64,000 nucleotides of DNA from Hyphochytrium catenoides. Lineage: Eukaryota; Protista; Hyphochytriomycota. Of the stretch, positions 1 to 64,000 are shown one piece after another; within the stretch, counting starts at the first letter, position 1, and every line of letters starts with the position of its first letter. A program made the translations under genes and the position numbers. The notes beneath the pieces are model-generated. The model had not been told where the DNA came from, searched no databases, and saw only the letters and a list, made by a program, of their open reading frames with translations. The DNA lies in contig FLMG01000972.1 of NCBI GenBank assembly GCA_900088475.1, forward strand, positions 9,183 to 73,182, written 5' to 3'.

Positions 1-2336
1 TCCTGCTGTGGTAAGCTTCTCCTCTGATGGCCGAGGAAGACACTTTCCTAAGGTTTTGATTGATTAGGCAAAAGAAGATAGTGGAGATGGTTGGATGTGG
101 TTACAGAAGTAATGGCTCCCATTTAGGGTTGAAAGTATGAATGAGTCACCAGGCCATGGTCCCAACAGCGAAAAAGACGTTAGGCTGGTAGAGTGTGTGC
201 GCGGTGTGGGACAGCTGAAGAAGGAAGGAAAAGGTAACTTGTGTCAAAAAAGCAGCGGATCAATGCAACGACTAAGTGTACGTCAAACAGGAGCAAGGTG
301 GAGCGGTACTCTTACCGAAGAAGTAAGGCACCAGATACTGCGTGCTCGTCACCAGTGCCGTCACAAAAAGAGCCTCTAAGACTTTCACTTTCCAATCTCT
401 CAAGGTACCCATTCTCGCCTTTGTGATCTTAGTGTTAACACTATTGAAAAGCGCACCTAGCAGTCCGCCTCCAATGCCCATCAAGACGAAGATAGAGACT
501 TCCCACGCCACATATTCCTTTCCTATAGAGGAGAAAGAGCCAAAGGAGAATGTTCCTGTCTGACTTCCTAGGTAGCCTAGCGTTTGCGTAGTCTGGGAAT
601 AAGTAAGAAAGATATTGAGGGTGAACGCCGAGACCATTGCGCAGAAGAAAGCCCTCCAGGTAAGAGACTGGTGCCAGAAAGACGCTCCTTCCTCCAGAGA
701 GAACAGCACTCCTCCAACTGGGGATCCGAAGGCAGCTGCTACTCCTGCTGCAGCTCCACAAGCGATGAAGTCTCTCTTCTCTTTGTCGTTACGGAAGGCG
801 CTGAACTTCGAGAAGCTCGTGTCCAGGCCGAAACTAGTAGATTTACCCTGAGATAGACCTGCACCTACCACGGCCCCGCTGCAGAACACCAGGAATAGAC
901 AGCGACCTTGTCAGACAGAGTAAAGCGAAGGGCTACGCTAGATGGCGCGACGGAAGATGGAGCTCCGATAAAGACAATAGACTGGCAGACGCGTCTTTAT
1001 CCGTGCCGGCCACGTGTGTTACTCCTACCTGTGAATCATCGGACCTTCTTTACCAATTGGAAGGCCAGAAGAGACGGACAGGATGATCCCAAACATCTTG
1101 GCGGCTAGGGTCTTGATCCGAACCACCCTAGGGATCTTTATACCTACCATTAGGGGTCAGAGAAAAAAATAAGGAACAGCAAAGGAGGTAAAAAATGAGT
1201 GGGATCCGATAGCAAGTAGTTGCGAAGGCGAATGGATTAAAAGGGAGGGGCGAGAAGAAGATAACGAGCAAACTATCAGCTTAAAAATCGCTAAACGAGG
1301 CGAAAGGATAGAGTCAACGGACCATTAAGTGTGCATTTGATCTCCGGAATGCCTGAGCCTCCAGCAACAGGGCAAACTTTAGCCACAAAGAATGAAGCGA
1401 TCAGGACAAACCCTAAGCAAGTTCCAACGTAGGCGAGGTAAGCTTGGCCCGACCATGACCATCCTCCCTCCTTATGTCCATCCTGAGTCTGCTCTCTTTC
1501 TCTAAGGAGCTCCTGCTGGATTATACCTCCCACAGTCGCAAACTTCCATGCTTGTAATTTGCTGGTGAAAGACTGGATGAAGATCGCGACCATTGCTGTG
1601 GTCATTCCTATAAGAAAGGTCATAATCCAGCGGCCTAACATTATCATCCGCAAGGTGTCTTCCGTCTGCTCCTGCATATGCTGCAGAGNNNNNNNNNNNN
1701 NNGAAGATAGGGAGAAACCAGAAGGATGACTCTCGTGTCTTCGTACCTGCTTTCAAACTCGTCATAGTCATAGCTCTCAATCTGCTTGGTGAGTCGGTAA
1801 ATTGCCTCCTCCTCCTGTCTGATACTGTCAGGAAGAGACGAGACAGAGGCAGTTTCACTGCGGTCACCCGTCGGTGGAGTCTCCGGTAGGCCTTCATCAT
1901 TTATCACTGCAATAACAGCCAATCAGGCACGAAGGAGCAAAGCGACGGGGAAGTGAAGTGAGGCACGCCGTTGAAGAAAAGGATATTTAGAGAGGGAAAA
2001 TGAGAGGATGGTAGATGCCATGGGAGAAGGGACGAGTGGAGAGCCAAATGCTTGAGAGTTGTAGAAGGAGACGGACAGCGGGCACGCCAATAAAGCAGCT
2101 TGCTTGCCTGGGGCCAGGAAAAGAGAGAGCGTGTACGTTCTCTAGAGAGAGGATGACGGTAATAGTGCAACAGATCAGATGCAGGAGACTAAGGGCACAA
2201 GGTAAGAGTTCTTGAGGCACTTGCTCCTACCTGTCACCCTGGCTCGGGTTCTGATAGGATGCGGCAAAAGCCGCGTCATTTCATTGGGAATAGTCTCAGA
2301 GACAGGAGATAGTTCTCCTTCACTATGGTTCCTCAT
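1..2336 (-). CDS. CLC chloride/proton antiporter, CLC-6/7 (plant CLC-d)-like; multi-exon, 3' part lies outside the window
   Basis: Spliced exons contain the CLC signatures GSGIPE (~1340-1360), GKEGPMIH (~1030-1060) and [23 protein letters not shown] (~690-760). ATG at 2336 (MRNHSEG...) splices in phase to the exon starting ~1907. Confidence 0.93.
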
Positions 2337-4117
2337 CTCTTTCCAACGTCACTGTCTTAAAGTGCATAGACCAGCTGCTCTAACAGCACGGGCGAAGCTC
2401 TAAGCCAGTATAGCGCAGCAATCCTTCAAGCTTCTCGCTAGGACGCGCCCACAAGTGATGCAGTCTACAAAGAGATAGAGAGAATGATGCTCGTCTGATA
2501 GTGCGGTTCGTGGTGATCACTGATCAAAGAAGGTCCTGGGTCCTCGTGTGAAGAGGTGGAAAGGAAGTGACAGTGTCTGAACGAAAGGGAGCGACGACAA
2601 GGGAAGGGAGGCTCACTTTAGAAGAACTGAAGTCCAAGAAAGAGTGCAAGCCAAGGAGCAAAAGTGCATCTTTGGCCTTGCCCATAAACGCTGATGGACA
2701 AGGCAGAGAGAAAAGAAGAGGAGGTTTCCCTGCACTGTTGGAGCCGCTTGGACTAGGAAGGACATTGAAGTGGCTTGCAAGTGTAAGGCCAAAGAGGCCT
2801 GGAGGCGATGAGGGCTTGAGGAGAGAGAGAGAGAGAAATAACTTCATCAAATGCTATGACCCAACCAAGACAGAGTAAGGGCTACACATCAGACAGATGT
2901 GGCGAGAGAGGGAACCTACCGAGGATAAATGCTTAGAAAGGAGAGAGACAGAGACCAGACACAGAGAGGGAAATTCGAGACAAGAGAGAGAAAGAAGAGA
3001 GAGAGAGAGAGAGAGAAAAGCCTCAAATGATTGTGGATGGCCGGGCCATCAAAAAGCAAACGAGAGACAGGATCTTGTCCCAAAGATAGACATGATAGCT
3101 GTGAGGAAGAGTGGCTAGTTATGTGAGACAGAGTGAAACAATAGAGGCACAGAGGACGACTGTTTCTAATCAAAGACAAAAGACAGACTGGCAAAGAGAG
3201 AGACACATCATCTCAGAGAGAGAGAAGGCCAACCAAAAAGAGAGGGACATGCCAGAAAAAAATCGAGGTCAGACAGGCTTTTGTGGCCAAAGGAAGACAG
3301 ACAGGACATAAGGAGCTGTCAGAAGGCGGAGTATTATTGGATAGTATAGCAACTAATAGCTCTATTATGAGGCTTGAGCGGTCTAGAATCAGGTACAAAG
3401 GTCAGAGGTCCCCCACGAGGATGGTGATATGGGAACCGAAGACAGCCAAACCCACCAAGAAAGTTCTGCTTGCTTTTGCATAAAATTTGATTTTGAAAAA
3501 CAAACAGCAGATGTTTAAAAATAAATAAACTTCGTATTTACCTCTGCTATGTTCTTTGTTTGTCTTGTGATGATTTTATAAAAAGGCATATATTTAATCC
3601 CACCAATCAGACAAGCTTGTTTTATTCCTCCCATCCACATTTATTCATAAATTACATAAAGATATTATTGAGGTCAATTTTACCGAAGAGACACATTCCG
3701 GCCGTCTGGGAGGAAGAAGGAAAAAGAAGGAATGACATTCTTGACAGGGGGAAGACGACGATAGTGCGATCCTTTCCCTCCTTTCCCTCGTCTCCCGCTG
3801 CAAAAAATATTGGCTGCAGCCTGTTACTGCCGCGCAAGGACAAACAGTGGAGGCGTGGGCGTTCGTCATCCGCCAGATTTCCTGGTCGTCGAGTCCTGCT
3901 CGACCATAAGTATGCATTGGGGTTGAGGCGGCCCCCAGGCCATCATCTTATCCGTCATCCCTTTTCTCCAAAATGATAAGCAACTAGTGTGACTAGGAAG
4001 TGTCCAAAGAGTTGCTGAGGCTGAAGAATGAGCTCTTACGTGCCCGTTGTATGTGGCGTCCTTTCATAACAGAGTTTAAGAGGTGGCAGCTGATATGGTA
4101 AATTGCATGTTGTACCC

Positions 4118-6743
4118 TTAGCGATGGCTGCTGCGTGGCTCTTCCACACTATTATCAACGGAGGAAGAACGCATTGGTGAAGACATTGAGACGTCATAAC
4201 CCTTTGCAAGTCTACTTTACCTGAACCTGTAGATGGTGGGATAGGGAGACTGGTGACCTCGCCTGGTGCCCAAAAAAAAGTCTAAAAGGAGCTAAACGCC
4301 TGCTTAAAACCAACGATAACAGCCACAGACCAGTCCGAGAAGACAGACTTCTTTATGCTTTCAGGTTCTGCTCTTCGTTATGCCCAAACAAGAGCACACT
4401 GGTTTTAGATGTGCCTACAAGCTCTACTAGCTTGTCTCCGCAATATTCTCTTCTTTGTATGCACCAGAAGCTGACGCCCTGCGCCTCTATTAGGTCCCGC
4501 TCTTGCAGTACTCTAGGACGTGAGGAATCCAGCTGCTCACAGACAAAGTCCCCTGATAGCTGAAGGAGAAGAAGAGAATGATCAGGTTAGTACACGAGGA
4601 GTTGATAGTACGTAGTAGGCACTTCCACTACTACCGCACTACTCGGAATCTTTGGCTATCTTTCTTTGATAACCCTGATTTATAAGCTATGCTCTCCCTC
4701 TCACTTGTGTCCTCGATTGTTCTCTTCCTCAACAACTACCGCCGCACTTAATCCCCTTGGAGATGTCCACCTAAGCTGCCACGGCAAACTTAGATCATCC
4801 GTGCTTCTTTCAACTTCTCACGGCCCAAGAGCGTCATACCAAATATTGTGAGAGCCTACTCTCAAACCTCTGTCTGACGGCATAGACATCTTCCTCCTTC
4901 TCGTCTTTGTCCTTTAGATGAAGAAGGAGCATCCTATCCTTTGGAGACATCAGTGCCGCTACATGCTGCATTGTTATCTCTAAGTGTGTGACCGCTCTAA
5001 GCACGATTGCGAAGGTACTGCTCTGTGCAGACTCATCAATGTTCCAGCCCTTGACCACAAGTACGGGAACCTTTGCATGAAGAAGTATATGCTTGGTGGT
5101 GCTTCCTGAAGGGGACCACAGTGATCAGAAATCAGGCAGCGGATAGAGGTGTGGGAAAAAATATCCATGACAGTGAAACGTGAATAATCTTTATAGACGA
5201 CACGGGCGCGGGACCCAGAAGCCCTTGAACAGCAAAGAGCTTAATGGAGGAGCCTTGTAAAAAGCAAATAATGCAGGAACATCAGCATTACCGATGGTTT
5301 TCCCACGGGGTCCTGATGCTCCATAAGAGCCCAAAACGAGTAGACAGTCGGGTTGGCCTTGTCGCTTTGCAATGACATCAAGTATAACCGCTTTCTGTGA
5401 CTGCCCCGGTTCACAAGGCAGATTTTGGAAGGACAGGATGCCCTCCCTAAGCTTTTCAGTCTTTATCCTCTCTAGATAATCTGGGAGGCGCGAATTGCTT
5501 AAGTCCAGGAAACTCACAAAAGTGAATGAGTCGGGTAACGCAGACTGAGATAGGGGGCCACTCGTTCACAGATCTCAAAGAGTGATACGCACAAGTGACA
5601 TGTTGAAATCTACAGCAGTATCTTGAACATGATGACGGAGACAAAGCAGAGTGCCCAAGAGACGTGGTCCTCAATCAGGAGCCGGCTTTCAAGGGCAGAA
5701 AAAAAGAACATGACGTCTCTTAGATGATTGGTGTCCTATTGATAACACGTAAGGCGCACCTTGCTCTATAAACGTTGAGGAGAAAATATCTGATCGTCCA
5801 TCCTGGGTCTCTGGCGTCGCCGTGAAAGCGTGGATTACCCGGATACTTCCATGCCGTCGCAGCTTCAATGCAGTGCTCCAGGCGAGGTGAGAGTGACCTA
5901 GGTGTGAGCTCTAAGAGTTTGAAAATGCCTTCCTATATGCAACGTGCTTGTATAGACATGTGTCTCGTCAGTCAAGTTTTACTTACGGGAGCCATCCGTT
6001 AGCACCAGAAAATTAAAGAGCTGTAAGGGCTTTCGCGTAACCCCTACATGAGGAGCGATCAGATGCGCCTTCTTGGAGGAATGTTCGCCTCGGATCACGC
6101 TATCTGTTGTCTGAGCCTACCAGTAAGAAGTCTTCGATATACAGTGCTTAGCCTCTCGTATAGTGCGAGAAGACATACGGAACCAGTTTCTCTCACAGCT
6201 TCCTCGGTAAGGACTCCACTGTCAAACGAGTGTAAGAACATATCTGCAACTTCATTGTTCAAATAGTGGAGATCTAGCTCGTCTATTTTCCGCAGGCACT
6301 CTTCGTAGTTTTCCTCCAATACTGTCATTGCGGCAGGATATAGTGAACCCAGCGGGACCTATATCATAGTGCAAAGACTAACTCTTAGAGATGAATGAAG
6401 ACCATGGAGAAGGGTGAGGTACCTTGTAGATCCGGCAATGGTTGCCAACGTGCAAAGGAGGCACTTCAGTGAGATTGCCATAGGTCTCTATGAGCGTGCG
6501 CTGTACAAGAGAAGGTTTTTGGATTTCTGCAAGCTTGACAATCTCTAGATTCATTTCGGATTCCCTTGGTGGATGTGAAAGCTTGGTAAGAGTTTTGACT
6601 CCCGAAGGATAAGCCAGCCACTAATGGCGAGAGTTGTTTCACGTTTCGCCTGCTCCCAAGGCGATCACAGCCACCTGCAAATGGGTCCTAATGGGTCCGT
6701 CAGTCCCAGCAAAGCAGCTCTCCATTCGTGTCAGTATCTTCAT
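4118..6743 (-). CDS. Universal stress protein (USP) domain protein with an N-terminal extension, probably two USP-like domains; both ends approximate
   Basis: Spliced exons read FNFLVLTDGS...HSHLAWSTALKLRRHGSIRVIHAF and LLVLGSYGASGPRGKTI|GSTTKHILLHAKVPVLVVK, giving the USP G-2X-G-9X-G(S/T) motif and the PVLVV end. A second degenerate domain follows (..DRMLLLHL..). Confidence 0.72.
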
Positions 6744-7704
6744 TCATCGCCAGTCCTCGTGACTTCTTGGGGCCACGGGCCACGTTATCTCATAAGACAA
6801 CATGTCAAATCCCAGTGAATCGGCACAAGAGCGGCGACAAGAAAGCTAGATCATCGTAAGTCATGATTGAGTCAAGGTTATCAGTCCTGAGGTAGTGCCT
6901 ATACAGCAAGCTACCTTTCGAAGAGGACAGAGTAACGGACTGTCCGTAGATGAAGGTGGAGCTGTATAGGACCTGTACACTTCTGCACAACAACAACACA
7001 TATAGTGTAGTTCTACACTGTGCCTTGTACAAGCACTACGGGTGAGTGTGATGATGAATGAGGAAGTCGGACGGAATAATTTATTTCAAGGGGTCAATAG
7101 AAAGAGTGACGGTGGTGATTACCATCTATCGAATCCACTACTGATAACCACAAACTGGTCCTTCATTCGCGAAACGTCACAGAGGAGTGTGGGAGGGGGG
7201 TGTCTGGAGGGCGGAGCATCGGCATCAGCATCCACGGTGACAGTGAGAAGCAGCAGCGTCTCTGGCAGCCCGCGTCGGCTGCCTCTCGCTCCTCCCTGCC
7301 TTCTCCCTCGCCATCTCTTTCTCCTCTTCTTCGCGCTTCGCGGTCAGTTCTTCTTCTTTATGAGTCTCTGGCTCTAATTTAGTCTCTTTCGGTCGCCTAC
7401 CTGTGTTAATAAGGCCATGCCTCATAATATGGTTGATACTCTCTCTTAATAAGGCATCTGCCCACTCGCTATGAACTCTTCTTGTCCATCTTTTCTGACG
7501 GTGAGGTGGGTGCCGACAAAAAGAAATTGTTTGGGAAGCACTATATTGCACTATGCACTTCCTTGAAGGAGGAGAAAAGCAGAGGAAAGGCACCTCCACG
7601 ACGGTCTGGTCGGGTTCCACCGTATGGGGCTCCCATAATGCTTCTAAGAATGTAGAGTAGGAGAGACGCTAGGGTTGCCGCCCCGAATCCACCACTCTCG
7701 CAAA

Positions 7705-10700
7705 ATGGCCAGCGGACCGACGAAACCCAGTGGTTTGCAGTATCTCCAGTTCCTAAGGGATGAAGCTGCAGCACTTGAGACGCCATCTAGGAGGTCGGGT
7801 GTGGCCAGCATAGGAAGCGGAAGAGGAAGAGGAGCTGGGACTCCTGGATTACCTGGAAAGAAGAAGCATAATAGGAATGTTGATCATCAAATATCTCCAC
7901 CACAGCTCAATGAAAAAAGAGGAGGAGAGAAACTACTGGAGAATGAACAGAACCGTAGTAGCAAAGATTGTCGATCTCCTGCAGCCAAGAAGCCAAGGTA
8001 AGCCAAGGGAGAGTTGGTTCTCCCACTTTACCTCCATCTTCGCAGTGTTGCTCTATCTTCCATTAGCTTGCTGTGGTCATTGCCGCGAGTGGTGCTTAAT
8101 AAACGTTTCTGACCTTATACTTGATGTTACATTCCTTATGTCCTGTCCTTAACGTCTCTTCCACTGAAGGTCAATGCCATCGTCCTCCATGGAGCTCCTA
8201 ACAACAATCAAGACTAAACTAGTGAAGCCGCTGAAAGAGAACAAAGATGTTCAGGATGAAACTCACCTCAATCTTCCCTCTTCCCAACTGCGGTACGTCG
8301 TGTTTCGTGACTGCTCTAATATTGGCCAGTGAAGACCTTATAAGGATGCACTAACTCTCTTATTCCTCGCCCCGAACATACCTCTCTTCCATCCCCCTTA
8401 TGCTCTCTTACCGCTCGTTCCTACTTCTCTTTCCAATCCATTTGTTGCCCCCCTAAATCCTCCGTTATCTCTCACGTACGTGCAGTCGACATGAGGAAAG
8501 AGTGGTCTCTCTACTGGAAGATGTGCATGCCGCGCTTAGGGCTAAAAGGTATTCATCGTCACTACTTGTCACTCCCACACACCTCTTATCATGTGTACCT
8601 CTAATATTCTACGGTTCACTTCTTTCCATCTAAACCCTTCGGCTTTCTGTTCGTCGCATTGGACGGTGGTAGACAAAAGACCGGAAAGCCGGAGGACCTA
8701 TTGGAAGGCGGAAGAACAACAACAGAAAGCCAACAAAGATATAGTCAGGGCAAAGCGCCCAAGCATTCTGGGAACAAAGAGGAGGTACTAGCCCCTGAAA
8801 GGAATGCAGACCTTTCTGCATACCTTCTTCGGAAAATTCTTGTCCACCGTCAACCTTGTCCTTGATTATTGTCACATCTGCAATGTCATGTTGACCTTGG
8901 CGTTCCTTCTTTCGCAGCAGCTGCCGTCAATCCCCTCATCAACCGCGCTGGACGTGGGACTGGTAACTCCCAGGGACGCTGTAGATGAGCTGCCCCAAGA
9001 GCTATTCTCGCTCTTTCCAACGGGAGACCCCCAGCCAGCCGTCGACCTAACGGACTGGGCCTGGAACATTCTAGAGGGGGCTGTGCTAATTAAGGCAGCC
9101 TCTTATCTCAGCCCACACGTTACCTCTATCACCTTGCCGGGGCTATCTGAAGAAGTGCAAATGTCTGGTATGGCACCACTTTGCTTTGCCTTATCTTGGT
9201 TGACCCATGTCCCGTTTCCTTTAGCTTCTCGTCTCCACAATCCTTTCATCTTGTTGCTCTCTTTCTTTCTGCGAAAGTGGATCACAATGAGGTAGTTCTT
9301 GACATCTCCACCCTATTCGTCACATGCGACTGGTCCTTTTGTAGCAGTGAGCGTATCCATCACTCTCTGTCATCGTTGCTTTAACGGCCACCTCCCTTCC
9401 TTACTTTTGGAGTCTCTCGTCTTCTTCTTCTCCAACTCCTCTGTCGGCCCATCCATCTTCTCTGTATCACCTATTATTGAGGTGAGGATGTCCTTTGTTC
9501 GCGCTCCTCACTTCCTGTGCGTTGCTGCCTCACACTGCTGCCAGCTGTTACAAGCTTCCTACTGGCCGCTCCAAACCTGTCACATCTGGATCTCTCCCGT
9601 TGCAGAGTGAGAAATATGGTAAGGGCCATTGTTGTGAGATGTACAGCAGAGAGTTAGGAGGAAGGCCGTGGGACAGATAACATATAGCGAGGAGAACAGA
9701 GAAGCATCGCAAAGGCACTGATCTCGTTGGCGTTTACCATCACTACCTTCTCTCCCTCAGGCTTCGCAAGTCATGCTGTTAACAACCAATCTACCACGAC
9801 TCTCTTCCTTCCGGTTATCTGGCTGTGACTTTGTCAATGAAAGTAAGTCGTCCTCCTTTGCATCCTTCCCAACCTTGAATGGGAAGACACAGCCAATTCG
9901 TATCACTTACATTATGTATGCCAAACTGATTGCACAACCGCAGAGACCTTGCGAAGTATTGTTTCATCTGGTGTCTGTCTCACGGTCTTAGACATATCGG
10001 AGTGCCACAATATCGGCCCGGGGAGTTTAGGAGCATTGGGCTCGAAGCTAACCTCGCTTCGACTCTTGAACGTATCGGGATGCAGTCTTGAAGAAGCAGA
10101 GGTGAGCATATAAAGAGAACCGACTAATGTCGCCCTAAATTCAAAAGATCTCTGGATAACCTCTCTTGTTGTCCTCTGTCTCTTAACCCTTGCGGACCTG
10201 GACATCGCTGCCATAGATCTGTGAGGTCATTGTCGCTAACCGAGGGAGCCTTCAAGACTTTGCAGCGGCACGCTGCGACTGGGTAAAACTACTACCGTCA
10301 CCCTACACGCTCTCTATTCTACATGTTACTTTTTTTACTCCTTTCTCCGCTAACCCTTTCCATCACCGGAGTTTGGCGGCTCCATGCCATCAACCTCTTC
10401 TTTGACTCTGGATCCTCTGACTCCTTCGGTCTTCTCACTATTTGTTCCAGGTCACTGATGATACACTGGCTGCGTTAGGAGAGTGCAAGCGGGTCATCAA
10501 GGCAAACCTCTCCTATTGTACCAAGATAACAGACCAAGGGGTAACAGCTACGCCAGCCGCCACACAGCTTCCTTTTCCTTTTCCGATCCTTTCGCACTTC
10601 CGTCTAAAGATATGAGCTTCAGATCTCTCTTCCGCCCTACCCTCACCCTATCGTCTGAATATTGTCTCCTAGGTTGAGTGCTTGGCCCAAATACCCGTGG

Positions 10701-13700
10701 TATACGGCTCAAGGAGACACCAAGCGTTCTTACATGCCGAGTGCCTTGACTTGACGGGCTGCGATGCACTTTCTGGAGTTTCCCTGAGCTGGTAAGCGTC
10801 GGTTATGCGGGCCCTTGGCGGCTGCGTCTCTGTTTGATGGTGCCATCCTGTCTACGATTTCCCTCTTTCAATTCAATCTTGCCTATCTGTTCCCTCGTCG
10901 CTTCTTTCTGCCGGGCGGAGATTTGCTATGTAATGGATTCATGAGAACTCACGTCGTACTGGCAAGGATCTCTGCCGCAGCACCCGCTCTGATATCTCTT
11001 AGAGTTGGAGGAGGTCTGTTGCTGGACAGTGGAGGGGTGGGCGCACTGTGCAGTCTCCGCGGACTGAAAGAGCTCCTACTCCATCACAGCCAAGGGCTTG
11101 ATGACAGGTAGACCATGAGGAATCACGCAAGTCACGGAGAGAGAGGAGAGAAAGAAAGGGATTTGTAAGGGAGAGAGACGTACGAAGAGCTCGCGACCCC
11201 TCCTCGCTCGGCCGTAGCGGAGGCAGTGGTCAAAGGCAAATTGATAGGCGTGATGGCCTTCGCCCGATCGCTTGTTACTGCTTAAACAGCCAGCCCTTTG
11301 ATGGGCATAGAGTGTTGGCCTCTGATTAATCAGCTCAAAACCCGTGGTCTCACGCGATTCTTCGTTTACTGTCTATTTCTGGCGATGCATTCATTGTGCA
11401 CGGTGCCTCATATCTTCACAGGGCAATCCAAAGACTCTTCTCCGATTCGGACGGAGGCCTTCTTTGCTCGCTCCAGACTTTGGACATCTCCTTCTGCTCT
11501 TTGGTGACAGGACAGAGCCTTTCTTCCTCTTTTGCCTCTTTGCCTTCCTCCTCTCCCTCTTCCATCGTTGAGCTCGTAATGAACGAGATTGGGGAGGTGC
11601 AAGAAGACCAACTGATTATCATATGCAAGGCTCTTCCCGCTGTGGAAAGGGCAGAGCTACAAGGTTCCCACGCCGTTCCACCTCTACTCTCTCTCTCCTC
11701 TCTCTGTCAGAGGTCCATGACTTTCTTTCAGCTTCCGTTGCCCCATCTCCTCTTCCAGCCTTTTTGCCTCCTCTCAAGGGCCGTCTTCATTGTCTCTCTC
11801 TTTTCGGAGATCATTCCCTACTACTGGGCTTATCGCCTCTTTGCTTTTTGTTTAGGGTGTTCGGGGGTCACGACACGGTCACTTACAGTCCTTGCTCGAC
11901 GGTGGCGGCGCACTCTGCGCAGTTTAAGGCTCTCACAATGCCCGCATCTCCACCCCGAGGGGCTGCAGGCCCTACGTCCGCTCTCCGCTCTCTACGACCT
12001 AGACGTCTCAGGGTGCAAAGAGCTCCATGGAAGCTTTCCTCAATCTTTGCCAGATAGTCTCAGGGTCCTGGCATGCAAAGGTGAGTGAGCGGGAGGCAAA
12101 AAGGAAAAGCTGGATAGAAGATGGTCAACCCAAAATATGATCAATAGGTGCCTTCTTTCCTCTTGCGGCCAGTCAATGGACTGTGCTAAGCCATGTAAAC
12201 CCACGACCTTGCTCTTTCTGCGTCTCTCTTCTTACGTCCATTGCGCCGTCCTTTGTCTCTTGTGGTTACCCTCGGCTAACTCCTCTTGGTCCTTCTAGGT
12301 CTAACATGTTTGGGAGACGAGTTTCTCTCTTTCCTTCCTGCTTCCAGTGGTTTAGAGAGGCTCGACCTCAGTGGCTGTCAGACCATAACTTCGAAGTTTC
12401 TGGATGTTCTCTGCTCTTCTCATCCTCTTCTTACTGCCGCAGTCCATCGTACCTCAGGGAAAGAAGAGAGAGATGGAGCAAAAGAAGACGTAGAAGAGAG
12501 CGATAACGATTTTGCAAAAGCGTCCTTTGGTGGTCAGGACCTCATTGAACTCAATCTCTGGGGTTGTTCTGAGGTCTCTGAGTCCTCTCTGAAAAAATGT
12601 GTAGAGGCCATGAGAAGAAGAGAGAGAGAAAGGGCCACGATGCAGACAAAGATTGGGAGACAAGCAGGAAGAGCGGAGCAAGAGGAGAGAGGTGCAAGGT
12701 TTATCGCCTTCTGCAAGATTGAAGACGAGCGTTTCTATGGGATTAGAGCTCATAGACAACTAAGGCTGCAGGAAACGTTCTGGCGGAGCTGCACCAAGCA
12801 GAAGAAAGCAGCCACAATCATAACGGCAGCGGTACTGTCAGAATCCTTTTCCTGTTCTCGCCATAACAACCTAGAGGGTGCATATCGCTTTATATCCCAC
12901 TGCTCTGAGTTCATTACGGCTCTCATCTTAGATATAATTAGGATTTACCTGGATAGCTCCCCGTCCGCAACTGCTTCCTCTCTCCTTCTCTTTCCCGGTT
13001 CCTCAAGTTGACATTACCACCCGATGACTCCTTTCGTCTGCTCAATGCCAGGTACGCAAGTTCCTTGCCACGCAAAGAGAGGCCAGACGAAGGAGACGGG
13101 AGGGCCTCCTACAGCGCAAGGCCTCTACTGCCATCCAGGCCGCGTGGAGAGGCTACAGAGAGAGAAAGAGGATACGGAGGACAAGAACCAACATATCGTT
13201 TGTTTCTTCTCTGATCATCTTCTATCTTAATAGCCGACGGTACCTTGGTAAAAAGCGCAAAGCCCTCGCTTTCTCAAGACACAGTGCTTTGCGGAGTGCT
13301 TTTCGGCAATGGAAGCGGAGAACTGAGCAGCAGCTCGCAGAGAAGGGAGAGAGACTAATGAGAGACTTGGAGGAGAAGGCGGACGCCTTTCGTGTCTCCT
13401 CGCTCCTTTCCAGTCACTTTCGCGCTATCTCCCTTTATGTAAAGGCCAAGGGGATGCGCAAGAAGAAAGCTGTTCTCTTCTGGAAGAAAAGACGAGTGCC
13501 CCATCTTCTGTCAGCGTGGAGAGCTCTGTCCCTTAGCTCTGCTCAACAAAGAGAGAAACAGAGGCACATTCTGCTCCTTGTTGTCCCGTTAGACTGGTGG
13601 AACTCAACCCGTCAAGGAGAGACTTATACAGAGAGAGCTTTTCGACTATATCGCCGAATTCTTTTCAAAAGATGGAAGAGAGATGCGAAGTATGCCAGAG

Positions 13701-16700
13701 GAAGGAGACTAATGAAAGGTAGAAGACACCTCTTTCCCTATCCTCTTGCTCCTCTATTATTCTCTACTTAAGAGCTGCCTTGAAGCTCTTAGTACTTACC
13801 ACCTCTCTCCTCTTCTCCGCGGGATTTTTGACTTCTTACTTTCTTCTCTACTACTCTTTTCCTTCTCTTGCCTTTCTCTTCTCTTGCTCCATCGATACAG
13901 GGATGCGAGACGCACAATTTCGCTACTTCAGACGATGGAGAGAGTATGCGGAGAGGAAGAAGCAGCACAGGATGAAAGTGGCAAGAAGTTGGAATAAGAT
14001 TCTTCGAGCACAGCAGTTCAGAGTAAGTGGGGGGAAAGAGGTCATCTTCTCCTGCATCTCTCATTCTGTTCCTGCCTCTCTCTCTCCGCTTCTTCTTTCC
14101 TTTCTCTCTCTCTCTCCTTCTTTCTCTCTCTCTCTTATCTATCGGTTGTTGATCATTTGGACCCGGCTCTTGCTGCGTTGCCACCATTTCTGCCTAATCG
14201 GACTCTTGTCTTTCTCTCCGCTCGATAAGAGGGGGCCTACATTGTCCCTCTCCTGGTCGCTCACTTCTCTACCAGCTATGGTGTTTCTCTCTTCTTCTTT
14301 TGTCTAGTTGTTCTACCTCATTCTACTGAGTATCATGTCCGCCACATCTTTCAGTAGCTGAACCTCTCTACTCTTTTCTGTGTTGCCCTGATTTCCTTCT
14401 TCTGCTCTTCTGTTATAGTGCTGGACTGCTTGGAAAGACTTCGTGGGCGAGCAGAAGAGGAATCGCCGAGCACTTGCATTCTTTCGCCAAAGGGCAGAGA
14501 AGGATAGCGTGAGGCGATGGAAACAGTTCACTAGGGAAGAAAAGGAGAGAAGAGCCCAGGAGAGAGAAGCAGAAAGAGTAGTGCGTCATTTGAGAGAAAA
14601 CATTGCTGTTGGCCATTGGAAGACTTGGGCGATGGAGAGAGGAAGAGTCAAGAGGAAAGTGAGGGCCACGCTGTCCCTTATATTCCATCGGACACTCTGC
14701 AATACCTTTAAAGCCTGGAGGACAGTGCTTGAGGATCGAGCAGAGAGAGAAAGAGTTCTCGCGAAGCGATGGCAAGAGAAGGAGTTGAAAAGGCTCCTCA
14801 AGACCTGGGTCAGTCATCTGGAACATGTTTGTCTTTGCTCCGTTTCTCATATGCTCCGGGTTTTCTCATTGGATGGCCTCCTCTTGCTCTCTCTCTCTCT
14901 CTCTTCCTAATCTGTCTCACTTCGCTCTCTCCTGCTCTCTCTCTCTCCTTTTCTCTCTCTCTCTTTCTTTTGCTCTCTTTCTCTCTGGCTTTCACCGTCG
15001 CCTTCTATCTGGTAGAATCTTGGCACCGTTCTGGTTCTCATATCCCCTTCTTGTTCTTGACCGTACCAATGGATCTCATATTCTCCCGTGCCAGGACTCT
15101 TTCCTGTGCTTACGAGCAGATTTCCACGTCGGAGCCATGCAGCTCCAAGCTTTCTGGCGAGGGGTGATAGGAAGGAGATACGCAGAGAATTACTATCTAG
15201 AGAGAACTTGGGCAGCAGTTGTGTTCCAGACTATCTGGAGGGGTAGAAGAGCAAGGAGAGAGAGAGAGAAAAAGAAGAGGGAGAGAAGGCTGCAAGACTA
15301 TCTCGCTCAAGAAAGAGAGCAAGACAAGATGGAGAAAGAAGAAGAGCGAATATGGGAGTATCTTAGATTTGAGCGAAAGGTTGCCGTGATACAAGCGTTA
15401 TGGAGAAGGAGAGAGGCACGTAGGCGTTACTATCGAGCTATTGAAGAGCAGAAGAGGCGCCAGAGAGAGAAAGAGATGGAGGAGAAGAAAGAGATACTGC
15501 GGAAGCTCGAAGAGAAGAAGGTAGGAGGAGACGACAATAGATTGAGCAGCAAAATGAGGGCTCTCTCTTACCCTTTCCTTCCTTCTCTTCCTCTCTGTCA
15601 GCTGCGGCTGGAACGCATGGAGAAACTTAAGCATGTTGCCGTGATAGAGGTGCAAAGAGTGGTGAGAGGGTTCCTGGGACGGAGAAGAGCGCAGAGACTG
15701 CGGGAGGACTACTTCGAATCGCAGTGCGCCGCGATGCTACAGGCCGCCTACAGAGGCAGGATCGTCAGAAGGTTGCCCTCTTATAGTTCTTCTCTCGGTC
15801 CCTCCTCGTTGTGGCAGTTGATGGTCTTGATCTTCATCTCTCTCTATTCTCTCTCTCTCTCTTCATCTCTCTCTCTCACTCTCTCGCTCTCCCTCTCTCT
15901 CTCGCTCTCGCTCTGTCTCTCCCTCTCTCTCTCTCTCTCCTTTGCTGTCACTTTCGCTAGTCAAACTGACCACACTGCCCTCTCTGCGTCCCGTCTGCAG
16001 AGCCGTCTACGCCAAGAGGCGACATCGAGTTACCATGCTGCAAGTGGTTCAGAGTCGAAGAGAAGAGGCAACAATTCTCCGAACCATCGGCGCCAAGGAC
16101 AGGAAGGGGCAAAGCCTTGTCCGTTCGTTCTTTGACTCGGTCGGGGCGTCTCCTGAGTCTTTCACCTTTGGCGCTAAGAAAATCCTACGGGACGTAATGG
16201 CTGACTACAAGTTCTTCCGGCGGTGTCTTGAGGAAGAGCTCGAAGTTCTGAGGGAAGGGCTCTTCTCAAAGAGAAGGAGGACTGCCGTGAGAGAGAAATG
16301 GAGAAAGGAAGAAGAGGAGGAAGGACAGGTCCTTCCAAACACTGCTGTCAGAGTAATAATCAGAGGTCATCCTAGGGAAGGAGAGACTGGTAAGATCTCT
16401 CCCCTAACTTACGTCCTCCTTGATGTCTCGCTTCCCCTGCCTGCCTGGGCTTCAGCAACAATATCAGCATCTTCTTATATTCCTCGCTGCCTTACGACCG
16501 ATTCGCCCGCTGACGCCACTAGCCGTCTATCTTCGTCGTTCTCAGGGTATGTTCTTCGTGTGGACATGCGGTCTCGTCCTCCTCTGGCTGAGGTCCGAAT
16601 GGACAGCGATGGAGAGGTGGAGTTCATCCCCATTCTTATGGAAGATACGGACATTATTCAATATAGCAGCATGAAGTACTNNNNNNNNNNNNNNNNNNNN

Positions 16701-19700
16701 NNNNNNNNNNNNNNNNNNNNNNNNNNNNNNNNNNNTCCTTCCATCTGTCTCAGCAGCACTGCTTTTGGTTGCAACGGGAGGCGAAAGCTTGTGACGTAAT
16801 CTAACCTTCCACAGCGTATTGCGTGACACTGCTGTCTTTGCTCTCCTTTCTCTCGTATAAGGGGCATGACTTGAGTCTCCTTTGGGGTCTCTCTCCTCCT
16901 TATTTCTCTCATTTCTCACATCTGATAGAATCCTCTCTTTCGATGCCTGTCCAACAGGTCGACACGATGGATTTCACTGCGATACGCGCTGGAGCCTCTG
17001 CCGACCTAAAGAGCTTCCGCCGCCGGGTAATGGAGTATGCGAGATCGATACGAGAAGACAGGAGGAGAGACAGAGCGGCGAGGGTGATCCAAAGAGCAGC
17101 GAGGGTGATGCACGCCCGGATGAAGGTAAGCTGAGAGGAAGATAGAGCAAGTGGTGAGCGAGAGAGAGAAGAGAGTGTGTGTCACACGGAGGCGTCTCCT
17201 CTGAGTCTCTTAGTTCCTTGTAACGAGGGAGACAACGTGTTGCAATTGTCTTTTTTGCAGCTCTGCAACCTGAAACTTAGCTTTCTTGAGAGATGGCCTC
17301 TAGACAAGTCGAGTCCCGCCATTGCTTGCACCTCTTCTCGCATGCTCACGTCTTGTCTCTGTCTGGTCCTGGCCTTAGGTGGCCGAGGAACGTCTCAAGC
17401 AGGGGACGTTGGTAGCTCGCCGTCAGGCCATTCTTCGGACCGTTCTGCAACATCTCTCCCTTTATAACAATAGAACTGCCAAAATCCTGGCAGAGCTCAA
17501 CCTCGTGCGCGAAGAGTATCTTCCGCCCTCTCTTCCCTCTGAGCCATTGATAATAGAAGCCATAGCAGACAGATTCAGGAGGTTTTTGGCCCGAGAAAGA
17601 GAGAAGAGAGGGAAAGAGGACCAAGATAGCAAGATAGACGAGGTCTTCCGAGGGACGGAAAAGAAGGGAGAAGTCTTAAACGTGCCGGTCCCCTTCCTCA
17701 ACTTTGGCAGGCTTGCGGACGAAGTGTCTCTTAGAATAAAGAGAGCGCCTACGCTTCGGATGGCTACTCTACTGGAAGCGCAAGGGAAGATAGAGGCGGC
17801 GAAGAGGCTAAGAGAGGAGGAGTTTGCATGGGAACACCGAGTAAGGAGACAAAGCAGAAAGAAAATAGGAGAACGTCAAGAATAGCCTCCGTACATCGCC
17901 CTCTCTCCTTATTTGTGCTTGTTCCTTTCTTCTTCTGCTGAGCCAATGTTCGTGCCTTTCAACAATTATCTATTAATCTCTTTGTTCTCTCTTTCTCTCT
18001 CTCGTCAGCCTTTCCTTTGGCCTGTTTTCGCCTTTCCTTCATTCTCTCTATGTCCTAACCAGTACCGTCTCGCTCTTCTGATGACCGCGCAGGAGAAGAG
18101 GATCCGAGTGGGTGCTTATTGCTTTGCTCAGCTTTCTTCTTCTCCTCTCACTCTCTCCGACGGCTGGGCTATTGTCCACAGTCAATGGAAAGATGGTGCC
18201 CCTCACTCTTGGGGAGTAGCCAAATTTCTCTCGGGAGTCGCATTCAATGGAAGGCAGAGGGTGGGCAAACCAGCGGAAACCGGAAAGAAAAGACAGGACC
18301 AGGGCGTGGTGTGGGCAGAGAGAGGAAGCGTGTACGCCAAGTACAAACATATGGCAAAGATGCGGCTTCAAGAGCAACAGGTACCGCTTAAGAGTAGAGA
18401 GCTCGTGGTAGAAAGAGGAAGATGATAGTAAGAGAGATGGGCAACAGAGAGATAGAGAAACATGCACAGATAGGGCAAAGCGAATAAAGATAATGCGAGA
18501 GAGGAGAGGGGCGGCTGGGGAAAGAGCGGAGACATATACATAGAGGAAGCGAGAATGGGCTAGCAGAGGGAAATCAATTGATCAGGAAGAGACACCTTCC
18601 CACATCCACATCATCATCGGCGAGGTCCTTCATACAGCGCAAAGAACTTTAACATGTTTTGCTTGTTTGTCTTCCAGGACAAGCACCAGCGTCTCTCTCT
18701 TCAGTTACTCGTGGCGCACAGTGAATATGTGAGAGCAAGAGAAAAGGAGGGGCCGACCGGTTATGCCATGAGACATCAGCAGCTGTCACTGCAAGAGGAA
18801 GAGCTAAAAGCTGTGTGGGGTCAATTGGTAGAGGCGAAGAAGTCAGAGCGAGAAGAGATGGAGACACTTCTGGCAGCGGTAAGATTATGCCTTTTCTTTC
18901 TTTTTCTGTCCGTCGCTACATGCCTGTTCTTCAGCTCTATGGCTTCTCGTCCTCGTTTGCCCTCTTTGTACCCGAGCTCTCTTCAGCATCTCTCGCTATC
19001 AGGTTGGATGATGATGACTCTTCTCTTTCCTCTTCGTGGCTCTCAGGAGGCAATCGCTGTGGAGAAGCGGAGGAGAGCTATCAAAGAAGTGCTGGAGAGA
19101 GCCAGGCTCTTAGGGAGGTTGCGCGTAGATCCTCCATCTCCTGTCTTTGACTTGAGAGAAGGAGAAATTGCCTCCTTCTCCCTCCCCTTCTATGTCCGTG
19201 CCAAGGGCAATATTGAGGCACAGTGGGACGATGGGAACTGGTATAGAGCACACATCCTATCTCTTCGAAAGGGAGAAGAAGAGGCGCTAGTAGAGTACGA
19301 AGATAACGGTAGCAAGGAGCTCCTCTCTCTCTCCTACAGAGAGGATCTTGAGAGGGAAGGAGGACAGGATAGAGCTCCTAAAGCAGAAGACAAACAGGAG
19401 AGAGAGGAGAAAGAGAGACCTCCCTCAGAAGAGGGTCATACCGATGAAGAGAGACCAAGGAAGCTGATCTGGAGACCGTGGAGAGCGGAAGGAGCCGTAG
19501 AGCTTCTTTGGTCGACTCCTGAGAGCAACGGGGCTCCCATCTCTTACTACACAGTCCGCTGGGTAAATGACAGTGATAGCTCAGATAGAGGAGAGCTCAC
19601 TCTCTCTTTCAAAGACTCTCTTTGTCCTCCTCCTCCCAAGAAGAGGGAAGAGGAGGAGGCAGTCCGGGAGAGAAAAGCGATGACAGATGTTCCTGGTCAC

Positions 19701-20915
19701 GTAAAGCCCTCTTCTGATGAAGAAGAAGAAGAAGATGATGAAGAGTAAGCAAGAGCTGATTGTGTAACTCCTTCCTCCCGTCTCTTCCTCCTTTCTTAGC
19801 TTCCAGTCTAGATACGACGCAAACGAAACAACTGTTCCCAACCTTTGGCGTCTCTTCTACATGCTGACCTTCCTTCCTCTCTTCTCTCTCTGACAGGCCG
19901 CTTGCTGAGCCCATGGATGATGATGATGAAGAAGGCGACGGCGACAGGAGAAGAGAAAGAGAGGAGGGGGGAGAAGAGGGGATCTTCTCCCATCACGCTA
20001 TGGCTTGGCCTCTACGAGTGGACAACCTCTACACCTTCACCATTACATCCACTAACGCTGAGGGAGAGAGCGAGCCCAGCGCTAAGCTTAGGGCAGTGCA
20101 GGCGGAACCGCTAATGTATCGGATGGCAGTGACGAGGAAGCAGGAGCAACAAGAGAGAGAGGAGACAGAGAAGAGACTTCGAGACAGGAAGAGAGAGATG
20201 GAACTGAGAATCATCATCAGACAGAAAAGAGAAGAGAGGCGTTGTGAGATCTGCCGCGAGCTGCAGGTAGAGGAAGCACTTCTTACGGCTCTATCGTTTG
20301 ATCGCACTTGTCCACCTTCTGCTGCCATCTTCTTTAATTGTATGAGTCTTTCCTCTCTCGTGCACTGTTTAGGATATTCAAATGTACATTTATTTGTGTC
20401 TCAAGTGTAAATTTATGTGTGTGCGTGTCTCTCTCTCCTTCTTCGTCTCACTCTCTCCCTTCCTCTGTCCCTCTTTCTCTTTCTCTTTTTTTCTTTTTTT
20501 TGCCCTTTTTCTCTACCTGTGTCTTGTTCTTCTCTCTCTCCCGCCGACTCTCACGTTCAATCTCACTCTTTTGGTTTAAATTTTCCTTCTCCTGCTTCAC
20601 CGTCGCCGCTTTGTTGCCTTCTACCGCCGGTTCTTTCCCTTCCTCCTCTCAAGCCCGACCCAGAGTCAGTGCTGCAGCACGTGCGCACTGCCCACGGCGT
20701 GACTTGGGTCTGTCCATTCTTTCACTGTCGCACGCCCTGCGCCTCTCCAGCCGCCCTCTCCTACCATCTCCGGCACTGCACCGAAACTCTCATGAACGGC
20801 TTCGAGAAAGAGGTATCAAGTCTAGCTAGATATTTATCTAGTTCGCAGTCTCTCTCTCTCCTCTTTCTCTCGCAAAACTCTCCCTCACTCTCTTACTCTC
20901 TCTCTCTCTTCTCTG

Positions 20916-20946
<31 letters not shown>

Positions 20947-23577
20947 TGCTTTCTTTTTTCTTTCTTTTTTACCTTCTATCTTTCTTTTTCTCTTTGTCAT
21001 CCTCTCTCTTTCCTCACCCTCTTTCTCTCTCTCTTCCTCTCTTTAAATCTTGGTTGTCCTTTCTCTCCTTTTGTCCCCAGAATTTTCCCATCTCTGTTCT
21101 CTCTCCTTTTTCTTAGTACTCTCCTATCTTTCGACTCCTTCATTCACGTTTTTTGTCGTAGGATGCGGAGATACAGCGGATATTCCAGCTCTCTCGGCAG
21201 TATTGCAAGCTCAAACGGAAACGTCACCTCCCTCCAACTCTCACTGCTGGAGGCCTAGTAGGGAGAGACGAGGAGCATGAGAGAGAAGAAGAGAGAAGGA
21301 GGAAGGAAGAAGAGTTTTATGATGCGCGCCTAGCTCAGGCTGACGCGGAGGCAGTCAAGCTTTCGCAGGACAGACTTGATAACGCGAAGAGAAGAAGAAT
21401 TGAGAAGAAGGAGAGGAAAGACCGGATCCGTCCTCCCCTATTACCCTCCATCCACAAAGTGCGTTGATCATTTTGTTTCTCTACCTCCCTGTCTTCCTTG
21501 CTGCTCTCTCATTTCAGTGAAGCCCTAAGCAACACTCTGGGGATCTCTTTGCTCTCTTCTTCGCCGTTCTTCCTACCCTGAGAGGCTCTTTCCTCTTGCA
21601 AACAGGACGATACCCTCCTGTCCCCCACTTCTGTCTCACCAGAACCTTGCGTTCCTCTCTCTGTCTCCCTTTTCTCTTTCTTTGTCTCTCTTTCGTGTCT
21701 CTCTGTCTCTCTCTCTCTCCTGTCTTGTTCTCAGTTCACCTGCTTTCCCGTTCTGCATCATGTCTTCCTGGGCGCTAGGTGTCGTACACTACTGAGCAAG
21801 CTGTTAGAGAAGATTGTACGCAAACTGCTGAGGCTCTGGTGGCGGCAGAGAAAGACTTGGAAGCGCTGGGAACGAGTCAGAAGAGAGAGGAGGCCGAACT
21901 CGGGTCTGAAAGGAGAAGGCTTGAGAGCCAACTGCAAGAGTATAGGGCCAAAATGAAGAAGGCAGACGGTGCGATGCCCTTGCTCTTTCCTAATCGTCTT
22001 CTTGTTTCCTCCTCTCTTCCACGGCTCCTCGCTTTCTTCTTCCTCCTTCCCTCATTCTCTTTCTTTCCTACTGCTCGCTCTGCTCGAAGGCTCTCTCTCT
22101 CTCTCTCTCTCCCTCTCTCTCTCTCTCTTTCTCNNNNNNNNNNNNNNNNNNNNNNNNNNNNNNNNNTCTCTCTCTCTCTCTCTCTGTCTGTCTCTCTGTC
22201 TGTCCCTCCCCTCCGCCTGATTCAGGTTCTCCACGTTGCGGATCGACCTCGTCTGCTTTTTTCCTATATGTCTAAATGGCTTGATCTAAGAATATATCCT
22301 CTTCTTGTCTACTTTGAAGGTTATCCGAGTGCCATCTATCTTAGAATAAGCTGCTTGTTGGTTGTCTTCTTTTCCCTTCTATGTTTCCATGGTTCTCCTC
22401 CTCTGTGACCTCTTCTTACCTCTGGGTTGACATAGGTTGGGAGAGAGAGCGATTCGCTCGCGCCAAGAAAGAGGATACAGAGCGGCTGCAAGACGTGGTT
22501 GAGAGGCAAGAGAAAATGGTGGGAGAGTATGAGAAGAAGCGAACGGAACTAGAGAAGCGGATCGCGAACCTCCGCAAGCAGAGAGAAGCACTAACTGAGC
22601 TGTTATCATCAGTCCTCTCCCTAGTTGAGACACAGGGCAAGGTCTCTCTCTGCACTAGGGAGGTTGAAGAGAGAGAAGAAAGGCACATGAGAGAGATATC
22701 TCGCCTGCAGACTCGCCTAGAGGAGCTCATCGGACTCTCCATAGCAGAGGTGAAAAAGCTCGAGATGTGGGAAACAGACTCTCAACGCAAAAGGCTCCAT
22801 CTGGACACTCTGCGAGACCGGCTTCGGAACCTGCAGATGAGGCGGCGCGCGGAAATCACCGGCATCGCTGAGGAAATGGAGCTGCAAGATGCCTATGATC
22901 GCGAGGTCTTCGAAGCGATGACGGAGATTGTGCCAGATCTCAACGGAGCGAGAGGGTATTTAGAGAAAAGAAGAGGAGGTAACGGCCCCGGAGATGTGGA
23001 AAGGATCCTCTCCAACGAAGAGAAGGCAGCCATCCAGCAGAAAGAGTTGGAAGCCTTGCGTCAGGCTGTTGTCTCAGAGGAGAAGGAGGATGGAGAGGAT
23101 GGAAAAGAAGACCATGACGAGAGTCCTCTATCGCCTCCTCCCCCGCCGCCGCCGCCACCTCCTCCGCCTCCAGCAGCGGGAGGCCAAGAAACTTTGAAAG
23201 AGAGACGCGACGGAGAGGCTAGAAATCTTCAGCTATCTCCATTTTTAGACGATGGGAGAGACGAAGAAGGAGGAGAGAGAGCAGCCAACAAACGCTTCTA
23301 CCTCCGTCTGGAGGGAAAGTTTGATCGCGGTAGGATTGCGGGCCAGGTTTACATCGAGTTCACTGACGGAAGCAAGTTTGAAGGTCCCTGGGAGGAGGAT
23401 GTGAGCAGCGTGACTCGTCTCAAAAGAAAGAGGGAAAAAGGCAGCAAAGCCGAGAAGAAGAAAGGAAAGAAGACAGTTCATCACAAGGAAGACGAAGTCT
23501 GGGGCAGGTAGTAGGGACTTGGTGGATCGGCTGCTCAGCCTTGCCGTGGGCTATCTCTCATTCCCCTTCTCTCATAT

Positions 23578-23608
<31 letters not shown>

Positions 23609-26600
23609 GTGTCCCTCTTCTTTCCCCCCTCTGTCTCCCTCTGATCCTTCTCTCTCTGTTGCTTACGTGTCATTGGTCAGTAAGCTGACCTCATCTCACT
23701 TGTCTACATGTGCAGGTGGACCACACCTTCCGGAGACACTTGGGAAGGACTGACAGTTGACAACCACTTTTGCCCAGAGGAGGCACAAGGGGACTTTCTT
23801 CTAACCAGAGCGAATGGTGACCAGTACGATGGCTCGTTCTTTGATGGAAAGGAGAGCGGTTTTGGCACTCTCCTTTTTGGGAAAGAGACACAAGAGAACG
23901 ACAGACTTGCAAGAAGAAAGAGCTCTCTTGTCCCCTCTTCTTCCCTTGCCAGTTCGGGGGAATACTTTGGAGAGTGGCAGAGAGGCAAGAGACATGGTTA
24001 TGGCGTACAGATTCTCTCCAATGGTGAGAGATATGAGGGAGAATGGCAGGAGGGAAGACCACATGGGAAAGGGAAGATTGTCTTCCCAGATGGCTCCTTC
24101 TATGAGGGAGAATATCAAGCAGGAAGATGGAGTGGGAGAGGAAAGAGAGTTTGCGCCAATGGGGACACCTACATAGGCGAGTTCTTAGGGGGAGAAAAAC
24201 ACGGAGAAGGAGAGATGAAGTACGCAGATGGAACAGTGTACGTTGGCGCCTTCTCTCATGACCAGAGACATGGGCCTTTCTCCGTCATGAAGTATGCGGA
24301 TGGAAGTCGGTATGAGGGGCCCTTCAGAGAAGACATGGAAGAGGGAGAGGGCACTCTTTTCTATAAGGAGAAGATAGGCAAAAGTGGAAAAAAAGAGGAG
24401 GTTCTCTCTCGAAAAGGAGTTTGGGAGAAAGGAGCTCTTGTTCGCTGGCTAACTCACCCCATCAGCAGAGAGCTTACGCTGACCTTCGTACAGAATTTCG
24501 GGGTCATCAGGCAGGTGGGAGCCAGGGGAGTCTTTGAGTTTGAGGTGGACCGAAAGCGTCTCCGCTCCGCTTTTTCTCTCCTTGTGGCCTCCAAGCTCCC
24601 CGAGCTACCTCCTGGAGTTGACAAGAGAGATCCCTTCGTTCGGGCCATTGTGCTGCACTTAGCAGCTGCGGAGGAGGAGATGACCGGCTCAAACACGCTA
24701 AAGAAAGTGGTTGAGAGGGCGACAATAGCTGAGGAAGAAGAGAGGCGTGCTGAAGAAGAAGAAGCATCTCTCGCTCTCCAGCGAAAGGAAGCGGAGGCCA
24801 GGCTTAGAGAGGCAGAAGAGCGGCTGCAGGAGGCAACGGACGAGCATGATGCTCTGGTCGGCCGAGAAAGGTACCTGCAAGGAGAGATTGCCATGTTCTG
24901 GAAGCGAGACCCGAAGGTAAGCGTTGAAATAGACTGATGACAGTTCCATTCCGCTGTCGTGTCTGATTAGACTGAGTAGCTAAGCCTAGGATTTGTCTCA
25001 TATCTGGACCTCTCCCATTGTCTCTTCATCACTTTTGCCCTTTCACTCCTTGACGGCGCCTTTGGTTTCATTCCCAGGGCTACGTCAGGGCCTATGAGGA
25101 AGCTGCTAAAAGTCTCAGAGAAGTCAAGCACTCGGAGTGGGAAAAGGTCGGTTCAGTCCTTACGTCTTGCTCTTAAAGCGCTGCGACTACCCTGTTTCTT
25201 CTGAGATGTGCCTCCACCATCGCTCCTTTCCTTACATGGGATATGGAACTAACAAGTCTGATCGGTGTACAGCTTCACAACCCTTTCCTGACGCTTAAAG
25301 TCCTCCTTTATCACCTTTCAGCCACTTCCAGCCTCGTAATATTCTCACCTCTCCCTCTCTTTTGCTTGAATTAGCTTAAAGAGGCGCCGGATAAGTGGCC
25401 CCAGGTGCTCCGTGATGTCCTCTACGGAGTCTGCATACTTCTGAACTACACACGGGAAGTTTACCTCCACGGCAAGCCATACAAGCCCTCTCCAACCGAA
25501 CTCCTTATGATTGTGGCGGACTCTGAGGAAAATGTGGAGCTGGTCAGAGAGATAGTGCTAGAGCCTTGCAGATTCACAGTCACTTCTTAGTTGCCTCTGT
25601 GCCTTGTCTTCATTCTTCCTCTTACCTTCTCCCTCATCCCCTGGCGCTCTTACTCTCCTCCCTTACTCGACATAATTGGCTGACGCAAGTGTGCTGCCTC
25701 CTCTCTCTCATCGCTTCAGGGTGACCTTGAGGGCTTAATACACCATTACCCTGTGAAGGCAGTGTACCTTCTCCCGCTCTTTGATCCTTACTCCTTCTCT
25801 TTCGGCGCGAGGAAGAAGATGCTTGACAGAGTGGCTCAGATTGTGCATAACCCTAAGATCAGACCCAACAATCTTAGCATGACTAAGATCTCCATGGCGG
25901 CCTCGGCTCTAACGCTCTGGCTCAGAGCAGCATTTGCATACGCCTCTGCAGCCTGTAAAATGGCCCCTTATCAGCGAGAGATAGAGCAAATCCAGTTTAA
26001 GGTCCCTAGGAAAGTCAGAGAGAAAGAGGAAAGAGAACATGAAGTGGAAGAGCAGAAGCTTTTTCTGCAGGAGATTGCAGCACGACAAAAAGGCTTCGAG
26101 GAGACGGTGAAGAGCTGCAAAAAAGAGAGGGAAAGCGCCGAAGCTGTTCTTCGCGAGGTAAGCTCAGCCTGGACGATAAGGCCAAGAGGAGCGACAACTA
26201 GAAGGAGCCTTTTTCTCTCTCTCGCTTTCGGTCTTTCCTGTTGATTTTTGATTGACGTTCATTATCTATTTACTGCCATCTTGTATCCGATCTTAGGCTG
26301 AAGAACTCCAGAAGGCAGACAAGTCGGGCCTACCGCGGATTATTCGAAAGGATGCTCTAGACTCCAAGGATTTCACGCAGCAGCTCTACGATGAGGACCT
26401 GAGGAAGATTGAGGAGGAGAAAGAAAGGGAGAGACAGAGACAGCGAGAGATAATGGCCTCTCAGAAAGACAAATGGCAGGCTCTGAAGGTCAATGTGCGC
26501 ATCCTCCTCCGAGCTCGAGGAGGAAAAGTGAAGATGTCAGACTTTCTCGTCCTCTATGCAGAGCAGTTCCAAGAGCGCTTTGATGTTTCTTCCTTTGGCT

Positions 26601-27640
26601 ATAAACGGCTGAGAGACGTCTTGGAGCAGATCAATGATGCTTGCGAGGTGAAAAGGGTCGAAGGTGAAGAAGACGGGGACAAGAAGAGAAAAGATGGTAG
26701 AACAGAGGCAGGAGAAGAAGGTTGGGATGACTATGTTCTCCTCAAAGAAGCCAATGTTCTCCGCTCCTACAGCTGCAAACTCTGCTTAGGGATGGAGTTC
26801 GATACTATTAACGGTCTTCGAAGACACATCCGCACCAAGTGGCACGCTGCTAACATGCAGAGAGAACGAGAAGGGGCAAGAAAGGCAGGACAAAAGGGAG
26901 AAGGAAGAGAAGGCGGAAAAGAGCTTATTGCTTTCTCTCCATCCTGGGTTATGTGGAAGGAGACATACGATGACGGAAGTCTGGAAGTTATTTATAGAAA
27001 TGGAAGCACCGGGGAGATCAGAACTGAGAGACCAGAAGAGATGGACTTCCATGAAGTTAACTGGGTCTTTTCAGAGGAAGAGGTGGAAATGGAGCTGAGT
27101 AGAATGCTCTACAGGGGAGCGGATGGAGAGAAAGAAGGAGGTAAGGAAGAAGAGGCAGTGGTCCAGGGTGAGGACGATGGGGTTCAGGTCGGTGCAGAAG
27201 AGAAGGGATTGCCCACGACTTCGGACAGTTCTGATCCTCCTCTTCCTTCGGGCTGGATAAAAGTCGTTCTACCGCCAGAAAATGGTGGTGGAGAGATAGC
27301 AGCAGGAGAAGGAGGCGCAGAAGCCGCCTACTACTATAACGAGCAAACAGGCGTCTCACAATGGGAGTTGCCGACGATGACAGACGCAATGCACACTACT
27401 AGCGAAGAAGGGCCAGAAGTGGGACAGGACGGAAGATCAAAGGAACCCGATGTAGCAGAGAAAGCGATCTCCTGGCCGGATTCTAGTTCTCCGGGCTTGG
27501 CTCCATCGTCAGGTCCCCTGTATCAACAGCAAGGGACAGAAGATCCGGGAGGGCAGTGGCCTCTGGGCAGTGGCCCGGAGCCTGTTTGGACATGGCAAGA
27601 GCTAGATGAAGCGATGGTGCCAGCGCTCCCTCCCGCTTGA
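7705..27640 (+). CDS. Giant (~4000 aa, ~37 exons) multidomain protein: LRR_CC - IQ - Sfi1-like - IQ - KOW - Tudor - FN3 - C2H2 - coiled coil - MORN - dynein stalk/MTBD-like - LOTUS - C2H2 - WW x2
   Basis: Exons join through phase-compatible GT-AG junctions from ATG 7705 to TGA 27640. Examples: 12831/13052, 18878/19047, 21458/21779, 23507/23716, 24915/25078, 26157/26297. Continuity is least certain around 10100-10920 and across the N gap at 16681-16735. Confidence 0.75.
9030..12600 (+). other. Cys-containing leucine-rich repeat region (FBXL/AMN1 type) of the giant protein
   Basis: Repeats NLSHLDLSRC, LTVLDISECHNI, LRLLNVSGC, ANLSYCTKITDQG, LQTLDISFCSLV, LRSLRLSQCPHL, LYDLDVSGC, LERLDLSGCQTIT, LIELNLWGCSEV. 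Confidence 0.85.
20840..21050 (+). repeat. (CT)n-rich intronic microsatellite; representative of many (e.g. 15838-15940, 28340-28620, 31700-31860, 63900-64000; GA-type at 2820-3250 and 27870-28060)
   Basis: Long imperfect CT/TC runs, often adjacent to the N gaps. Confidence 0.9.
23320..24440 (+). other. MORN repeat array (~10 copies) of the giant protein
   Basis: YFGEWQRGKRHGYG, YEGEWQEGRPHGKG, YEGEYQAGRWSGRG, YIGEFLGGEKHGEG, YVGAFSHDQRHG, YEGPFREDMEEGEG. Confidence 0.92.
25078..25995 (+). other. Dynein heavy-chain stalk microtubule-binding-domain-like segment in the giant protein
   Basis: Three exons read AYEEAAKSLREVKHSEWEK|LKEAPDKWPQVLRDVLYGVCILL...LFDPYSF...NPKIRPNNLSMTKISMAASALTLWLRAAFAYASAACKMAPYQREI. 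This follows the dynein MTBD pattern and is flanked by coiled coils. Confidence 0.75.
26480..27375 (+). other. C-terminal LOTUS/OST-HTH, C2H2 zinc finger and two WW domains of the giant protein
   Basis: LOTUS: VRILLRARGGKVKMSDFLVLYAEQFQERFDVSSFGYKRLRDVLEQI. C2H2: YSCKLCLGMEFDTINGLRRHIRTKWH. WW: ..IYRNGSTGEIRTERP and PPLPSGW...YYYNEQTGVSQWELP. Confidence 0.8.
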
Positions 27641-27686
27641 CAGAGTCCTACGATACCCGACCATAGTTCTAGACTCTTCATAAGTG

Positions 27687-28186
27687 TCAACTGATAGCCT
27701 TCAACTTGGTTAATGCACTTAACCTTGCTTGGTCAAGGAGTGCAAAGCGGAGCTGATCTTTGGCAACAAGCTCCACCGCTCCTGCTTCTTGCGCCCCGTA
27801 CGTATCATGATGATGCCTTTTAGTACCACTGGCGGGCAAGCTAAGGTGCTTCTCTTTCGTGTACGAGATTGAGAGAGAGAGAGAGATTGAGAGAGAGAGG
27901 GACCGAGAGAGAGAGAAAGGCTGAATGCGAGAGAGAATAGGAAAAAAAGGAAAGAGAGAGAAGGAGATAGAGAAAGAGAGACAGGGACAGAGAGAGAGAG
28001 GCACAAAGAGAGAGAGACAGATAGAGAGAAAGAGAGAGAGAGAGGAGAGAAGAGACAAAGGGTATAGCAGAGATGCGAACGTGCAGCAGGCAAAGGCGAC
28101 AGCTAGAGAGCGGAGGGAGCGGTTACATACTTGTCAATCCGCCTATCACAAGTACCAGCGCAAGAATTAGAAGTCTTGTTTCCCAT
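27687..28186 (-). CDS. Putative 69-aa N-myristoylated microprotein, two exons (28186-28131 and 27840-27687)
   Basis: GTATGT donor and TTAG acceptor are in matching phase (56+154=210 nt). The intron is CT-rich on the sense strand, like other introns here. The product starts MGNKTSNSCAGTC. Confidence 0.55.
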
Positions 28187-30079
28187 GTCTTACTATTGGA
28201 TCAATATGCAAGTCTGGTTCTGATACCCGGTGGTTCGAGTGGACTTATACTTGTGCATTGAGAGTACTGTTTTACTTTACGTTCTGTGCTTCACTTCTCT
28301 CTCCGCTGCTTTCTCTNNNNNNNNNNNNNNNNNNNNNNNNNNNNNNTCTCTCTCTCTTTTCTTCTTATCTCTCTCTCACTCTTTCTCGCTCTCTCTCTCT
28401 TTTCTTTTTTTCTCTCTCACTCTCACTCTCTTTGTTTCCTTTTCTTTCCTCGTTCCTCTCTCACTCTCACTCTCTTTCTCTTCCTTCTCTCTTCTTGCTC
28501 TTTCTCGTTCTCTCTCTGTCTCTTTCTCTTTTGTGTCTCTCTCTCATGTTCTTCCTCTTTCTCTCTCTCTCTCTCTTTGTCTCTTCCCTTTCTTCCTTGG
28601 TGTAGACCTTCTCCCTCCTTTGTTACCTTCATCCCTCCTTATCTTCTTCTTCTTCTTTCCCTCTGTTTGTCTGTCTTTACACTCTCCCTCTGCAGACGAT
28701 GGGCTCTCTCTTCCTCTGGTCGTAGTACCTTACTACATCTTTACGCTCTCTTGACCGCCTCCCAGGGCAGTTACAAGCGGAAAGTCCTCTCCCATCATGT
28801 TCATCATCTCTTCACTCACCAGTCCTCCGCGCCCAAGAAGAAGCACATGTAGCCTGTCCAGTTCTTAACCTCTTCTTAGCCCGTAGTCCTGCACGCCAAT
28901 TGTAGATGATGTGCCAGAGGTGAGGTGCTTAGGGGGAGGAAATGATAACGCGAAGGAGATTGATCGAGAAGGATCGAAGAAGGGAAAAATGAGAAAGAGG
29001 AGGTAGTTCTATGGCAAAGGAACTTCTCTCTCTCTATATATACATACTATAAATAGATACAAGCATACGTCTCTACGTCGTCTCTCCCTCCTTCTCTCTG
29101 TCTATGTCTCTACGTCTCTCTCTCTATGTCTCTCTCTTAGTATGTGCATTTTAATCGCCCTTTGATGTTTCCCTGTGCGGCTCTAACTCGGGCACCGCCT
29201 CTTTCTCCCTCTCGTTCTCCGTGACAGTTCGTTTCTTATCATAGAAAAAACCTTCTTCGCTTCATCTCCGCCAGTCCTCGAGCCTCTTATTTCTCATTTC
29301 TCTTTTCTTATCTATCTCCTTAACGTCGCCCCTCTCTCTCATGGCCTTTGCCCCTCGTGACTTTGGCTTCTCGACTGACCGTTACTAAGCTGCAAAGTGA
29401 GTTGCCCTTGTCCCTGCCTTTCTGCTTCATGTCTCTCACAGTGCGCCTCAAACCCATTCATCTTTCCACCGGCATCTGCTGTCAGTGGCTGATGCTAACT
29501 CTGTCCGGCATTCCACCTCGCTTCTACTCGACATTATAAGTGCTTAAGCACCAGTCGCCGGGATTGGCAAGCCTACCTCCTCTCACTACATCCTAGTACA
29601 TCTTATAGGTGACTCCAGCAGTCTCCACTTCTTCTTTTCTTCTTTGGCTCTCTTGAGCTTTCACTCTCTCTCCTCTCGTCTCTCAAATGCGCTTGCACTA
29701 GTGCTATCCTTTGCTATAGAAGTTACCTTCGTCTCACAACCTTCATTCAGGGCCACTATCCCACATCAGCCCAGCGTAGTCGTACTGAAGAGTAGCAGCC
29801 AGAGGCTACATAGAGAAAAGATGTCTTCACTTCGATGACTAAACACTTCTGGGGAGGCAGTTGATAGTCTACATCTCGTAGCCCGGTGGTATCTAAGGCG
29901 CGGACCACCTGTCAGACAGATTTCATCCACCATAAGATATGGTCCTGATGTAGAAGGACGCGAGGAATCTTCCTTTTGGAAGTAGACGAAATCACCGTCG
30001 CTTCCTTCCTTTACTCTCTAAACCCTTTCTCTCTCTCTCTCTTTCTGTCCCCCATTCGCTCTCTCCCGTCCGCTCTAGC

Positions 30080-32969
30080 ATGGGCCGGAACGCCAGGTCT
30101 GCTATTGCAGGCTCGGCTACTGAGGTACACGGAACCGTTAGCTCAAAGAAAGTTCACGTGCAGCAGACCCTCTCTTCCTCCGTCCCAGTGACTTACAGCG
30201 GCAGCGTTGCGTCTCCTGACAAAGGATCAAATGGCCGAGGAAAGAGAAGCGATAAGGGGACAGAGAAAGGGTTCTCTTCTGCGGAGCAAAGCACGTTACC
30301 CCGAGTCTTTGTCGGTGATAAACGGCCTCTGAAGTCCCACACAGAGCCGAAGGAAATACACCAGGTCGCAGAGGAACCTCCTCCGGGCCTCGGTAGTCTC
30401 GCTGCAGGCCGAAGTCTCAAACACATTGGCAGGAGGCAGACTGCGACGGTCGTGACAAATGGCGGAGTGAAAGCAGGTGAGGGACATAACGCTTCAGTGG
30501 CGGAAAGAGAAGAGACCGAGAAAGAGGGACCAGGAAAGAGAGAAGAGAGATTAGAGACGAGTGCTATTCATAGCGTCCTCTCAACCCAACTAACCGCCGT
30601 CATTTTACGGGTCTTTGGCTTCACAGGGACCGTTGTTATCGAGGATCCACGCCTTAGGGAGCGCATCCTGGCTGTCTGCTGTAAGACTTGCTTCCTTCAT
30701 CCTTCCTATCCACGTGCCCTCTCTCTCTCTCTTTCAATTTCTCTTGTCCGTCTTCTCTTCTTCTCTCAACTCTCTCTCTTTCCTTGCTCGTCACTCTTTG
30801 CTTTCGAAATGGCCCATGTAGTTTGAGCGTGGCGCTAGTGAGCTTCCACTCTTCTCTCTTCTCTAGTGGTCTCTCATCTTCTTTATCTCCGTCCTGATCT
30901 TTTATGTCCTGTGACTTTCTTTTTGGCCTTGTCTCTCTCTCCATCACTACTGCTGGCCCGCCCTCCGACACTGAGATTCCTTTCTCTTCTCCTGCCCCAA
31001 CTCGGACCAAAACGCCCGTGGTTGACAGTTGAACAGAAGGACTTGCAGGCTATCAAGCAAGCGTTTTTATCTAGAGACGCGGAGTACGTCCCATAGCGCC
31101 CAGCACCTTGACTTTCCCTTCACCCTTCCTGAACTCCTCTCTTCCTTCTCTCTTTCCTGTTTGTTTGCCTTCCTTCCGTCGGTTGACTGTCTCCTTTTCC
31201 TCCCCAGAAACTCTGGCTTCGTAACTGTAAAAGACCTGAAGAAGCTCCTGGACGAGAGTAACGAAGTCTTACTCTCCATGATCTACTCTCTGGCGGGTCT
31301 GTCTGGCTCTCTTCTTTCTCTTACTCCTGTCTCTAGCTCACTCCTTGCTCTGACTTTCTCTTCTAGCTGGCCCTACGCAGGTCTTGCTCTTCATGATCTC
31401 AGCCATTCCTCTCTCTCATTCTCTCCGTCCCATCCTCCTCTCTATGCCTCTGAATCTCTCCTTTCTCTCCGTCTTCGGCAGTTGATTTGTCGGTCGTTCT
31501 CCCGTCTTTGCTAGTCCTCTTCTTCTCTGCAGTTTCTCTTCTGATGGTTGTGTCTCCGCCCAAACTTCTCTCTCTCTCCTTTCCGTTGCTTCATGGCAGT
31601 TGTAAACCCCATCAAGCCGCAGGCCAAGTTGATCAGCTTCCTTCAATTCCTAGAGGTCATTATGAACTTCTGCACGAAGACCAAAGAAGAGATCACGAGA
31701 TGTATGACTCTCTCCTCTGTCTCCTTCTTTCTCTCATCTTTTTTATCTCTCTCTCTCCTTTGCTCTCTCTCTCCCATTCTTTTTCTTTCTCTCGTTTCGT
31801 TCTCTCTCTCTGTGTCTCTCTCTCTTACTCTCTCTCTCCTCTTTCTCTTCTTTTCATTTTTTGCGATGCATCTTGGGCCTTGCCCTTCTTCCCGGGTTCT
31901 TCTGCTGCTTTGGCTACCGGACAGTCTGTCACGTGGGCGTATTTCTTTTCTACCGTGTCCGAGTCCCAAAAGCTTTATTGACCAGCTCTTCTCCTCTCTC
32001 TTCCTCTCGCTGTCAGGGGTCTTTGATTATTATGACGAAAACAAGAATGGCACGCTTGAGGCGGTGCGTTTCCATTGTTCACTATTGATTCAGACGAGTG
32101 AGAGACGCGGATGAAGAGAGAGGAGAAGAGAGAGAGAAGAGAGAGAGAGAGAAAGAGANNNNNNNNNNNNNNNNNNNNNNNNNNNNNNNNNNNNNNNNNN
32201 NNNNNNGAGAGAGAGAGAGAGAGAGAAAGAAAGAGAGAAAGAGAAACAGAAATAACAGGGACAGAGAGAGAAGAGAGAGAGATGGAAAGGAGAAGAAGAG
32301 AATAGAAGATAGGGACTGGAGACCAGTCAGAGAGGGAAGAAAGCAGAAAGCAGGGGAGAAGCAGATACAATGTCTTCAACGATAAAATGAGCACTGCGAA
32401 ACCCTTTCACAGGCCGAAGCAAAAGAGCTGCTTATCATGTTCAGCAAGGATGCTCCGCTTTTTGAGGGCAATCTGGACCGCATGATGAAGATGTTAGACC
32501 AGTACGTGGTCGTAACAATCTCTCCCTCTTTCCTGGCAATGTCACCACTGGCTATTCTCTTCAATTTCTCTCTCTCGCCTCTCGGCTCGATCCCTCTCCT
32601 TTGTCCGCTCTGTTCCTTCTTCTCTAGGCTGTTCCCCGGAGGTCGTAGATAACTCTTCCCTCTCTCTGAGTCTGAAGCCCGTCTTCCCATCGAATAAGTT
32701 TCCTCTTCGTACTCTCTCTCTCTCTTTGCCTCTGATCGCTACGTCTCCACTCCTTGCCTTGTCTCTTCTCTCCCTCGTATAGGAATCGAGACGGAAAGAT
32801 TGACATGACGGAGTTTCTGGAGCTCAGTAACAAGGCTCCGATGGCCTATTATCCCATCTACAGGCTCAGTGAGAACGCCAAGGCCCACACTTTAGGTCAG
32901 AGAGAGTGACGAAGACTGCCGAGAGACAGAAGTGTAGTGGGATACTGACGAAGAGGAAAGAGGAAGAGA

Positions 32970-33002
<33 letters not shown>

Positions 33003-33542
33003 GGAGAGAGACCGGCCATCTGCCTGAGTTATCCCGTCTCTCTTTTCCCTCTTCCCATTGTCATTGTGTCTCTTTGCAAGAGGCTCCGTCGCTCAGTCCT
33101 CTGGTTCTCCTCCCTTGCTGGGACTTCTACCTCTTGCTTGAGCTTGAGGCTTGCACGACCTAACCACGTCTCCCTTCTGACAGGTCCACAGAAATGGGAG
33201 GAGATAATGAACCGGATCAGAAGGAAGGCAGAGATCGAAGAGTACAAGGTACATCCTTGTCGGTTGTTCCCTGCTTCCCACCGGCTAGAGCATATCTCTC
33301 TATCTTCCAGGACCCGCTCTCACTTTAACAGGCTGTCCGCCCAGTACCTCTTCTCTCTATTAACGCTGGTCTCTCCTCACGTCTTTGCCATTCAGAGCAC
33401 ACATAACGGTCAAGGGCCTCCATCTTCCTGGATGGACCGTCTTAAAAGCTTCTTCGGCATCGAAAGCTACGTCCCTTACGACCATGAAAGAGCCACAGCA
33501 ATGCGGCAGAAAGAAATCATCATGAACTCTGCAAAAACATAA
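30080..33542 (+). CDS. EF-hand calcium-binding protein (calcineurin B/NCS-like) with a long disordered N-terminus; start uncertain
   Basis: Spliced EF loops DAENSGFVTVKDL, YDENKNGTLEAAE and LDQNRDGKIDMTEF; stop TAA at 33542. Confidence 0.8.
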
Positions 33543-33794
33543 ATATGTGCAAGCTTGACTGATAGGCGAGTGGGAGAGGCAGCGATGTGGAAGAAAGAAG
33601 CGGCCAGATAAAGAGTGAGAGAGAGCTTCAGATGGATTCATAATTCTTAGGCTCTTTCCTACACTTCCCGTAACCAGTGGCTATCAATCTCCTTTCCATA
33701 AGAAAGTAANNNNNNNNNNNNNNNNNNNNNNNNNTCTCTCTCTCTCTCTCTCTCTCCCTTTCTTCTCCCTCGGGGTCTTTTAACTACAGCTTCC

Positions 33795-35594
33795 TCACTT
33801 AATGGGCGGAATCACCATGAGGCAGCTCTCATAGGTTGGGATAAGCCTTCTAATCGAGTCGAAGGCCTCTTCCTCCCCGTACGCCTCAAGCAACTCAATG
33901 GTTTCCTGCGTGTCCAGTAAAATCAACGCGGGGTTAGGGGACCGAGAAAAGTTCTGGCATCAGGCAGATGGCGGAACTTGAAGTCCTGACAACACTGCCA
34001 GCAAGAGAGGCAAGGAGAAAGGAAAGAAGAAAGAATAGAGACGCTAGCAGAGACGCAAATCTGAGAGAGGTAGAGGATAACAAGGGTAGACAGAAGATAC
34101 ATAGGGACGCCGGTGGTGGGATGACGAAAAGGAGAATGAACAGAGAGAAAGGAGGACAGAAAGAAATGCGGAGAGACTGAATGACAGTCTATCGAGTTTT
34201 CACCTGAAGAAGATCGCTTATGTTTGACTGGGAAGAACCTAGATGCTTATCCTTCAGCAGGTTACAGAGTGGGACGAACTGTCTATAATACTGCTGCAGG
34301 GCCCGTCCTACGCCCTCACATACCACCAAGTGCTGCAGCACCAACATAACGCCTGTTACGATGTCGGGTTCTCTGGTGTTGAGAGCGTTCTTTAAGTGTG
34401 TCATAAGGAGAGGCAGGCAAGGGAGAACCTTGGGGTTGTTGCTCCCGCCCTCTAAGAGGTCGAAGATGCCTTCGTAGACAATGAAGCGGTGTGGCTCTTG
34501 TTTCTCCTGCAAATAGAGAAGTAGGAGGTGACATTATCGGTTGTTTGCTTGCTTATATGCGAGATAGCGAGGGACAGATATAAGGACTGAAGGAGGAGAG
34601 AGAAAGAGAGAGAAGAGAAGACGCAGATAAAAGCGAAAGAGGAAAGAGAGATAAAAGGGACGAAAAGAGAGATACAGAGAGAGAAACAGGAAGGACCAGA
34701 GAGAATGAGAGCCAGTCATCCAATTACTCCTCCTCACCTGCAGTCCACTGAAAAATATTGGCAGGTATTTCTCATAGCTAAGACTCTCGATCTCAGTCTT
34801 CCAGATCAGCTTCCTACCTGTACCGCGCTCCTGTACGGCCGAATTAGCTTGGCATTCTATGTGAACCTTGGAGCCATCACCGCCTATTGCACTTGCATGG
34901 CCCCTCCCTTTTCTCTCTCACTCTCTCACTCTTTCTCTCTTCTTTCTCTCTCTCTGTCCCGCTCTTTCTCTTTCTCTCCTGTCTTCTCTCTCTTCACTTA
35001 TAGTCCCTCCTGTGAGAAACTGCCTGTCTTCGTCGAATTGTCATCCCTCTGGTCACTTATATCTGATGCTCTCCTCTCTTCCAGCTCACCTGTATAAACA
35101 CTGGTAGATCCCCATTGTCAAAGCACCGTCTAAACTCTGTCTCGCTCTTCTTCTTCGCTTGCGCAGTGCCTGACATATAATCTTCAGTCAAGACCTATTC
35201 CTGGCTTCGACTCTCTCGCCACTTCCGACTATCACTCTCAATCCTCGCTCGTCTATATGCTTCTCAACCTACCCGGCCTACCGCCCCTAGTTGCAGGTCT
35301 AGCAGAGCTGTTTCTTCCCGAAGATGTCCCGGGTCGGGTCACTGATTTTTCTTCAACCTCGGTGTGGATAGCATTTTGAGTCTTCGTTGAGCCCTGGAGG
35401 GATGAGAGATCAGAAGCATGTAAGCAGGTTCACCAGATAGCAACTATTAGACCTTGAGTAAGATGGCCATATCAGAAGGAGGGAGAGGTATGAAGAGAAA
35501 GAAAGGGCCGTGCAAGATGCTTGTACATCTAATCGGCCTGAGCTTTCCTAACCTGATCAAAGAACAGAATATTCTCTTCGTCCTGTCCTGACAT
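33795..35594 (-). CDS. PACRG-family protein (ciliary doublet inner junction) with an N-terminal extension
   Basis: Exons TEFRRCFDNGDLPV, KLIWKTEIESLSYEKYLPIFFSGLQEKQEPHRF, KVLPCLPLLMTHLKNALNTR, GRALQQYYRQ and ETIELLEAYGEEEAFDSIRRLIPTYESC match PACRG blocks. The start at 35594 is tentative. Confidence 0.88.
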
Positions 35595-36751
35595 GCTTGC
35601 AGGAATTTCGTATGCCTTAAGCTCTTTACGGAATCCCCGCTAACCTTCTCTCAGCTCTATCTCGTTCCTTCTAGCTTCGTATCACTGTGCTTTGTCCTCT
35701 ACTCTCTCCGCTATACTCTCTCTCTCTTCCCTTCTCCCAGGGAACCACCCAAGAGCGACTTTCGCTCCTATCGGGAAGAGATATGACGATGCTAGAGATT
35801 CCTTGCGCCGTAAGTAGAGCGGGGCAGGGGTCAGCTTGATGAGCAGCATTGACTGCGGGTGAGGATCTCAATAATTAAGGAGCACGAGCTGTCGACAGAT
35901 TGAGAGCTCAACAGCGAGAGGCAAGGGCCATTGAATGCTTTAGTTTAGAGGAATCATTGACGATAAGCGCCATCCTCCTTACACAGTAGCAAAAAGTAGT
36001 CGGAGACAGAGAAGTGAGAGAGGAGCCAAACGCATAGACCGAACAGGCTTAACATAATGGATAGCCTCCCTGGAGTCATCTTGACCTTCGACACAGAGTA
36101 CCAAGAGGTATTTGGTGTCCTTTGGATGAGCAACAAAGGGCGTTACTGGCACCCAAACTCCCTGCCAAATTTTCCGAAGAGTTCAATTTTGAATCCTTCA
36201 GACAGAAAGAAACCGCCTGGCTCTGAAAGAGTAAGGGACAAATTGAAGAAACATACAGAACCTTTATTTCAATGAAGTAAACGAGAAAAGAACTAAATCT
36301 TTTATTATTGATAACGCGCATTACATTCGGGACCAGTCTGCGTGGAAGCTTGAGTTCTGACTCGGAACTGTATTTTTGAGCTTCGCATTCTCCTTCACAG
36401 ACAGAAAGGCGATCTTTCACATCAGTGATGAGGCTCACTCAAGATCTGCAGCATCGCCACGGCCTCCTCGTCTTTCACATTCTTCATCAACTGCAGGCTC
36501 ATATCTTGGGAGCCAGCCTGCTGTGCTGTGCCTACAGCTCACTACAGAACTTATAAGGGAGGAGGAACATCTGCTCGTCATGGGATGGAGTCTATTGGCC
36601 TAACCTGATGTTAGTTCTACAAAGGTTTGGTCCAACAGAAGCTTCTATAATCTTAGATGAGAGCTCGTGCTTCGGCCTTGCTTTTGGGCAAGAGCAAGAC
36701 CTCTATCAGCTATTCAGGGACAGTTGAGCGCTCTCGGGCCTTGTCTTGAAG

Positions 36752-37599
36752 ATGTACCATGGGAAGGAGCTGGTCTCCCACGTCTTCATGGTCCCTACGA
36801 AGGCCATACTCTCCTCGACAGGTGAAATAAAGCTATAGACTGATTGTGGCACGATTATTCCTGTTGCAACTGACACCTCTTCCAACTCTTCGATTGGCTC
36901 TCTCTCAACACGACCCTCATTCATATTGCAGAAGGGCGAGACAAGCTTTACCGGCTGGTACAATGGACTTGTAGACTGCTTGCTTGGGCCCTGCTCTGGC
37001 GGCAGAGGAGGCGAGGACAGTCTATCTCCGTCCGCCAAACGAGCCATAAAGTCCAGGGCATAAAGGAGCCACAACGCCCAATCTCGAAAGCTTACCTCCA
37101 GGAATCCAGCGAGGAACAGAGAGGTCTCTCTCATCAGGCAGCTGTGCGCCTGCAGGAAGCAGAAGCATTCATCAGAGACAGCAGAAAACTCTATCGACTC
37201 TTCAAGTTCTTGGACATGTGGGCCATTTACCAGCACCTTGAAGAGAAACGTCCTGGCATTCGGAGGCTCAGAGTTCTGCGCATTTTTAGCTTCTGCTTCT
37301 TTTTCTTCACCGAAAATGTCATTCTAGTGGCCTCCAAGTTTAGACTGCTCCCTGCTCTCCCTCTCAGCGCAATGCGACGCGCCTGCTACTCGAGCTGGTG
37401 CCTCAGCATTATCTTAGGGATTGTTTTGGACTACATGATGCGGAGAGGGACCGCTAGAGGATACGTCAAGGCTGTGATAGACCTTCCTATGTCCCTTATC
37501 TTCACTTTTAGACTGCGAGTGAATGATGGTGTTCTTGCGGCTATGGGAGTAGCTTCCTCACTGATGGGTTTGTCTCTGAGGAACCAGTTGGCTCAATAG
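36752..37599 (+). CDS. PEX11: Peroxisomal biogenesis protein PEX11 family; the start may lie further upstream
   Basis: Splicing ~36821/36931 gives ILSSTEGRDKLYRLVQWTCRLLAW, followed by DSRKLYRLFKFL and a hydrophobic C-terminus (GVLAAMGVASSLMGL). Confidence 0.85.
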
Positions 37600-38234
37600 A
37601 GACCATAGATTTAAAGTGTGAAGTCACTCTCCTAGACCCAGCGGTAGTACTACCTAAACAGCCCGCCTATATCTCTTCTCGGGAGATGTATTCTGGCTGA
37701 TCGGTTCTAGTGCAAAGCTACGGAAGCTGGTGTCACAAAGGGGAGAGACGGCCAAGTTGACAAGCGATAAAAAGACTTTATCGTACAAGCGTGTTGGCGC
37801 GATCCGCAGGTTCCTTCTCCACTCATTGCGGCTCTACTTGCTGGCTAGAGACAGAGGACTACTGGACTATCGTTTGACTTTTCAGCCCAATCCACCTACA
37901 CCTTCGTCACTGACCTCAGCTTGAGGAGCATGCGCTGGCAGCGAGGACTTATGACGAACTCCAGCCTCGTCTCAGGCACTATTTCTTTCAAGCGCTAGCA
38001 TGGATGGGCTCCGCCCTGGGTGGAGCGAGACTAGCGAGAAGAAGCCAAAGAGCAGAGTATCAGTACTAAATAATATCAGGAAGACGTTGAGCCAGACGCA
38101 GGGACACACGTCGGCATGAATCTCAAGTTAAATTGTTGAACTGTAGAAGTGCACACTGGCAACACCGCTGTGCGCTTTCGCAAGTGTTGTCGCACAGTTA
38201 TAAATTAAATGTTAAAACTTTCTAGGGTTACATG

Positions 38235-41200
38235 TTAGAGATCGATCACGATGATGTCCTCATCCACCACAGGAGATTCTGGGCGCTCCGCTGACTCGAT
38301 CTTGCCATTACCCTCGCCTTCAGTAAGGTAACAGAATCGGTCAACAAGGAAGTTCCAGCTTCGCCACGTAAAAAGCTGACTTACCTGTGGAACCGGGCTC
38401 CACCATTTCATCAACACGTTCCACAGTCCTCTTGACCTGCTGCTCAGAGTTACGTCGCTGAAAGAAGTCCATAATGTTTCCCTGGCGCTTCTTTGATAAA
38501 GCGGAAAGGCCCTCGGGAGAAGGAGACCTCCCTCTCGATCCATTGCCCTTTACGTCCCTAGTGGTTTCTTTTCCAACTTCAGATTCAGGACCTGCCCTTG
38601 TGGTGCTGACTGTAGCGTTCTGTTTTTGTCCGGACACTGAGGATCGCTCCTCCCCCGATACAAGGTATCGGGGCAAATACTTTACAATGAGAAGCGTCCG
38701 CTTCTGTAAGGACTTCACCATTGCCGCCTAGGACAAGAGAAGTCGGTAAAGAACAAGTACAAGCTTGGAAGGTGGGAAGTGTGCCGGGGAGGCTTGCAAG
38801 TGCGTAGAAACAGTCACGATGACGAGTAAGGGGGAAGCTATAGTCGTACATTGACAAGTCCGCCGCCAACATTTATCCCCATAGTGTCTCTCAGAATGGA
38901 CTCCCACTCCCCATAGCCGTGCGCCATGATTCCCTGCAGCATAGAGCGGAAACTTGGATTAGTATAGCTCCATTGCCTAATATTTCGGAGGGTTGCCTAT
39001 GTCTGTACAATTTTTCTATGGTTGACCCTTGTCTCTGTCCTTCATACCCTACTTTGGGTCTTTGTGCAGACGTCTCGTACCTGGAGCACCTTCAGATCAT
39101 GGTCCGGAGAGACCCAGAATCTAGGGGTGCCACCTCTAAATTTTACATTCACAGCCACCATCTGGTTGATCGCTCGCAGAAGCTTTTCTTGAGGAAGGCG
39201 AAGGATCTGGGCAATAGTTTGTATTACAGGACAACGTACGAAAGGAGAGAGAGCCAGGGGATAGGCCGAAACCGTCAGTAAAGTCCACTTTCACAGGGCG
39301 AGGCAGGCTACTGACCTCCACCTGCACGGTACGGAGTAACTTCAGCCTAGACATGAAGTCCCTGGCCAGTGACGGTGTGATCCAGCTCCACTCCTGCGAG
39401 GACCCTGCGCTCTCACCCGATGGACTTGGTTCGACGCCTGAAGCCATCTGCTCAACCAAGTACACCCACTTAGCAATGCACTCGATACAAGAGACGCAGT
39501 TCTAACTAGCAACGCCATCCTTACTGCATAACTGGGCCAACCAGCTTTCTTTCTCCATCCACAGGGAGCACTGGCCCAAACAAGCGGCACCATTACCCCC
39601 TTGCTGTATTTAGCGCGAGCTCTATAATCTCCTCCACTTACCATGTCAACGTGATTCACAATAATGGTCCAGAGTCTGTCGCAGCTTTGTCTTAATTGAT
39701 TCTGCTCTATAGCATTGAGTAGTTCCGCATTATACTTAGAGTTACGCCAGGCTTCTAATGTCGCTGCCCAATCCACCCTGATAGATTCTGGCCGCTGATT
39801 ATGAGGGTCATCGCAGCGGAGAAACGCCATAAATCCTTCGTATAGAGCAATTTCTTGCTGCTGGCGTTGGAGATGTGCTGGTGATGCCTGCAAGTGTGAG
39901 AATGCAGCGCCTTATGTTAGAGCCCCTGTCGTTCCCCCATGTTCTTTCATTTGCTACTCACCCTTTACCTTGTTGTTCCTTAATTATTACTATCTACGAT
40001 AGCTCGCTGCCCCTCGTTATGACACTTACCCTTATTTGCTTCACGGGAACGGGGACGGGAGCAGACCCAGAGAGCTTCAGTTCGCTACCCATCCTCCTCA
40101 GCTTCCCAGCAACCTGTCTGATCCTCTTGGCAAAAAACTTCGTGGAAGTGCTTTGGTTGGCCTGTTCGCTGAAAGTCTCTGAAATGGTATCCAAGTTCTT
40201 CTTAAAAGGGGCCCCGGTGGGCCAACCGTAAGTGTCTATGGCCTTCATGAGCTGGATATCGTCTCTCCCTACATCCCACCAGGAAAAATCATACTCTAAC
40301 TTGGTCTTTAGGTTTGCTCTGAGGAACCCCATTATAGCATAAATCTCGTCCTCACTGGCACCATCTCCTGAAGTGCCAGAGAGAACGGCGTGAATTGTGT
40401 GGAGGTCTTGAAGCTGGTGGAGCTTTGTGGGGAAGTTTCTGCTCAAAAATTGCAAGAAAATTAGGTTTAGTAAGACAGAAGGGTAGAGACAGACGCCATA
40501 AAGAGACAGAGATAGAGGAGGTAATATGGGCTCATCATTCCGAACGAAGACAAAGAGGGAGCGCATCGCGGGGCAACAGCCAGGGACCACATTTAGGGGT
40601 CAATCAAGTGTGGGGGAAAGTCAATATTGCAGCCTCCGAGTACCTGAAGCTGTCCAACTTAGGAATGTCCAAGATCTGCTTAGGTTCTTCCTTATAAAGC
40701 CTCTGGCTAAGCTCACGTGCCTTGGAGAAGGGAATGTCTGAATTATCAGATCGGCGATTTGCCATGTTTTTCTCATCTTCTTCCTGGGGAAGTTCTTTGT
40801 GCTCTCCTGATTTCTTTGGTCTATGCAGGATGGAGTTGGCTAGCTGGTAGAAATCCTTACAGACGGTCACCAAGAAAGGTAGTTTGTGCATAAGATGGTC
40901 CTGCTCCCTTGTCACCTCATGCTCCGCTATATTTTGCGTGATGGAAGGAGAGTCCGCTTGAGTGGTGCAAGATAGTCTATTCCTTGGGGTAGGACCCTTC
41001 GCCGGAGTCGTCTTGGAACCCCCGTTCGAATCAACTGATGGGTTAGATAGAGACGACAATTCCTGCTTCTCATGTTCTCTTCTCCTTTGTGCAGGATTAC
41101 TTTGCGGTTGGGCAGGAGAGGAATCAGAGTTAGTGGCTCCCGCATCAGCTGGAATATTCACTGCATTGTCTCTGCTTCTCATAGGGCTGTGCTGAGCTGT

Positions 41201-44200
41201 ATGAATCTGAGGTTCCTTTCTGTCGGTTAAAGCTTCTTCGCTTGTGCTCTTATTCGTCATTTGCGACGTGTCCGGCTTCATTGGAACAGGTTCCGGCTTC
41301 ATTGGAACAGGTTCCGGCTTCATTGGAACAGGCTCCACCTTCAGGCTGTTCTGGGCGTGATGCTGTGATAATGCAGCAGCGGCTGCTGCTGCTCGTTTTC
41401 GAGCCTCTGCCTTTGCCTTCGCTGAAGCGTAGGCGGCCCCTTCAACCAATTTTAGCACCAGCAGGCAGGAGACGAGTCTTGCATCATCTTCGGAGCACGA
41501 AGGATGGTCGATAAGCCCCATTATCTTCTCCCATCGCCCGTAACCGTAAGTGAGCAAGGCAGACTAAGACCGTCGGGCGAGATGTCCGCATCGCAAAGTA
41601 AGGTCAGCGAAGAGGACGCATAGACTTAGCTTCTACAAGGAACTGCAACTAGTAAATGGCTATTTACCTCTAATTGCTTGGAAAGCCTGACCCCTTTTTT
41701 GCCACCAGCAGTATCCTCCGAAGAATAATCCTGATCTGAGTCCAGATTAACTTCTGCGTAAGTCTTGGGTCGCGCAGCTCTATCTCTCCTTCTGGGCATG
41801 AGCTCATCTTGCTCTAGAGGGACCTGCAAGCCTACTACCTTCTCCCAAAATTTGGGATCGTCGAGTTCTGTAGATGGGTGCTTCTCAGAAGGGACAAAGC
41901 TCGCAGTCGAAAAGGTTGATTTAGTGGACAGATGAGAGCCCTTGCCATCTCTTACAATGGTAGTGGACTGCTGCTGCAAGATTTGGTCGATCGTGGCCTC
42001 ACAAAAGGTTTTGCTGCTGATCATAGAGGACCCGTCCTTCTCCTCCTTGAATATATCATACGCTCCATTACGGAGCAGTGACTCCATTTCTGCCTTGCTA
42101 AGATTCTTGGCGTTAGAACTAGAACCACTACCAACGCCAGCTTTGACGCCATGCAAAACTGCGTAATCAAGTCCTAACTTCAGCGACGCCCTTGAAAACA
42201 TCTCCATCTCGTAAGTCTTCCGGGTAAGAAGACGGTATATACGCACTGGCTTAGTTTGTCCTATGCGATGGCATCGAGCCTGAGCCTGAAGGTCATTTTG
42301 TGGATTCCAGTCACTGTCATAGATAATGACAGTGTCTGCTGCTGTCAAGTTTATACCTACACCACCTGCTCTCGTACTCAAGAGCATCACAAATATGTTG
42401 CCATCAGGCGCACAGTAGCGATCGATTGCAGCCTGCCTTTGGGCTCCAGTGATACTGCCATCAATCCTCTCAAAGCTGTAGCCACGCATGCGGAGGTAGT
42501 CTTCTAGTATGTCCAACATGATCTTGAACTGAGAAAAGAGAAGGACTCGGTGGCCCTCCTTCTGCAGCTTGGGAAACAGCTTGTCCAAAAGAATTAACTT
42601 GCCGCTTGAAGAGACTAGGTGCTCTCCAGTCTGCTCCTGCTCTGTTGCCAGATTTTCCAGGTTAAAGTTCTCTACACCCTTCAACAGATAAGGATGATTG
42701 CAGCACTTCCTCAGCTCCATCATAATGTTCTGCAAGCTCTGAGTCTGTCCGCCTTTGCAGCCTCGCGCTAGAAAGGAACTGTTTTTCTCAAAAATGGCTC
42801 GATAGTACTGCTTTTGGAGTATAGTGAGCTCGACTTCGATGATCACTTCTTCCTTGGGAGCTAAGGAAGTCTCAACGTCTTCCTTCATTCTTCTTAAGAG
42901 ATACGGTCTAACCTGAGCGTGAAGTGCCTGCAACTGCCCCTCTTCCGTCAGGTTACCATACTTCTCCGTGAAAGAATCAGGATCATCAAACTCTTCTGGG
43001 TCTATAAAATTCAGTAAATTCCATAACTCCTCAGTATTATTCTGTAAAGGGGTTCCGGTAAGCAGGACGCAGTCTTCATAGAGAAAGCTCTGTGTCAGTA
43101 CCACTGCGAGCTTCGAGAATCTGTTCTTCAGCCGATGAGCCTCATCAACGACCAGCAGCTGCCATTCAATGCTAGAAAGATAGCGCATATCGTTGGCGCA
43201 ACACATCTCTGGAGACGTTATCAAGACGTCAAACTTGTAGACTTTTTTCGAGCCCTTCTTGTAGTAGAACTCGTACTTCCGGATGGCCTCCCTAGCTGCT
43301 GCACTTCCGTGGTACACAACTACGTTGAGGTCCGTCCACGCTGCGAATTCCCTTGCCCAGTTACGCACGACGGAAAGAGGAACAACCACCAAGCACGGCG
43401 CGCCTGCTTTCTCCTGGCGAATAAGATGGTTAACAAAGGTGAGGGCTTGGACAGTTTTCCCCAAGCCCATTTCGTCCGCGAGGCAACTGTTCCGTCCATG
43501 GTACCAGTTGTAGATCATCCAGTTCAGCCCATCCAGCTGGTACTCCCGGAGTTGATTGCCGTTTAGAACATGCGGAATCGCACAGTCTTCATACTTTCGA
43601 TAGGTTTTAGGTTGTCGATAGATGCGAGGGATCAACTTGCATTTACTCTTTGCTGTAGGTAGTCGATTGCGGCGTCTGTATTGCTCGATGGCAACAGGAT
43701 CCGTCACATCGTCTTCCGCTTCCCAAGTACATTCATCGTATCCCAGCCCTTTCCATTTGACATAAAATAGGACCGTCTTAGCGCCTAATAAGACAGTAAG
43801 AAAGGGACAGGCAGCGGCAGGAACCTTCTTAAGTCCATGATGTGGCGATCGCAGCAAACGGTAACGGAGACATCAGTCCGGAGCTTTCATGAATAACGAA
43901 CCATCCTTAGTAACAAATGGCAGCAGCCAGGGCCAAGCATGCCTTGATAGCTTGAAGTTCAGAAGCATCTCAAATTTGCGCATTTACCTGAACCTCTCTT
44001 CTCGTCAAGGACCCTGTCCACCTCGACATACTCGGGGCTGAAGTACTCGTCAGACAAGGACTGATCAAGGCCACAACGCTACGTGTTGAAGGCAAACATA
44101 GGAAGGCGTTGCATTAGAACGTCTCCGTTGCAAGTCGGCGGGGTGGATATGTTGGACACGTACCGAGAAGTATTTCTCAATCTTCTGAAGGGCTCTTTTG

Positions 44201-45682
44201 CCTTCAAGCCTCTCCATTGCTGATTTGCTCTCCCAAGAAATATGGATGTAAGCCAACCCCTTCCATTTTATCAAATAGCGCTCAAACGGCTCGCCATCAT
44301 CACGATCCCCCTCGGCCGTACCCGTTTCCTTCCCCTCGTCTCCCAAGACAGTGCCATCTTTTACATATTTTGTATTCATGGCTTGCATCAGCTTTGTCCA
44401 GGACTAGATGAGAAGCAGGTAGAGGATACAGAGGGTCAACGATAGGGTCGGGTCCCATTCACATCGATGGCGCAAAACTCACCGCCTTGTCATGCTTCTC
44501 CCATCCTAACACTCTATCGATGACTAGGTCTCCGACATCTCCATCAGAACTCTCCTCAGTCTCTTCGTCCTCAGAGGAGGTTTGGGGTTTAGATCTCCTT
44601 TTGGCAGATGAAGTGCTCGTTCGTTCAGTTCTTGCTCTCTTTGGCTGGTTCTTCTGTACAGTGTCTGACTCTGGGCTGGAGGAAGAGCCGGCCCCTCCGG
44701 ATTCCGAGAACAAACCATCAAGGCCAAGCTCCGCTCCGGANNNNNNNNNNNNNNNNNNNNNNNNNNNNNNNNNNNNNNNNNNNNNNNNNNNNNNNNNNGG
44801 TCGGCCTGCTGTCGAAGAACCTTCGTCCTCGTCATCACTTTCCTTCCCCCGGAAAGAGGAACGCTGCATCATACGAGTCCATGAGCTAAGTGCAGAAAGA
44901 TCTAGGGCTAAGTCATTAAATACCTTCTTCCATGATGGGGCCTTTTCTGGGCCTGCTTTGACCCCGAGAAACAGAGCAATATGCGTGGTACCAATATATA
45001 GGCGGCTGTGAGGCGACAATACTCTAGCTGTAAAAGAAAGGCGTCAACTACCTTGCTTACTGTTTCTCTGGCCCTTGGAGTCCTTGCAACATTCGTCGCA
45101 GAACCAATCTCCTCTAGGAATGGACTTCAGTGGCGGGACGAGGCAACTCATATGAAAGGGTCGGTTGCAACCATCGCAGAGAAGCATGCGCATGGGCTCA
45201 TCGTTGACATCGCAAATAGCACAGGGGTCGTCGTCAAGGTCCTCATCTTCCTCGTAGTCTTCGTCCTCTTGCTGGTCCTCTTCACTCTCACTGGCAACAA
45301 CTTTTCTACTTTTGCGGGCTCTCTCTCTGGGATGCCGCTCGAGTGCAGGCGTTGAAGACGTCAAAGGTTTACGTCCTGAAGATGAGGAGCGCCGTGACGG
45401 TCGGCGCTGAAGCGATGTCGCTGTGGACGCATTTCAAAAAGATCAGCAAGTCCCTTTACTAGCACGAAAGAGTTTTACAGGGCTGTCCATAGCTTACCGG
45501 AAGCCTCAGAGACCTTAGAAACCGTCTTGTCGGTCGAATGCCTCATTTCCAACACAGATACTAGTAAGGGCAAAGGGTGAAGATCAGGATGTGGAGTGAT
45601 ATGCGTGTCACGATAACAGTTGCTTACCCTGGTCTCTGCTGGCCGGCTGACTTCTCTCCGTCCGTCGAGGTCTGTTGGTCAT
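38235..45682 (-). CDS. Chromodomain helicase DNA-binding protein with a CHD6-9/kismet-type ATPase, an N-terminal PHD finger, double chromodomains and SANT/SLIDE-like C-terminal modules
   Basis: PHD: CAICDVNDEPMRMLLCDGCNRPFHMSC..GDWFCDEC. Chromo: YLIKWKGLAYIHISWE and FYVKWKGLGYDECTWE. SNF2 motifs: LADEMGLGKT, VVDEAHRLKN, LRKCCNHPY, QAQARCHRIGQ. C-terminal modules: TYGYGRW and GIMAHGYGEWESILRD. Start approximate. Confidence 0.93.
41271..41332 (-). repeat. Three 21-bp coding tandem repeats (PVPMKPE) in the CHD gene
   Basis: tccggcttcattggaacaggt x3 on the + strand. Confidence 0.95.
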
Positions 45683-46409
45683 GGTAGGTAGCTGCAACAT
45701 CGGGGCTGAAGACGTCGGAGAAGGTAAAGATCCAATCATCTCGCAATAAGTAGAGAAGCAGCTTAGAAAGGCACTTTTACATACATGTGAATGGGCCATC
45801 CGCATCGTCAAACAATGCCTCTTCGGAAGACGACGACTGGGAAAGGAAAGCTTCACCCTCAGACTGCGAATTGAAAGTCAGTGCTGAGCTAGTCGTGTTG
45901 AACGTAAAGCATTCTTACGTCGGAGAGCTCCCTGTATGATAACCGTGGCCGCTTACGCCTGTTCATATTTGCCGGCGCTAAACGTCTGCTGCAAGAAGGT
46001 GCGTTCAGGGAGAAGACGCTCCAAGAGCAAATCAGCTTTTCTTTGCCATATGACAGTCAAAGCAGTTCACCGGACTGCAAGATCTCTGCGCTCTTCGTCT
46101 GTGCTGAGCTCGGCTGGATTGAGAATGAGAACTGTCCGATGATGAGGAGGGAAGCTGGACACGGTCGAAGCTCAAAATGCGGCCCATTTCCGCAGTTTCT
46201 GTGGCGTTTCTCGCGGGCTTTTGGCGGCAAATTCAAACACAGTCTTTTACTTACAAGGAGAGCTCAGTTAATTTAGGTCACAATATCATTTCCTACGGAA
46301 GATTAGGTTGTAATTCCGGTAAATTTTGTCGTATTCCGGTGATTCGGTAAGCGTTGACGATGCTCTTCTTCAGCCGTAAAACTTGCCTCCTGATGGAGTT
46401 TTGAGCTAA

Positions 46410-46500
46410 AAGAAGAAGAAGAAGAAAGAAGAAGAAGAAGAAGAAGATGATGAAGATGAAGATGGAGAAGAAGAAGAAAAAGAAGAAGAAGAAGAAGAGA
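46410..46500 (+). repeat. (GAA)n trinucleotide microsatellite
   Basis: Imperfect run of gaagaagaa, about 90 bp. Confidence 0.9.
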
Positions 46501-46820
46501 CAAGGGCTACAAAGCGAGCTCTGGACTTTTCAACACGTTCTCCTCCTCCTCCGCCATCATTATCATTATATCAAGAGATTTCTGATGAAGATCGTGATAG
46601 TTATTGGTGGTTCCCACTTCCTTTCCATGGCCTTATGATAAATGTATATATAGCATTAAAGTAGTGGAAGATGATGATAGATAAGAAGGTCAGCATTGAT
46701 GTCCGGTCGACTACTAGCGGTGGCGCTTTACGTCTTCATATCATCATCGAAAGAGGAGTCTCTTTCGTTATCCAAGAAAAACCTAATAATGCGCTTCAGA
46801 TCCGGAAGCGTAGTCCTTCC

Positions 46821-46880
46821 CTTCAGGACTTGGACCCTTCTCTTGCTTGCCTTCAGGACTTGGACCCTTCTCTTGCTTGC
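46821..46880 (+). repeat. Perfect 30-bp tandem duplication
   Basis: cttcaggacttggacccttctcttgcttgc x2. Confidence 0.95.
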
Positions 46881-48822
46881 CTGCCTGGTCGAGTTTGATG
46901 GTGGTCTTGGGGCTTTTCTTCTTCTTCTTCTACCCCACCTACTACTCCCTCGCCAATTGTCAATGCTGAGAAACTCATCAACTACTATTATAAAGGATAA
47001 TAGTCCTTCGTTCGTAGTAGCTCTTGTCTCTTTATCTTTCTTCCATCTTCGGTCTCTTCTTCTTCTTGTGAGAGTAGTGGTTGACTCTATCTTCTTTTTC
47101 CATTTTTAATGCACTTGTTATGCAGCGCGACGGGCGATGTTACTGACGAGTGACTTTTCGACATTGTTCTCCCCCGGTAATATATGAACTGACAAAGAAG
47201 CTCCTCTCTCTCTGATTAAGAAACTTCGTTCAATCAGGGGGTTGTTCTATTGAACTTCATGGCTTTACGTGCCGGAAGAGACCACAACTTCTAGCTAAAG
47301 AGTCGGCGGGCCGGGGAGGGCGGTCTCTGACGTGCTCTGCTTATGCCTTACTGTTGTTCTTCGTTCTGCTCCGGACCAAGCAAATAGAAAAACGAACCTT
47401 CATCATGGACTTATCTTTGCGTTGACAGTGTTGGCTGCTCAATAACGGAAGAGCAGCATTGGCTGGGATGGGGTGGACGAGGCCAACATCCTGATGAGAC
47501 AAACAACCAACGGTCCGTCCAATGTGAGACGCATGGTCCCCTCAAACAAGAAGCAACTAGCGGCGGCGGGGAAGGGGACCAATAATAATAGTAAAAGCAG
47601 TTGACTCACGTGGATCTGTGAATAGCTCTTGCCGCCTATTCATGGCCTGCTCCTGTGGTATCTCTAGAACAGACCCTGCCACCGACGCCCAGCGTTTCAG
47701 CAACCTCGGAGCTGCCGCCAGTGCCTACTTATTTCAAAGCTATTGTGTGGCCCATACCTTGGGTTCTTCGGACCAGATAGCGACATGACGGAACCAATGC
47801 AAGCGGCATCACTGAAGGGATAAAAAGGAGAGAAACCTCTCATCAGTCAACGTTCTGGATCCCTATCTGCGGTGCTACGAATAGAGCGCGAACCTTGACA
47901 AGACTCAGGGATTACTCTCGTTGTTCGTCTCCTGCCCGACACCTGCAGCAGTTCATCAAGGCCACAAAATGTAGGCAACGCATGAAAGAAAGAAAAATGG
48001 GATCCTTGCAAGCTTTTCGCACCCTGGTTTGGCGTCTCAGTTGTCGGCCCATCTAGCTTCCTTCGCCTATCTAGCCCTCCTTATATATCGGGAGGATTTA
48101 ACGTACGACGCCTCCTTCTTCTCTCGACACTTCCAGGCACTTTAGGCCACACGATACCGGACGGAGGCGCAAAAAGCTAGTCTTCTAGCGCCCTTGGTCC
48201 AGATTGCAGTCTTCTTCTTCTAGAGATCAGAGTCTCTTTCTATTTGATTGATAAGGAGAGAGAAGAAGTGCGTGCTTCTGGGACGACGGAGGAGTCCTCG
48301 GTCAGAGCTGTGTACGGCATGCAAAATACCGTCTCTATAAAGCGCGCCAAAACGCTGTGCCTCCTAAGTGATAGATGCTGTTCAACGCGCGCTGTCCGTC
48401 TCACAGGATGCAGCACACCAGGCAGCCAGCGGTACGGCACACAGCTGCTGGTCGGCCGGCAAGCTGCTGTAGCTCCTGCTTATACTGCTTGGGAAACATC
48501 ACTTGGCACTTGGCAGCGCTTCGTGAGAATCAGAATAGGCGCCATGTTACTATGGAAAAAGTTTGCCTTTGTCTAACATAAACATGGTATTACTACTGCT
48601 AAATCTTGGTAACACCCACCACACCTCACTCTGAATGACAAAGTTGTTTTAGAGTTTACAAAGGAGAAAGCTGGATCAGGTCCAGCAGGCATTGCGATGT
48701 CAGTCGGCGTCGTATGGGACAGAGGTTAGATCTCAACGCTCTCGCCGTCCGTATAGCGTGGTGTCGAACTGCAAGAGCAGGCTGACGTCTCCAATGGATC
48801 CAGGCTTGCCAGAAAGAACTAG

Positions 48823-49660
48823 ATGACGTCCAATAGTTCTGATATTTTTGTGGGCGGGCTACCCGGGAAGGTACCGGATGGTCAACATCGGATTCTTGTT
48901 TTTAAAGTCTGATTAGGCTCTATCTAGGCCAAAGAGGAGGACGTCAAAGCGTACTTTGAGGAGCAGTACGGCCCTGTTGCATCATGCAGGATCGTCATCG
49001 ACCGGGACACGGGGAGGTCAAAAGGGTGATGAAGTTGAAGCTGCTTCGTCTTGTTGTTACTGGGCTAGATGGCTAATGCAAAGAGTAGGTACGGCTTCAT
49101 CACCTTCGTGGACCCAAGCAGCGCTCAGCTTGTGAAGAAGGAACAGAAGATAAACTTCATGGGCAAACTGGTACGGTACGCCTATTCGCTTTGCTTCTTT
49201 ATATTCTTGAATTCCCCCGTTCATCCAAGCACTGACCCAGATGCACTCTTTAACTCTTTGAGGTGACTGTGGCAGAGAGATCTATCAAACGAGGAGCAGC
49301 CGCAGGAGGTGCGTTCAAGCTTCTCCTACAAGTCCTACCGGCATGCTACTACTAGCCTATTTTGTTCATTTGTTACAAGGGGATGGCTATGCAGGTTCCA
49401 GCAATCCCTGTCTAACCTCTTTCATAGCAGGCATACATTTACCTAGAGCATCCTCACCAAGGCAAGGGGAAAGCAGCCTTCTTCCTACAAAGAAAGTGAC
49501 ACCAAAGAATCAAGTCAATACACCTGGAAGGCTGCCACGGGGTATAACGCAGGACCGTTTGACAGAGGATACAGAGCCCCTAATAGAGATCGAAGGGATT
49601 GCAGATAACGCTGATAAAGATGAAGCCTGCTGTGGACAAGCTCCAAGGTGCTCTGATTGA
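48823..49660 (+). CDS. Single-RRM RNA-binding protein (hnRNP A/Musashi/Boule-like RRM); 3' end uncertain
   Basis: Spliced exons give RNP2 DIFVGGLP, IVIDRDTGRSKG|YGFITF (RNP1) and KINFMGKL|VTV. Confidence 0.82.
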
Positions 49661-50957
49661 TTTGGATGTCTTACTCCTGAGTGACATATGTATAGAGAAC
49701 TAAGCGTGTGGCTCCAGGATGGTGACATACGTATATCGAGACGAGCCCCTGCCAGTACCAGTCTCTTTTTCACGGAGGGTACGAGTAGCTGCGGATCGGA
49801 TGAGGTTTCGAGAGACCCCCTTACCGGTTCCGGCAGCTTCAGTGATCGATGAAGTCATAAAACGACATAACGGGGCAAGTGCATACCGAGGTAAGTGAAC
49901 AACTGTCAGGGAGTTTATGTTCGTCTCGGGCCTGACAGGTTCTATCCGCAAGATACGCCGATAGCCGTCCCTCCGCCACTTGTCTACAACATGGCAGACG
50001 GACCAGAAGGCTGACTTCACTGAGTAAGGTCTAAGCAAGCTCTGTATGAGACATATAGAAGATCAAACAGAGGTGACAAATGTGGCACTACTTGTTCATT
50101 GACGGATGATGGGCACCTCCCTTGACACCCTCACCAAGATCTTTCATGACATGCCCAGCTTTCCTTCCTTCGCAGTTCCTGAAAATCGCTCCGGATGCTT
50201 CTCTACCTTTCATTGTAAATAGACCGATGCTCAGAAGCGCTCATGCCTATGCTATCGTAGATGCTTCAACTCAAGTAACCTTTCGAAACCCTCTCACCGA
50301 TGATGGTGGTACATTCCATTGATAGCATAAAGAACCTCTACCTAGTAGTAGCGCTAACACTGTGGGCCTGTCCCTGCGCCTCAAAGCTCTCCTCTGGTCC
50401 TCATCAAGAAGTGTGCTCGACATTGTCTGCTTCACTTGTGGGAGCAGGTCCTTCAGGCTGTGGAAGGGCTCACTAAGTTCATTGCTGCACTGGCTTCTAA
50501 TGGCTTGCAGATTCTTGGCAAACCTAATGGAGATGCCCAAGAGATGCTTTAACAATGGCGTGCTGTACAGATCCTGGACTCATGTCAATGGAACGTCTGA
50601 TTTTGCCAATAGTGATGAATATTATTCTAGATACCTATAACCTTAGGACCTTAAGGAGGTTGTTTCCCATGTTGAAGATGCACTTCATCACTGATCGAGA
50701 GTCAGGAGAGCTTGATGCTGAGAATCGGCCAACAAATGGCGCGACGCCCCGGATGAAAGAAAAGTCTAGAGCTTCAAGAGTAATAAGGCCAGACGATGTA
50801 ATGATAGGTCCTAGCATAGGTTAAAGAACTGCTAGATGCCATCATCAGAGCCCGAAGGCCGCCATATTTAGACACCGTTTACTTCTTAGGCCAGGCCACG
50901 GAGTGGAGAGATCACGATAGACTCGGGGGGCCTTGTTGTTCCGCCCACTGCTTAAAG

Positions 50958-52490
50958 ATGGCACCAGACATCCAAGAGTGGACGGTCAAGGCATGGGGCC
51001 ATGGGAGAGCTTCGTCTTTATATAGGCTTGCTATGAGTACATGCAGTGCTGTTGCAGGCACGAAAGGTACTCCCGGCATCTTCAAGCTGACTTCCACGCC
51101 CAGCCTGACTGCAGAAGCTACTGTCTTCTTATCGGCTGCCATTGTGCAGGGATCCGTCTTCTGGATCCCTCTTCTGGCCTACTGGGTCTTCAGAGGGAGC
51201 AAGTCTTGGAAGCTCCAGATAGCCTTTGTTGCTGCATGCTTATACTTAACTTTTGCCCCGATTAAGGCTAGAGAATGGACAAGGTCCGCTTGGCTGTGGA
51301 AGAACTGGCTTGGTGAGCCCTCACTTTCATCATCGTCGCCGTGGTCCCGGTGATGCTTACTGTTTGACCTACACAGAGTATTTCGGATGGCCAGGAACAA
51401 AGACAATGCGAGTAGTGGGCAGAACAGACCTCCCAGGTAGTCCATACCTTTTCTGCTTCCTGCCGCACGGGTTATTCCCTTATGCTATGGCCATGGCCGG
51501 GGTGGAGCCTTTGTGGAGCACTGTTTTCAAGAAAGCACGGGTGGCGACCGTAAGTCTGCCATGTGATCCAGTCACCTTTGTACGGTCCGCCTTTGCTATA
51601 GCCAGCTAATCTCCATTCTTGCAATCCGTACATGTCCTTAGGCGAACGTGGTTCTGAGAGTCATGGTTGTGAGGCATCTTACGGTGAGAAGAGGCCACAC
51701 CCGACCTGTTGCCAACCTTTCAAACTCCTCACGTAGCGCTCACTCTTAGAGAATAGTCTCCGATGCATTTCCGGCAACGAGGAAGGCGATAGGTAGGGAG
51801 CTTGCAGCTGGGAAGTCAGTGATCCTCTCTCCAGGAGGCATTGGCGAGGTGCGCCTTCTCTCCGTTAGCGAACGACTGACGAAAACGGATCTGGACCCTA
51901 ACTCTACTGCCTACATCTTTTAGATGTTCCTGACGGGTGCCAAGGATGAGGCCGTACTGCTGAATAATAGAAAGGGCTTTATCAAGCTGGCCATTGAGCA
52001 CGGGGTAACTCTCTTTATCTAAACCGTTGTGGCAATCCGTGATCCGAAGTCCTTCTTCTGATGCCCATTTAGGTACCACTGGTGCCTGTTTACGTCTTCG
52101 GAAACTCAAGGACCTTTGGCACTCCGTCCTTCACTAAACAGCTGGAGTGGATATCTAGGGCGCTAAAGATCGCTATCGCAGTCCCGGTCGGCCGGTGGCT
52201 CCTGCCGGTAAGCCCACAGCGGATGTGTGAGCGCAGAAGAACCATTCGCGCAGAGGCTGCAGCCCAAACATTCTCACATTTGGTTGGCATGCCTCACCAT
52301 CCCTTAGGTACCATTCAAGGTGCCACTCATGTACGCGATTGGTGAGCCCATTGAGGTCGCATATAATCCCAATCCGTCCGAGGAAGAGGTCGCCAGAGTT
52401 CATCAGTTATTCAAGGATGCCGTCATCGCCTTGTTCGAAAAGTACAAGCAAATGTATGGTTGGGGCGATAGGAGACTGCAAATTCACTAG
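50958..52490 (+). CDS. DGAT2: Type-2 diacylglycerol/monoacylglycerol acyltransferase (DGAT2/MOGAT family)
   Basis: TM hairpin, then YLFCFLPHGLFP, ILSPGGIGE, LLNNRKGFIKLAIEHG, PLVPVYVFG, LPVPFKVPLMYAIGEPI and LFEKYKQMYGW; stop TAG at 52490. Confidence 0.9.
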
Positions 52491-53219
52491 AGACGAGTGT
52501 ATCCAATTACTTAGCCACATGTGTAGCGCTGGGAGAATAGACTTTCTATAGGCTCACATACAGCTCGGTCTCTCCCCAGTAACACCGGCCATTGTGCCTA
52601 AGATTTACCTGTATGACTATGATACTCTCATTCAACTGTCAAACTTACTGCGGCCAAATAGCAAATAGGGCGTCTGCTCGTCATCAAACTCATTGTAGGT
52701 CGATGACGGTACTGAAGCACCCTGCAAGCCTTAAACACGACCACACAGGTGCTCTGAGGGTTCAGTAGGAGATGCAAAGTAGTAATTGGCGTTGGGTCTG
52801 GAGTTGCGTCTGTTTGATGATAAACCAGTCAGGAAGAGGCTAGGGAAGCATCTTCTTCCGAGAGCCATGCCACGTGTGGTTCTCGCTTTTACGAATAAAC
52901 AAAAAATGCGAGGGTGGTCAGAGCATTTGTCTTAACCTCCGCCCTTCTACCTCGCAGTCTTTCCACAGAAAGGGAACTAGGAAGCTGGTTGTCCCTTGGT
53001 TAAGAGTCAAAGTAGCAGCATATGAACAAGCACAAGCATGCGGGCACCATTATGCATTAGTACCTTAGTAGGAATCTAATGTGCAATCGATCCAGGCTCT
53101 TGCCCAGCAGGGAGAACTCCCAGAGAAGAACTGCTTCAGTTGATATGACGCAATGAACAGACAGTCAAACGAGAATGCAGAAAGCAGTACGCGAAGCAGA
53201 TCACGGCCTTTCCGCCACC

Positions 53220-54476
53220 TCAGGGACGGAGGAACACTTTGAGAATCCCTTCCTCTTTCAGATGGAACATCTTATAGAGCTCGGGTCCTTCAGACAACCT
53301 TCCGTAATAGTTGACGACCATGGTGGGATCAAAATTATTCTTCAGCATCATTTCTAGCACATAGTTCCACACCGCTTGGACGAAGCACTGGCCACCGCGA
53401 ACGGTCAAGTGCTTCTCCATCATTGCTCCTATTGGGAACTGGTTGGCGAAGCCCATGTAGTCACCAATGATGGAGATATTCCCGTTCTTCCGCACGGCAT
53501 ATATGCATTGCGAGAGAATATCAGGAGAGTCCGTCTCTAGCCCAATGGCGCGCTGAATGGTATGGAGCCAGGTCGCAGAGTATCGGAACCCTGCACACTC
53601 AATAGCGACATCGACCCCTCCTGGACAGCGCTCGAACACTGCTTGAACGACATCCGAGACTTCCTTGGCATTGATCACATCCACACCAAGTTTCTCCTTT
53701 GCCAGCTGCAGGCGCTCCGGGACGACGTCAATACCGATAATCTTCTTGGCACCCAGGACCTTGGCCCACTGCAAAGCAAGAAGTCCCACTGGACCACAAC
53801 CCCAGACAGCGACGCTGCAGCCTTCTCTGACCTCACCAAGCTGGCAGGCATGCAGAGAGGTACAGGCGATGTCTGATATATATAAGGCTTTGTCATCTGG
53901 TATCTCATCAGGCAGCGGGAGACAGTTGTAGTCAGCAAATGGCACACGAAGATACTCCGCTTGGCCACCAGGATAACCGCCAGTGATATGACCATAGCCA
54001 AAGATTCCGCTAGTCCGATGGCCGTAGAGCTTTTCCATCACTCTGCTAGAGTTGGTGGTGTCGCAGCAGCTATGCTCACCACGCTTGCAATAGTCGCAAG
54101 TGCCGCAAGTGATGGCAAAAGCAACCACTACGCGCTGACCCTTGCGAATGTGCTTCACCTCTGGGCCGATATCTTCAACAATACCGAGGGTCTCGTGACC
54201 TAAGATGTCACCGTCGCGCATGTGCGGGAACTCAGCCGTGTAAAGGTGAAGATCACTGCCACATATCGTAGTCGCCGTCACACGGATCAGAGCATCTTCT
54301 GGAGCAGACACGAGAGGCTGCGGGACAGTGGCATACTCAACCTTGTTTTTGCCCTTCCAAATAAGGGCGTGCATGGTCTCGGTGTCGGACCAACGCTGCT
54401 GGCTATCGCCAGGACTAACAGGGTTATTTCCAAGAACCTCTTCAAGTCTGTTACCCAGGAAGTTGATGAGCGACAT
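53220..54476 (-). CDS. Zinc-dependent MDR alcohol/formaldehyde dehydrogenase-like protein (YbdR/FDH-like), intronless, 418 aa
   Basis: ICGSDLH, LGHE, structural-Zn CGTCDYC..C, IFGYGHITGGYPGGQAEYLRVPFAD and Rossmann WGCGPVG. Confidence 0.93.
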   Translation of the reverse strand: MSLINFLGNRLEEVLGNNPVSPGDSQQRWSDTETMHALIWKGKNKVEYATVPQPLVSAPEDALIRVTATTICGSDLHLYTAEFPHMRDGDILGHETLGIVEDIGPEVKHIRKGQRVVVAFAITCGTCDYCKRGEHSCCDTTNSSRVMEKLYGHRTSGIFGYGHITGGYPGGQAEYLRVPFADYNCLPLPDEIPDDKALYISDIACTSLHACQLGEVREGCSVAVWGCGPVGLLALQWAKVLGAKKIIGIDVVPERLQLAKEKLGVDVINAKEVSDVVQAVFERCPGGVDVAIECAGFRYSATWLHTIQRAIGLETDSPDILSQCIYAVRKNGNISIIGDYMGFANQFPIGAMMEKHLTVRGGQCFVQAVWNYVLEMMLKNNFDPTMVVNYYGRLSEGPELYKMFHLKEEGILKVFLRP

Positions 54477-56287
54477 GGTTCTCCGTTAATATTGATGCGC
54501 GGGCCGTCAACCTTGTGATGATATGAGAATCCCTTACACTTGGAGGGCAAAATTGAATATGAACCCCGTCGCACCTTGTGAGCAGAGCCTGAGGAGAACA
54601 AGGCTATGCTGCTATGACGCGGTGGAGCGTTGAAAGGAGACAAAGGAGAACGGAAGAAGACAAGTGTCTAGAGGTAGGGCCTGATGACCACCACTACTAG
54701 CTAATGACAAGCAATGCCCTTCTCAGAGTCCGCCCACTATCACTTGACCATTATTACTGACTGCTCGCTTTAATCAATGGAAGGAGGCTGGGCGATAAAG
54801 GAGCCAAGAACAACGCGGGGGACTTGCATGGCCCTCGCTTTTCCTCATTCTGTCATCGTCTTTCTTGGCGGGTTCTGAGTTTGCTATCGCGCTTGCAGCT
54901 GTCTACTGGTTTAATGGGGTTCAATGACGGTACCTCATCGCTCTATCTTGTGCGTCGAGGCAAGAAGAGCTGGCAAACAGTTTAGGTTAATGTCGGGAAA
55001 GAACGTTGATCGAGCGAGCGGAGGACTCTCTCCTTCTTCAGGGTAGTTTGATAGCCAGCCCCCAACCCTACTAGCTAGCATACTGGCGCGGCTTCGTCCA
55101 TGGTCGCCATCGTTCTTTGATCGAATCAACACTGCTAGCCCGCCACATCAGCAGCCGCGTTCATCAGGAAAAAAGAACTACTCCATCTCTCAGCTGTTCC
55201 TTTCCTCCATTGCTACTTCTTGTTCCTCCTCCTCCTCCACCACGCCGCCAACGCTGCTCCGTCCTCTCCGCTGCTGTCTTCGCTGTCACAAGTCATGATC
55301 ATAAGCAGCCACAAGAGGGAGCGAGGAGAAGAAGGAGGCCAAGGGAGAGACATCCGCTGCTCATCAGAGTTCTACATTCTTGGATAAACTGTGGAGGACG
55401 AGGGGTGTCTCTTGTTGTCTCCTTCCTTCTTCTTCTTCTGCTTCCTCATCAGTCATTCAGAGAACAGTCCACCGCCCACCCAGCCAGCAGGACGGAGAAT
55501 CCAATGAAGATGTGTGATGAGAAAGGAGGATGATTCTGGTTCCCTCATCTTAATTTTACCTATAATCTATGGGCTATTGTTGTTACTGGAAACGCCCAAG
55601 GTAATAACAGCGCGGTACTTACATACAGTGAGGATCAGTGAGGATGACATTATTATGAAATAGATAGGTCTCGGGCACCTCCTCGTCTCTCAGGAGGGTT
55701 GGGGCATAATACCTACTACGACGCAGTTCCTAGGGCTTTCTTTTTCAACGTTGTCGGCGGGAAGACGGAGTGCCGGTTCCCTTGATGATTATAGAAAGAT
55801 AGAGGAGGACAGAAGAGCGCGGCGAAGGGCTGGCGGGAAGAGAAGATAGAAGACGACGACGGAGCGCTAGATAGACAACACGGCTTGAGCTTTTACTATA
55901 AAGGGAGGACGAGTTGTGAAATAATAGGAGGAGCTTGAGGAAGCAATAGAAGACGGAGAAGTCGTTCTTACTGATACTTCGGACACCAGTTATCTGCACT
56001 TCTCCTGACGATTATCAAAGATAGAAGCATATCTTCGAGGAGGCGGCAGTAGAAGAAGAGAAGTCCAGTACACTGAAGAAGAGAAGCAACATTTGAGCTT
56101 CACCTAAGCTGATGGCCACAGCTGCTGCTGGATTACGAAGAAGATAATTCCTCAGTGCATGAGGTGGTGGTGGTTGGTGGTGGGACAGCAGTAGCAGGGG
56201 TACTGACCACCTGGACCATTGGCCAATCCGCTTCTGCTAGTAGACAAGCGAGACAGAGCTACTAGTGGCTGGTGGTGAAAGAGCAGT

Positions 56288-56348
56288 AGCAGCGGTACTG
56301 ACAAAAGAGACTGGGCCCAGCAGCGGTACTGACAAAAGAGACTGGGCC
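56288..56348 (+). repeat. 31-bp tandem duplication
   Basis: agcagcggtactgacaaaagagactgggcc(c) x2. Confidence 0.93.
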
Positions 56349-57213
56349 TGGCTCGGTGCGCCTCTATTAGTAACGGGGTGCGACAATACTACTACTTTTT
56401 ATAAAAAATCAAACATAGGTGCTTCAATGTTGGCAGACCGCAGATCTGAGAGTAAATGACCCGTCTTGCATCTGATGATACTTCCCAGGTTGAAAGGGGA
56501 ATGAGTGAACTTATCATCATGGGATTGATCCTTAGTAGAGACACCATCGTTCTCTGCAACAGAAGAGGAAATACGTATTCTCCTGGAAAAGCCACCAGTA
56601 GTGCTTAACAAGCTGCTGCCAGTCAGCCCAGGAAGAAGTAGATCTATGGAGGCAGTGCCCAACTACAAATCAATAATCACCACGTCCAGAAGAGGTGCTA
56701 TGACTAGCTACTATGATGGCAGTAGAGGTGCAAGTCTGGTGGTCCCACGACGCCAAGCTACTCTGGCTCTGTATGTATACACACAGGAGTGCTCTTCACT
56801 ACTTTCTACTCCTTTTGTATGTCAGAAGGCTGCTTACCTTTCCCACATCCTACATTGACCCAATGCTCCGCCATAATACTACTGCCTGCTGATGGTGGCT
56901 TGTTGCTACCAGCGAAACTGCAGAGGAGGAATGAACGGGCATCCCAGTTGAAGATAAGATAGAGCTCTACGCCTGCCTTGTTGCCCTTATCATTTGCATT
57001 CTGGTCGGGCGGTGCATCATATTATCCAGATCCGTCTCTCATAGACTCATAATAGACAAAGACAAAGACGAGGACTCAAACACTCTTCACTCCAAAGTTT
57101 GCACCAAAAAAAAGTAACGAGCAGAGTTCAAAGGGAAAGTAACGGCCCTTGCTTGAACCACCTTATTAGAAATTAGTCATCCATATCGCGCATAAAGGGC
57201 TTTTGTCGAATTG

Positions 57214-57859
57214 TTATTGGTGAGAGGAGCTGTCGTCATCCGAGATACAACAAGTGAACATGTTGATGAATGAAGCCTGACTCGGGTTAGTATTTACCCG
57301 AATGTCAATGGCTGTTGAACATCCATAGCTCCAACCTAAGCTCGGGTTGTACTCGGGTCTTTGGGTCACATCATCGCTTGGACAGAAGACTTGTAACGCT
57401 TCTCCTTCGCACTCCAGACTGTATGAGGTTGGTCCCTCCTTTTTCCCCTCTGGTTCTATAGACTTTGGGGACTGAAGGCTGGTTGGTGCACTGAGCCTTG
57501 GAGACGCCCTGCCAGAGGTATCTCTTACGGAGCTAAGCACCAGAGCCAAGATGAGGGCAGGGACAGCAGACGTCTCTGCTAAGCATAGCCGTCGGTCTGG
57601 TCTGCCTACTTATTCTGCTGCATCTATACCTTGTAGACACTATCTTCCTGCCACAGTGATGCCACCCCTTCCCCCTCCATCGGCCACAACCGTAACAGCC
57701 AAGACTAGGATGAAAGATGAATGGGATTTGAAGAGGGAGGAGGATGGGCACCTACCTTGGCGAGGCCGAGCAAGCTAAGCCATTGTAGGCAGGCCAAGTT
57801 CTTAAAAATGATACTGATGAAGTAGGCCAGCTAGCGGAAAGAGACGCCAAAGCAGCCAT
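57214..57859 (-). CDS. Possible small three-exon hypothetical gene, divergent from the CD36-like gene
   Basis: Two plausible GT-AG introns (~57756-57705 and ~57629-57533) keep the frame from ATG 57859 into the 111-codon ORF ending 57214. No recognisable domain. Confidence 0.3.
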
Positions 57860-58109
57860 GTGGTACAGGTCTTAAGAGTTCAACTCCCCCCACGTACCTC
57901 TCTGTAAAAACTCTTGTTTATAAGGCGATGTGTTGAGCCTGATGCTCTTGAATGCGGGCCAGGATTTGGCCGGTAACCTACCCTTGTCACTTTCCGATTT
58001 GTATCGCCTAGTACGTGGCTCTTTGGTCACTGTTGCCGCGCTTAAATTTAACACGGCAGCCTGAGATCGACTCCAGACTAAGGAGCGAGGTTGTCTTAAC
58101 TAAGACACA

Positions 58110-61100
58110 ATGTCGGAGAAGAAGGGGTACGTTGTGCTAATTGCTGGTTAGCTGTGGTTAGCTGTACGACGGTCCTTCTTCACCTCAGTGAGATTCAAGC
58201 TGTTTCTTCTGTCTTTGTCTAACTGCCTTTGTTATGTTGTCCATACTATAGCGGAAGTGGAGGCAATAGCCAGTGCGGCACCTGCGTCTGGGGCGTCTCC
58301 TTGGTCCTAGGTATCGTCCTGGTACTTGCGGGCATTATCATTGGAGCCGTCGTCCCAGGCACGGTAAACAAAGGCCTGCAGGAGAAAGCGAAGTTCTGCT
58401 CTGAAGAGGATGCCTCTTTCAAAGAGTGGGAGGAGCCGGCTAATGCCTTGATGGCTATTTATCAGTTCAACCTTACCAACCCCAATGAGGTGATGACTGG
58501 GGCGAAGCCACAGGTTCGGGAAGTGGGGCCCTTTTACTATGATGTAAGTTCATTAAATCCCCTCCTGCCTGCCAACAAGGCTAAGTCTGCATCCTTTCGA
58601 TGTACTTCGCTTTGCCAACCTTCCGTATCCTGGCCGCCATTTTCCTTGTCCTAACTAATGACTTTGTCTCTTCAGGTCACAACTCTTAGAATGAATATGA
58701 AGCTCTCTGAGGACAAGGCGTCTGTCAGCTACGAGGAGCAGACCCTGTACAACATCACTACTCCACCGGAGAATGTCTATACTGAGCCCTTCGCAAAACC
58801 CTATGCCGAGTCAGACGACGTCCTCCTCACAAACGTTAACCCTGTTTATCTCAAGATCATTAACCAGCTCAGCACTATGGGAGGAGAGCAGGCTCTTGCC
58901 TTCAGCTTCTATAATGCAACTGCGCTACCTCAACTTGCAACCCTTGCAAAGAATCTCAAGGATGCCTCTCTTCTCACGTCAGATCAAAACGCTGCAGTCA
59001 CGAAAGCTCTCATGGGTTATCCTCTTTCTCTAATCCTCTGCCTGGATACCCTGAACCCGGCTCTCATGGGCTTCTGCCTCAAACTTGCACAGAAGTTCGA
59101 AGTTACTGCGAACTTGACCGGAGAGGCAGCGAAGTCGTTCCAGTTCACTGTTGCCAAGGATGGCCTTTTAAATCTGACCTCTTACTTTATGGAGCTCAAG
59201 AACACGAGCCTAGGCGGGTCTCCAAACCACGGGTTGTTCGTACAGAGGACTGTAAGTTCCCCCTGTCGTCATTTCAACTAGCTGGCAACTACTTCTCTCT
59301 CCTTTTAGACTCTTTGATCCTCCTCTACCAGTGGTTTTCCGTGTATCTCTCTCTTTGGTTCCTCTCCCGTCTCTTCTCTCTATTTTTGTCACCTTCTATG
59401 TCTCGTTTGCGCGACATATTATCTTCTCTTGTTAGCACGTTAATAACTCTTACCTCATCCTCCCGTTGTTTGGTCTTCGATAGGTTCGTGAGTGGATATT
59501 TGGAGGCTACTCTACTTTTCTAGGAGGTGCCGCGACGATTGGTTATTGGACAGATCCTACCAAGTGCAACAAGTCAGCCAGTCCTCCTGTCTGTGGCTCC
59601 GTTAGAACACAGGCTTGCAACACCTGCAAAACCAGCAAGGATTCTGCCGTGGTGGGCGCAAACTGCAAGACGTGCGTTGAGCTCTCAGGACTCTGCGATC
59701 TTTGCCCGCAAGCAGCAATGGCTCTTGCTATGCAGTCCACACTCTGTGATGGTGTACAGCAGCGTCTAAGAGGTAAGAAGCTTCTTTCTCTTTTGAGACT
59801 TTTCTTCTCTTTGGTGGGATAAGACAATCCATAGCACTTAGCATTCTTCGCTGTTCTTTGTACGAAATCTTTTATACACCGCTGTCCTCAATCCCTCCGC
59901 CTTCCTCCCTACCACTTGGTCTTTGCCTTGCTTACAAGCGTACCCTTGGCAACTAGCCGTTCTACGTACATTCTTTCTCTAATGTAGGAGACCTGCTGCT
60001 CTCGGTGGTGGTTGCTTTCTTTCATTCTCTTTTCTGACCTCTCTCCCTCTTCTCTTCTTATTCAATAAAACAGCGCTGGGCGTAGCATACGGACTCCCGG
60101 ATGCGGCAACAGCCGAGCTTGTTGCCACCAGTCTTACCAGCAATACTTGCCGGAAGTGCAATGCCGAGGGCGACTACAAATTCTGCCTTGTCCCTTCCCT
60201 GGGGCTGCTCACTAAGAAGCCGTACGATCTGTCGGGCATCTCCAAGCAGCGCTACGAGACCAATCTCTATGGCAAAGTCGATAAGGTGAGGGGTCGTCGC
60301 AGATAGATGGGCGGTTCGAGTCGGACTCTGTGGAGAGGATGACAGAAAAGCCCGTCTACCTTGGTCTCCTATGTTATTTTGCTAGTCCCGTCCTCTAAGT
60401 GTTGCTGTTTCTTCTTCAAAACGTAAAAGAGCTCATCATGTTCCTCTAGAGTCTTATTTTCCTTGCTCCCATTGCAACGCCCCTGATGGCCCTCATTTCA
60501 CGCTCTTTCCTCGCTGTCTTACCAGCCCGACACCGTCGTCGTTGGCTCCGGTTGCGCATATCAAGCCGACTTCCTTCAGATACGTAGCATCAACGGTGTC
60601 GACAAACTTCCTGTCTGGATCAACGGAACCAAGCAGGTTAACCCTCCTGCAGCTGCCTTCCCGTTCTACACATCTCCCCTTATGGATTGCGAGAACCGTA
60701 TCACACCTTTCTTCAACGCTACGTGCCTTCCGATCTCAGGCAGGATCACTCCAGGGGCCGTTGGCCAGGGTGTTGGCCTGAACGGGCTAAAGACTGACCC
60801 TTCAACGGCGGCCGGCAAGCTCACCTTCTATGCCAAGCCGCTAAAGCGCGCTGTTGACTTACATCAGAAGAACGTTTCTACGTTGGCGAGCGGCACCATT
60901 GGAGTCGTGACCTACACGTCGAAAGATGTCTTCTCCTTCGCACAAGCCCCAGAGACAGGCGCCGGCGTGCCCTTTGATGGAGCCTTACAGCTCTCGTACG
61001 ATGCAGGCTTCCTCCTCTTAGTCTCTCTTCCGTACTTCTATGGCGCAAATGCAAGTTACTTTGACACCAGCGCAACAATGATCAATGGGGCAGGTGTGAC

Positions 61101-61476
61101 GGTGGACGCCGACAAGATCAAGACCATGGAAGAGGCGTACGACATGCAGCTCTCTCTCGAACCGGCAACGGGTGTTGTCATGAGAGGAAAGGTCCGAACC
61201 ATGGTCTCTGTGGCCTTCTCTGGCTCCGTCGCAACTCCCAACGTATCTTTATCCAATGCCTTCACACCTAACGTGAGAGCTAACACCTTTATTCCGGTCT
61301 ACTGGTCTGAGAATGGAGGCGTGATTGACAAGGAAAAAGCTGATCTGTTCACAAAGGCAGTGAGTAGCGCGGGAATCTTCCTCCCTGCCACTGTGGCGCT
61401 AATCGTCGTGGGCGTCTTGATGACAGTTATTGGGCTCTATTGCTGCTGCAAGAGACAGAAAGTCGCGACTGCGTAA
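58110..61476 (+). CDS. CD36/class B scavenger receptor (LIMP-2/croquemort-like) family protein
   Basis: N-terminal TM; IYQFNLTNPNEVMTGAKPQVREVGPFYY; GLFVQRT|VREWIFGGY; VSLPYFYGA; LSLEPATG; FIPVYW; C-terminal TM followed by CCCKRQK. Confidence 0.9.
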
Positions 61477-61698
61477 CGGTTTTGCTATTGCTATTGATTA
61501 GTCTCAGTATGCAGTGAGCCTGCTAAGTGGCTTAAGAGCTGTTCTGTATCAAGTAGGACGAAGTGCTAGGGCCTTTCTTGGTGTTTATATATCTATACAT
61601 ATACCCGTATTTTACGGACCTCCATCCGCATACCTTTTTCATTCTTGACCGTCTTCTATCGCTGGTATCGGCTAAGTGCTGACGGCCAATACGGCTGG

Positions 61699-63443
61699 TT
61701 ATGGTGCTGACTGAACTCCAGATAAGCTAGCTCCCCCTTCTAGCAGAAGTACGGGCTCCCTTTCGGCGCTCGGAGTTTCCATGGGCTGAGCTGACAATGA
61801 AGACGTAAGATCCGGCTCTCGAGCCAGGATTTGTAGGAGGTTGCCAATGAGTCTTCTTTCTACGGCTGCTGAAGAGGACCCATCAGCCCCTGCTCCTTCA
61901 CTCAGCTCTTCCCATCGTTCAGTTAGCCGCTGTCGAGTGAGAAAGGCAGAGCTGGTGAGAAAACAAGTAATCCCAGTATGTAATGGCCTGCTTATTGCAA
62001 GTCTCCCGCTGCCTCTCTTCTCTTCTTGTACCAATTTCATTGTAGACCTTATACTTCTCTAGCAGCCTTGTCACTAGACGGTGTCGGGAAACTGCTTGTT
62101 GTTCGTTGCCTTACCTCTTTCGCATCAGGATGCGTCCGCTGCAAGTGGGCCAAGTCTTCGGCAGAGGCTGAGAGTGTGTCTATGAGAAGCTGCAATGACC
62201 CTTCCTTCAGCTCTAGATCTTCGCTGCCTGTCAGTTCTAACACTTGTGATAGCATCGGCCCGCCCCTAATCCGCCGTTGTACCTCCTCTGATGAGTGGAG
62301 CAGCGCTCGAAGAAGGAACAATGCCCTTCTGGTAAACTTGACATCTCCACCGGCGAGAGCTGACGATATTATTGACAGCCCTTGTAGATCGTTGAGAAAT
62401 ATACGCTCCGCCTCGGCATCACCTCTTACAGTGCCTACAAACAAGGTTCAAAGCTCTTCGTCAGTCTAGAAGCGAAGCGAAGGTGAAGAGGGGAATGGGA
62501 GTCAAACGGGGAAAGGGCACAATGCAAGCGGGAGAAGGCCTCTGGAAACATACTTAGGTCGTGCAAAGCTCGTTATGGGAAAAGGCAGATGGAGGACAGC
62601 GCTGGGTATCAAAGAACAATGGGAGCGACAACGTACATGAGATGCAGCGAAGAGCCTTGTTTCTGCAAGCAGCATCCTCATCTGTAAGCAACGTATGTAG
62701 GTAACTCATTGCTCCTGCTCGGACAGCAGCTTGTTGAGCAAATGGGTTGTTCTGAACCACTGTGGCATAGACTTCTCCTGCTCCCTCTCTTAAGCTCCTA
62801 AAGGGAGAGCCAAAGAGGACAAAGAGGGCCTCGAGACCCCCAAGCTTGATGAAGTCTTTGGAGGCGTCAATCTGCCCAACAATATCTAACAGCTCGTCCA
62901 GGAGAAGCTCCTTGTACTCTAACAGCTCTGTCTCTGTGTACGGCTCCTGCTGCGTAGAGGGGAGCTGATCACCTTCTGTCCTGGTCCTGAAGACCATCCG
63001 TGGGTCTTCCCCTTTCTGAATGGCAATGATCTGCTTCATTCTCTCCACAGGATCTACCTGCTGATTCAGAGCCGCTTCAAGCCACTCCTTATCCTACATC
63101 GTTTAGGACAAAGACGGCGGTTCTTAGCTACCTGAGTAAGGCACAGAGCGTGTGGCTCAAGCGAGAAAGATAAACAGTGAAACCAGGAACAAATGAGGAC
63201 CAACTGACCGACAGATAGGAGACAACGTCATAGGCTTGGAAAGGAACAAAAAGGATTAGGAACAGTCATTTATTTACATTGAGAAAGTGAGAGAGAAAGA
63301 CAGGGATGTGCCACATTTCGCAGCAGCATCTCCTTTCCAGTGCTTACCTCCTGGCTCATGGGCCGATAGTTGGGCTCTGCAGTGCCATCGCTGTACTTCA
63401 TCGACCACTGCAGAAGACCTTGCCACTTTCTGGGGTCCGCCAT
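61699..63443 (-). CDS. Hsp70 nucleotide exchange factor HspBP1/Fes1 (ARM repeat)
   Basis: WQGLLQWSMKYSDGT...MSQE|DKEWLEAAL..DPVERMKQ; IDASKDFIKLGGL; YATVVQNNPFAQ; RNKALRCIS; TRRALFLLRALL. Confidence 0.9.
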
Positions 63444-64000
63444 CCTTCCTCGCCCGAGCAAAGAAGTTAGCCCTTTAGAGTGTTTCTCTTGCGGCTCTGG
63501 CTCTTCCCAGTAGAACGGTTCTATTCCTCAACCCACTCTTCGCTAGCGCTGCTAATCAATCAAGTGCCAGCGTTGCTCGTTCCTTTGAGTAAGAAGCTTA
63601 CAAAGTGGGACGCTTTCTGATGGGAGAAATCCTAAGAGAGTACGAGCAGCAGTGAGAGGATGTTTCCTTCTTTCTATCACCGGGGAAGGGAGGCGGAGGA
63701 GCGAGAAGAAAGCTGCTTGAGAAGAGGCCAGGCCTTGGCTGGGAAAGGACACGATGAGGCCGCAGATCCGATGGGGAACAGCTTGACCACCACCTGCAAG
63801 GGTTCTGATCCCTCTCACTCGTTGGTCATACTTCTCTTCTTCCTGCCCTCTGGCTCTCGAGGGTTTTATCCTCTGTTGATTGTCTATGTCTTGTCTCATT
63901 TGTTCCTGTCTCTCTTCTCTCTCTCTTTCTCTCTCTTATTTTCTCTCTCTCTCTCTCCCTCTCTCTCTCGCTCTCCCTCTCTCTCACTCCCTCTCTCTCT

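What the first reader, a model, noticed from the sequence alone, without database searches (positions are those of the whole stretch)
7705..27640. A single ~4000-aa scaffold combining about 11 unrelated module types
Seen: phase-compatible junctions link LRR_CC, ~8 IQ motifs, Sfi1-like repeats, KOW, Tudor, FN3, C2H2/C2HC fingers, poly-Pro, ~10 MORN repeats, a dynein-stalk-like segment, LOTUS, C2H2 and two WW domains. I know of no characterised protein with this architecture. Inference: a calcium-regulated basal-body or flagellar-root scaffold linking centrin/calmodulin, membranes, microtubules and RNP machinery.
Basis: partly seen in the sequence, partly recalled or inferred. Interest (0 to 1): 0.8.

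Follow-up and report, generated by a model that had tools for sequence, protein, structure and literature searches.

The report
Giant microtubule-scaffold gene with motor-less dynein stalk
The stretch is one real, intron-rich gene for a protein of about 3,900 residues, found so far only in water moulds and a few unnamed microbes. It strings calmodulin/centrin-type, membrane-type and RNA-granule-type modules onto a dynein microtubule-binding stalk that has no motor, and nobody has studied it.

Summary
A spliced model on the + strand (7705-27640) has 34 exons, all 33 introns are GT-AG, and there is no internal stop. It encodes about 3,923 aa.

The model aligns end to end (1,807 bits, profile positions 41-3643 of 3671) with a profile of 14 oomycete proteins of 3,451-3,914 aa. 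In relatives the same module order lies on uninterrupted ORFs of 2,848 aa (Phytophthora nicotianae) and 3,451 aa (a metagenome contig), so the fusion is not a gene-model artefact.

- **Assembly gaps:** both fall at or inside introns, and at most about 8 profile positions are unaccounted for.
- **Well supported modules:** LRR, IQ, FN3, MORN, LOTUS, WW and a full dynein stalk with microtubule-binding domain.
- **Weakly supported modules:** Tudor and KOW.
- **Motif level only:** Sfi1-like repeats.

The family is unnamed and I found no paper on it. No RNA evidence could be obtained. The flagellar or basal-body role remains an inference, with odds of about 0.3.

The scan's two earlier notes (s1-331060, s1-331265) are on this same window, not on other DNA.

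The parts
7705..27640 (+). Whole coding span of the modelled gene: 34 exons, about 3,923 aa, stop codon at 27638-27640
   Evidence: Spliced model has no internal stop and all introns are GT-AG. It scores 1,807 bits against the oomycete profile, positions 41-3643 of 3671.
7705..9167 (+). N-terminal basic, low-complexity region in 5 modelled exons. ATG 7705 is the first in-frame ATG after a stop at 7645, in a CAAAATGG context.
   Evidence: Dynamic-programming exon model, weak profile match to positions 41-261, and the start-codon check. This is the least certain part of the model.
9944..12831 (+). Leucine-rich repeat region of the FBXL/AMN1 (cysteine-containing) type, in 7 exons. No F-box was detected.
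   Evidence: Pfam LRR_6, LRR_1 and LRR_Zer-1 on the exons. Orthologues carry PF25372 LRR_FBXL15. Profile positions 247-599 are matched.
13133..13165 (+). First IQ motif (IQAAWRGYRER)
   Evidence: Pfam IQ E 7e-4, regex match, coordinates.
13262..14808 (+). Basic helical region with about 10 tryptophan repeats at roughly 27-33 aa spacing (Sfi1-like, for example ALAFSRHSALRSAFRQWK)
   Evidence: The strict Sfi1 consensus occurs 2 times here against 0.05 in shuffles (3 of 2,000 shuffles reach it), and orthologues behave likewise. Spacing is listed. There is no Pfam Sfi1 hit.
15143..15769 (+). Cluster of five IQ motifs (IQ2 to IQ6)
   Evidence: Pfam IQ 3.6e-8, strict IQxxxRGxxxR matches, coordinates.
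16344..16680 (+). KOW-like SH3-type beta-barrel, split by intron 16390-16545. The exon runs into gap 1.
   Evidence: Alignment A2. The AlphaFold model of the orthologous segment gives a 5-strand barrel at pLDDT about 90. The best PDB match is Spt5 KOW6-7 (5ohq), rmsd 1.3 A, E 1.3e-3. There is no Pfam or PDB sequence hit.
16681..16735 (.). Assembly gap 1, at the 5' end of an intron. The donor site is unread.
   Evidence: Sequence view. The flanks align to profile positions 1510 and 1518. The next exon starts at 16958 after ccaacag.
17087..17119 (+). Seventh IQ-like motif (IQRAARVMHAR), conserved as ARVIQCAARVYLAR in orthologues
   Evidence: Alignment A2 has nearly invariant I and Q here. Coordinates.
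18156..18236 (+). Conserved SDGWAIVHG...PHGWGVAKFLxG segment of unknown fold, possibly a degenerate MORN-like pair
   Evidence: Alignment A3. No Pfam hit.
19191..19346 (+). Tudor-like domain
   Evidence: Pfam TUDOR E 0.0063 and Agenet 0.0094. In the exhaustive search this segment matches proteins that Pfam scores as strong multi-Tudor proteins.
19464..20101 (+). Fibronectin type III domain, interrupted by an acidic insert and by intron 19745-19896
   Evidence: Profile A3 against PDB hits titin, NCAM, DSCAM and contactin FN3 domains at 1e-5 to 1e-31. Orthologues carry PF00041.
20237..20779 (+). C2H2 plus C2HC-type zinc-finger pair, spanning intron 20267-20653
   Evidence: The Cys/His pattern is conserved in all orthologues (sequences). 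Profile positions 2184-2236 match at E 1e-11. No Pfam hit.
21162..23133 (+). Long coiled-coil region in 3 exons
   Evidence: Profile positions 2240-2745. Only generic coiled-coil Pfam noise.
22134..22166 (.). Assembly gap 2, inside a (CT)n microsatellite in intron 21969-22435
   Evidence: Translations show SLSLSL runs on both sides. Junction analysis.
23134..23172 (+). Run of 13 prolines, with no counterpart in the oomycete orthologues read
   Evidence: No comparable proline run appears in the orthologue sequences printed.
23341..24352 (+). MORN repeat array of 8-9 recognisable repeats, spanning intron 23508-23715
   Evidence: Pfam MORN 3.5e-31. PDB hits are MORN1 at 4e-40, FAP266 and RSPH1. 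Repeat count.
24680..26157 (+). Complete dynein-type stalk in 4 exons: CC1 (24680-24916, 25078-25146), microtubule-binding domain (25375-25542, 25720 to about 25990) and CC2 (to 26157 and into the next exon)
   Evidence: Profile A1 against PDB gives only dynein heavy chains, the best being the DNAH1 stalk/MTBD 8i3j at E 2.9e-7. The AlphaFold model has pLDDT 86. All 50 top Foldseek PDB matches are dynein stalks over about 305-320 columns, TM up to 0.61. The protein-language-model look-alikes carry PF12777.
26480..26656 (+). LOTUS / OST-HTH domain
   Evidence: Pfam PF12872 at 2.5e-8.
26768..26845 (+). Single C2H2 zinc finger of the JAZ/U1-like type (YSCKLC...HIRTKWH)
   Evidence: Weak Pfam matches: zf-C2H2_4 at 0.031 and zf-C2H2_jaz at 0.15. 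The finger is conserved in the orthologue sequences.
26942..27373 (+). Two WW domains (26942-27040 and 27242-27373)
   Evidence: Pfam WW 3.7e-6 for the second. Orthologues have two WW stretches at 1.7e-13. Motif coordinates.

Best explanation
Shown: window 7705-27640 (+) is a single, intact, intron-rich gene of at least 34 exons. It encodes a protein of about 3,900-4,000 aa. That protein is the distant orthologue (about 31% identity) of an uncharacterised giant protein family so far recorded in oomycetes and a few unnamed metagenomic eukaryotes.

The conserved order of modules is: N-terminal basic region, FBXL-type LRR, one IQ motif, about 10 Sfi1-like tryptophan repeats, an IQ cluster, a KOW-like barrel, a helical region, a GW motif pair, coiled coil, Tudor, FN3, two zinc fingers, a long coiled coil, 8-9 MORN repeats, a linker domain, a full dynein-type stalk (CC1, microtubule-binding domain, CC2) with no AAA+ motor, LOTUS, a zinc finger, and two WW domains.

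Inferred mechanism (not shown): it is a non-motor microtubule-anchored scaffold.
- The stalk tip would bind the microtubule lattice as a dynein stalk does (odds about 0.6).
- The roughly 550-aa basic helix with Sfi1-like and IQ motifs would carry a row of centrin or calmodulin light chains, which would give it calcium sensitivity (odds about 0.5).
- The LRR, MORN, Tudor, LOTUS, KOW and WW modules would dock partner proteins, membranes or RNPs.

The cellular site is most likely the zoospore or flagellar-apparatus cytoskeleton (odds about 0.3). A role on cytoplasmic microtubules is about equally possible.
For: - One gene: a collinear six-frame profile match from profile position 143 to 3644, and collinear tblastn of four full-length orthologues.
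- One gene: 33 phase-consistent GT-AG junctions whose joined peptides reproduce conserved orthologue motifs, for example ENVEL|GDLEGLIHHY and GHPREGETG|YVLRV.
- One gene: a stop-free model of 3,923 aa scoring 1,807 bits.
- The architecture is real as one polypeptide: an uninterrupted 2,848-aa ORF runs from the IQ cluster to WW in P. nicotianae locus L002.
- The architecture is real as one polypeptide: metagenome genes P0065 (3,451 aa, LRR to WW) and P0004 (2,527 aa) translate straight from the DNA. Logan contig L006 shows the same order.
- Modules.
- No motor: Pfam finds no AAA or dynein motor domain in P0017, P0010 or any window exon.
- Axonemal affinity of the stalk: the best sequence hits are DNAH1, DNAH6, DNAH3 and other inner-arm heavy chains.
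- Distribution: 44 long orthologues, all the named ones from zoosporic oomycete genera including Plasmopara halstedii. Non-flagellate downy mildews are known to have lost flagellar and IQ/EF-hand genes (PMC6264045), and they are absent.
Against:
- The frame across gap 16681-16735 is unread.
- The 5' exons and the LRR region are modelled, not proven. My unguided dynamic-programming model was clearly wrong in the LRR region.
- Sfi1 and KOW have no HMM support.
- The protein has no calcium-binding domain of its own.
- The absence from Peronospora, Hyaloperonospora and Bremia comes from length-limited, word-seeded searches, and flagellate Albugo is also missing.
- An exhaustive search with the Tudor-FN3 exon found no orthologue in other flagellate groups. 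The family therefore does not simply track flagella.
- Microtubule binding by the stalk is untested.
Confidence: 0.8

Rival explanations
1. In this genome the locus is two or more adjacent same-strand genes, for example split at gap 16681-16735 or in the long CT-rich introns around 20267-20653 and 21969-22435. On this reading the oomycetes carry a fused version.
For: No transcript data could be obtained. The donor site at gap 1 is unread. Several introns are long, low-complexity CT repeats that could hide promoters or poly(A) sites.
Against: - Every junction, including those flanking both gaps, continues the orthologue profile without loss: 1510 to 1518 at gap 1, and 2314 to the coiled-coil exon to 2385 at gap 2.
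- There is no in-frame terminal stop anywhere in the chain.
- The largest non-coding interval is 776 nt.
- The architecture is a single ORF in four other lineages.
Confidence: 0.07
2. The gene is single, but its role has nothing to do with flagella. It would be a cytoplasmic microtubule-bound RNP or cargo scaffold (Tudor, LOTUS, KOW, dsRNA-type zinc finger, WW) that tethers RNA granules or membranes (MORN) to interphase or spindle microtubules.
For: LOTUS at 2.5e-8, Tudor, a KOW-like barrel and a JAZ-like finger are typical RNP-granule modules. The stalk fold matches cytoplasmic dynein as well as axonemal dynein (8ptk, TM 0.58). No orthologue was seen in other flagellate lineages. Flagellate Albugo is absent from the hits.
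Against: The stalk's nearest sequence relatives are axonemal inner-arm dyneins. The MORN array's nearest solved relatives include axonemal proteins (FAP266, RSPH1, FAP207), but also MORN1. All named holders make zoospores. None of this is decisive.
Confidence: 0.3
3. The dynein-like segment is only a generic antiparallel coiled coil with a helical tip that resembles dynein by convergence. On this reading it does not bind microtubules.
For: Sequence identity to dyneins is only 12-17% in the fold alignments. The domain just upstream of CC1 shows no dynein similarity. The Pfam MT model itself did not fire on the window exon.
Against: - The profile search of all PDB sequences returns dynein heavy chains almost exclusively (27 of the 32 matches at E up to 1; the other five are generic coiled coils). 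They align at the H6/CC2 hallmark (S-A-x3-C-x-W-V-R-A...E-P) at E down to 2.9e-7.
- The fold match covers the entire stalk, about 310 columns, for the top 50 hits.
- An independent language-model search gives PF12777 clusters at a score of 0.96.
Confidence: 0.1

Closest known systems
Uncharacterised oomycete giant proteins, e.g. Phytophthora nicotianae F444_21959 (3,884 aa), Saprolegnia diclina SDRG_12379 (3,663 aa), Lagenidium giganteum N0F65_002137 (3,849 aa)
   Same: Full-length collinear orthology with the same module order from LRR to WW and about the same length.
   Different: Identity is only about 31%, and the window copy sits on a branch of 3.8 substitutions per site outside all of them. 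The window gene has at least 33 introns, against about 343 bp of intron in all in the P. nicotianae gene (11,998 bp for 3,884 aa) and none in the metagenome genes. The window copy has its own poly-Pro and acidic inserts. Phytophthora and Plasmopara have a 29-aa insert in the microtubule-binding domain that the window lacks.
Dynein heavy chains (stalk and microtubule-binding domain; nearest are axonemal inner-arm DNAH1, DNAH6, DNAH3)
   Same: CC1, a helical microtubule-binding domain and CC2 of full stalk length. The H6/CC2 hallmark is conserved.
   Different: There is no AAA+ ring, linker, tail or buttress. The sequence before CC1 is not dynein-like. It therefore cannot be a motor.
Sfi1 and other centrin-binding repeat proteins
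   Same: A long basic helix with tryptophan repeats, several of which fit A-x8-L-x3-[FLI]-x2-W-[KR] at about 30-aa spacing.
   Different: Only about 10 repeats, and only 2-3 fit the strict consensus. There is no Pfam Sfi1 match and no PDB Sfi1 match. The repeats are embedded in a multi-domain protein.
MORN-repeat cytoskeletal proteins (apicomplexan/trypanosome MORN1, radial-spoke RSPH1/RSP10, FAP266, junctophilins)
   Same: A contiguous MORN array with strong sequence matches, 4e-40 to MORN1.
   Different: In those proteins the MORN array is most of the protein. Here it is about 7% of a giant scaffold and is followed directly by the stalk.
LOTUS-Tudor germ-granule proteins (TDRD5/TDRD7 type)
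   Same: Both a LOTUS and a Tudor domain are present.
   Different: There is a single copy of each, about 1,500 residues apart. The Tudor match is weak, there is no sign of an extended Tudor, and the organism and context are entirely different.

Membership tests
Oomycete LRR-IQ-MORN-stalk-LOTUS-WW giant protein family (unnamed) | End-to-end collinear alignment with full-length members | tested here: met
   Model against the 14-member profile: 1,807 bits, positions 41-3643 of 3671. Collinear six-frame and tblastn hits.
Oomycete LRR-IQ-MORN-stalk-LOTUS-WW giant protein family (unnamed) | All modules on one polypeptide | tested here: inconclusive
   This is met in relatives by uninterrupted ORFs. 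In the window it is supported by a stop-free spliced model but not by RNA.
Dynein heavy chain | Antiparallel coiled-coil stalk with a microtubule-binding domain | tested here: met
Dynein heavy chain | Ring of six AAA+ modules with linker and tail | tested here: not met
   No AAA or dynein motor Pfam family in the window exons or in P0017/P0010. The region before CC1 is not dynein-like.
Sfi1 / centrin-binding repeat proteins | Array of repeats fitting A-x7-LL-x3-F/L-x2-W-K/R at about 23-36 aa spacing (consensus recalled from the literature, not read here) | tested here: inconclusive
   2-3 strict matches per protein against 0.04-0.16 in shuffles, and about 10 tryptophan repeats at roughly 27-33 aa spacing. 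No Pfam Sfi1 hit at E up to 10. No Sfi1 chain among the PDB hits.
Sfi1 / centrin-binding repeat proteins | Binds centrin | not testable with these tools
   Needs a binding assay.
IQ-motif calmodulin/light-chain binding proteins | IQxxxRGxxxR motifs recognised by Pfam PF00612 | tested here: met
   Pfam IQ 3.6e-8. There are 5 strict and 2 looser motifs in the window model.
F-box/LRR (FBXL) proteins | Cysteine-containing LRRs | tested here: met
   LRR_6 and LRR_1 on the window exons, and PF25372 LRR_FBXL15 on orthologues.
F-box/LRR (FBXL) proteins | F-box N-terminal to the LRRs | tested here: not met
   No F-box family at E up to 0.01 in P0017 or P0010, nor in the window exons scanned.
KOW-domain proteins (Spt5/NusG) | KOW sequence motif (Pfam KOW) | tested here: not met
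   No hit at E up to 10. The PDB profile search found nothing relevant.
KOW-domain proteins (Spt5/NusG) | Five-strand SH3-like KOW barrel | tested here: met
   The AlphaFold barrel has pLDDT about 90. The top PDB match is Spt5 KOW6-7, rmsd 1.3 A over 65 columns, but E is only 1.3e-3, and SH3 and NdhS barrels follow closely.
Tudor-LOTUS RNP proteins | LOTUS/OST-HTH domain | tested here: met
   PF12872 at 2.5e-8, above the curated cut-off.
Tudor-LOTUS RNP proteins | Tudor domain | tested here: inconclusive
   Pfam TUDOR at 17 bits is below the cut-off of 23. The segment does match true multi-Tudor proteins at 1e-5 to 1e-8.
MORN-repeat proteins | Tandem MORN repeats | tested here: met
   PF02493 at 3.5e-31, 8-9 repeats, and MORN1 in PDB at 4e-40.

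The most novel reading that the evidence does not exclude
A complete dynein stalk with its microtubule-binding domain, most like that of axonemal inner-arm heavy chains, was cut loose from its motor and built into a non-motor giant scaffold. There it would serve as a passive or registry-regulated microtubule anchor for a calmodulin/centrin-decorated helix, a MORN array and RNP-type modules. As far as my searches reach, this would be the first natural motor-less use of the dynein stalk. It is conserved between oomycetes and a very distant, unidentified eukaryote.
Probability: 0.45. Interest if true: 0.8.

Novelty: new variant of a known kind. Interest (0 to 1): 0.62.

Why it matters
Orthologues have sat in public databases for years as 'hypothetical protein', or under misleading automatic names such as EIN3-binding F-box protein, radial spoke head 10-like and F-box/LRR-repeat protein 7.

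If the stalk binds microtubules, the family is a natural experiment. It would show what a dynein stalk does without ATP-driven registry shifts, and how a microtubule anchor can be coupled to calcium-sensor light chains, membranes and RNP modules in one polypeptide.

In oomycetes, major crop and fish pathogens that spread by zoospores, it is a candidate structural component of the zoospore cytoskeleton. For annotation, it shows that this locus should be modelled as one gene of about 12 kb of coding sequence, not several.

Tried and rejected
- RNA evidence: the look-up of sequencing runs (kind rna) listed nothing. With kind any it listed only DNA-type runs of 'organism A' and some soil and bovine metagenomes.
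- Crude codon-usage profile: uninformative, because it was biased towards Glu/Lys/Arg codons.
- Unguided dynamic-programming exon model for 7000-13100: it chose spurious charged ORFs in the LRR region. I kept only its first five exons and used profile-anchored junctions for the rest.
- Pfam at E up to 10: no Sfi1 or KOW. PDB profile searches for the KOW region and the Sfi1-like region gave nothing relevant beyond IQ peptides.
- Region between the MORN array and CC1: no dynein similarity, only generic coiled coils. The idea that AAA4 remnants survive is not supported.
- Organism identity: the ADH-like ORF gave only unnamed metagenome or Logan relatives, the best at 85%. The atlas search with the CHD exon was uninformative. 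Lineage hints in earlier notes could not be tested.
- Literature: no paper mentions the orthologue locus tags. None combines these domains with oomycetes. None describes a dynein stalk outside dynein.
- Stand-alone stalk proteins of 190-605 aa: only four oomycete fragments were found.

Full report
**What is in the window.** The window is eukaryotic nuclear DNA of about 50% G+C, with seven short runs of N. On the + strand between about 7,700 and 27,640 lie dozens of stop-free stretches in alternating frames. They are separated by CT-rich low-complexity DNA that translates as SLSLSL.

**First domain scan.**
- IQ at 3.6e-8
- MORN at 3.5e-31
- LOTUS at 2.5e-8
- WW at 3.7e-6
- LRR_6 and LRR_1
- a sub-threshold Tudor at 0.006

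**One gene or several: the comparative evidence.**
- An exhaustive HMMER search with the Tudor/FN3 stretch found proteins of 2,169-3,884 aa matching at about 31% identity, with the match near their middle.
- Four of these proteins, laid back on the window with tblastn, hit collinearly from the LRR/IQ region to the zinc finger before the WW domains.
- They are oomycete 'hypothetical proteins' from Phytophthora, Plasmopara, Nothophytophthora, Pythium, Globisporangium, Lagenidium, Achlya, Saprolegnia, Thraustotheca and Aphanomyces. They run to 3,450-4,180 aa and carry precomputed LRR, IQ, MORN and WW domains.
- A profile of 14 of them (3,671 match states) hit the window's + strand in 28 strictly collinear pieces, covering positions 143-3644.

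**The fusion is real as a polypeptide.**
- The P. nicotianae gene has about 343 bp of intron in all and contains one uninterrupted ORF of 2,848 aa. That ORF covers everything from the IQ cluster to the WW domains.
- Two metagenome genes translate directly from the DNA: P0065 (3,451 aa, LRR to WW) and P0004 (2,527 aa).
- A Logan contig shows the same LRR > IQ > ... > MORN > WW order, chopped up by a prokaryotic gene caller.

**Gene model in the window.**
- Between consecutive profile-anchored segments I enumerated phase-compatible GT...AG pairs. Nearly every junction has a good donor and acceptor.
- The joined peptides recreate conserved orthologue motifs: ENVEL|GDLEGLIHHY, FWKRDPK|GYVRAYEE and GHPREGETG|YVLRVDM (alignments).
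- A missing 23-aa exon (25078-25146) was found where the profile predicted it.
- The chain 13052-16680 gives 766 aa, and the chain 16958-27640 gives 2,374 aa plus the stop codon. Neither has an internal stop.
- With twelve 5' exons added, the model has 34 exons, 33 GT-AG introns (81-776 nt, median 218) and 3,923 aa. It scores 1,807 bits against the oomycete profile over positions 41-3643.
- ATG 7705 is the first in-frame ATG after a stop at 7645.
- The 5' exons and the LRR region are the weakest part. An unguided dynamic-programming model went wrong there, and intron 9168-9943 may hide about 60 aa of LRR.

**The two assembly gaps.**
- Gap 1 (16681-16735): the exon encoding ...EVEFIPILMEDTDIIQYSSMKY runs into the Ns, and no donor site is visible. 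The next exon begins at 16958 after ccaacag. Profile positions 1510 and 1518 flank the gap. At most about 8 residues are therefore unaccounted for, and the gap most likely hides the 5' end of an intron of about 280 nt. The frame itself cannot be read.
- Gap 2 (22134-22166): it sits in a (CT)n run inside intron 21969-22435 and has no bearing on the coding sequence.
- I could not bridge either gap with reads.

**Modules: firmly supported.**
- LRR, IQ, FN3 (profile against PDB), MORN (8-9 repeats, MORN1 in PDB at 4e-40), LOTUS and two WW domains.
- The dynein-stalk claim is the strongest result. A profile of the region matches dynein heavy chains in the PDB almost exclusively. The best is the DNAH1 stalk/MTBD at E 2.9e-7, aligned at the H6/CC2 hallmark.
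- AlphaFold gives a 73-residue helix, a helical knob and another 73-residue helix at pLDDT 86. All 50 top Foldseek PDB matches are dynein stalks, aligned over about 305-320 columns. A language-model search agrees.
- No AAA+ or other motor domain exists anywhere in the protein. The linker before CC1 is not dynein-like.

**Modules: weaker support.**
- Tudor is below Pfam's cut-off, but the segment pulls true multi-Tudor proteins.
- KOW has no sequence support. It does fold as a confident five-strand barrel whose best match is Spt5 KOW6-7 at E 1.3e-3.
- The Sfi1-like repeats have no HMM support. The consensus is enriched over shuffles, and about 10 tryptophan repeats recur at roughly 27-33 aa spacing.
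- The poly-Pro run has no counterpart in the oomycete sequences I read.

**Distribution.**
- In a maximum-likelihood tree the window copy sits on a branch of 3.8 substitutions per site, outside all oomycete copies. The organism is therefore not a sampled oomycete, and its identity stayed hidden.
- All named holders are zoospore-forming oomycetes, including the one zoosporic downy mildew, Plasmopara halstedii.
- No hit came from Peronospora, Hyaloperonospora or Bremia. Those lineages are known to have shed flagellar, IQ and EF-hand genes (PMC6264045).
- This distribution is suggestive only. The searches were length-limited, flagellate Albugo is also missing, and no orthologue appeared in other flagellate groups.

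**How it most likely works.**
- Shown: this is a single non-motor protein with a dynein-type microtubule-binding stalk near its C-terminus, a long light-chain-binding-type helix in its N-terminal half, and many docking modules.
- Inferred: the stalk anchors the protein to microtubules. The Sfi1-like and IQ helix carries centrin or calmodulin and so provides calcium control. The MORN, LRR, WW, Tudor, LOTUS and KOW modules recruit partners.
- The site of action, whether the flagellar apparatus or cytoplasmic microtubules, is open.

**Literature.** No paper or named family for this architecture was found.

Noticed in passing
window 275-1900 (- strand): Exons of a voltage-gated chloride channel (ClC) gene, Pfam Voltage_CLC 7e-30. 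Assembly gap 1689-1702 lies within it.
   Followed up: partly
window 40607-43872 (- strand): A CHD-type chromatin remodeller. One 748-aa stop-free exon carries Chromo, SNF2 and Helicase_C domains (SNF2 at 2.6e-73).
   Followed up: partly
window 53223-54485 (- strand): A 421-aa stop-free stretch for a zinc-type alcohol dehydrogenase-like protein, apparently without introns in an otherwise intron-rich region. The best relative is an unnamed Logan protein at 85% identity. The next are about 57%, mostly short metagenome contigs.
   Followed up: partly
window 58223-61473 (+ strand): Exons of a CD36/scavenger-receptor family protein (Pfam CD36 1.2e-13).
   Followed up: no
window 15830-15950, 20400-21100, 21990-22230, 28260-28850: The introns and flanks of the gene are full of (CT)n and CT-rich microsatellites on the coding strand. 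Of the three assembly gaps I inspected, two (22134-22166 and 28317-28346) are flanked by CT-repeat sequence.
   Followed up: no
alignment A1 columns 143-171 (P0017:3235-3600, P0047:3125-3493): Of the nine orthologues aligned in A1, only P. nicotianae and Plasmopara halstedii carry a 29-residue charged insert inside the microtubule-binding domain, after the LLNFTSN helix. The window, the Saprolegniales, Pythium and Lagenidium lack it.
   Followed up: no
L002 14657-15481 (-), L003 10601-10999 (-), L004 9779-10177 (-): A Zf_WRKY19-type gene lies downstream on the opposite strand, directly after the giant gene in P. nicotianae and one gene further on in the metagenome contigs that encode P0004. 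This suggests conserved synteny and an oomycete origin for P0004.
   Followed up: no
P0013 (Globisporangium splendens, 3,611 aa): This orthologue model starts with a protein-kinase domain (PF00069) that no other orthologue has. It is probably a fusion of two neighbouring gene models.
   Followed up: no
window 23716-24916: Besides the runs of 'organism A', soil metagenomes and one bovine metagenome hold 6-16% of the sampled words of the MORN exon. The organism or a close relative therefore occurs in soil.
   Followed up: no

What the first reader, a model, noticed from the sequence alone, without database searches (positions are those of the whole stretch)
24700..26157. Motor-less dynein stalk and microtubule-binding domain embedded in a non-motor protein
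Seen: coiled coil, then AYEEAAKSLREVKHSEWEKLK...WPQVLRDVLYGVCILL...LFDP...NPKIRP...KISMAASALTLWLRAAFAY...MAPYQREI, then a second coiled coil. It is split over three exons, so the ORF track shows only fragments. Established: dynein heavy chains carry CC1-MTBD-CC2 (pattern A..AL..L...DI.ELK..PP..V..V.EAVC.LL ... S.AA..L..WV.A...Y....P) between AAA4 and AAA5. Here the flanks are MORN repeats and LOTUS, and no Walker A/B motifs were seen in the gene. Inference: a co-opted, ATP-independent microtubule anchor, possibly locked in one affinity state. Next to MORN repeats it could tether membrane or cargo to microtubules.
Basis: partly seen in the sequence, partly recalled or inferred. Interest (0 to 1): 0.85.

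Follow-up and report, generated by a model that had tools for sequence, protein, structure and literature searches.

The report
Dynein microtubule-binding stalk without a motor
A giant multi-domain scaffold protein carries a full-length copy of dynein's coiled-coil stalk and microtubule-binding tip but no ATPase motor; oomycetes have the same arrangement, so it is probably a passive microtubule anchor that I could not find described anywhere.

Summary
Window 24690-26310 (+ strand, exons joined at 24916|25078, 25146|25375, 25542|25720 and 26157|26297) encodes coiled coil, a roughly 170-residue helical domain, then coiled coil.

It lies between MORN repeats and a LOTUS / zinc-finger / WW tail. 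No AAA or P-loop module was found anywhere in the gene.

Pfam's PF12777 model does not detect the segment. Four other lines of evidence do show it is a dynein stalk:
- Exon D alone finds dynein heavy chains in 8 of its 9 weak PDB hits.
- A profile of the family finds dynein stalks in 41 of 45 PDB hits (best E 3.7e-9). A profile of the globular core alone finds them in 25 of 26.
- An AlphaFold model of the Saprolegnia orthologue (pLDDT 93.5) matches only dynein stalks at the top of Foldseek.
- The same model aligns with the crystallised "entire stalk" over 251-260 residues (Z 16-18).

The spliced window peptide fits the family profile end to end (E 2.4e-78). It is colinear with 2,300-4,200-residue oomycete proteins, none of them annotated as dynein-like.

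Microtubule binding, the affinity state and splicing at RNA level remain untested. No paper describing such a module was found. The scan noted a second motor-less copy elsewhere in this genome.

The parts
23716..24424 (+). First part of exon A: MORN repeats. The preceding exon ends at 23507 and supplies two bases of the shared codon.
   Evidence: Pfam MORN E 2.5e-31, 5 stretches. Donor and acceptor read. In the orthologue model this region is a beta sheet.
24425..24689 (+). Conserved pre-stalk element (...LVASKLPELPPGVDKRDPFVRAIV...) at the base of CC1.
   Evidence: Aligned with all family members. Its profile finds no dynein and nothing else in the PDB. It is a small alpha/beta unit in the orthologue model.
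24690..24916 (+). CC1, the outward arm of the stalk (about 72 residues), ending in the FWKRDPK kink motif. This is the end of exon A.
   Evidence: Family HMM alignment. CC1 is a helix of 72 residues in the orthologue model. It aligns with CC1 of dynein chains.
25078..25146 (+). Exon B: the last turns of CC1 and the start of MTBD helix H1 (GYVRAYEEAAKSLREVKHSEWEK).
   Evidence: AG|GGC acceptor and AAG|GT donor, phase 0. Colinear with the family profile without a gap. No differences in the related metagenomic contig, against 7 substitutions and 1 indel in the adjoining intron.
25375..25542 (+). Exon C: H1-H2 (KLKEAPDKWPQVLRDVLYGVCILLN), an insert at the 'flap' position, and the SEENVEL motif.
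   Evidence: The donor at 25542|gtcaga was fixed by orthologue alignment. The H1-H2 half aligns with dynein 'D..E.R....PP..V..V.EA.C.LL'.
25720..25968 (+). First part of exon D. It holds a family-specific, highly conserved insert of about 30 residues (GDLEGLIHHYPVKAVYLLPLFDPYSF, 25720-25797), then H5, NPKIRPNN and H6 (SMAASALTLWLRAAFAYASAACKMAP).
   Evidence: Exon D alone against the PDB gives 8 dynein chains among 9 hits, aligned at H6/CC2. The core profile matches DNAH6 2842-2900. 83 of the 100 nearest ESM Atlas clusters carry PF12777.
25969..26157 (+). CC2, the return arm of the stalk, within exon D.
   Evidence: H6 plus CC2 is a continuous helix of 93 residues in the orthologue model.
26297..27640 (+). 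Exon E: the last ~4 residues of CC2, a linker coiled coil, LOTUS (~26480-26671), a C2H2 zinc finger (~26768-26845), WW domains (~27329-27373, with one WW-like stretch upstream) and the stop codon at 27638-27640.
   Evidence: Pfam OST-HTH 2.5e-8, WW 3.7e-6, zf-C2H2_4 0.031. Colinear with the C-termini of oomycete orthologues.
24917..25077 (+). Intron A|B.
   Evidence: GTAAGC...CAG; stop codons in all frames.
25147..25374 (+). Intron B|C.
   Evidence: GTCGGT...TAG. 7 substitutions and a 4-base insertion in the related contig.
25543..25719 (+). Intron C|D.
   Evidence: GTCAGA...CAG. The in-frame read-through ends in a stop and has no counterpart in the orthologues.
26158..26296 (+). Intron D|E.
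   Evidence: GTAAGC...TAG. 18 substitutions and 1 indel in the related contig.

Best explanation
Window ~24690-26310 encodes a complete homologue of the dynein heavy-chain stalk. It has an outward helix (CC1, ~72 residues), a helical microtubule-binding domain at the tip, and a return helix (H6 plus CC2, ~90 residues) that pairs antiparallel with CC1.

The module is built into a giant non-motor scaffold. The domain order is LRR, IQ motifs, MORN repeats, pre-stalk element, stalk/MTBD, LOTUS, C2H2 finger, WW; some relatives also have an FN3 domain. This scaffold is conserved between the window's organism and oomycetes.

Shown here: the homology, the predicted fold (on an orthologue), a stalk length equal to dynein's, the absence of any AAA+/P-loop module, and the conservation of the architecture.

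Inferred: the tip binds the microtubule lattice as dynein's MTBD does, holding the scaffold about 10 nm from the microtubule. Because there is no ATPase ring to slide CC1 against CC2, binding would be nucleotide-independent and set by whatever register the conserved base of the stalk imposes. The MORN, IQ, LOTUS, zinc-finger and WW modules would bring membrane, calmodulin-like, RNA/helicase and proline-motif partners to the microtubule.
For: Window exon D alone:
- 8 of its 9 PDB hits at E<=10 are dynein heavy chains aligned at H6/CC2.
- 83 of the 100 nearest ESM Atlas clusters carry PF12777, top score 0.98.

Family profiles against the PDB:
- Profile A1, which includes window exons C and D: 41 of 45 hits are dynein/axonemal heavy chains or isolated stalk constructs. 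The best is the DNAH1 stalk-MTBD crystal 8i3j, E 3.7e-9, with separate colinear matches to CC1/H1-H2 and H6/CC2.
- Globular core without the coiled-coil arms: 25 of 26 hits are dynein, best E 4e-5.

Predicted fold of the orthologue stalk (pLDDT 93.5, pTM 0.75):
- The top 50 Foldseek PDB hits are all dynein heavy chains or stalk constructs.
- VIA-align gives Z 17.7, 16.6 and 16.1 to 8i3j, 3wuq and 5ayh over 260/277, 256/263 and 251/254 residues.
- MTBD-only structures 6rza, 6rzb, 6kjo and 2rr7 are covered almost entirely, at rmsd 3.3-4.2.

The window's gene belongs to this family:
- The spliced window peptide matches a family HMM built without window rows over positions 2-300 of 301 in one gap-free domain, E 2.4e-78.
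- It is colinear with oomycete proteins over ~900-1,000 residues.

No motor:
- Pfam finds no AAA or dynein motor domain in the window's ORFs or in the orthologues (precomputed Pfam).
- No Walker A motif lies in a long forward ORF.

Hallmark positions kept: basic residues in H1, the S-x-A-A...W-[VL]-R-A-A...Y motif of H6, the proline at the H6/CC2 junction, and a break in CC1 at FWKxD where dynein has its CC1 proline.
Against: - Microtubule binding was not and cannot be tested here.
- Identity to dynein MTBDs is only 13-21%.
- Pfam PF12777 does not detect the segment.
- The domain has a ~30-residue, very conserved insert with no dynein counterpart, plus an insert at the flap position, so the binding surface may have changed.
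- The structure was predicted for the Saprolegnia orthologue, which is 37% identical to window exons C and D in alignment A1. It was not predicted for the window's own spliced protein.
- No RNA run was listed, so the exon joins are not shown at transcript level.
Confidence: 0.72

Rival explanations
1. The fold is dynein-derived, but the tip no longer binds microtubules. The conserved family-specific insert (GDKEGLIHxYxVKALYxLPLFDxYSF) and the divergent surface would have been re-purposed for another partner. The stalk would then serve only as a rigid spacer.
For: The most conserved stretch of the family has no counterpart in dynein MTBDs. Overall identity to dynein is only 13-21%. PF12777 fails to detect it.
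Against: The elements dynein uses at the lattice (H1 with basic residues, H6 with the SxAA...W.RA..Y motif, the junction proline) are among the conserved positions. MTBD-only structures bound to microtubules (6rza, 6rzb) align over nearly their whole length.
Confidence: 0.2
2. The stalk is still actively switched. A separate protein, or the conserved pre-stalk element acting with calmodulin on the IQ motifs or under load, changes the CC1/CC2 register. Binding would then be regulated rather than static.
For: The stalk has the same length as dynein's entire stalk. A pre-stalk element is conserved in all three architectures that carry the module. In dynein, the register of the stalk sets the affinity (PMC6629372).
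Against: There is no evidence for any switching partner. The pre-stalk profile matches nothing known.
Confidence: 0.06
3. Chance resemblance of a generic coiled-coil hairpin, or an assembly or annotation artefact such as a dynein pseudogene fragment.
For: Generic antiparallel coiled coils (SMC, Tc toxins, colicin Ia) also reach Z 9-12.7 against the model. The top single-sequence PDB hit was a kinase low-complexity region.
Against: The core-only profile, without coiled-coil arms, still finds dynein in 25 of 26 hits. Dynein stalk constructs stand 3.5-5 Z units above the best unrelated coiled coil (Z 16.1-17.7 against 12.7), and the small MTBD-only constructs are covered almost entirely. The module sits in the same place in more than 40 orthologues. 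In a related metagenomic genome, differences pile up in the introns and not the exons.
Confidence: 0.02

Closest known systems
Dynein heavy chain stalk and MTBD (Pfam PF12777 'MT'; structures 3wuq, 5ayh, 8i3j, 3err, 6rza, 6rzb)
   Same: - Antiparallel CC1/CC2 hairpin of the same length as the crystallised entire stalk.
- Small helical domain at the tip.
- H1-H2 motif (...R/K...V..V.EA.C.LL).
- NP.[FLI].P motif before H6.
- H6 motif S.AA...W[VL]RA..Y, and a proline at the H6/CC2 junction.
   Different: - It is not inserted between AAA4 and AAA5; there is no AAA ring, linker or tail.
- It scores below detection for the Pfam model.
- It has a ~30-residue conserved insert between the 'DENV' motif and H5, and an extra loop at the H2-H3 position.
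- The flanks are MORN repeats and LOTUS.
Single-headed inner-arm axonemal dyneins with a 'flap' between H2 and H3 (DNAH1, DNAH3, DNAH6, DNAH7; PMC6629372)
   Same: These give the best sequence hits (DNAH1, DNAH6, DNAH3, Chlamydomonas DHC2, DNAH7). Cytoplasmic dynein-2 scores only E 0.6-0.9. The family also has extra residues at the H2-H3 position, enlarged by ~30 residues in Phytophthora and Plasmopara.
   Different: The insert is predicted as a loop or short helix, not a beta hairpin. No phylogeny was made, so descent from this dynein class is only a lead.
Shorter motor-less proteins with the same module (AFDB cluster A0A2R5GCU6 'Radial spoke head 10-like B', 1,021 aa; P0016/P0060 ~1,150 aa; P0014 group ~470-510 aa)
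   Same: Pre-stalk element plus CC1-MTBD-CC2. The AFDB entry gives TM 0.88 and E 3.6e-13 against the model. MORN repeats lie upstream in P0016/P0060, and a WW domain lies downstream in the P0014 group.
   Different: They lack the LRR, IQ, LOTUS and zinc-finger parts. Identity to the giant family in the module is only 20-38%. None is annotated as dynein-like.
Engineered seryl-tRNA-synthetase-MTBD fusions (3err; used in PMC6629372)
   Same: Here a dynein MTBD sits on a foreign coiled-coil base without any motor. [quoted passage not shown] This is the laboratory analogue of what the natural protein appears to be.
   Different: These are artificial and have a short stalk. The natural module keeps the full stalk and has its own conserved base.

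Membership tests
Dynein heavy chain (motor protein) | Six AAA+ modules with P-loops forming the motor ring | tested here: not met
   No AAA or dynein motor Pfam family in the window's ORFs or in orthologues. No Walker A motif in long forward ORFs between 7000 and 27700.
Dynein heavy chain (motor protein) | Stalk inserted between AAA4 and AAA5 | tested here: not met
   The stalk is flanked by MORN repeats plus a pre-stalk element upstream and by LOTUS downstream. The pre-stalk profile finds no dynein.
Dynein stalk/MTBD domain (PF12777 'MT') | Match to the Pfam model at or above its gathering score | tested here: not met
   No PF12777 hit for the window exon pieces at E<=1, or for any of the 14 members of A1 at E<=10. 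The pieces were searched separately because the spliced peptide has no reference.
Dynein stalk/MTBD domain (PF12777 'MT') | Significant, colinear sequence similarity to bona fide dynein stalks | tested here: met
   Family profile: 41 of 45 PDB hits are dynein, best E 3.7e-9. Core only: 25 of 26, best E 4e-5. Window exon D alone: 8 of 9.
Dynein stalk/MTBD domain (PF12777 'MT') | Antiparallel coiled-coil hairpin with a small helical bundle at the tip | tested here: met
   The AF2 model of the orthologue has pLDDT 93.5. The Foldseek top 50 are all dynein. Z is 16-18 to entire-stalk crystals. The model is of the orthologue, not of the window protein itself.
Dynein stalk/MTBD domain (PF12777 'MT') | Proline at the H6/CC2 junction and a kink in CC1 next to the MTBD | tested here: met
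   A nearly invariant proline (KMAP in the window) and a helix break at FWKxD(P).
Dynein stalk/MTBD domain (PF12777 'MT') | Binds microtubules, with affinity set by the coiled-coil register | not testable with these tools
   Needs co-sedimentation, TIRF or cryo-EM.
MORN-repeat proteins | Tandem MORN repeats (PF02493) | tested here: met
   E 2.5e-31, 5 stretches in 23708-24916.
LOTUS/OST-HTH proteins | OST-HTH domain (PF12872) above the gathering score | tested here: met
   34.1 bits against a cut-off of 23.8, E 2.5e-8.

The most novel reading that the evidence does not exclude
The module is not a dead relic but a nucleotide-free, switchable microtubule clutch. The full-length stalk and its conserved base (the pre-stalk element plus the strand after CC2) would replace the AAA ring as the device that sets the CC1/CC2 register. 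Microtubule affinity would then be controlled by calmodulin on the IQ motifs, by membrane binding of MORN, or by load, coupling an RNA- and membrane-binding scaffold reversibly to microtubules. A more radical version is not excluded because no phylogeny was made: this lineage could preserve a free-standing form of the stalk older than its insertion into the dynein ring.
Probability: 0.12. Interest if true: 0.9.

Novelty: new variant of a known kind. Interest (0 to 1): 0.75.

Why it matters
The stalk and MTBD are treated as a signature of dynein heavy chains, and their behaviour has been studied only as part of the motor or in artificial fusions. A natural, conserved, motor-less copy would matter in four ways:
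- It would show that this device can work as a stand-alone microtubule-binding module.
- It would give a natural test case for how coiled-coil register and affinity are coupled without ATP.
- It would identify a microtubule-linked giant scaffold that combines membrane (MORN), calmodulin (IQ) and RNA-granule-type (LOTUS, zinc-finger, WW) modules. This scaffold occurs in oomycetes and in the window's organism, where the proteins are annotated only as hypothetical, LRR or WW proteins.
- It would show a blind spot of the Pfam model.

Tried and rejected
- Pfam on the separate exon pieces and on 14 family segments gave no PF12777 hit, only coiled-coil noise.
- Exon C alone against the PDB gave no hit.
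- RNA evidence: no RNA run was listed. The three tiny runs of the same species label laid nothing on the stretch, and only a metagenomic DNA relative did.
- Two homologue searches meant to widen the taxonomic range (P0016 region, P0010 region) returned only the query itself or two more oomycete/metagenome proteins. No named apicomplexan or other non-oomycete orthologue was obtained, and the window's own annotated protein was not found.
- Cluster look-up gave no taxonomy for the metagenomic members.
- The pre-stalk element was tested for a hidden dynein AAA4 remnant, and none was found.
- An ESM Atlas search with the dynein families left out gave only scores below 0.8.
- Eight literature searches found no description of a motor-less dynein MTBD. 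The terms covered MTBD-like, dynein stalk-like, PF12777/IPR024743, MORN+MTBD, MORN+coiled-coil stalk, LOTUS+MORN+oomycete and 'lacks the motor'.
It was analysed only in the local script.
Full report
**What is in the sequence.** The window looks like a eukaryotic, intron-rich locus of about 50% GC. It has CT-rich introns and a few runs of N. On the + strand the region 22381-27640 holds a chain of long ORFs. By reading the three forward frames and the splice signals I joined these exons:
- an exon ending at 23507;
- exon A, 23716-24916;
- exon B, 25078-25146;
- exon C, 25375-25542;
- exon D, 25720-26157;
- exon E, 26297-27640.

All the B-E junctions are GT..AG and phase 0. The donor of exon C (gtcaga) could not be chosen from the DNA alone. 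It was fixed by the orthologues, whose sequence runs ...ENV.L|GD.EGLIH... without a break.

**The flanks.**
- Pfam finds five MORN stretches (E 2.5e-31) in exon A.
- It finds OST-HTH/LOTUS (2.5e-8), a weak C2H2 finger and a WW domain (3.7e-6) in exon E.
- Further upstream, ORFs on the same strand carry LRR and IQ motifs.
- No AAA or dynein motor family is found.
- The only two matches to the Walker A pattern in the forward frames of 7000-27700 lie in ORFs of 22 and 37 codons.

**Is the middle piece dynein-like?**
- *Pfam says no.* PF12777 does not appear for the exon pieces or for any of 14 family segments, even at E<=10.
- *Exon D alone.* Searched against all PDB sequences, it gives 9 hits at E<=10. 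Eight are dynein heavy chains, all aligned at the same place, H6 of the MTBD running into CC2. An example is T. brucei IDAf-alpha 3308-3388, E 0.0078.
- *Language-model features.* The features of exon D put it among PF12777-bearing clusters for 83 of its 100 nearest neighbours, with a top score of 0.98.

**The family.** An exhaustive phmmer search with the MTBD half of exon D found only 18 proteins at E<=1e-3 among 1.84 billion representatives. Most are 2,500-3,900 residues long, with the match near the C-terminus.

Their Pfam content is LRR, IQ, sometimes FN3, MORN, LOTUS and WW, with no AAA domain. A word-based search from one of them returned 40 proteins of 2,300-4,200 residues, nearly all from oomycetes: Phytophthora, Pythium, Globisporangium, Saprolegnia, Aphanomyces, Achlya, Plasmopara and Lagenidium. 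They are named 'hypothetical', 'leucine rich repeat', 'WW domain-containing' or 'OST-HTH/LOTUS'. Their precomputed Pfam lists lack PF12777 and every dynein motor family.

The window's spliced peptide (exons A-E, 1,075 residues) is colinear with these proteins over ~900-1,000 residues at about 31% identity. It also matches a profile built from the family without any window row over positions 2-300 of 301, in one domain with no gap at any exon junction, E 2.4e-78. So the exon model is right by homology, and MORN, stalk and LOTUS belong to one protein in every member.

**Homology to dynein at family level.**
- *Stalk profile.* A profile of 12 family stalk segments plus window exons C and D (A1) was searched against the PDB. 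It gives 45 hits at E<=1, and 41 are dynein/axonemal heavy chains or isolated stalk constructs.
- *Best hit.* The best is the DNAH1 stalk-MTBD crystal 8i3j at E 3.7e-9. It has two colinear matches, one to CC1/H1-H2 and one to H6/CC2.
- *Core-only profile.* To exclude a coiled-coil composition effect I repeated the search with the globular core only (FWK... to the junction proline, A4). Of 26 hits, 25 are dynein, best E 4e-5. These also come in two colinear parts, covering DNAH6 2767-2844 and 2842-2900.
- *Which dyneins.* The strongest hits are single-headed inner-arm dyneins (DNAH1, 6, 3, 7, Chlamydomonas DHC2). Cytoplasmic dynein-2 reaches only E 0.6-0.9.

**Fold.** AlphaFold2 on the Saprolegnia diclina orthologue segment P0007:3024-3324, using alignment A1, gave pLDDT 93.5 and pTM 0.75. 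The model has a 68-residue helix, a helical globule (residues 75-207) and a 90-residue helix.
- *Foldseek against the PDB.* The top 50 are all dynein heavy chains or stalk constructs, probability 1.00.
- *VIA-align.* It gives Z 17.7, 16.6 and 16.1 to 8i3j, 3wuq and 5ayh. These are the crystallised 'entire stalk' constructs, and they are aligned over 260/277, 256/263 and 251/254 of their residues.
- *MTBD-only structures.* They are covered almost completely: 6rza (DNAH7 on microtubules) 146/163 at rmsd 3.3; 6rzb (dynein-1 on microtubules) 145/149; 6kjo 137/141; 2rr7 134/155.
- *Unrelated coiled coils.* Antiparallel coiled coils of other proteins start at Z 12.7.
- *ESM Atlas by shape.* This search also puts PF12777 fragments first.

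A second model covered the whole C-terminal 964 residues of the same orthologue (pLDDT 81.9). In order it shows a MORN sheet, a small alpha/beta pre-stalk unit, CC1 (72 residues), the MTBD (~130 residues), H6 plus CC2 (93 residues), a short strand, more helix, LOTUS, a zinc finger and WW domains. The stalk is therefore not a stump. It has the length of dynein's complete stalk.

**How it differs from dynein.**
1. There is no motor and no AAA4/AAA5 remnant. A profile of the conserved pre-stalk element (KFxTPYAVMVAxxLPxLPxGVDxxDxFV; window ~24425-24689) finds nothing in the PDB.
2. About 30 residues, GDKEGLIHxYxVKALYxLPLFDxYSF (window 25720-25797), have no counterpart in the dynein alignments, yet they are the best-conserved stretch of the family.
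3. There are extra residues at the H2-H3 position, where some axonemal dyneins carry the 'flap' that touches the neighbouring protofilament (PMC6629372). Phytophthora and Plasmopara add ~30 charged residues there.
4. Oomycete members lack the PP of dynein's H1-H2 turn, whereas the window keeps prolines there (APDKWPQV).

What is kept:
- basic residues in H1 (W-Y-[KR]-L-[RK]-x-A-K; KLKEA in the window);
- the NP.[LI]RP motif;
- S.AA...W[VL]RAA..Y in H6;
- the junction proline;
- a helix break in CC1 at FWKxD, where dynein has its CC1 proline.

**Other motor-less carriers.** The best AlphaFold-DB cluster hit is not a dynein fragment. It is a 1,021-residue protein named 'Radial spoke head 10-like B', matched at residues 253-545 with TM 0.88 and E 3.6e-13. 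Metagenomic proteins of ~1,150 residues (P0016, P0060) combine MORN with the module. A group of 467-507-residue proteins (P0014, P0053-59) combines the module with a WW domain. An earlier first-stage note of this scan (s1-336176) reports another motor-less MTBD on another piece of the same genome; I did not check it.

**Support for the exon model from a relative.** No RNA run was listed. A metagenome run holds contigs of a close relative. Over the stretch it shows 3 differences in about 440 exonic bases, two of them synonymous by my reading of the codons. In about 325 intronic bases it shows about 25 substitutions and two indels. This fits the exon boundaries and purifying selection, but it is not transcript evidence.

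**Mechanism.**
- *Shown:* a dynein-homologous, full-length stalk with an MTBD-like tip, embedded in a conserved non-motor scaffold.
- *Inferred:* the tip binds the microtubule lattice as dynein does. With no AAA ring, the CC1/CC2 register is fixed or is set by the conserved base, so binding is nucleotide-independent. The rest of the protein brings membrane (MORN), calmodulin-like (IQ), RNA/helicase (LOTUS, zinc finger) and PPxY-type (WW) partners to microtubules.

I put about 0.95 on the homology and fold, and about 0.7 on microtubule binding. The main rival (0.2) is that the fold was kept while the tip, with its conserved insert, now binds something else.

**Novelty.** Eight full-text searches found no description of a dynein stalk/MTBD outside dynein heavy chains. 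None of the named orthologues is annotated that way. I could not check InterPro/Gene3D annotations, and most subscription journals are outside the library, so prior knowledge cannot be excluded. I class the finding as a new variant of a known kind: a known domain in a new, conserved, motor-less context.

Noticed in passing
window 25720-25797: The best-conserved stretch of the whole family (GDxEGLIHxYxVKAxYxLPLFDxYSF) is an insert with no counterpart in dynein MTBDs. Its role is unknown; it could be an extra tubulin contact or a partner site.
   Followed up: partly
window 24425-24689: A pre-stalk element (...LPELPPGVDKRDPFVRAIV...) is conserved in all three protein architectures that carry the motor-less stalk. 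Its profile matches nothing in the PDB.
   Followed up: partly
P0012, P0029-P0047 (Phytophthora, Nothophytophthora, Plasmopara), e.g. P0012:3345-3405: A lineage-specific charged insert of ~30 residues (ELEEKEKREKLAKYE...) sits exactly at the H2-H3 position, where axonemal dyneins carry the 'flap'.
   Followed up: no
window 11396-20410 (+ strand): Upstream ORFs on the same strand carry LRR (11396-12085) and IQ (14825-16132) motifs, a weak Agenet/Tudor-like hit and an FN3-like stretch (18654-19745). I did not build the exon model for that part.
   Followed up: partly
window 25076-26332, run X3: A metagenome holds a close relative of this genome. Differences are ~0.7% in the predicted exons against ~8% plus indels in the introns.
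   Followed up: partly
window 1689-1702, 16681-16735, 22134-22166, 28317-28346, 32159-32206, 33710-33734, 44741-44798: Seven short runs of N. The three whose flanks I saw (22134-22166, 28317-28346, 32159-32206) lie inside CT/GA-rich low-complexity stretches. They are assembly gaps or masked repeats, and none touches the stalk exons.
   Followed up: no
AFDB A0A2R5GCU6 residues 253-545; P0016, P0060, P0014, P0053-P0059: At least two further, shorter motor-less families carry the same stalk module: MORN plus stalk (~1,000-1,200 aa) and stalk plus WW (~470-510 aa). They are unannotated apart from a MORN-derived name.
   Followed up: partly
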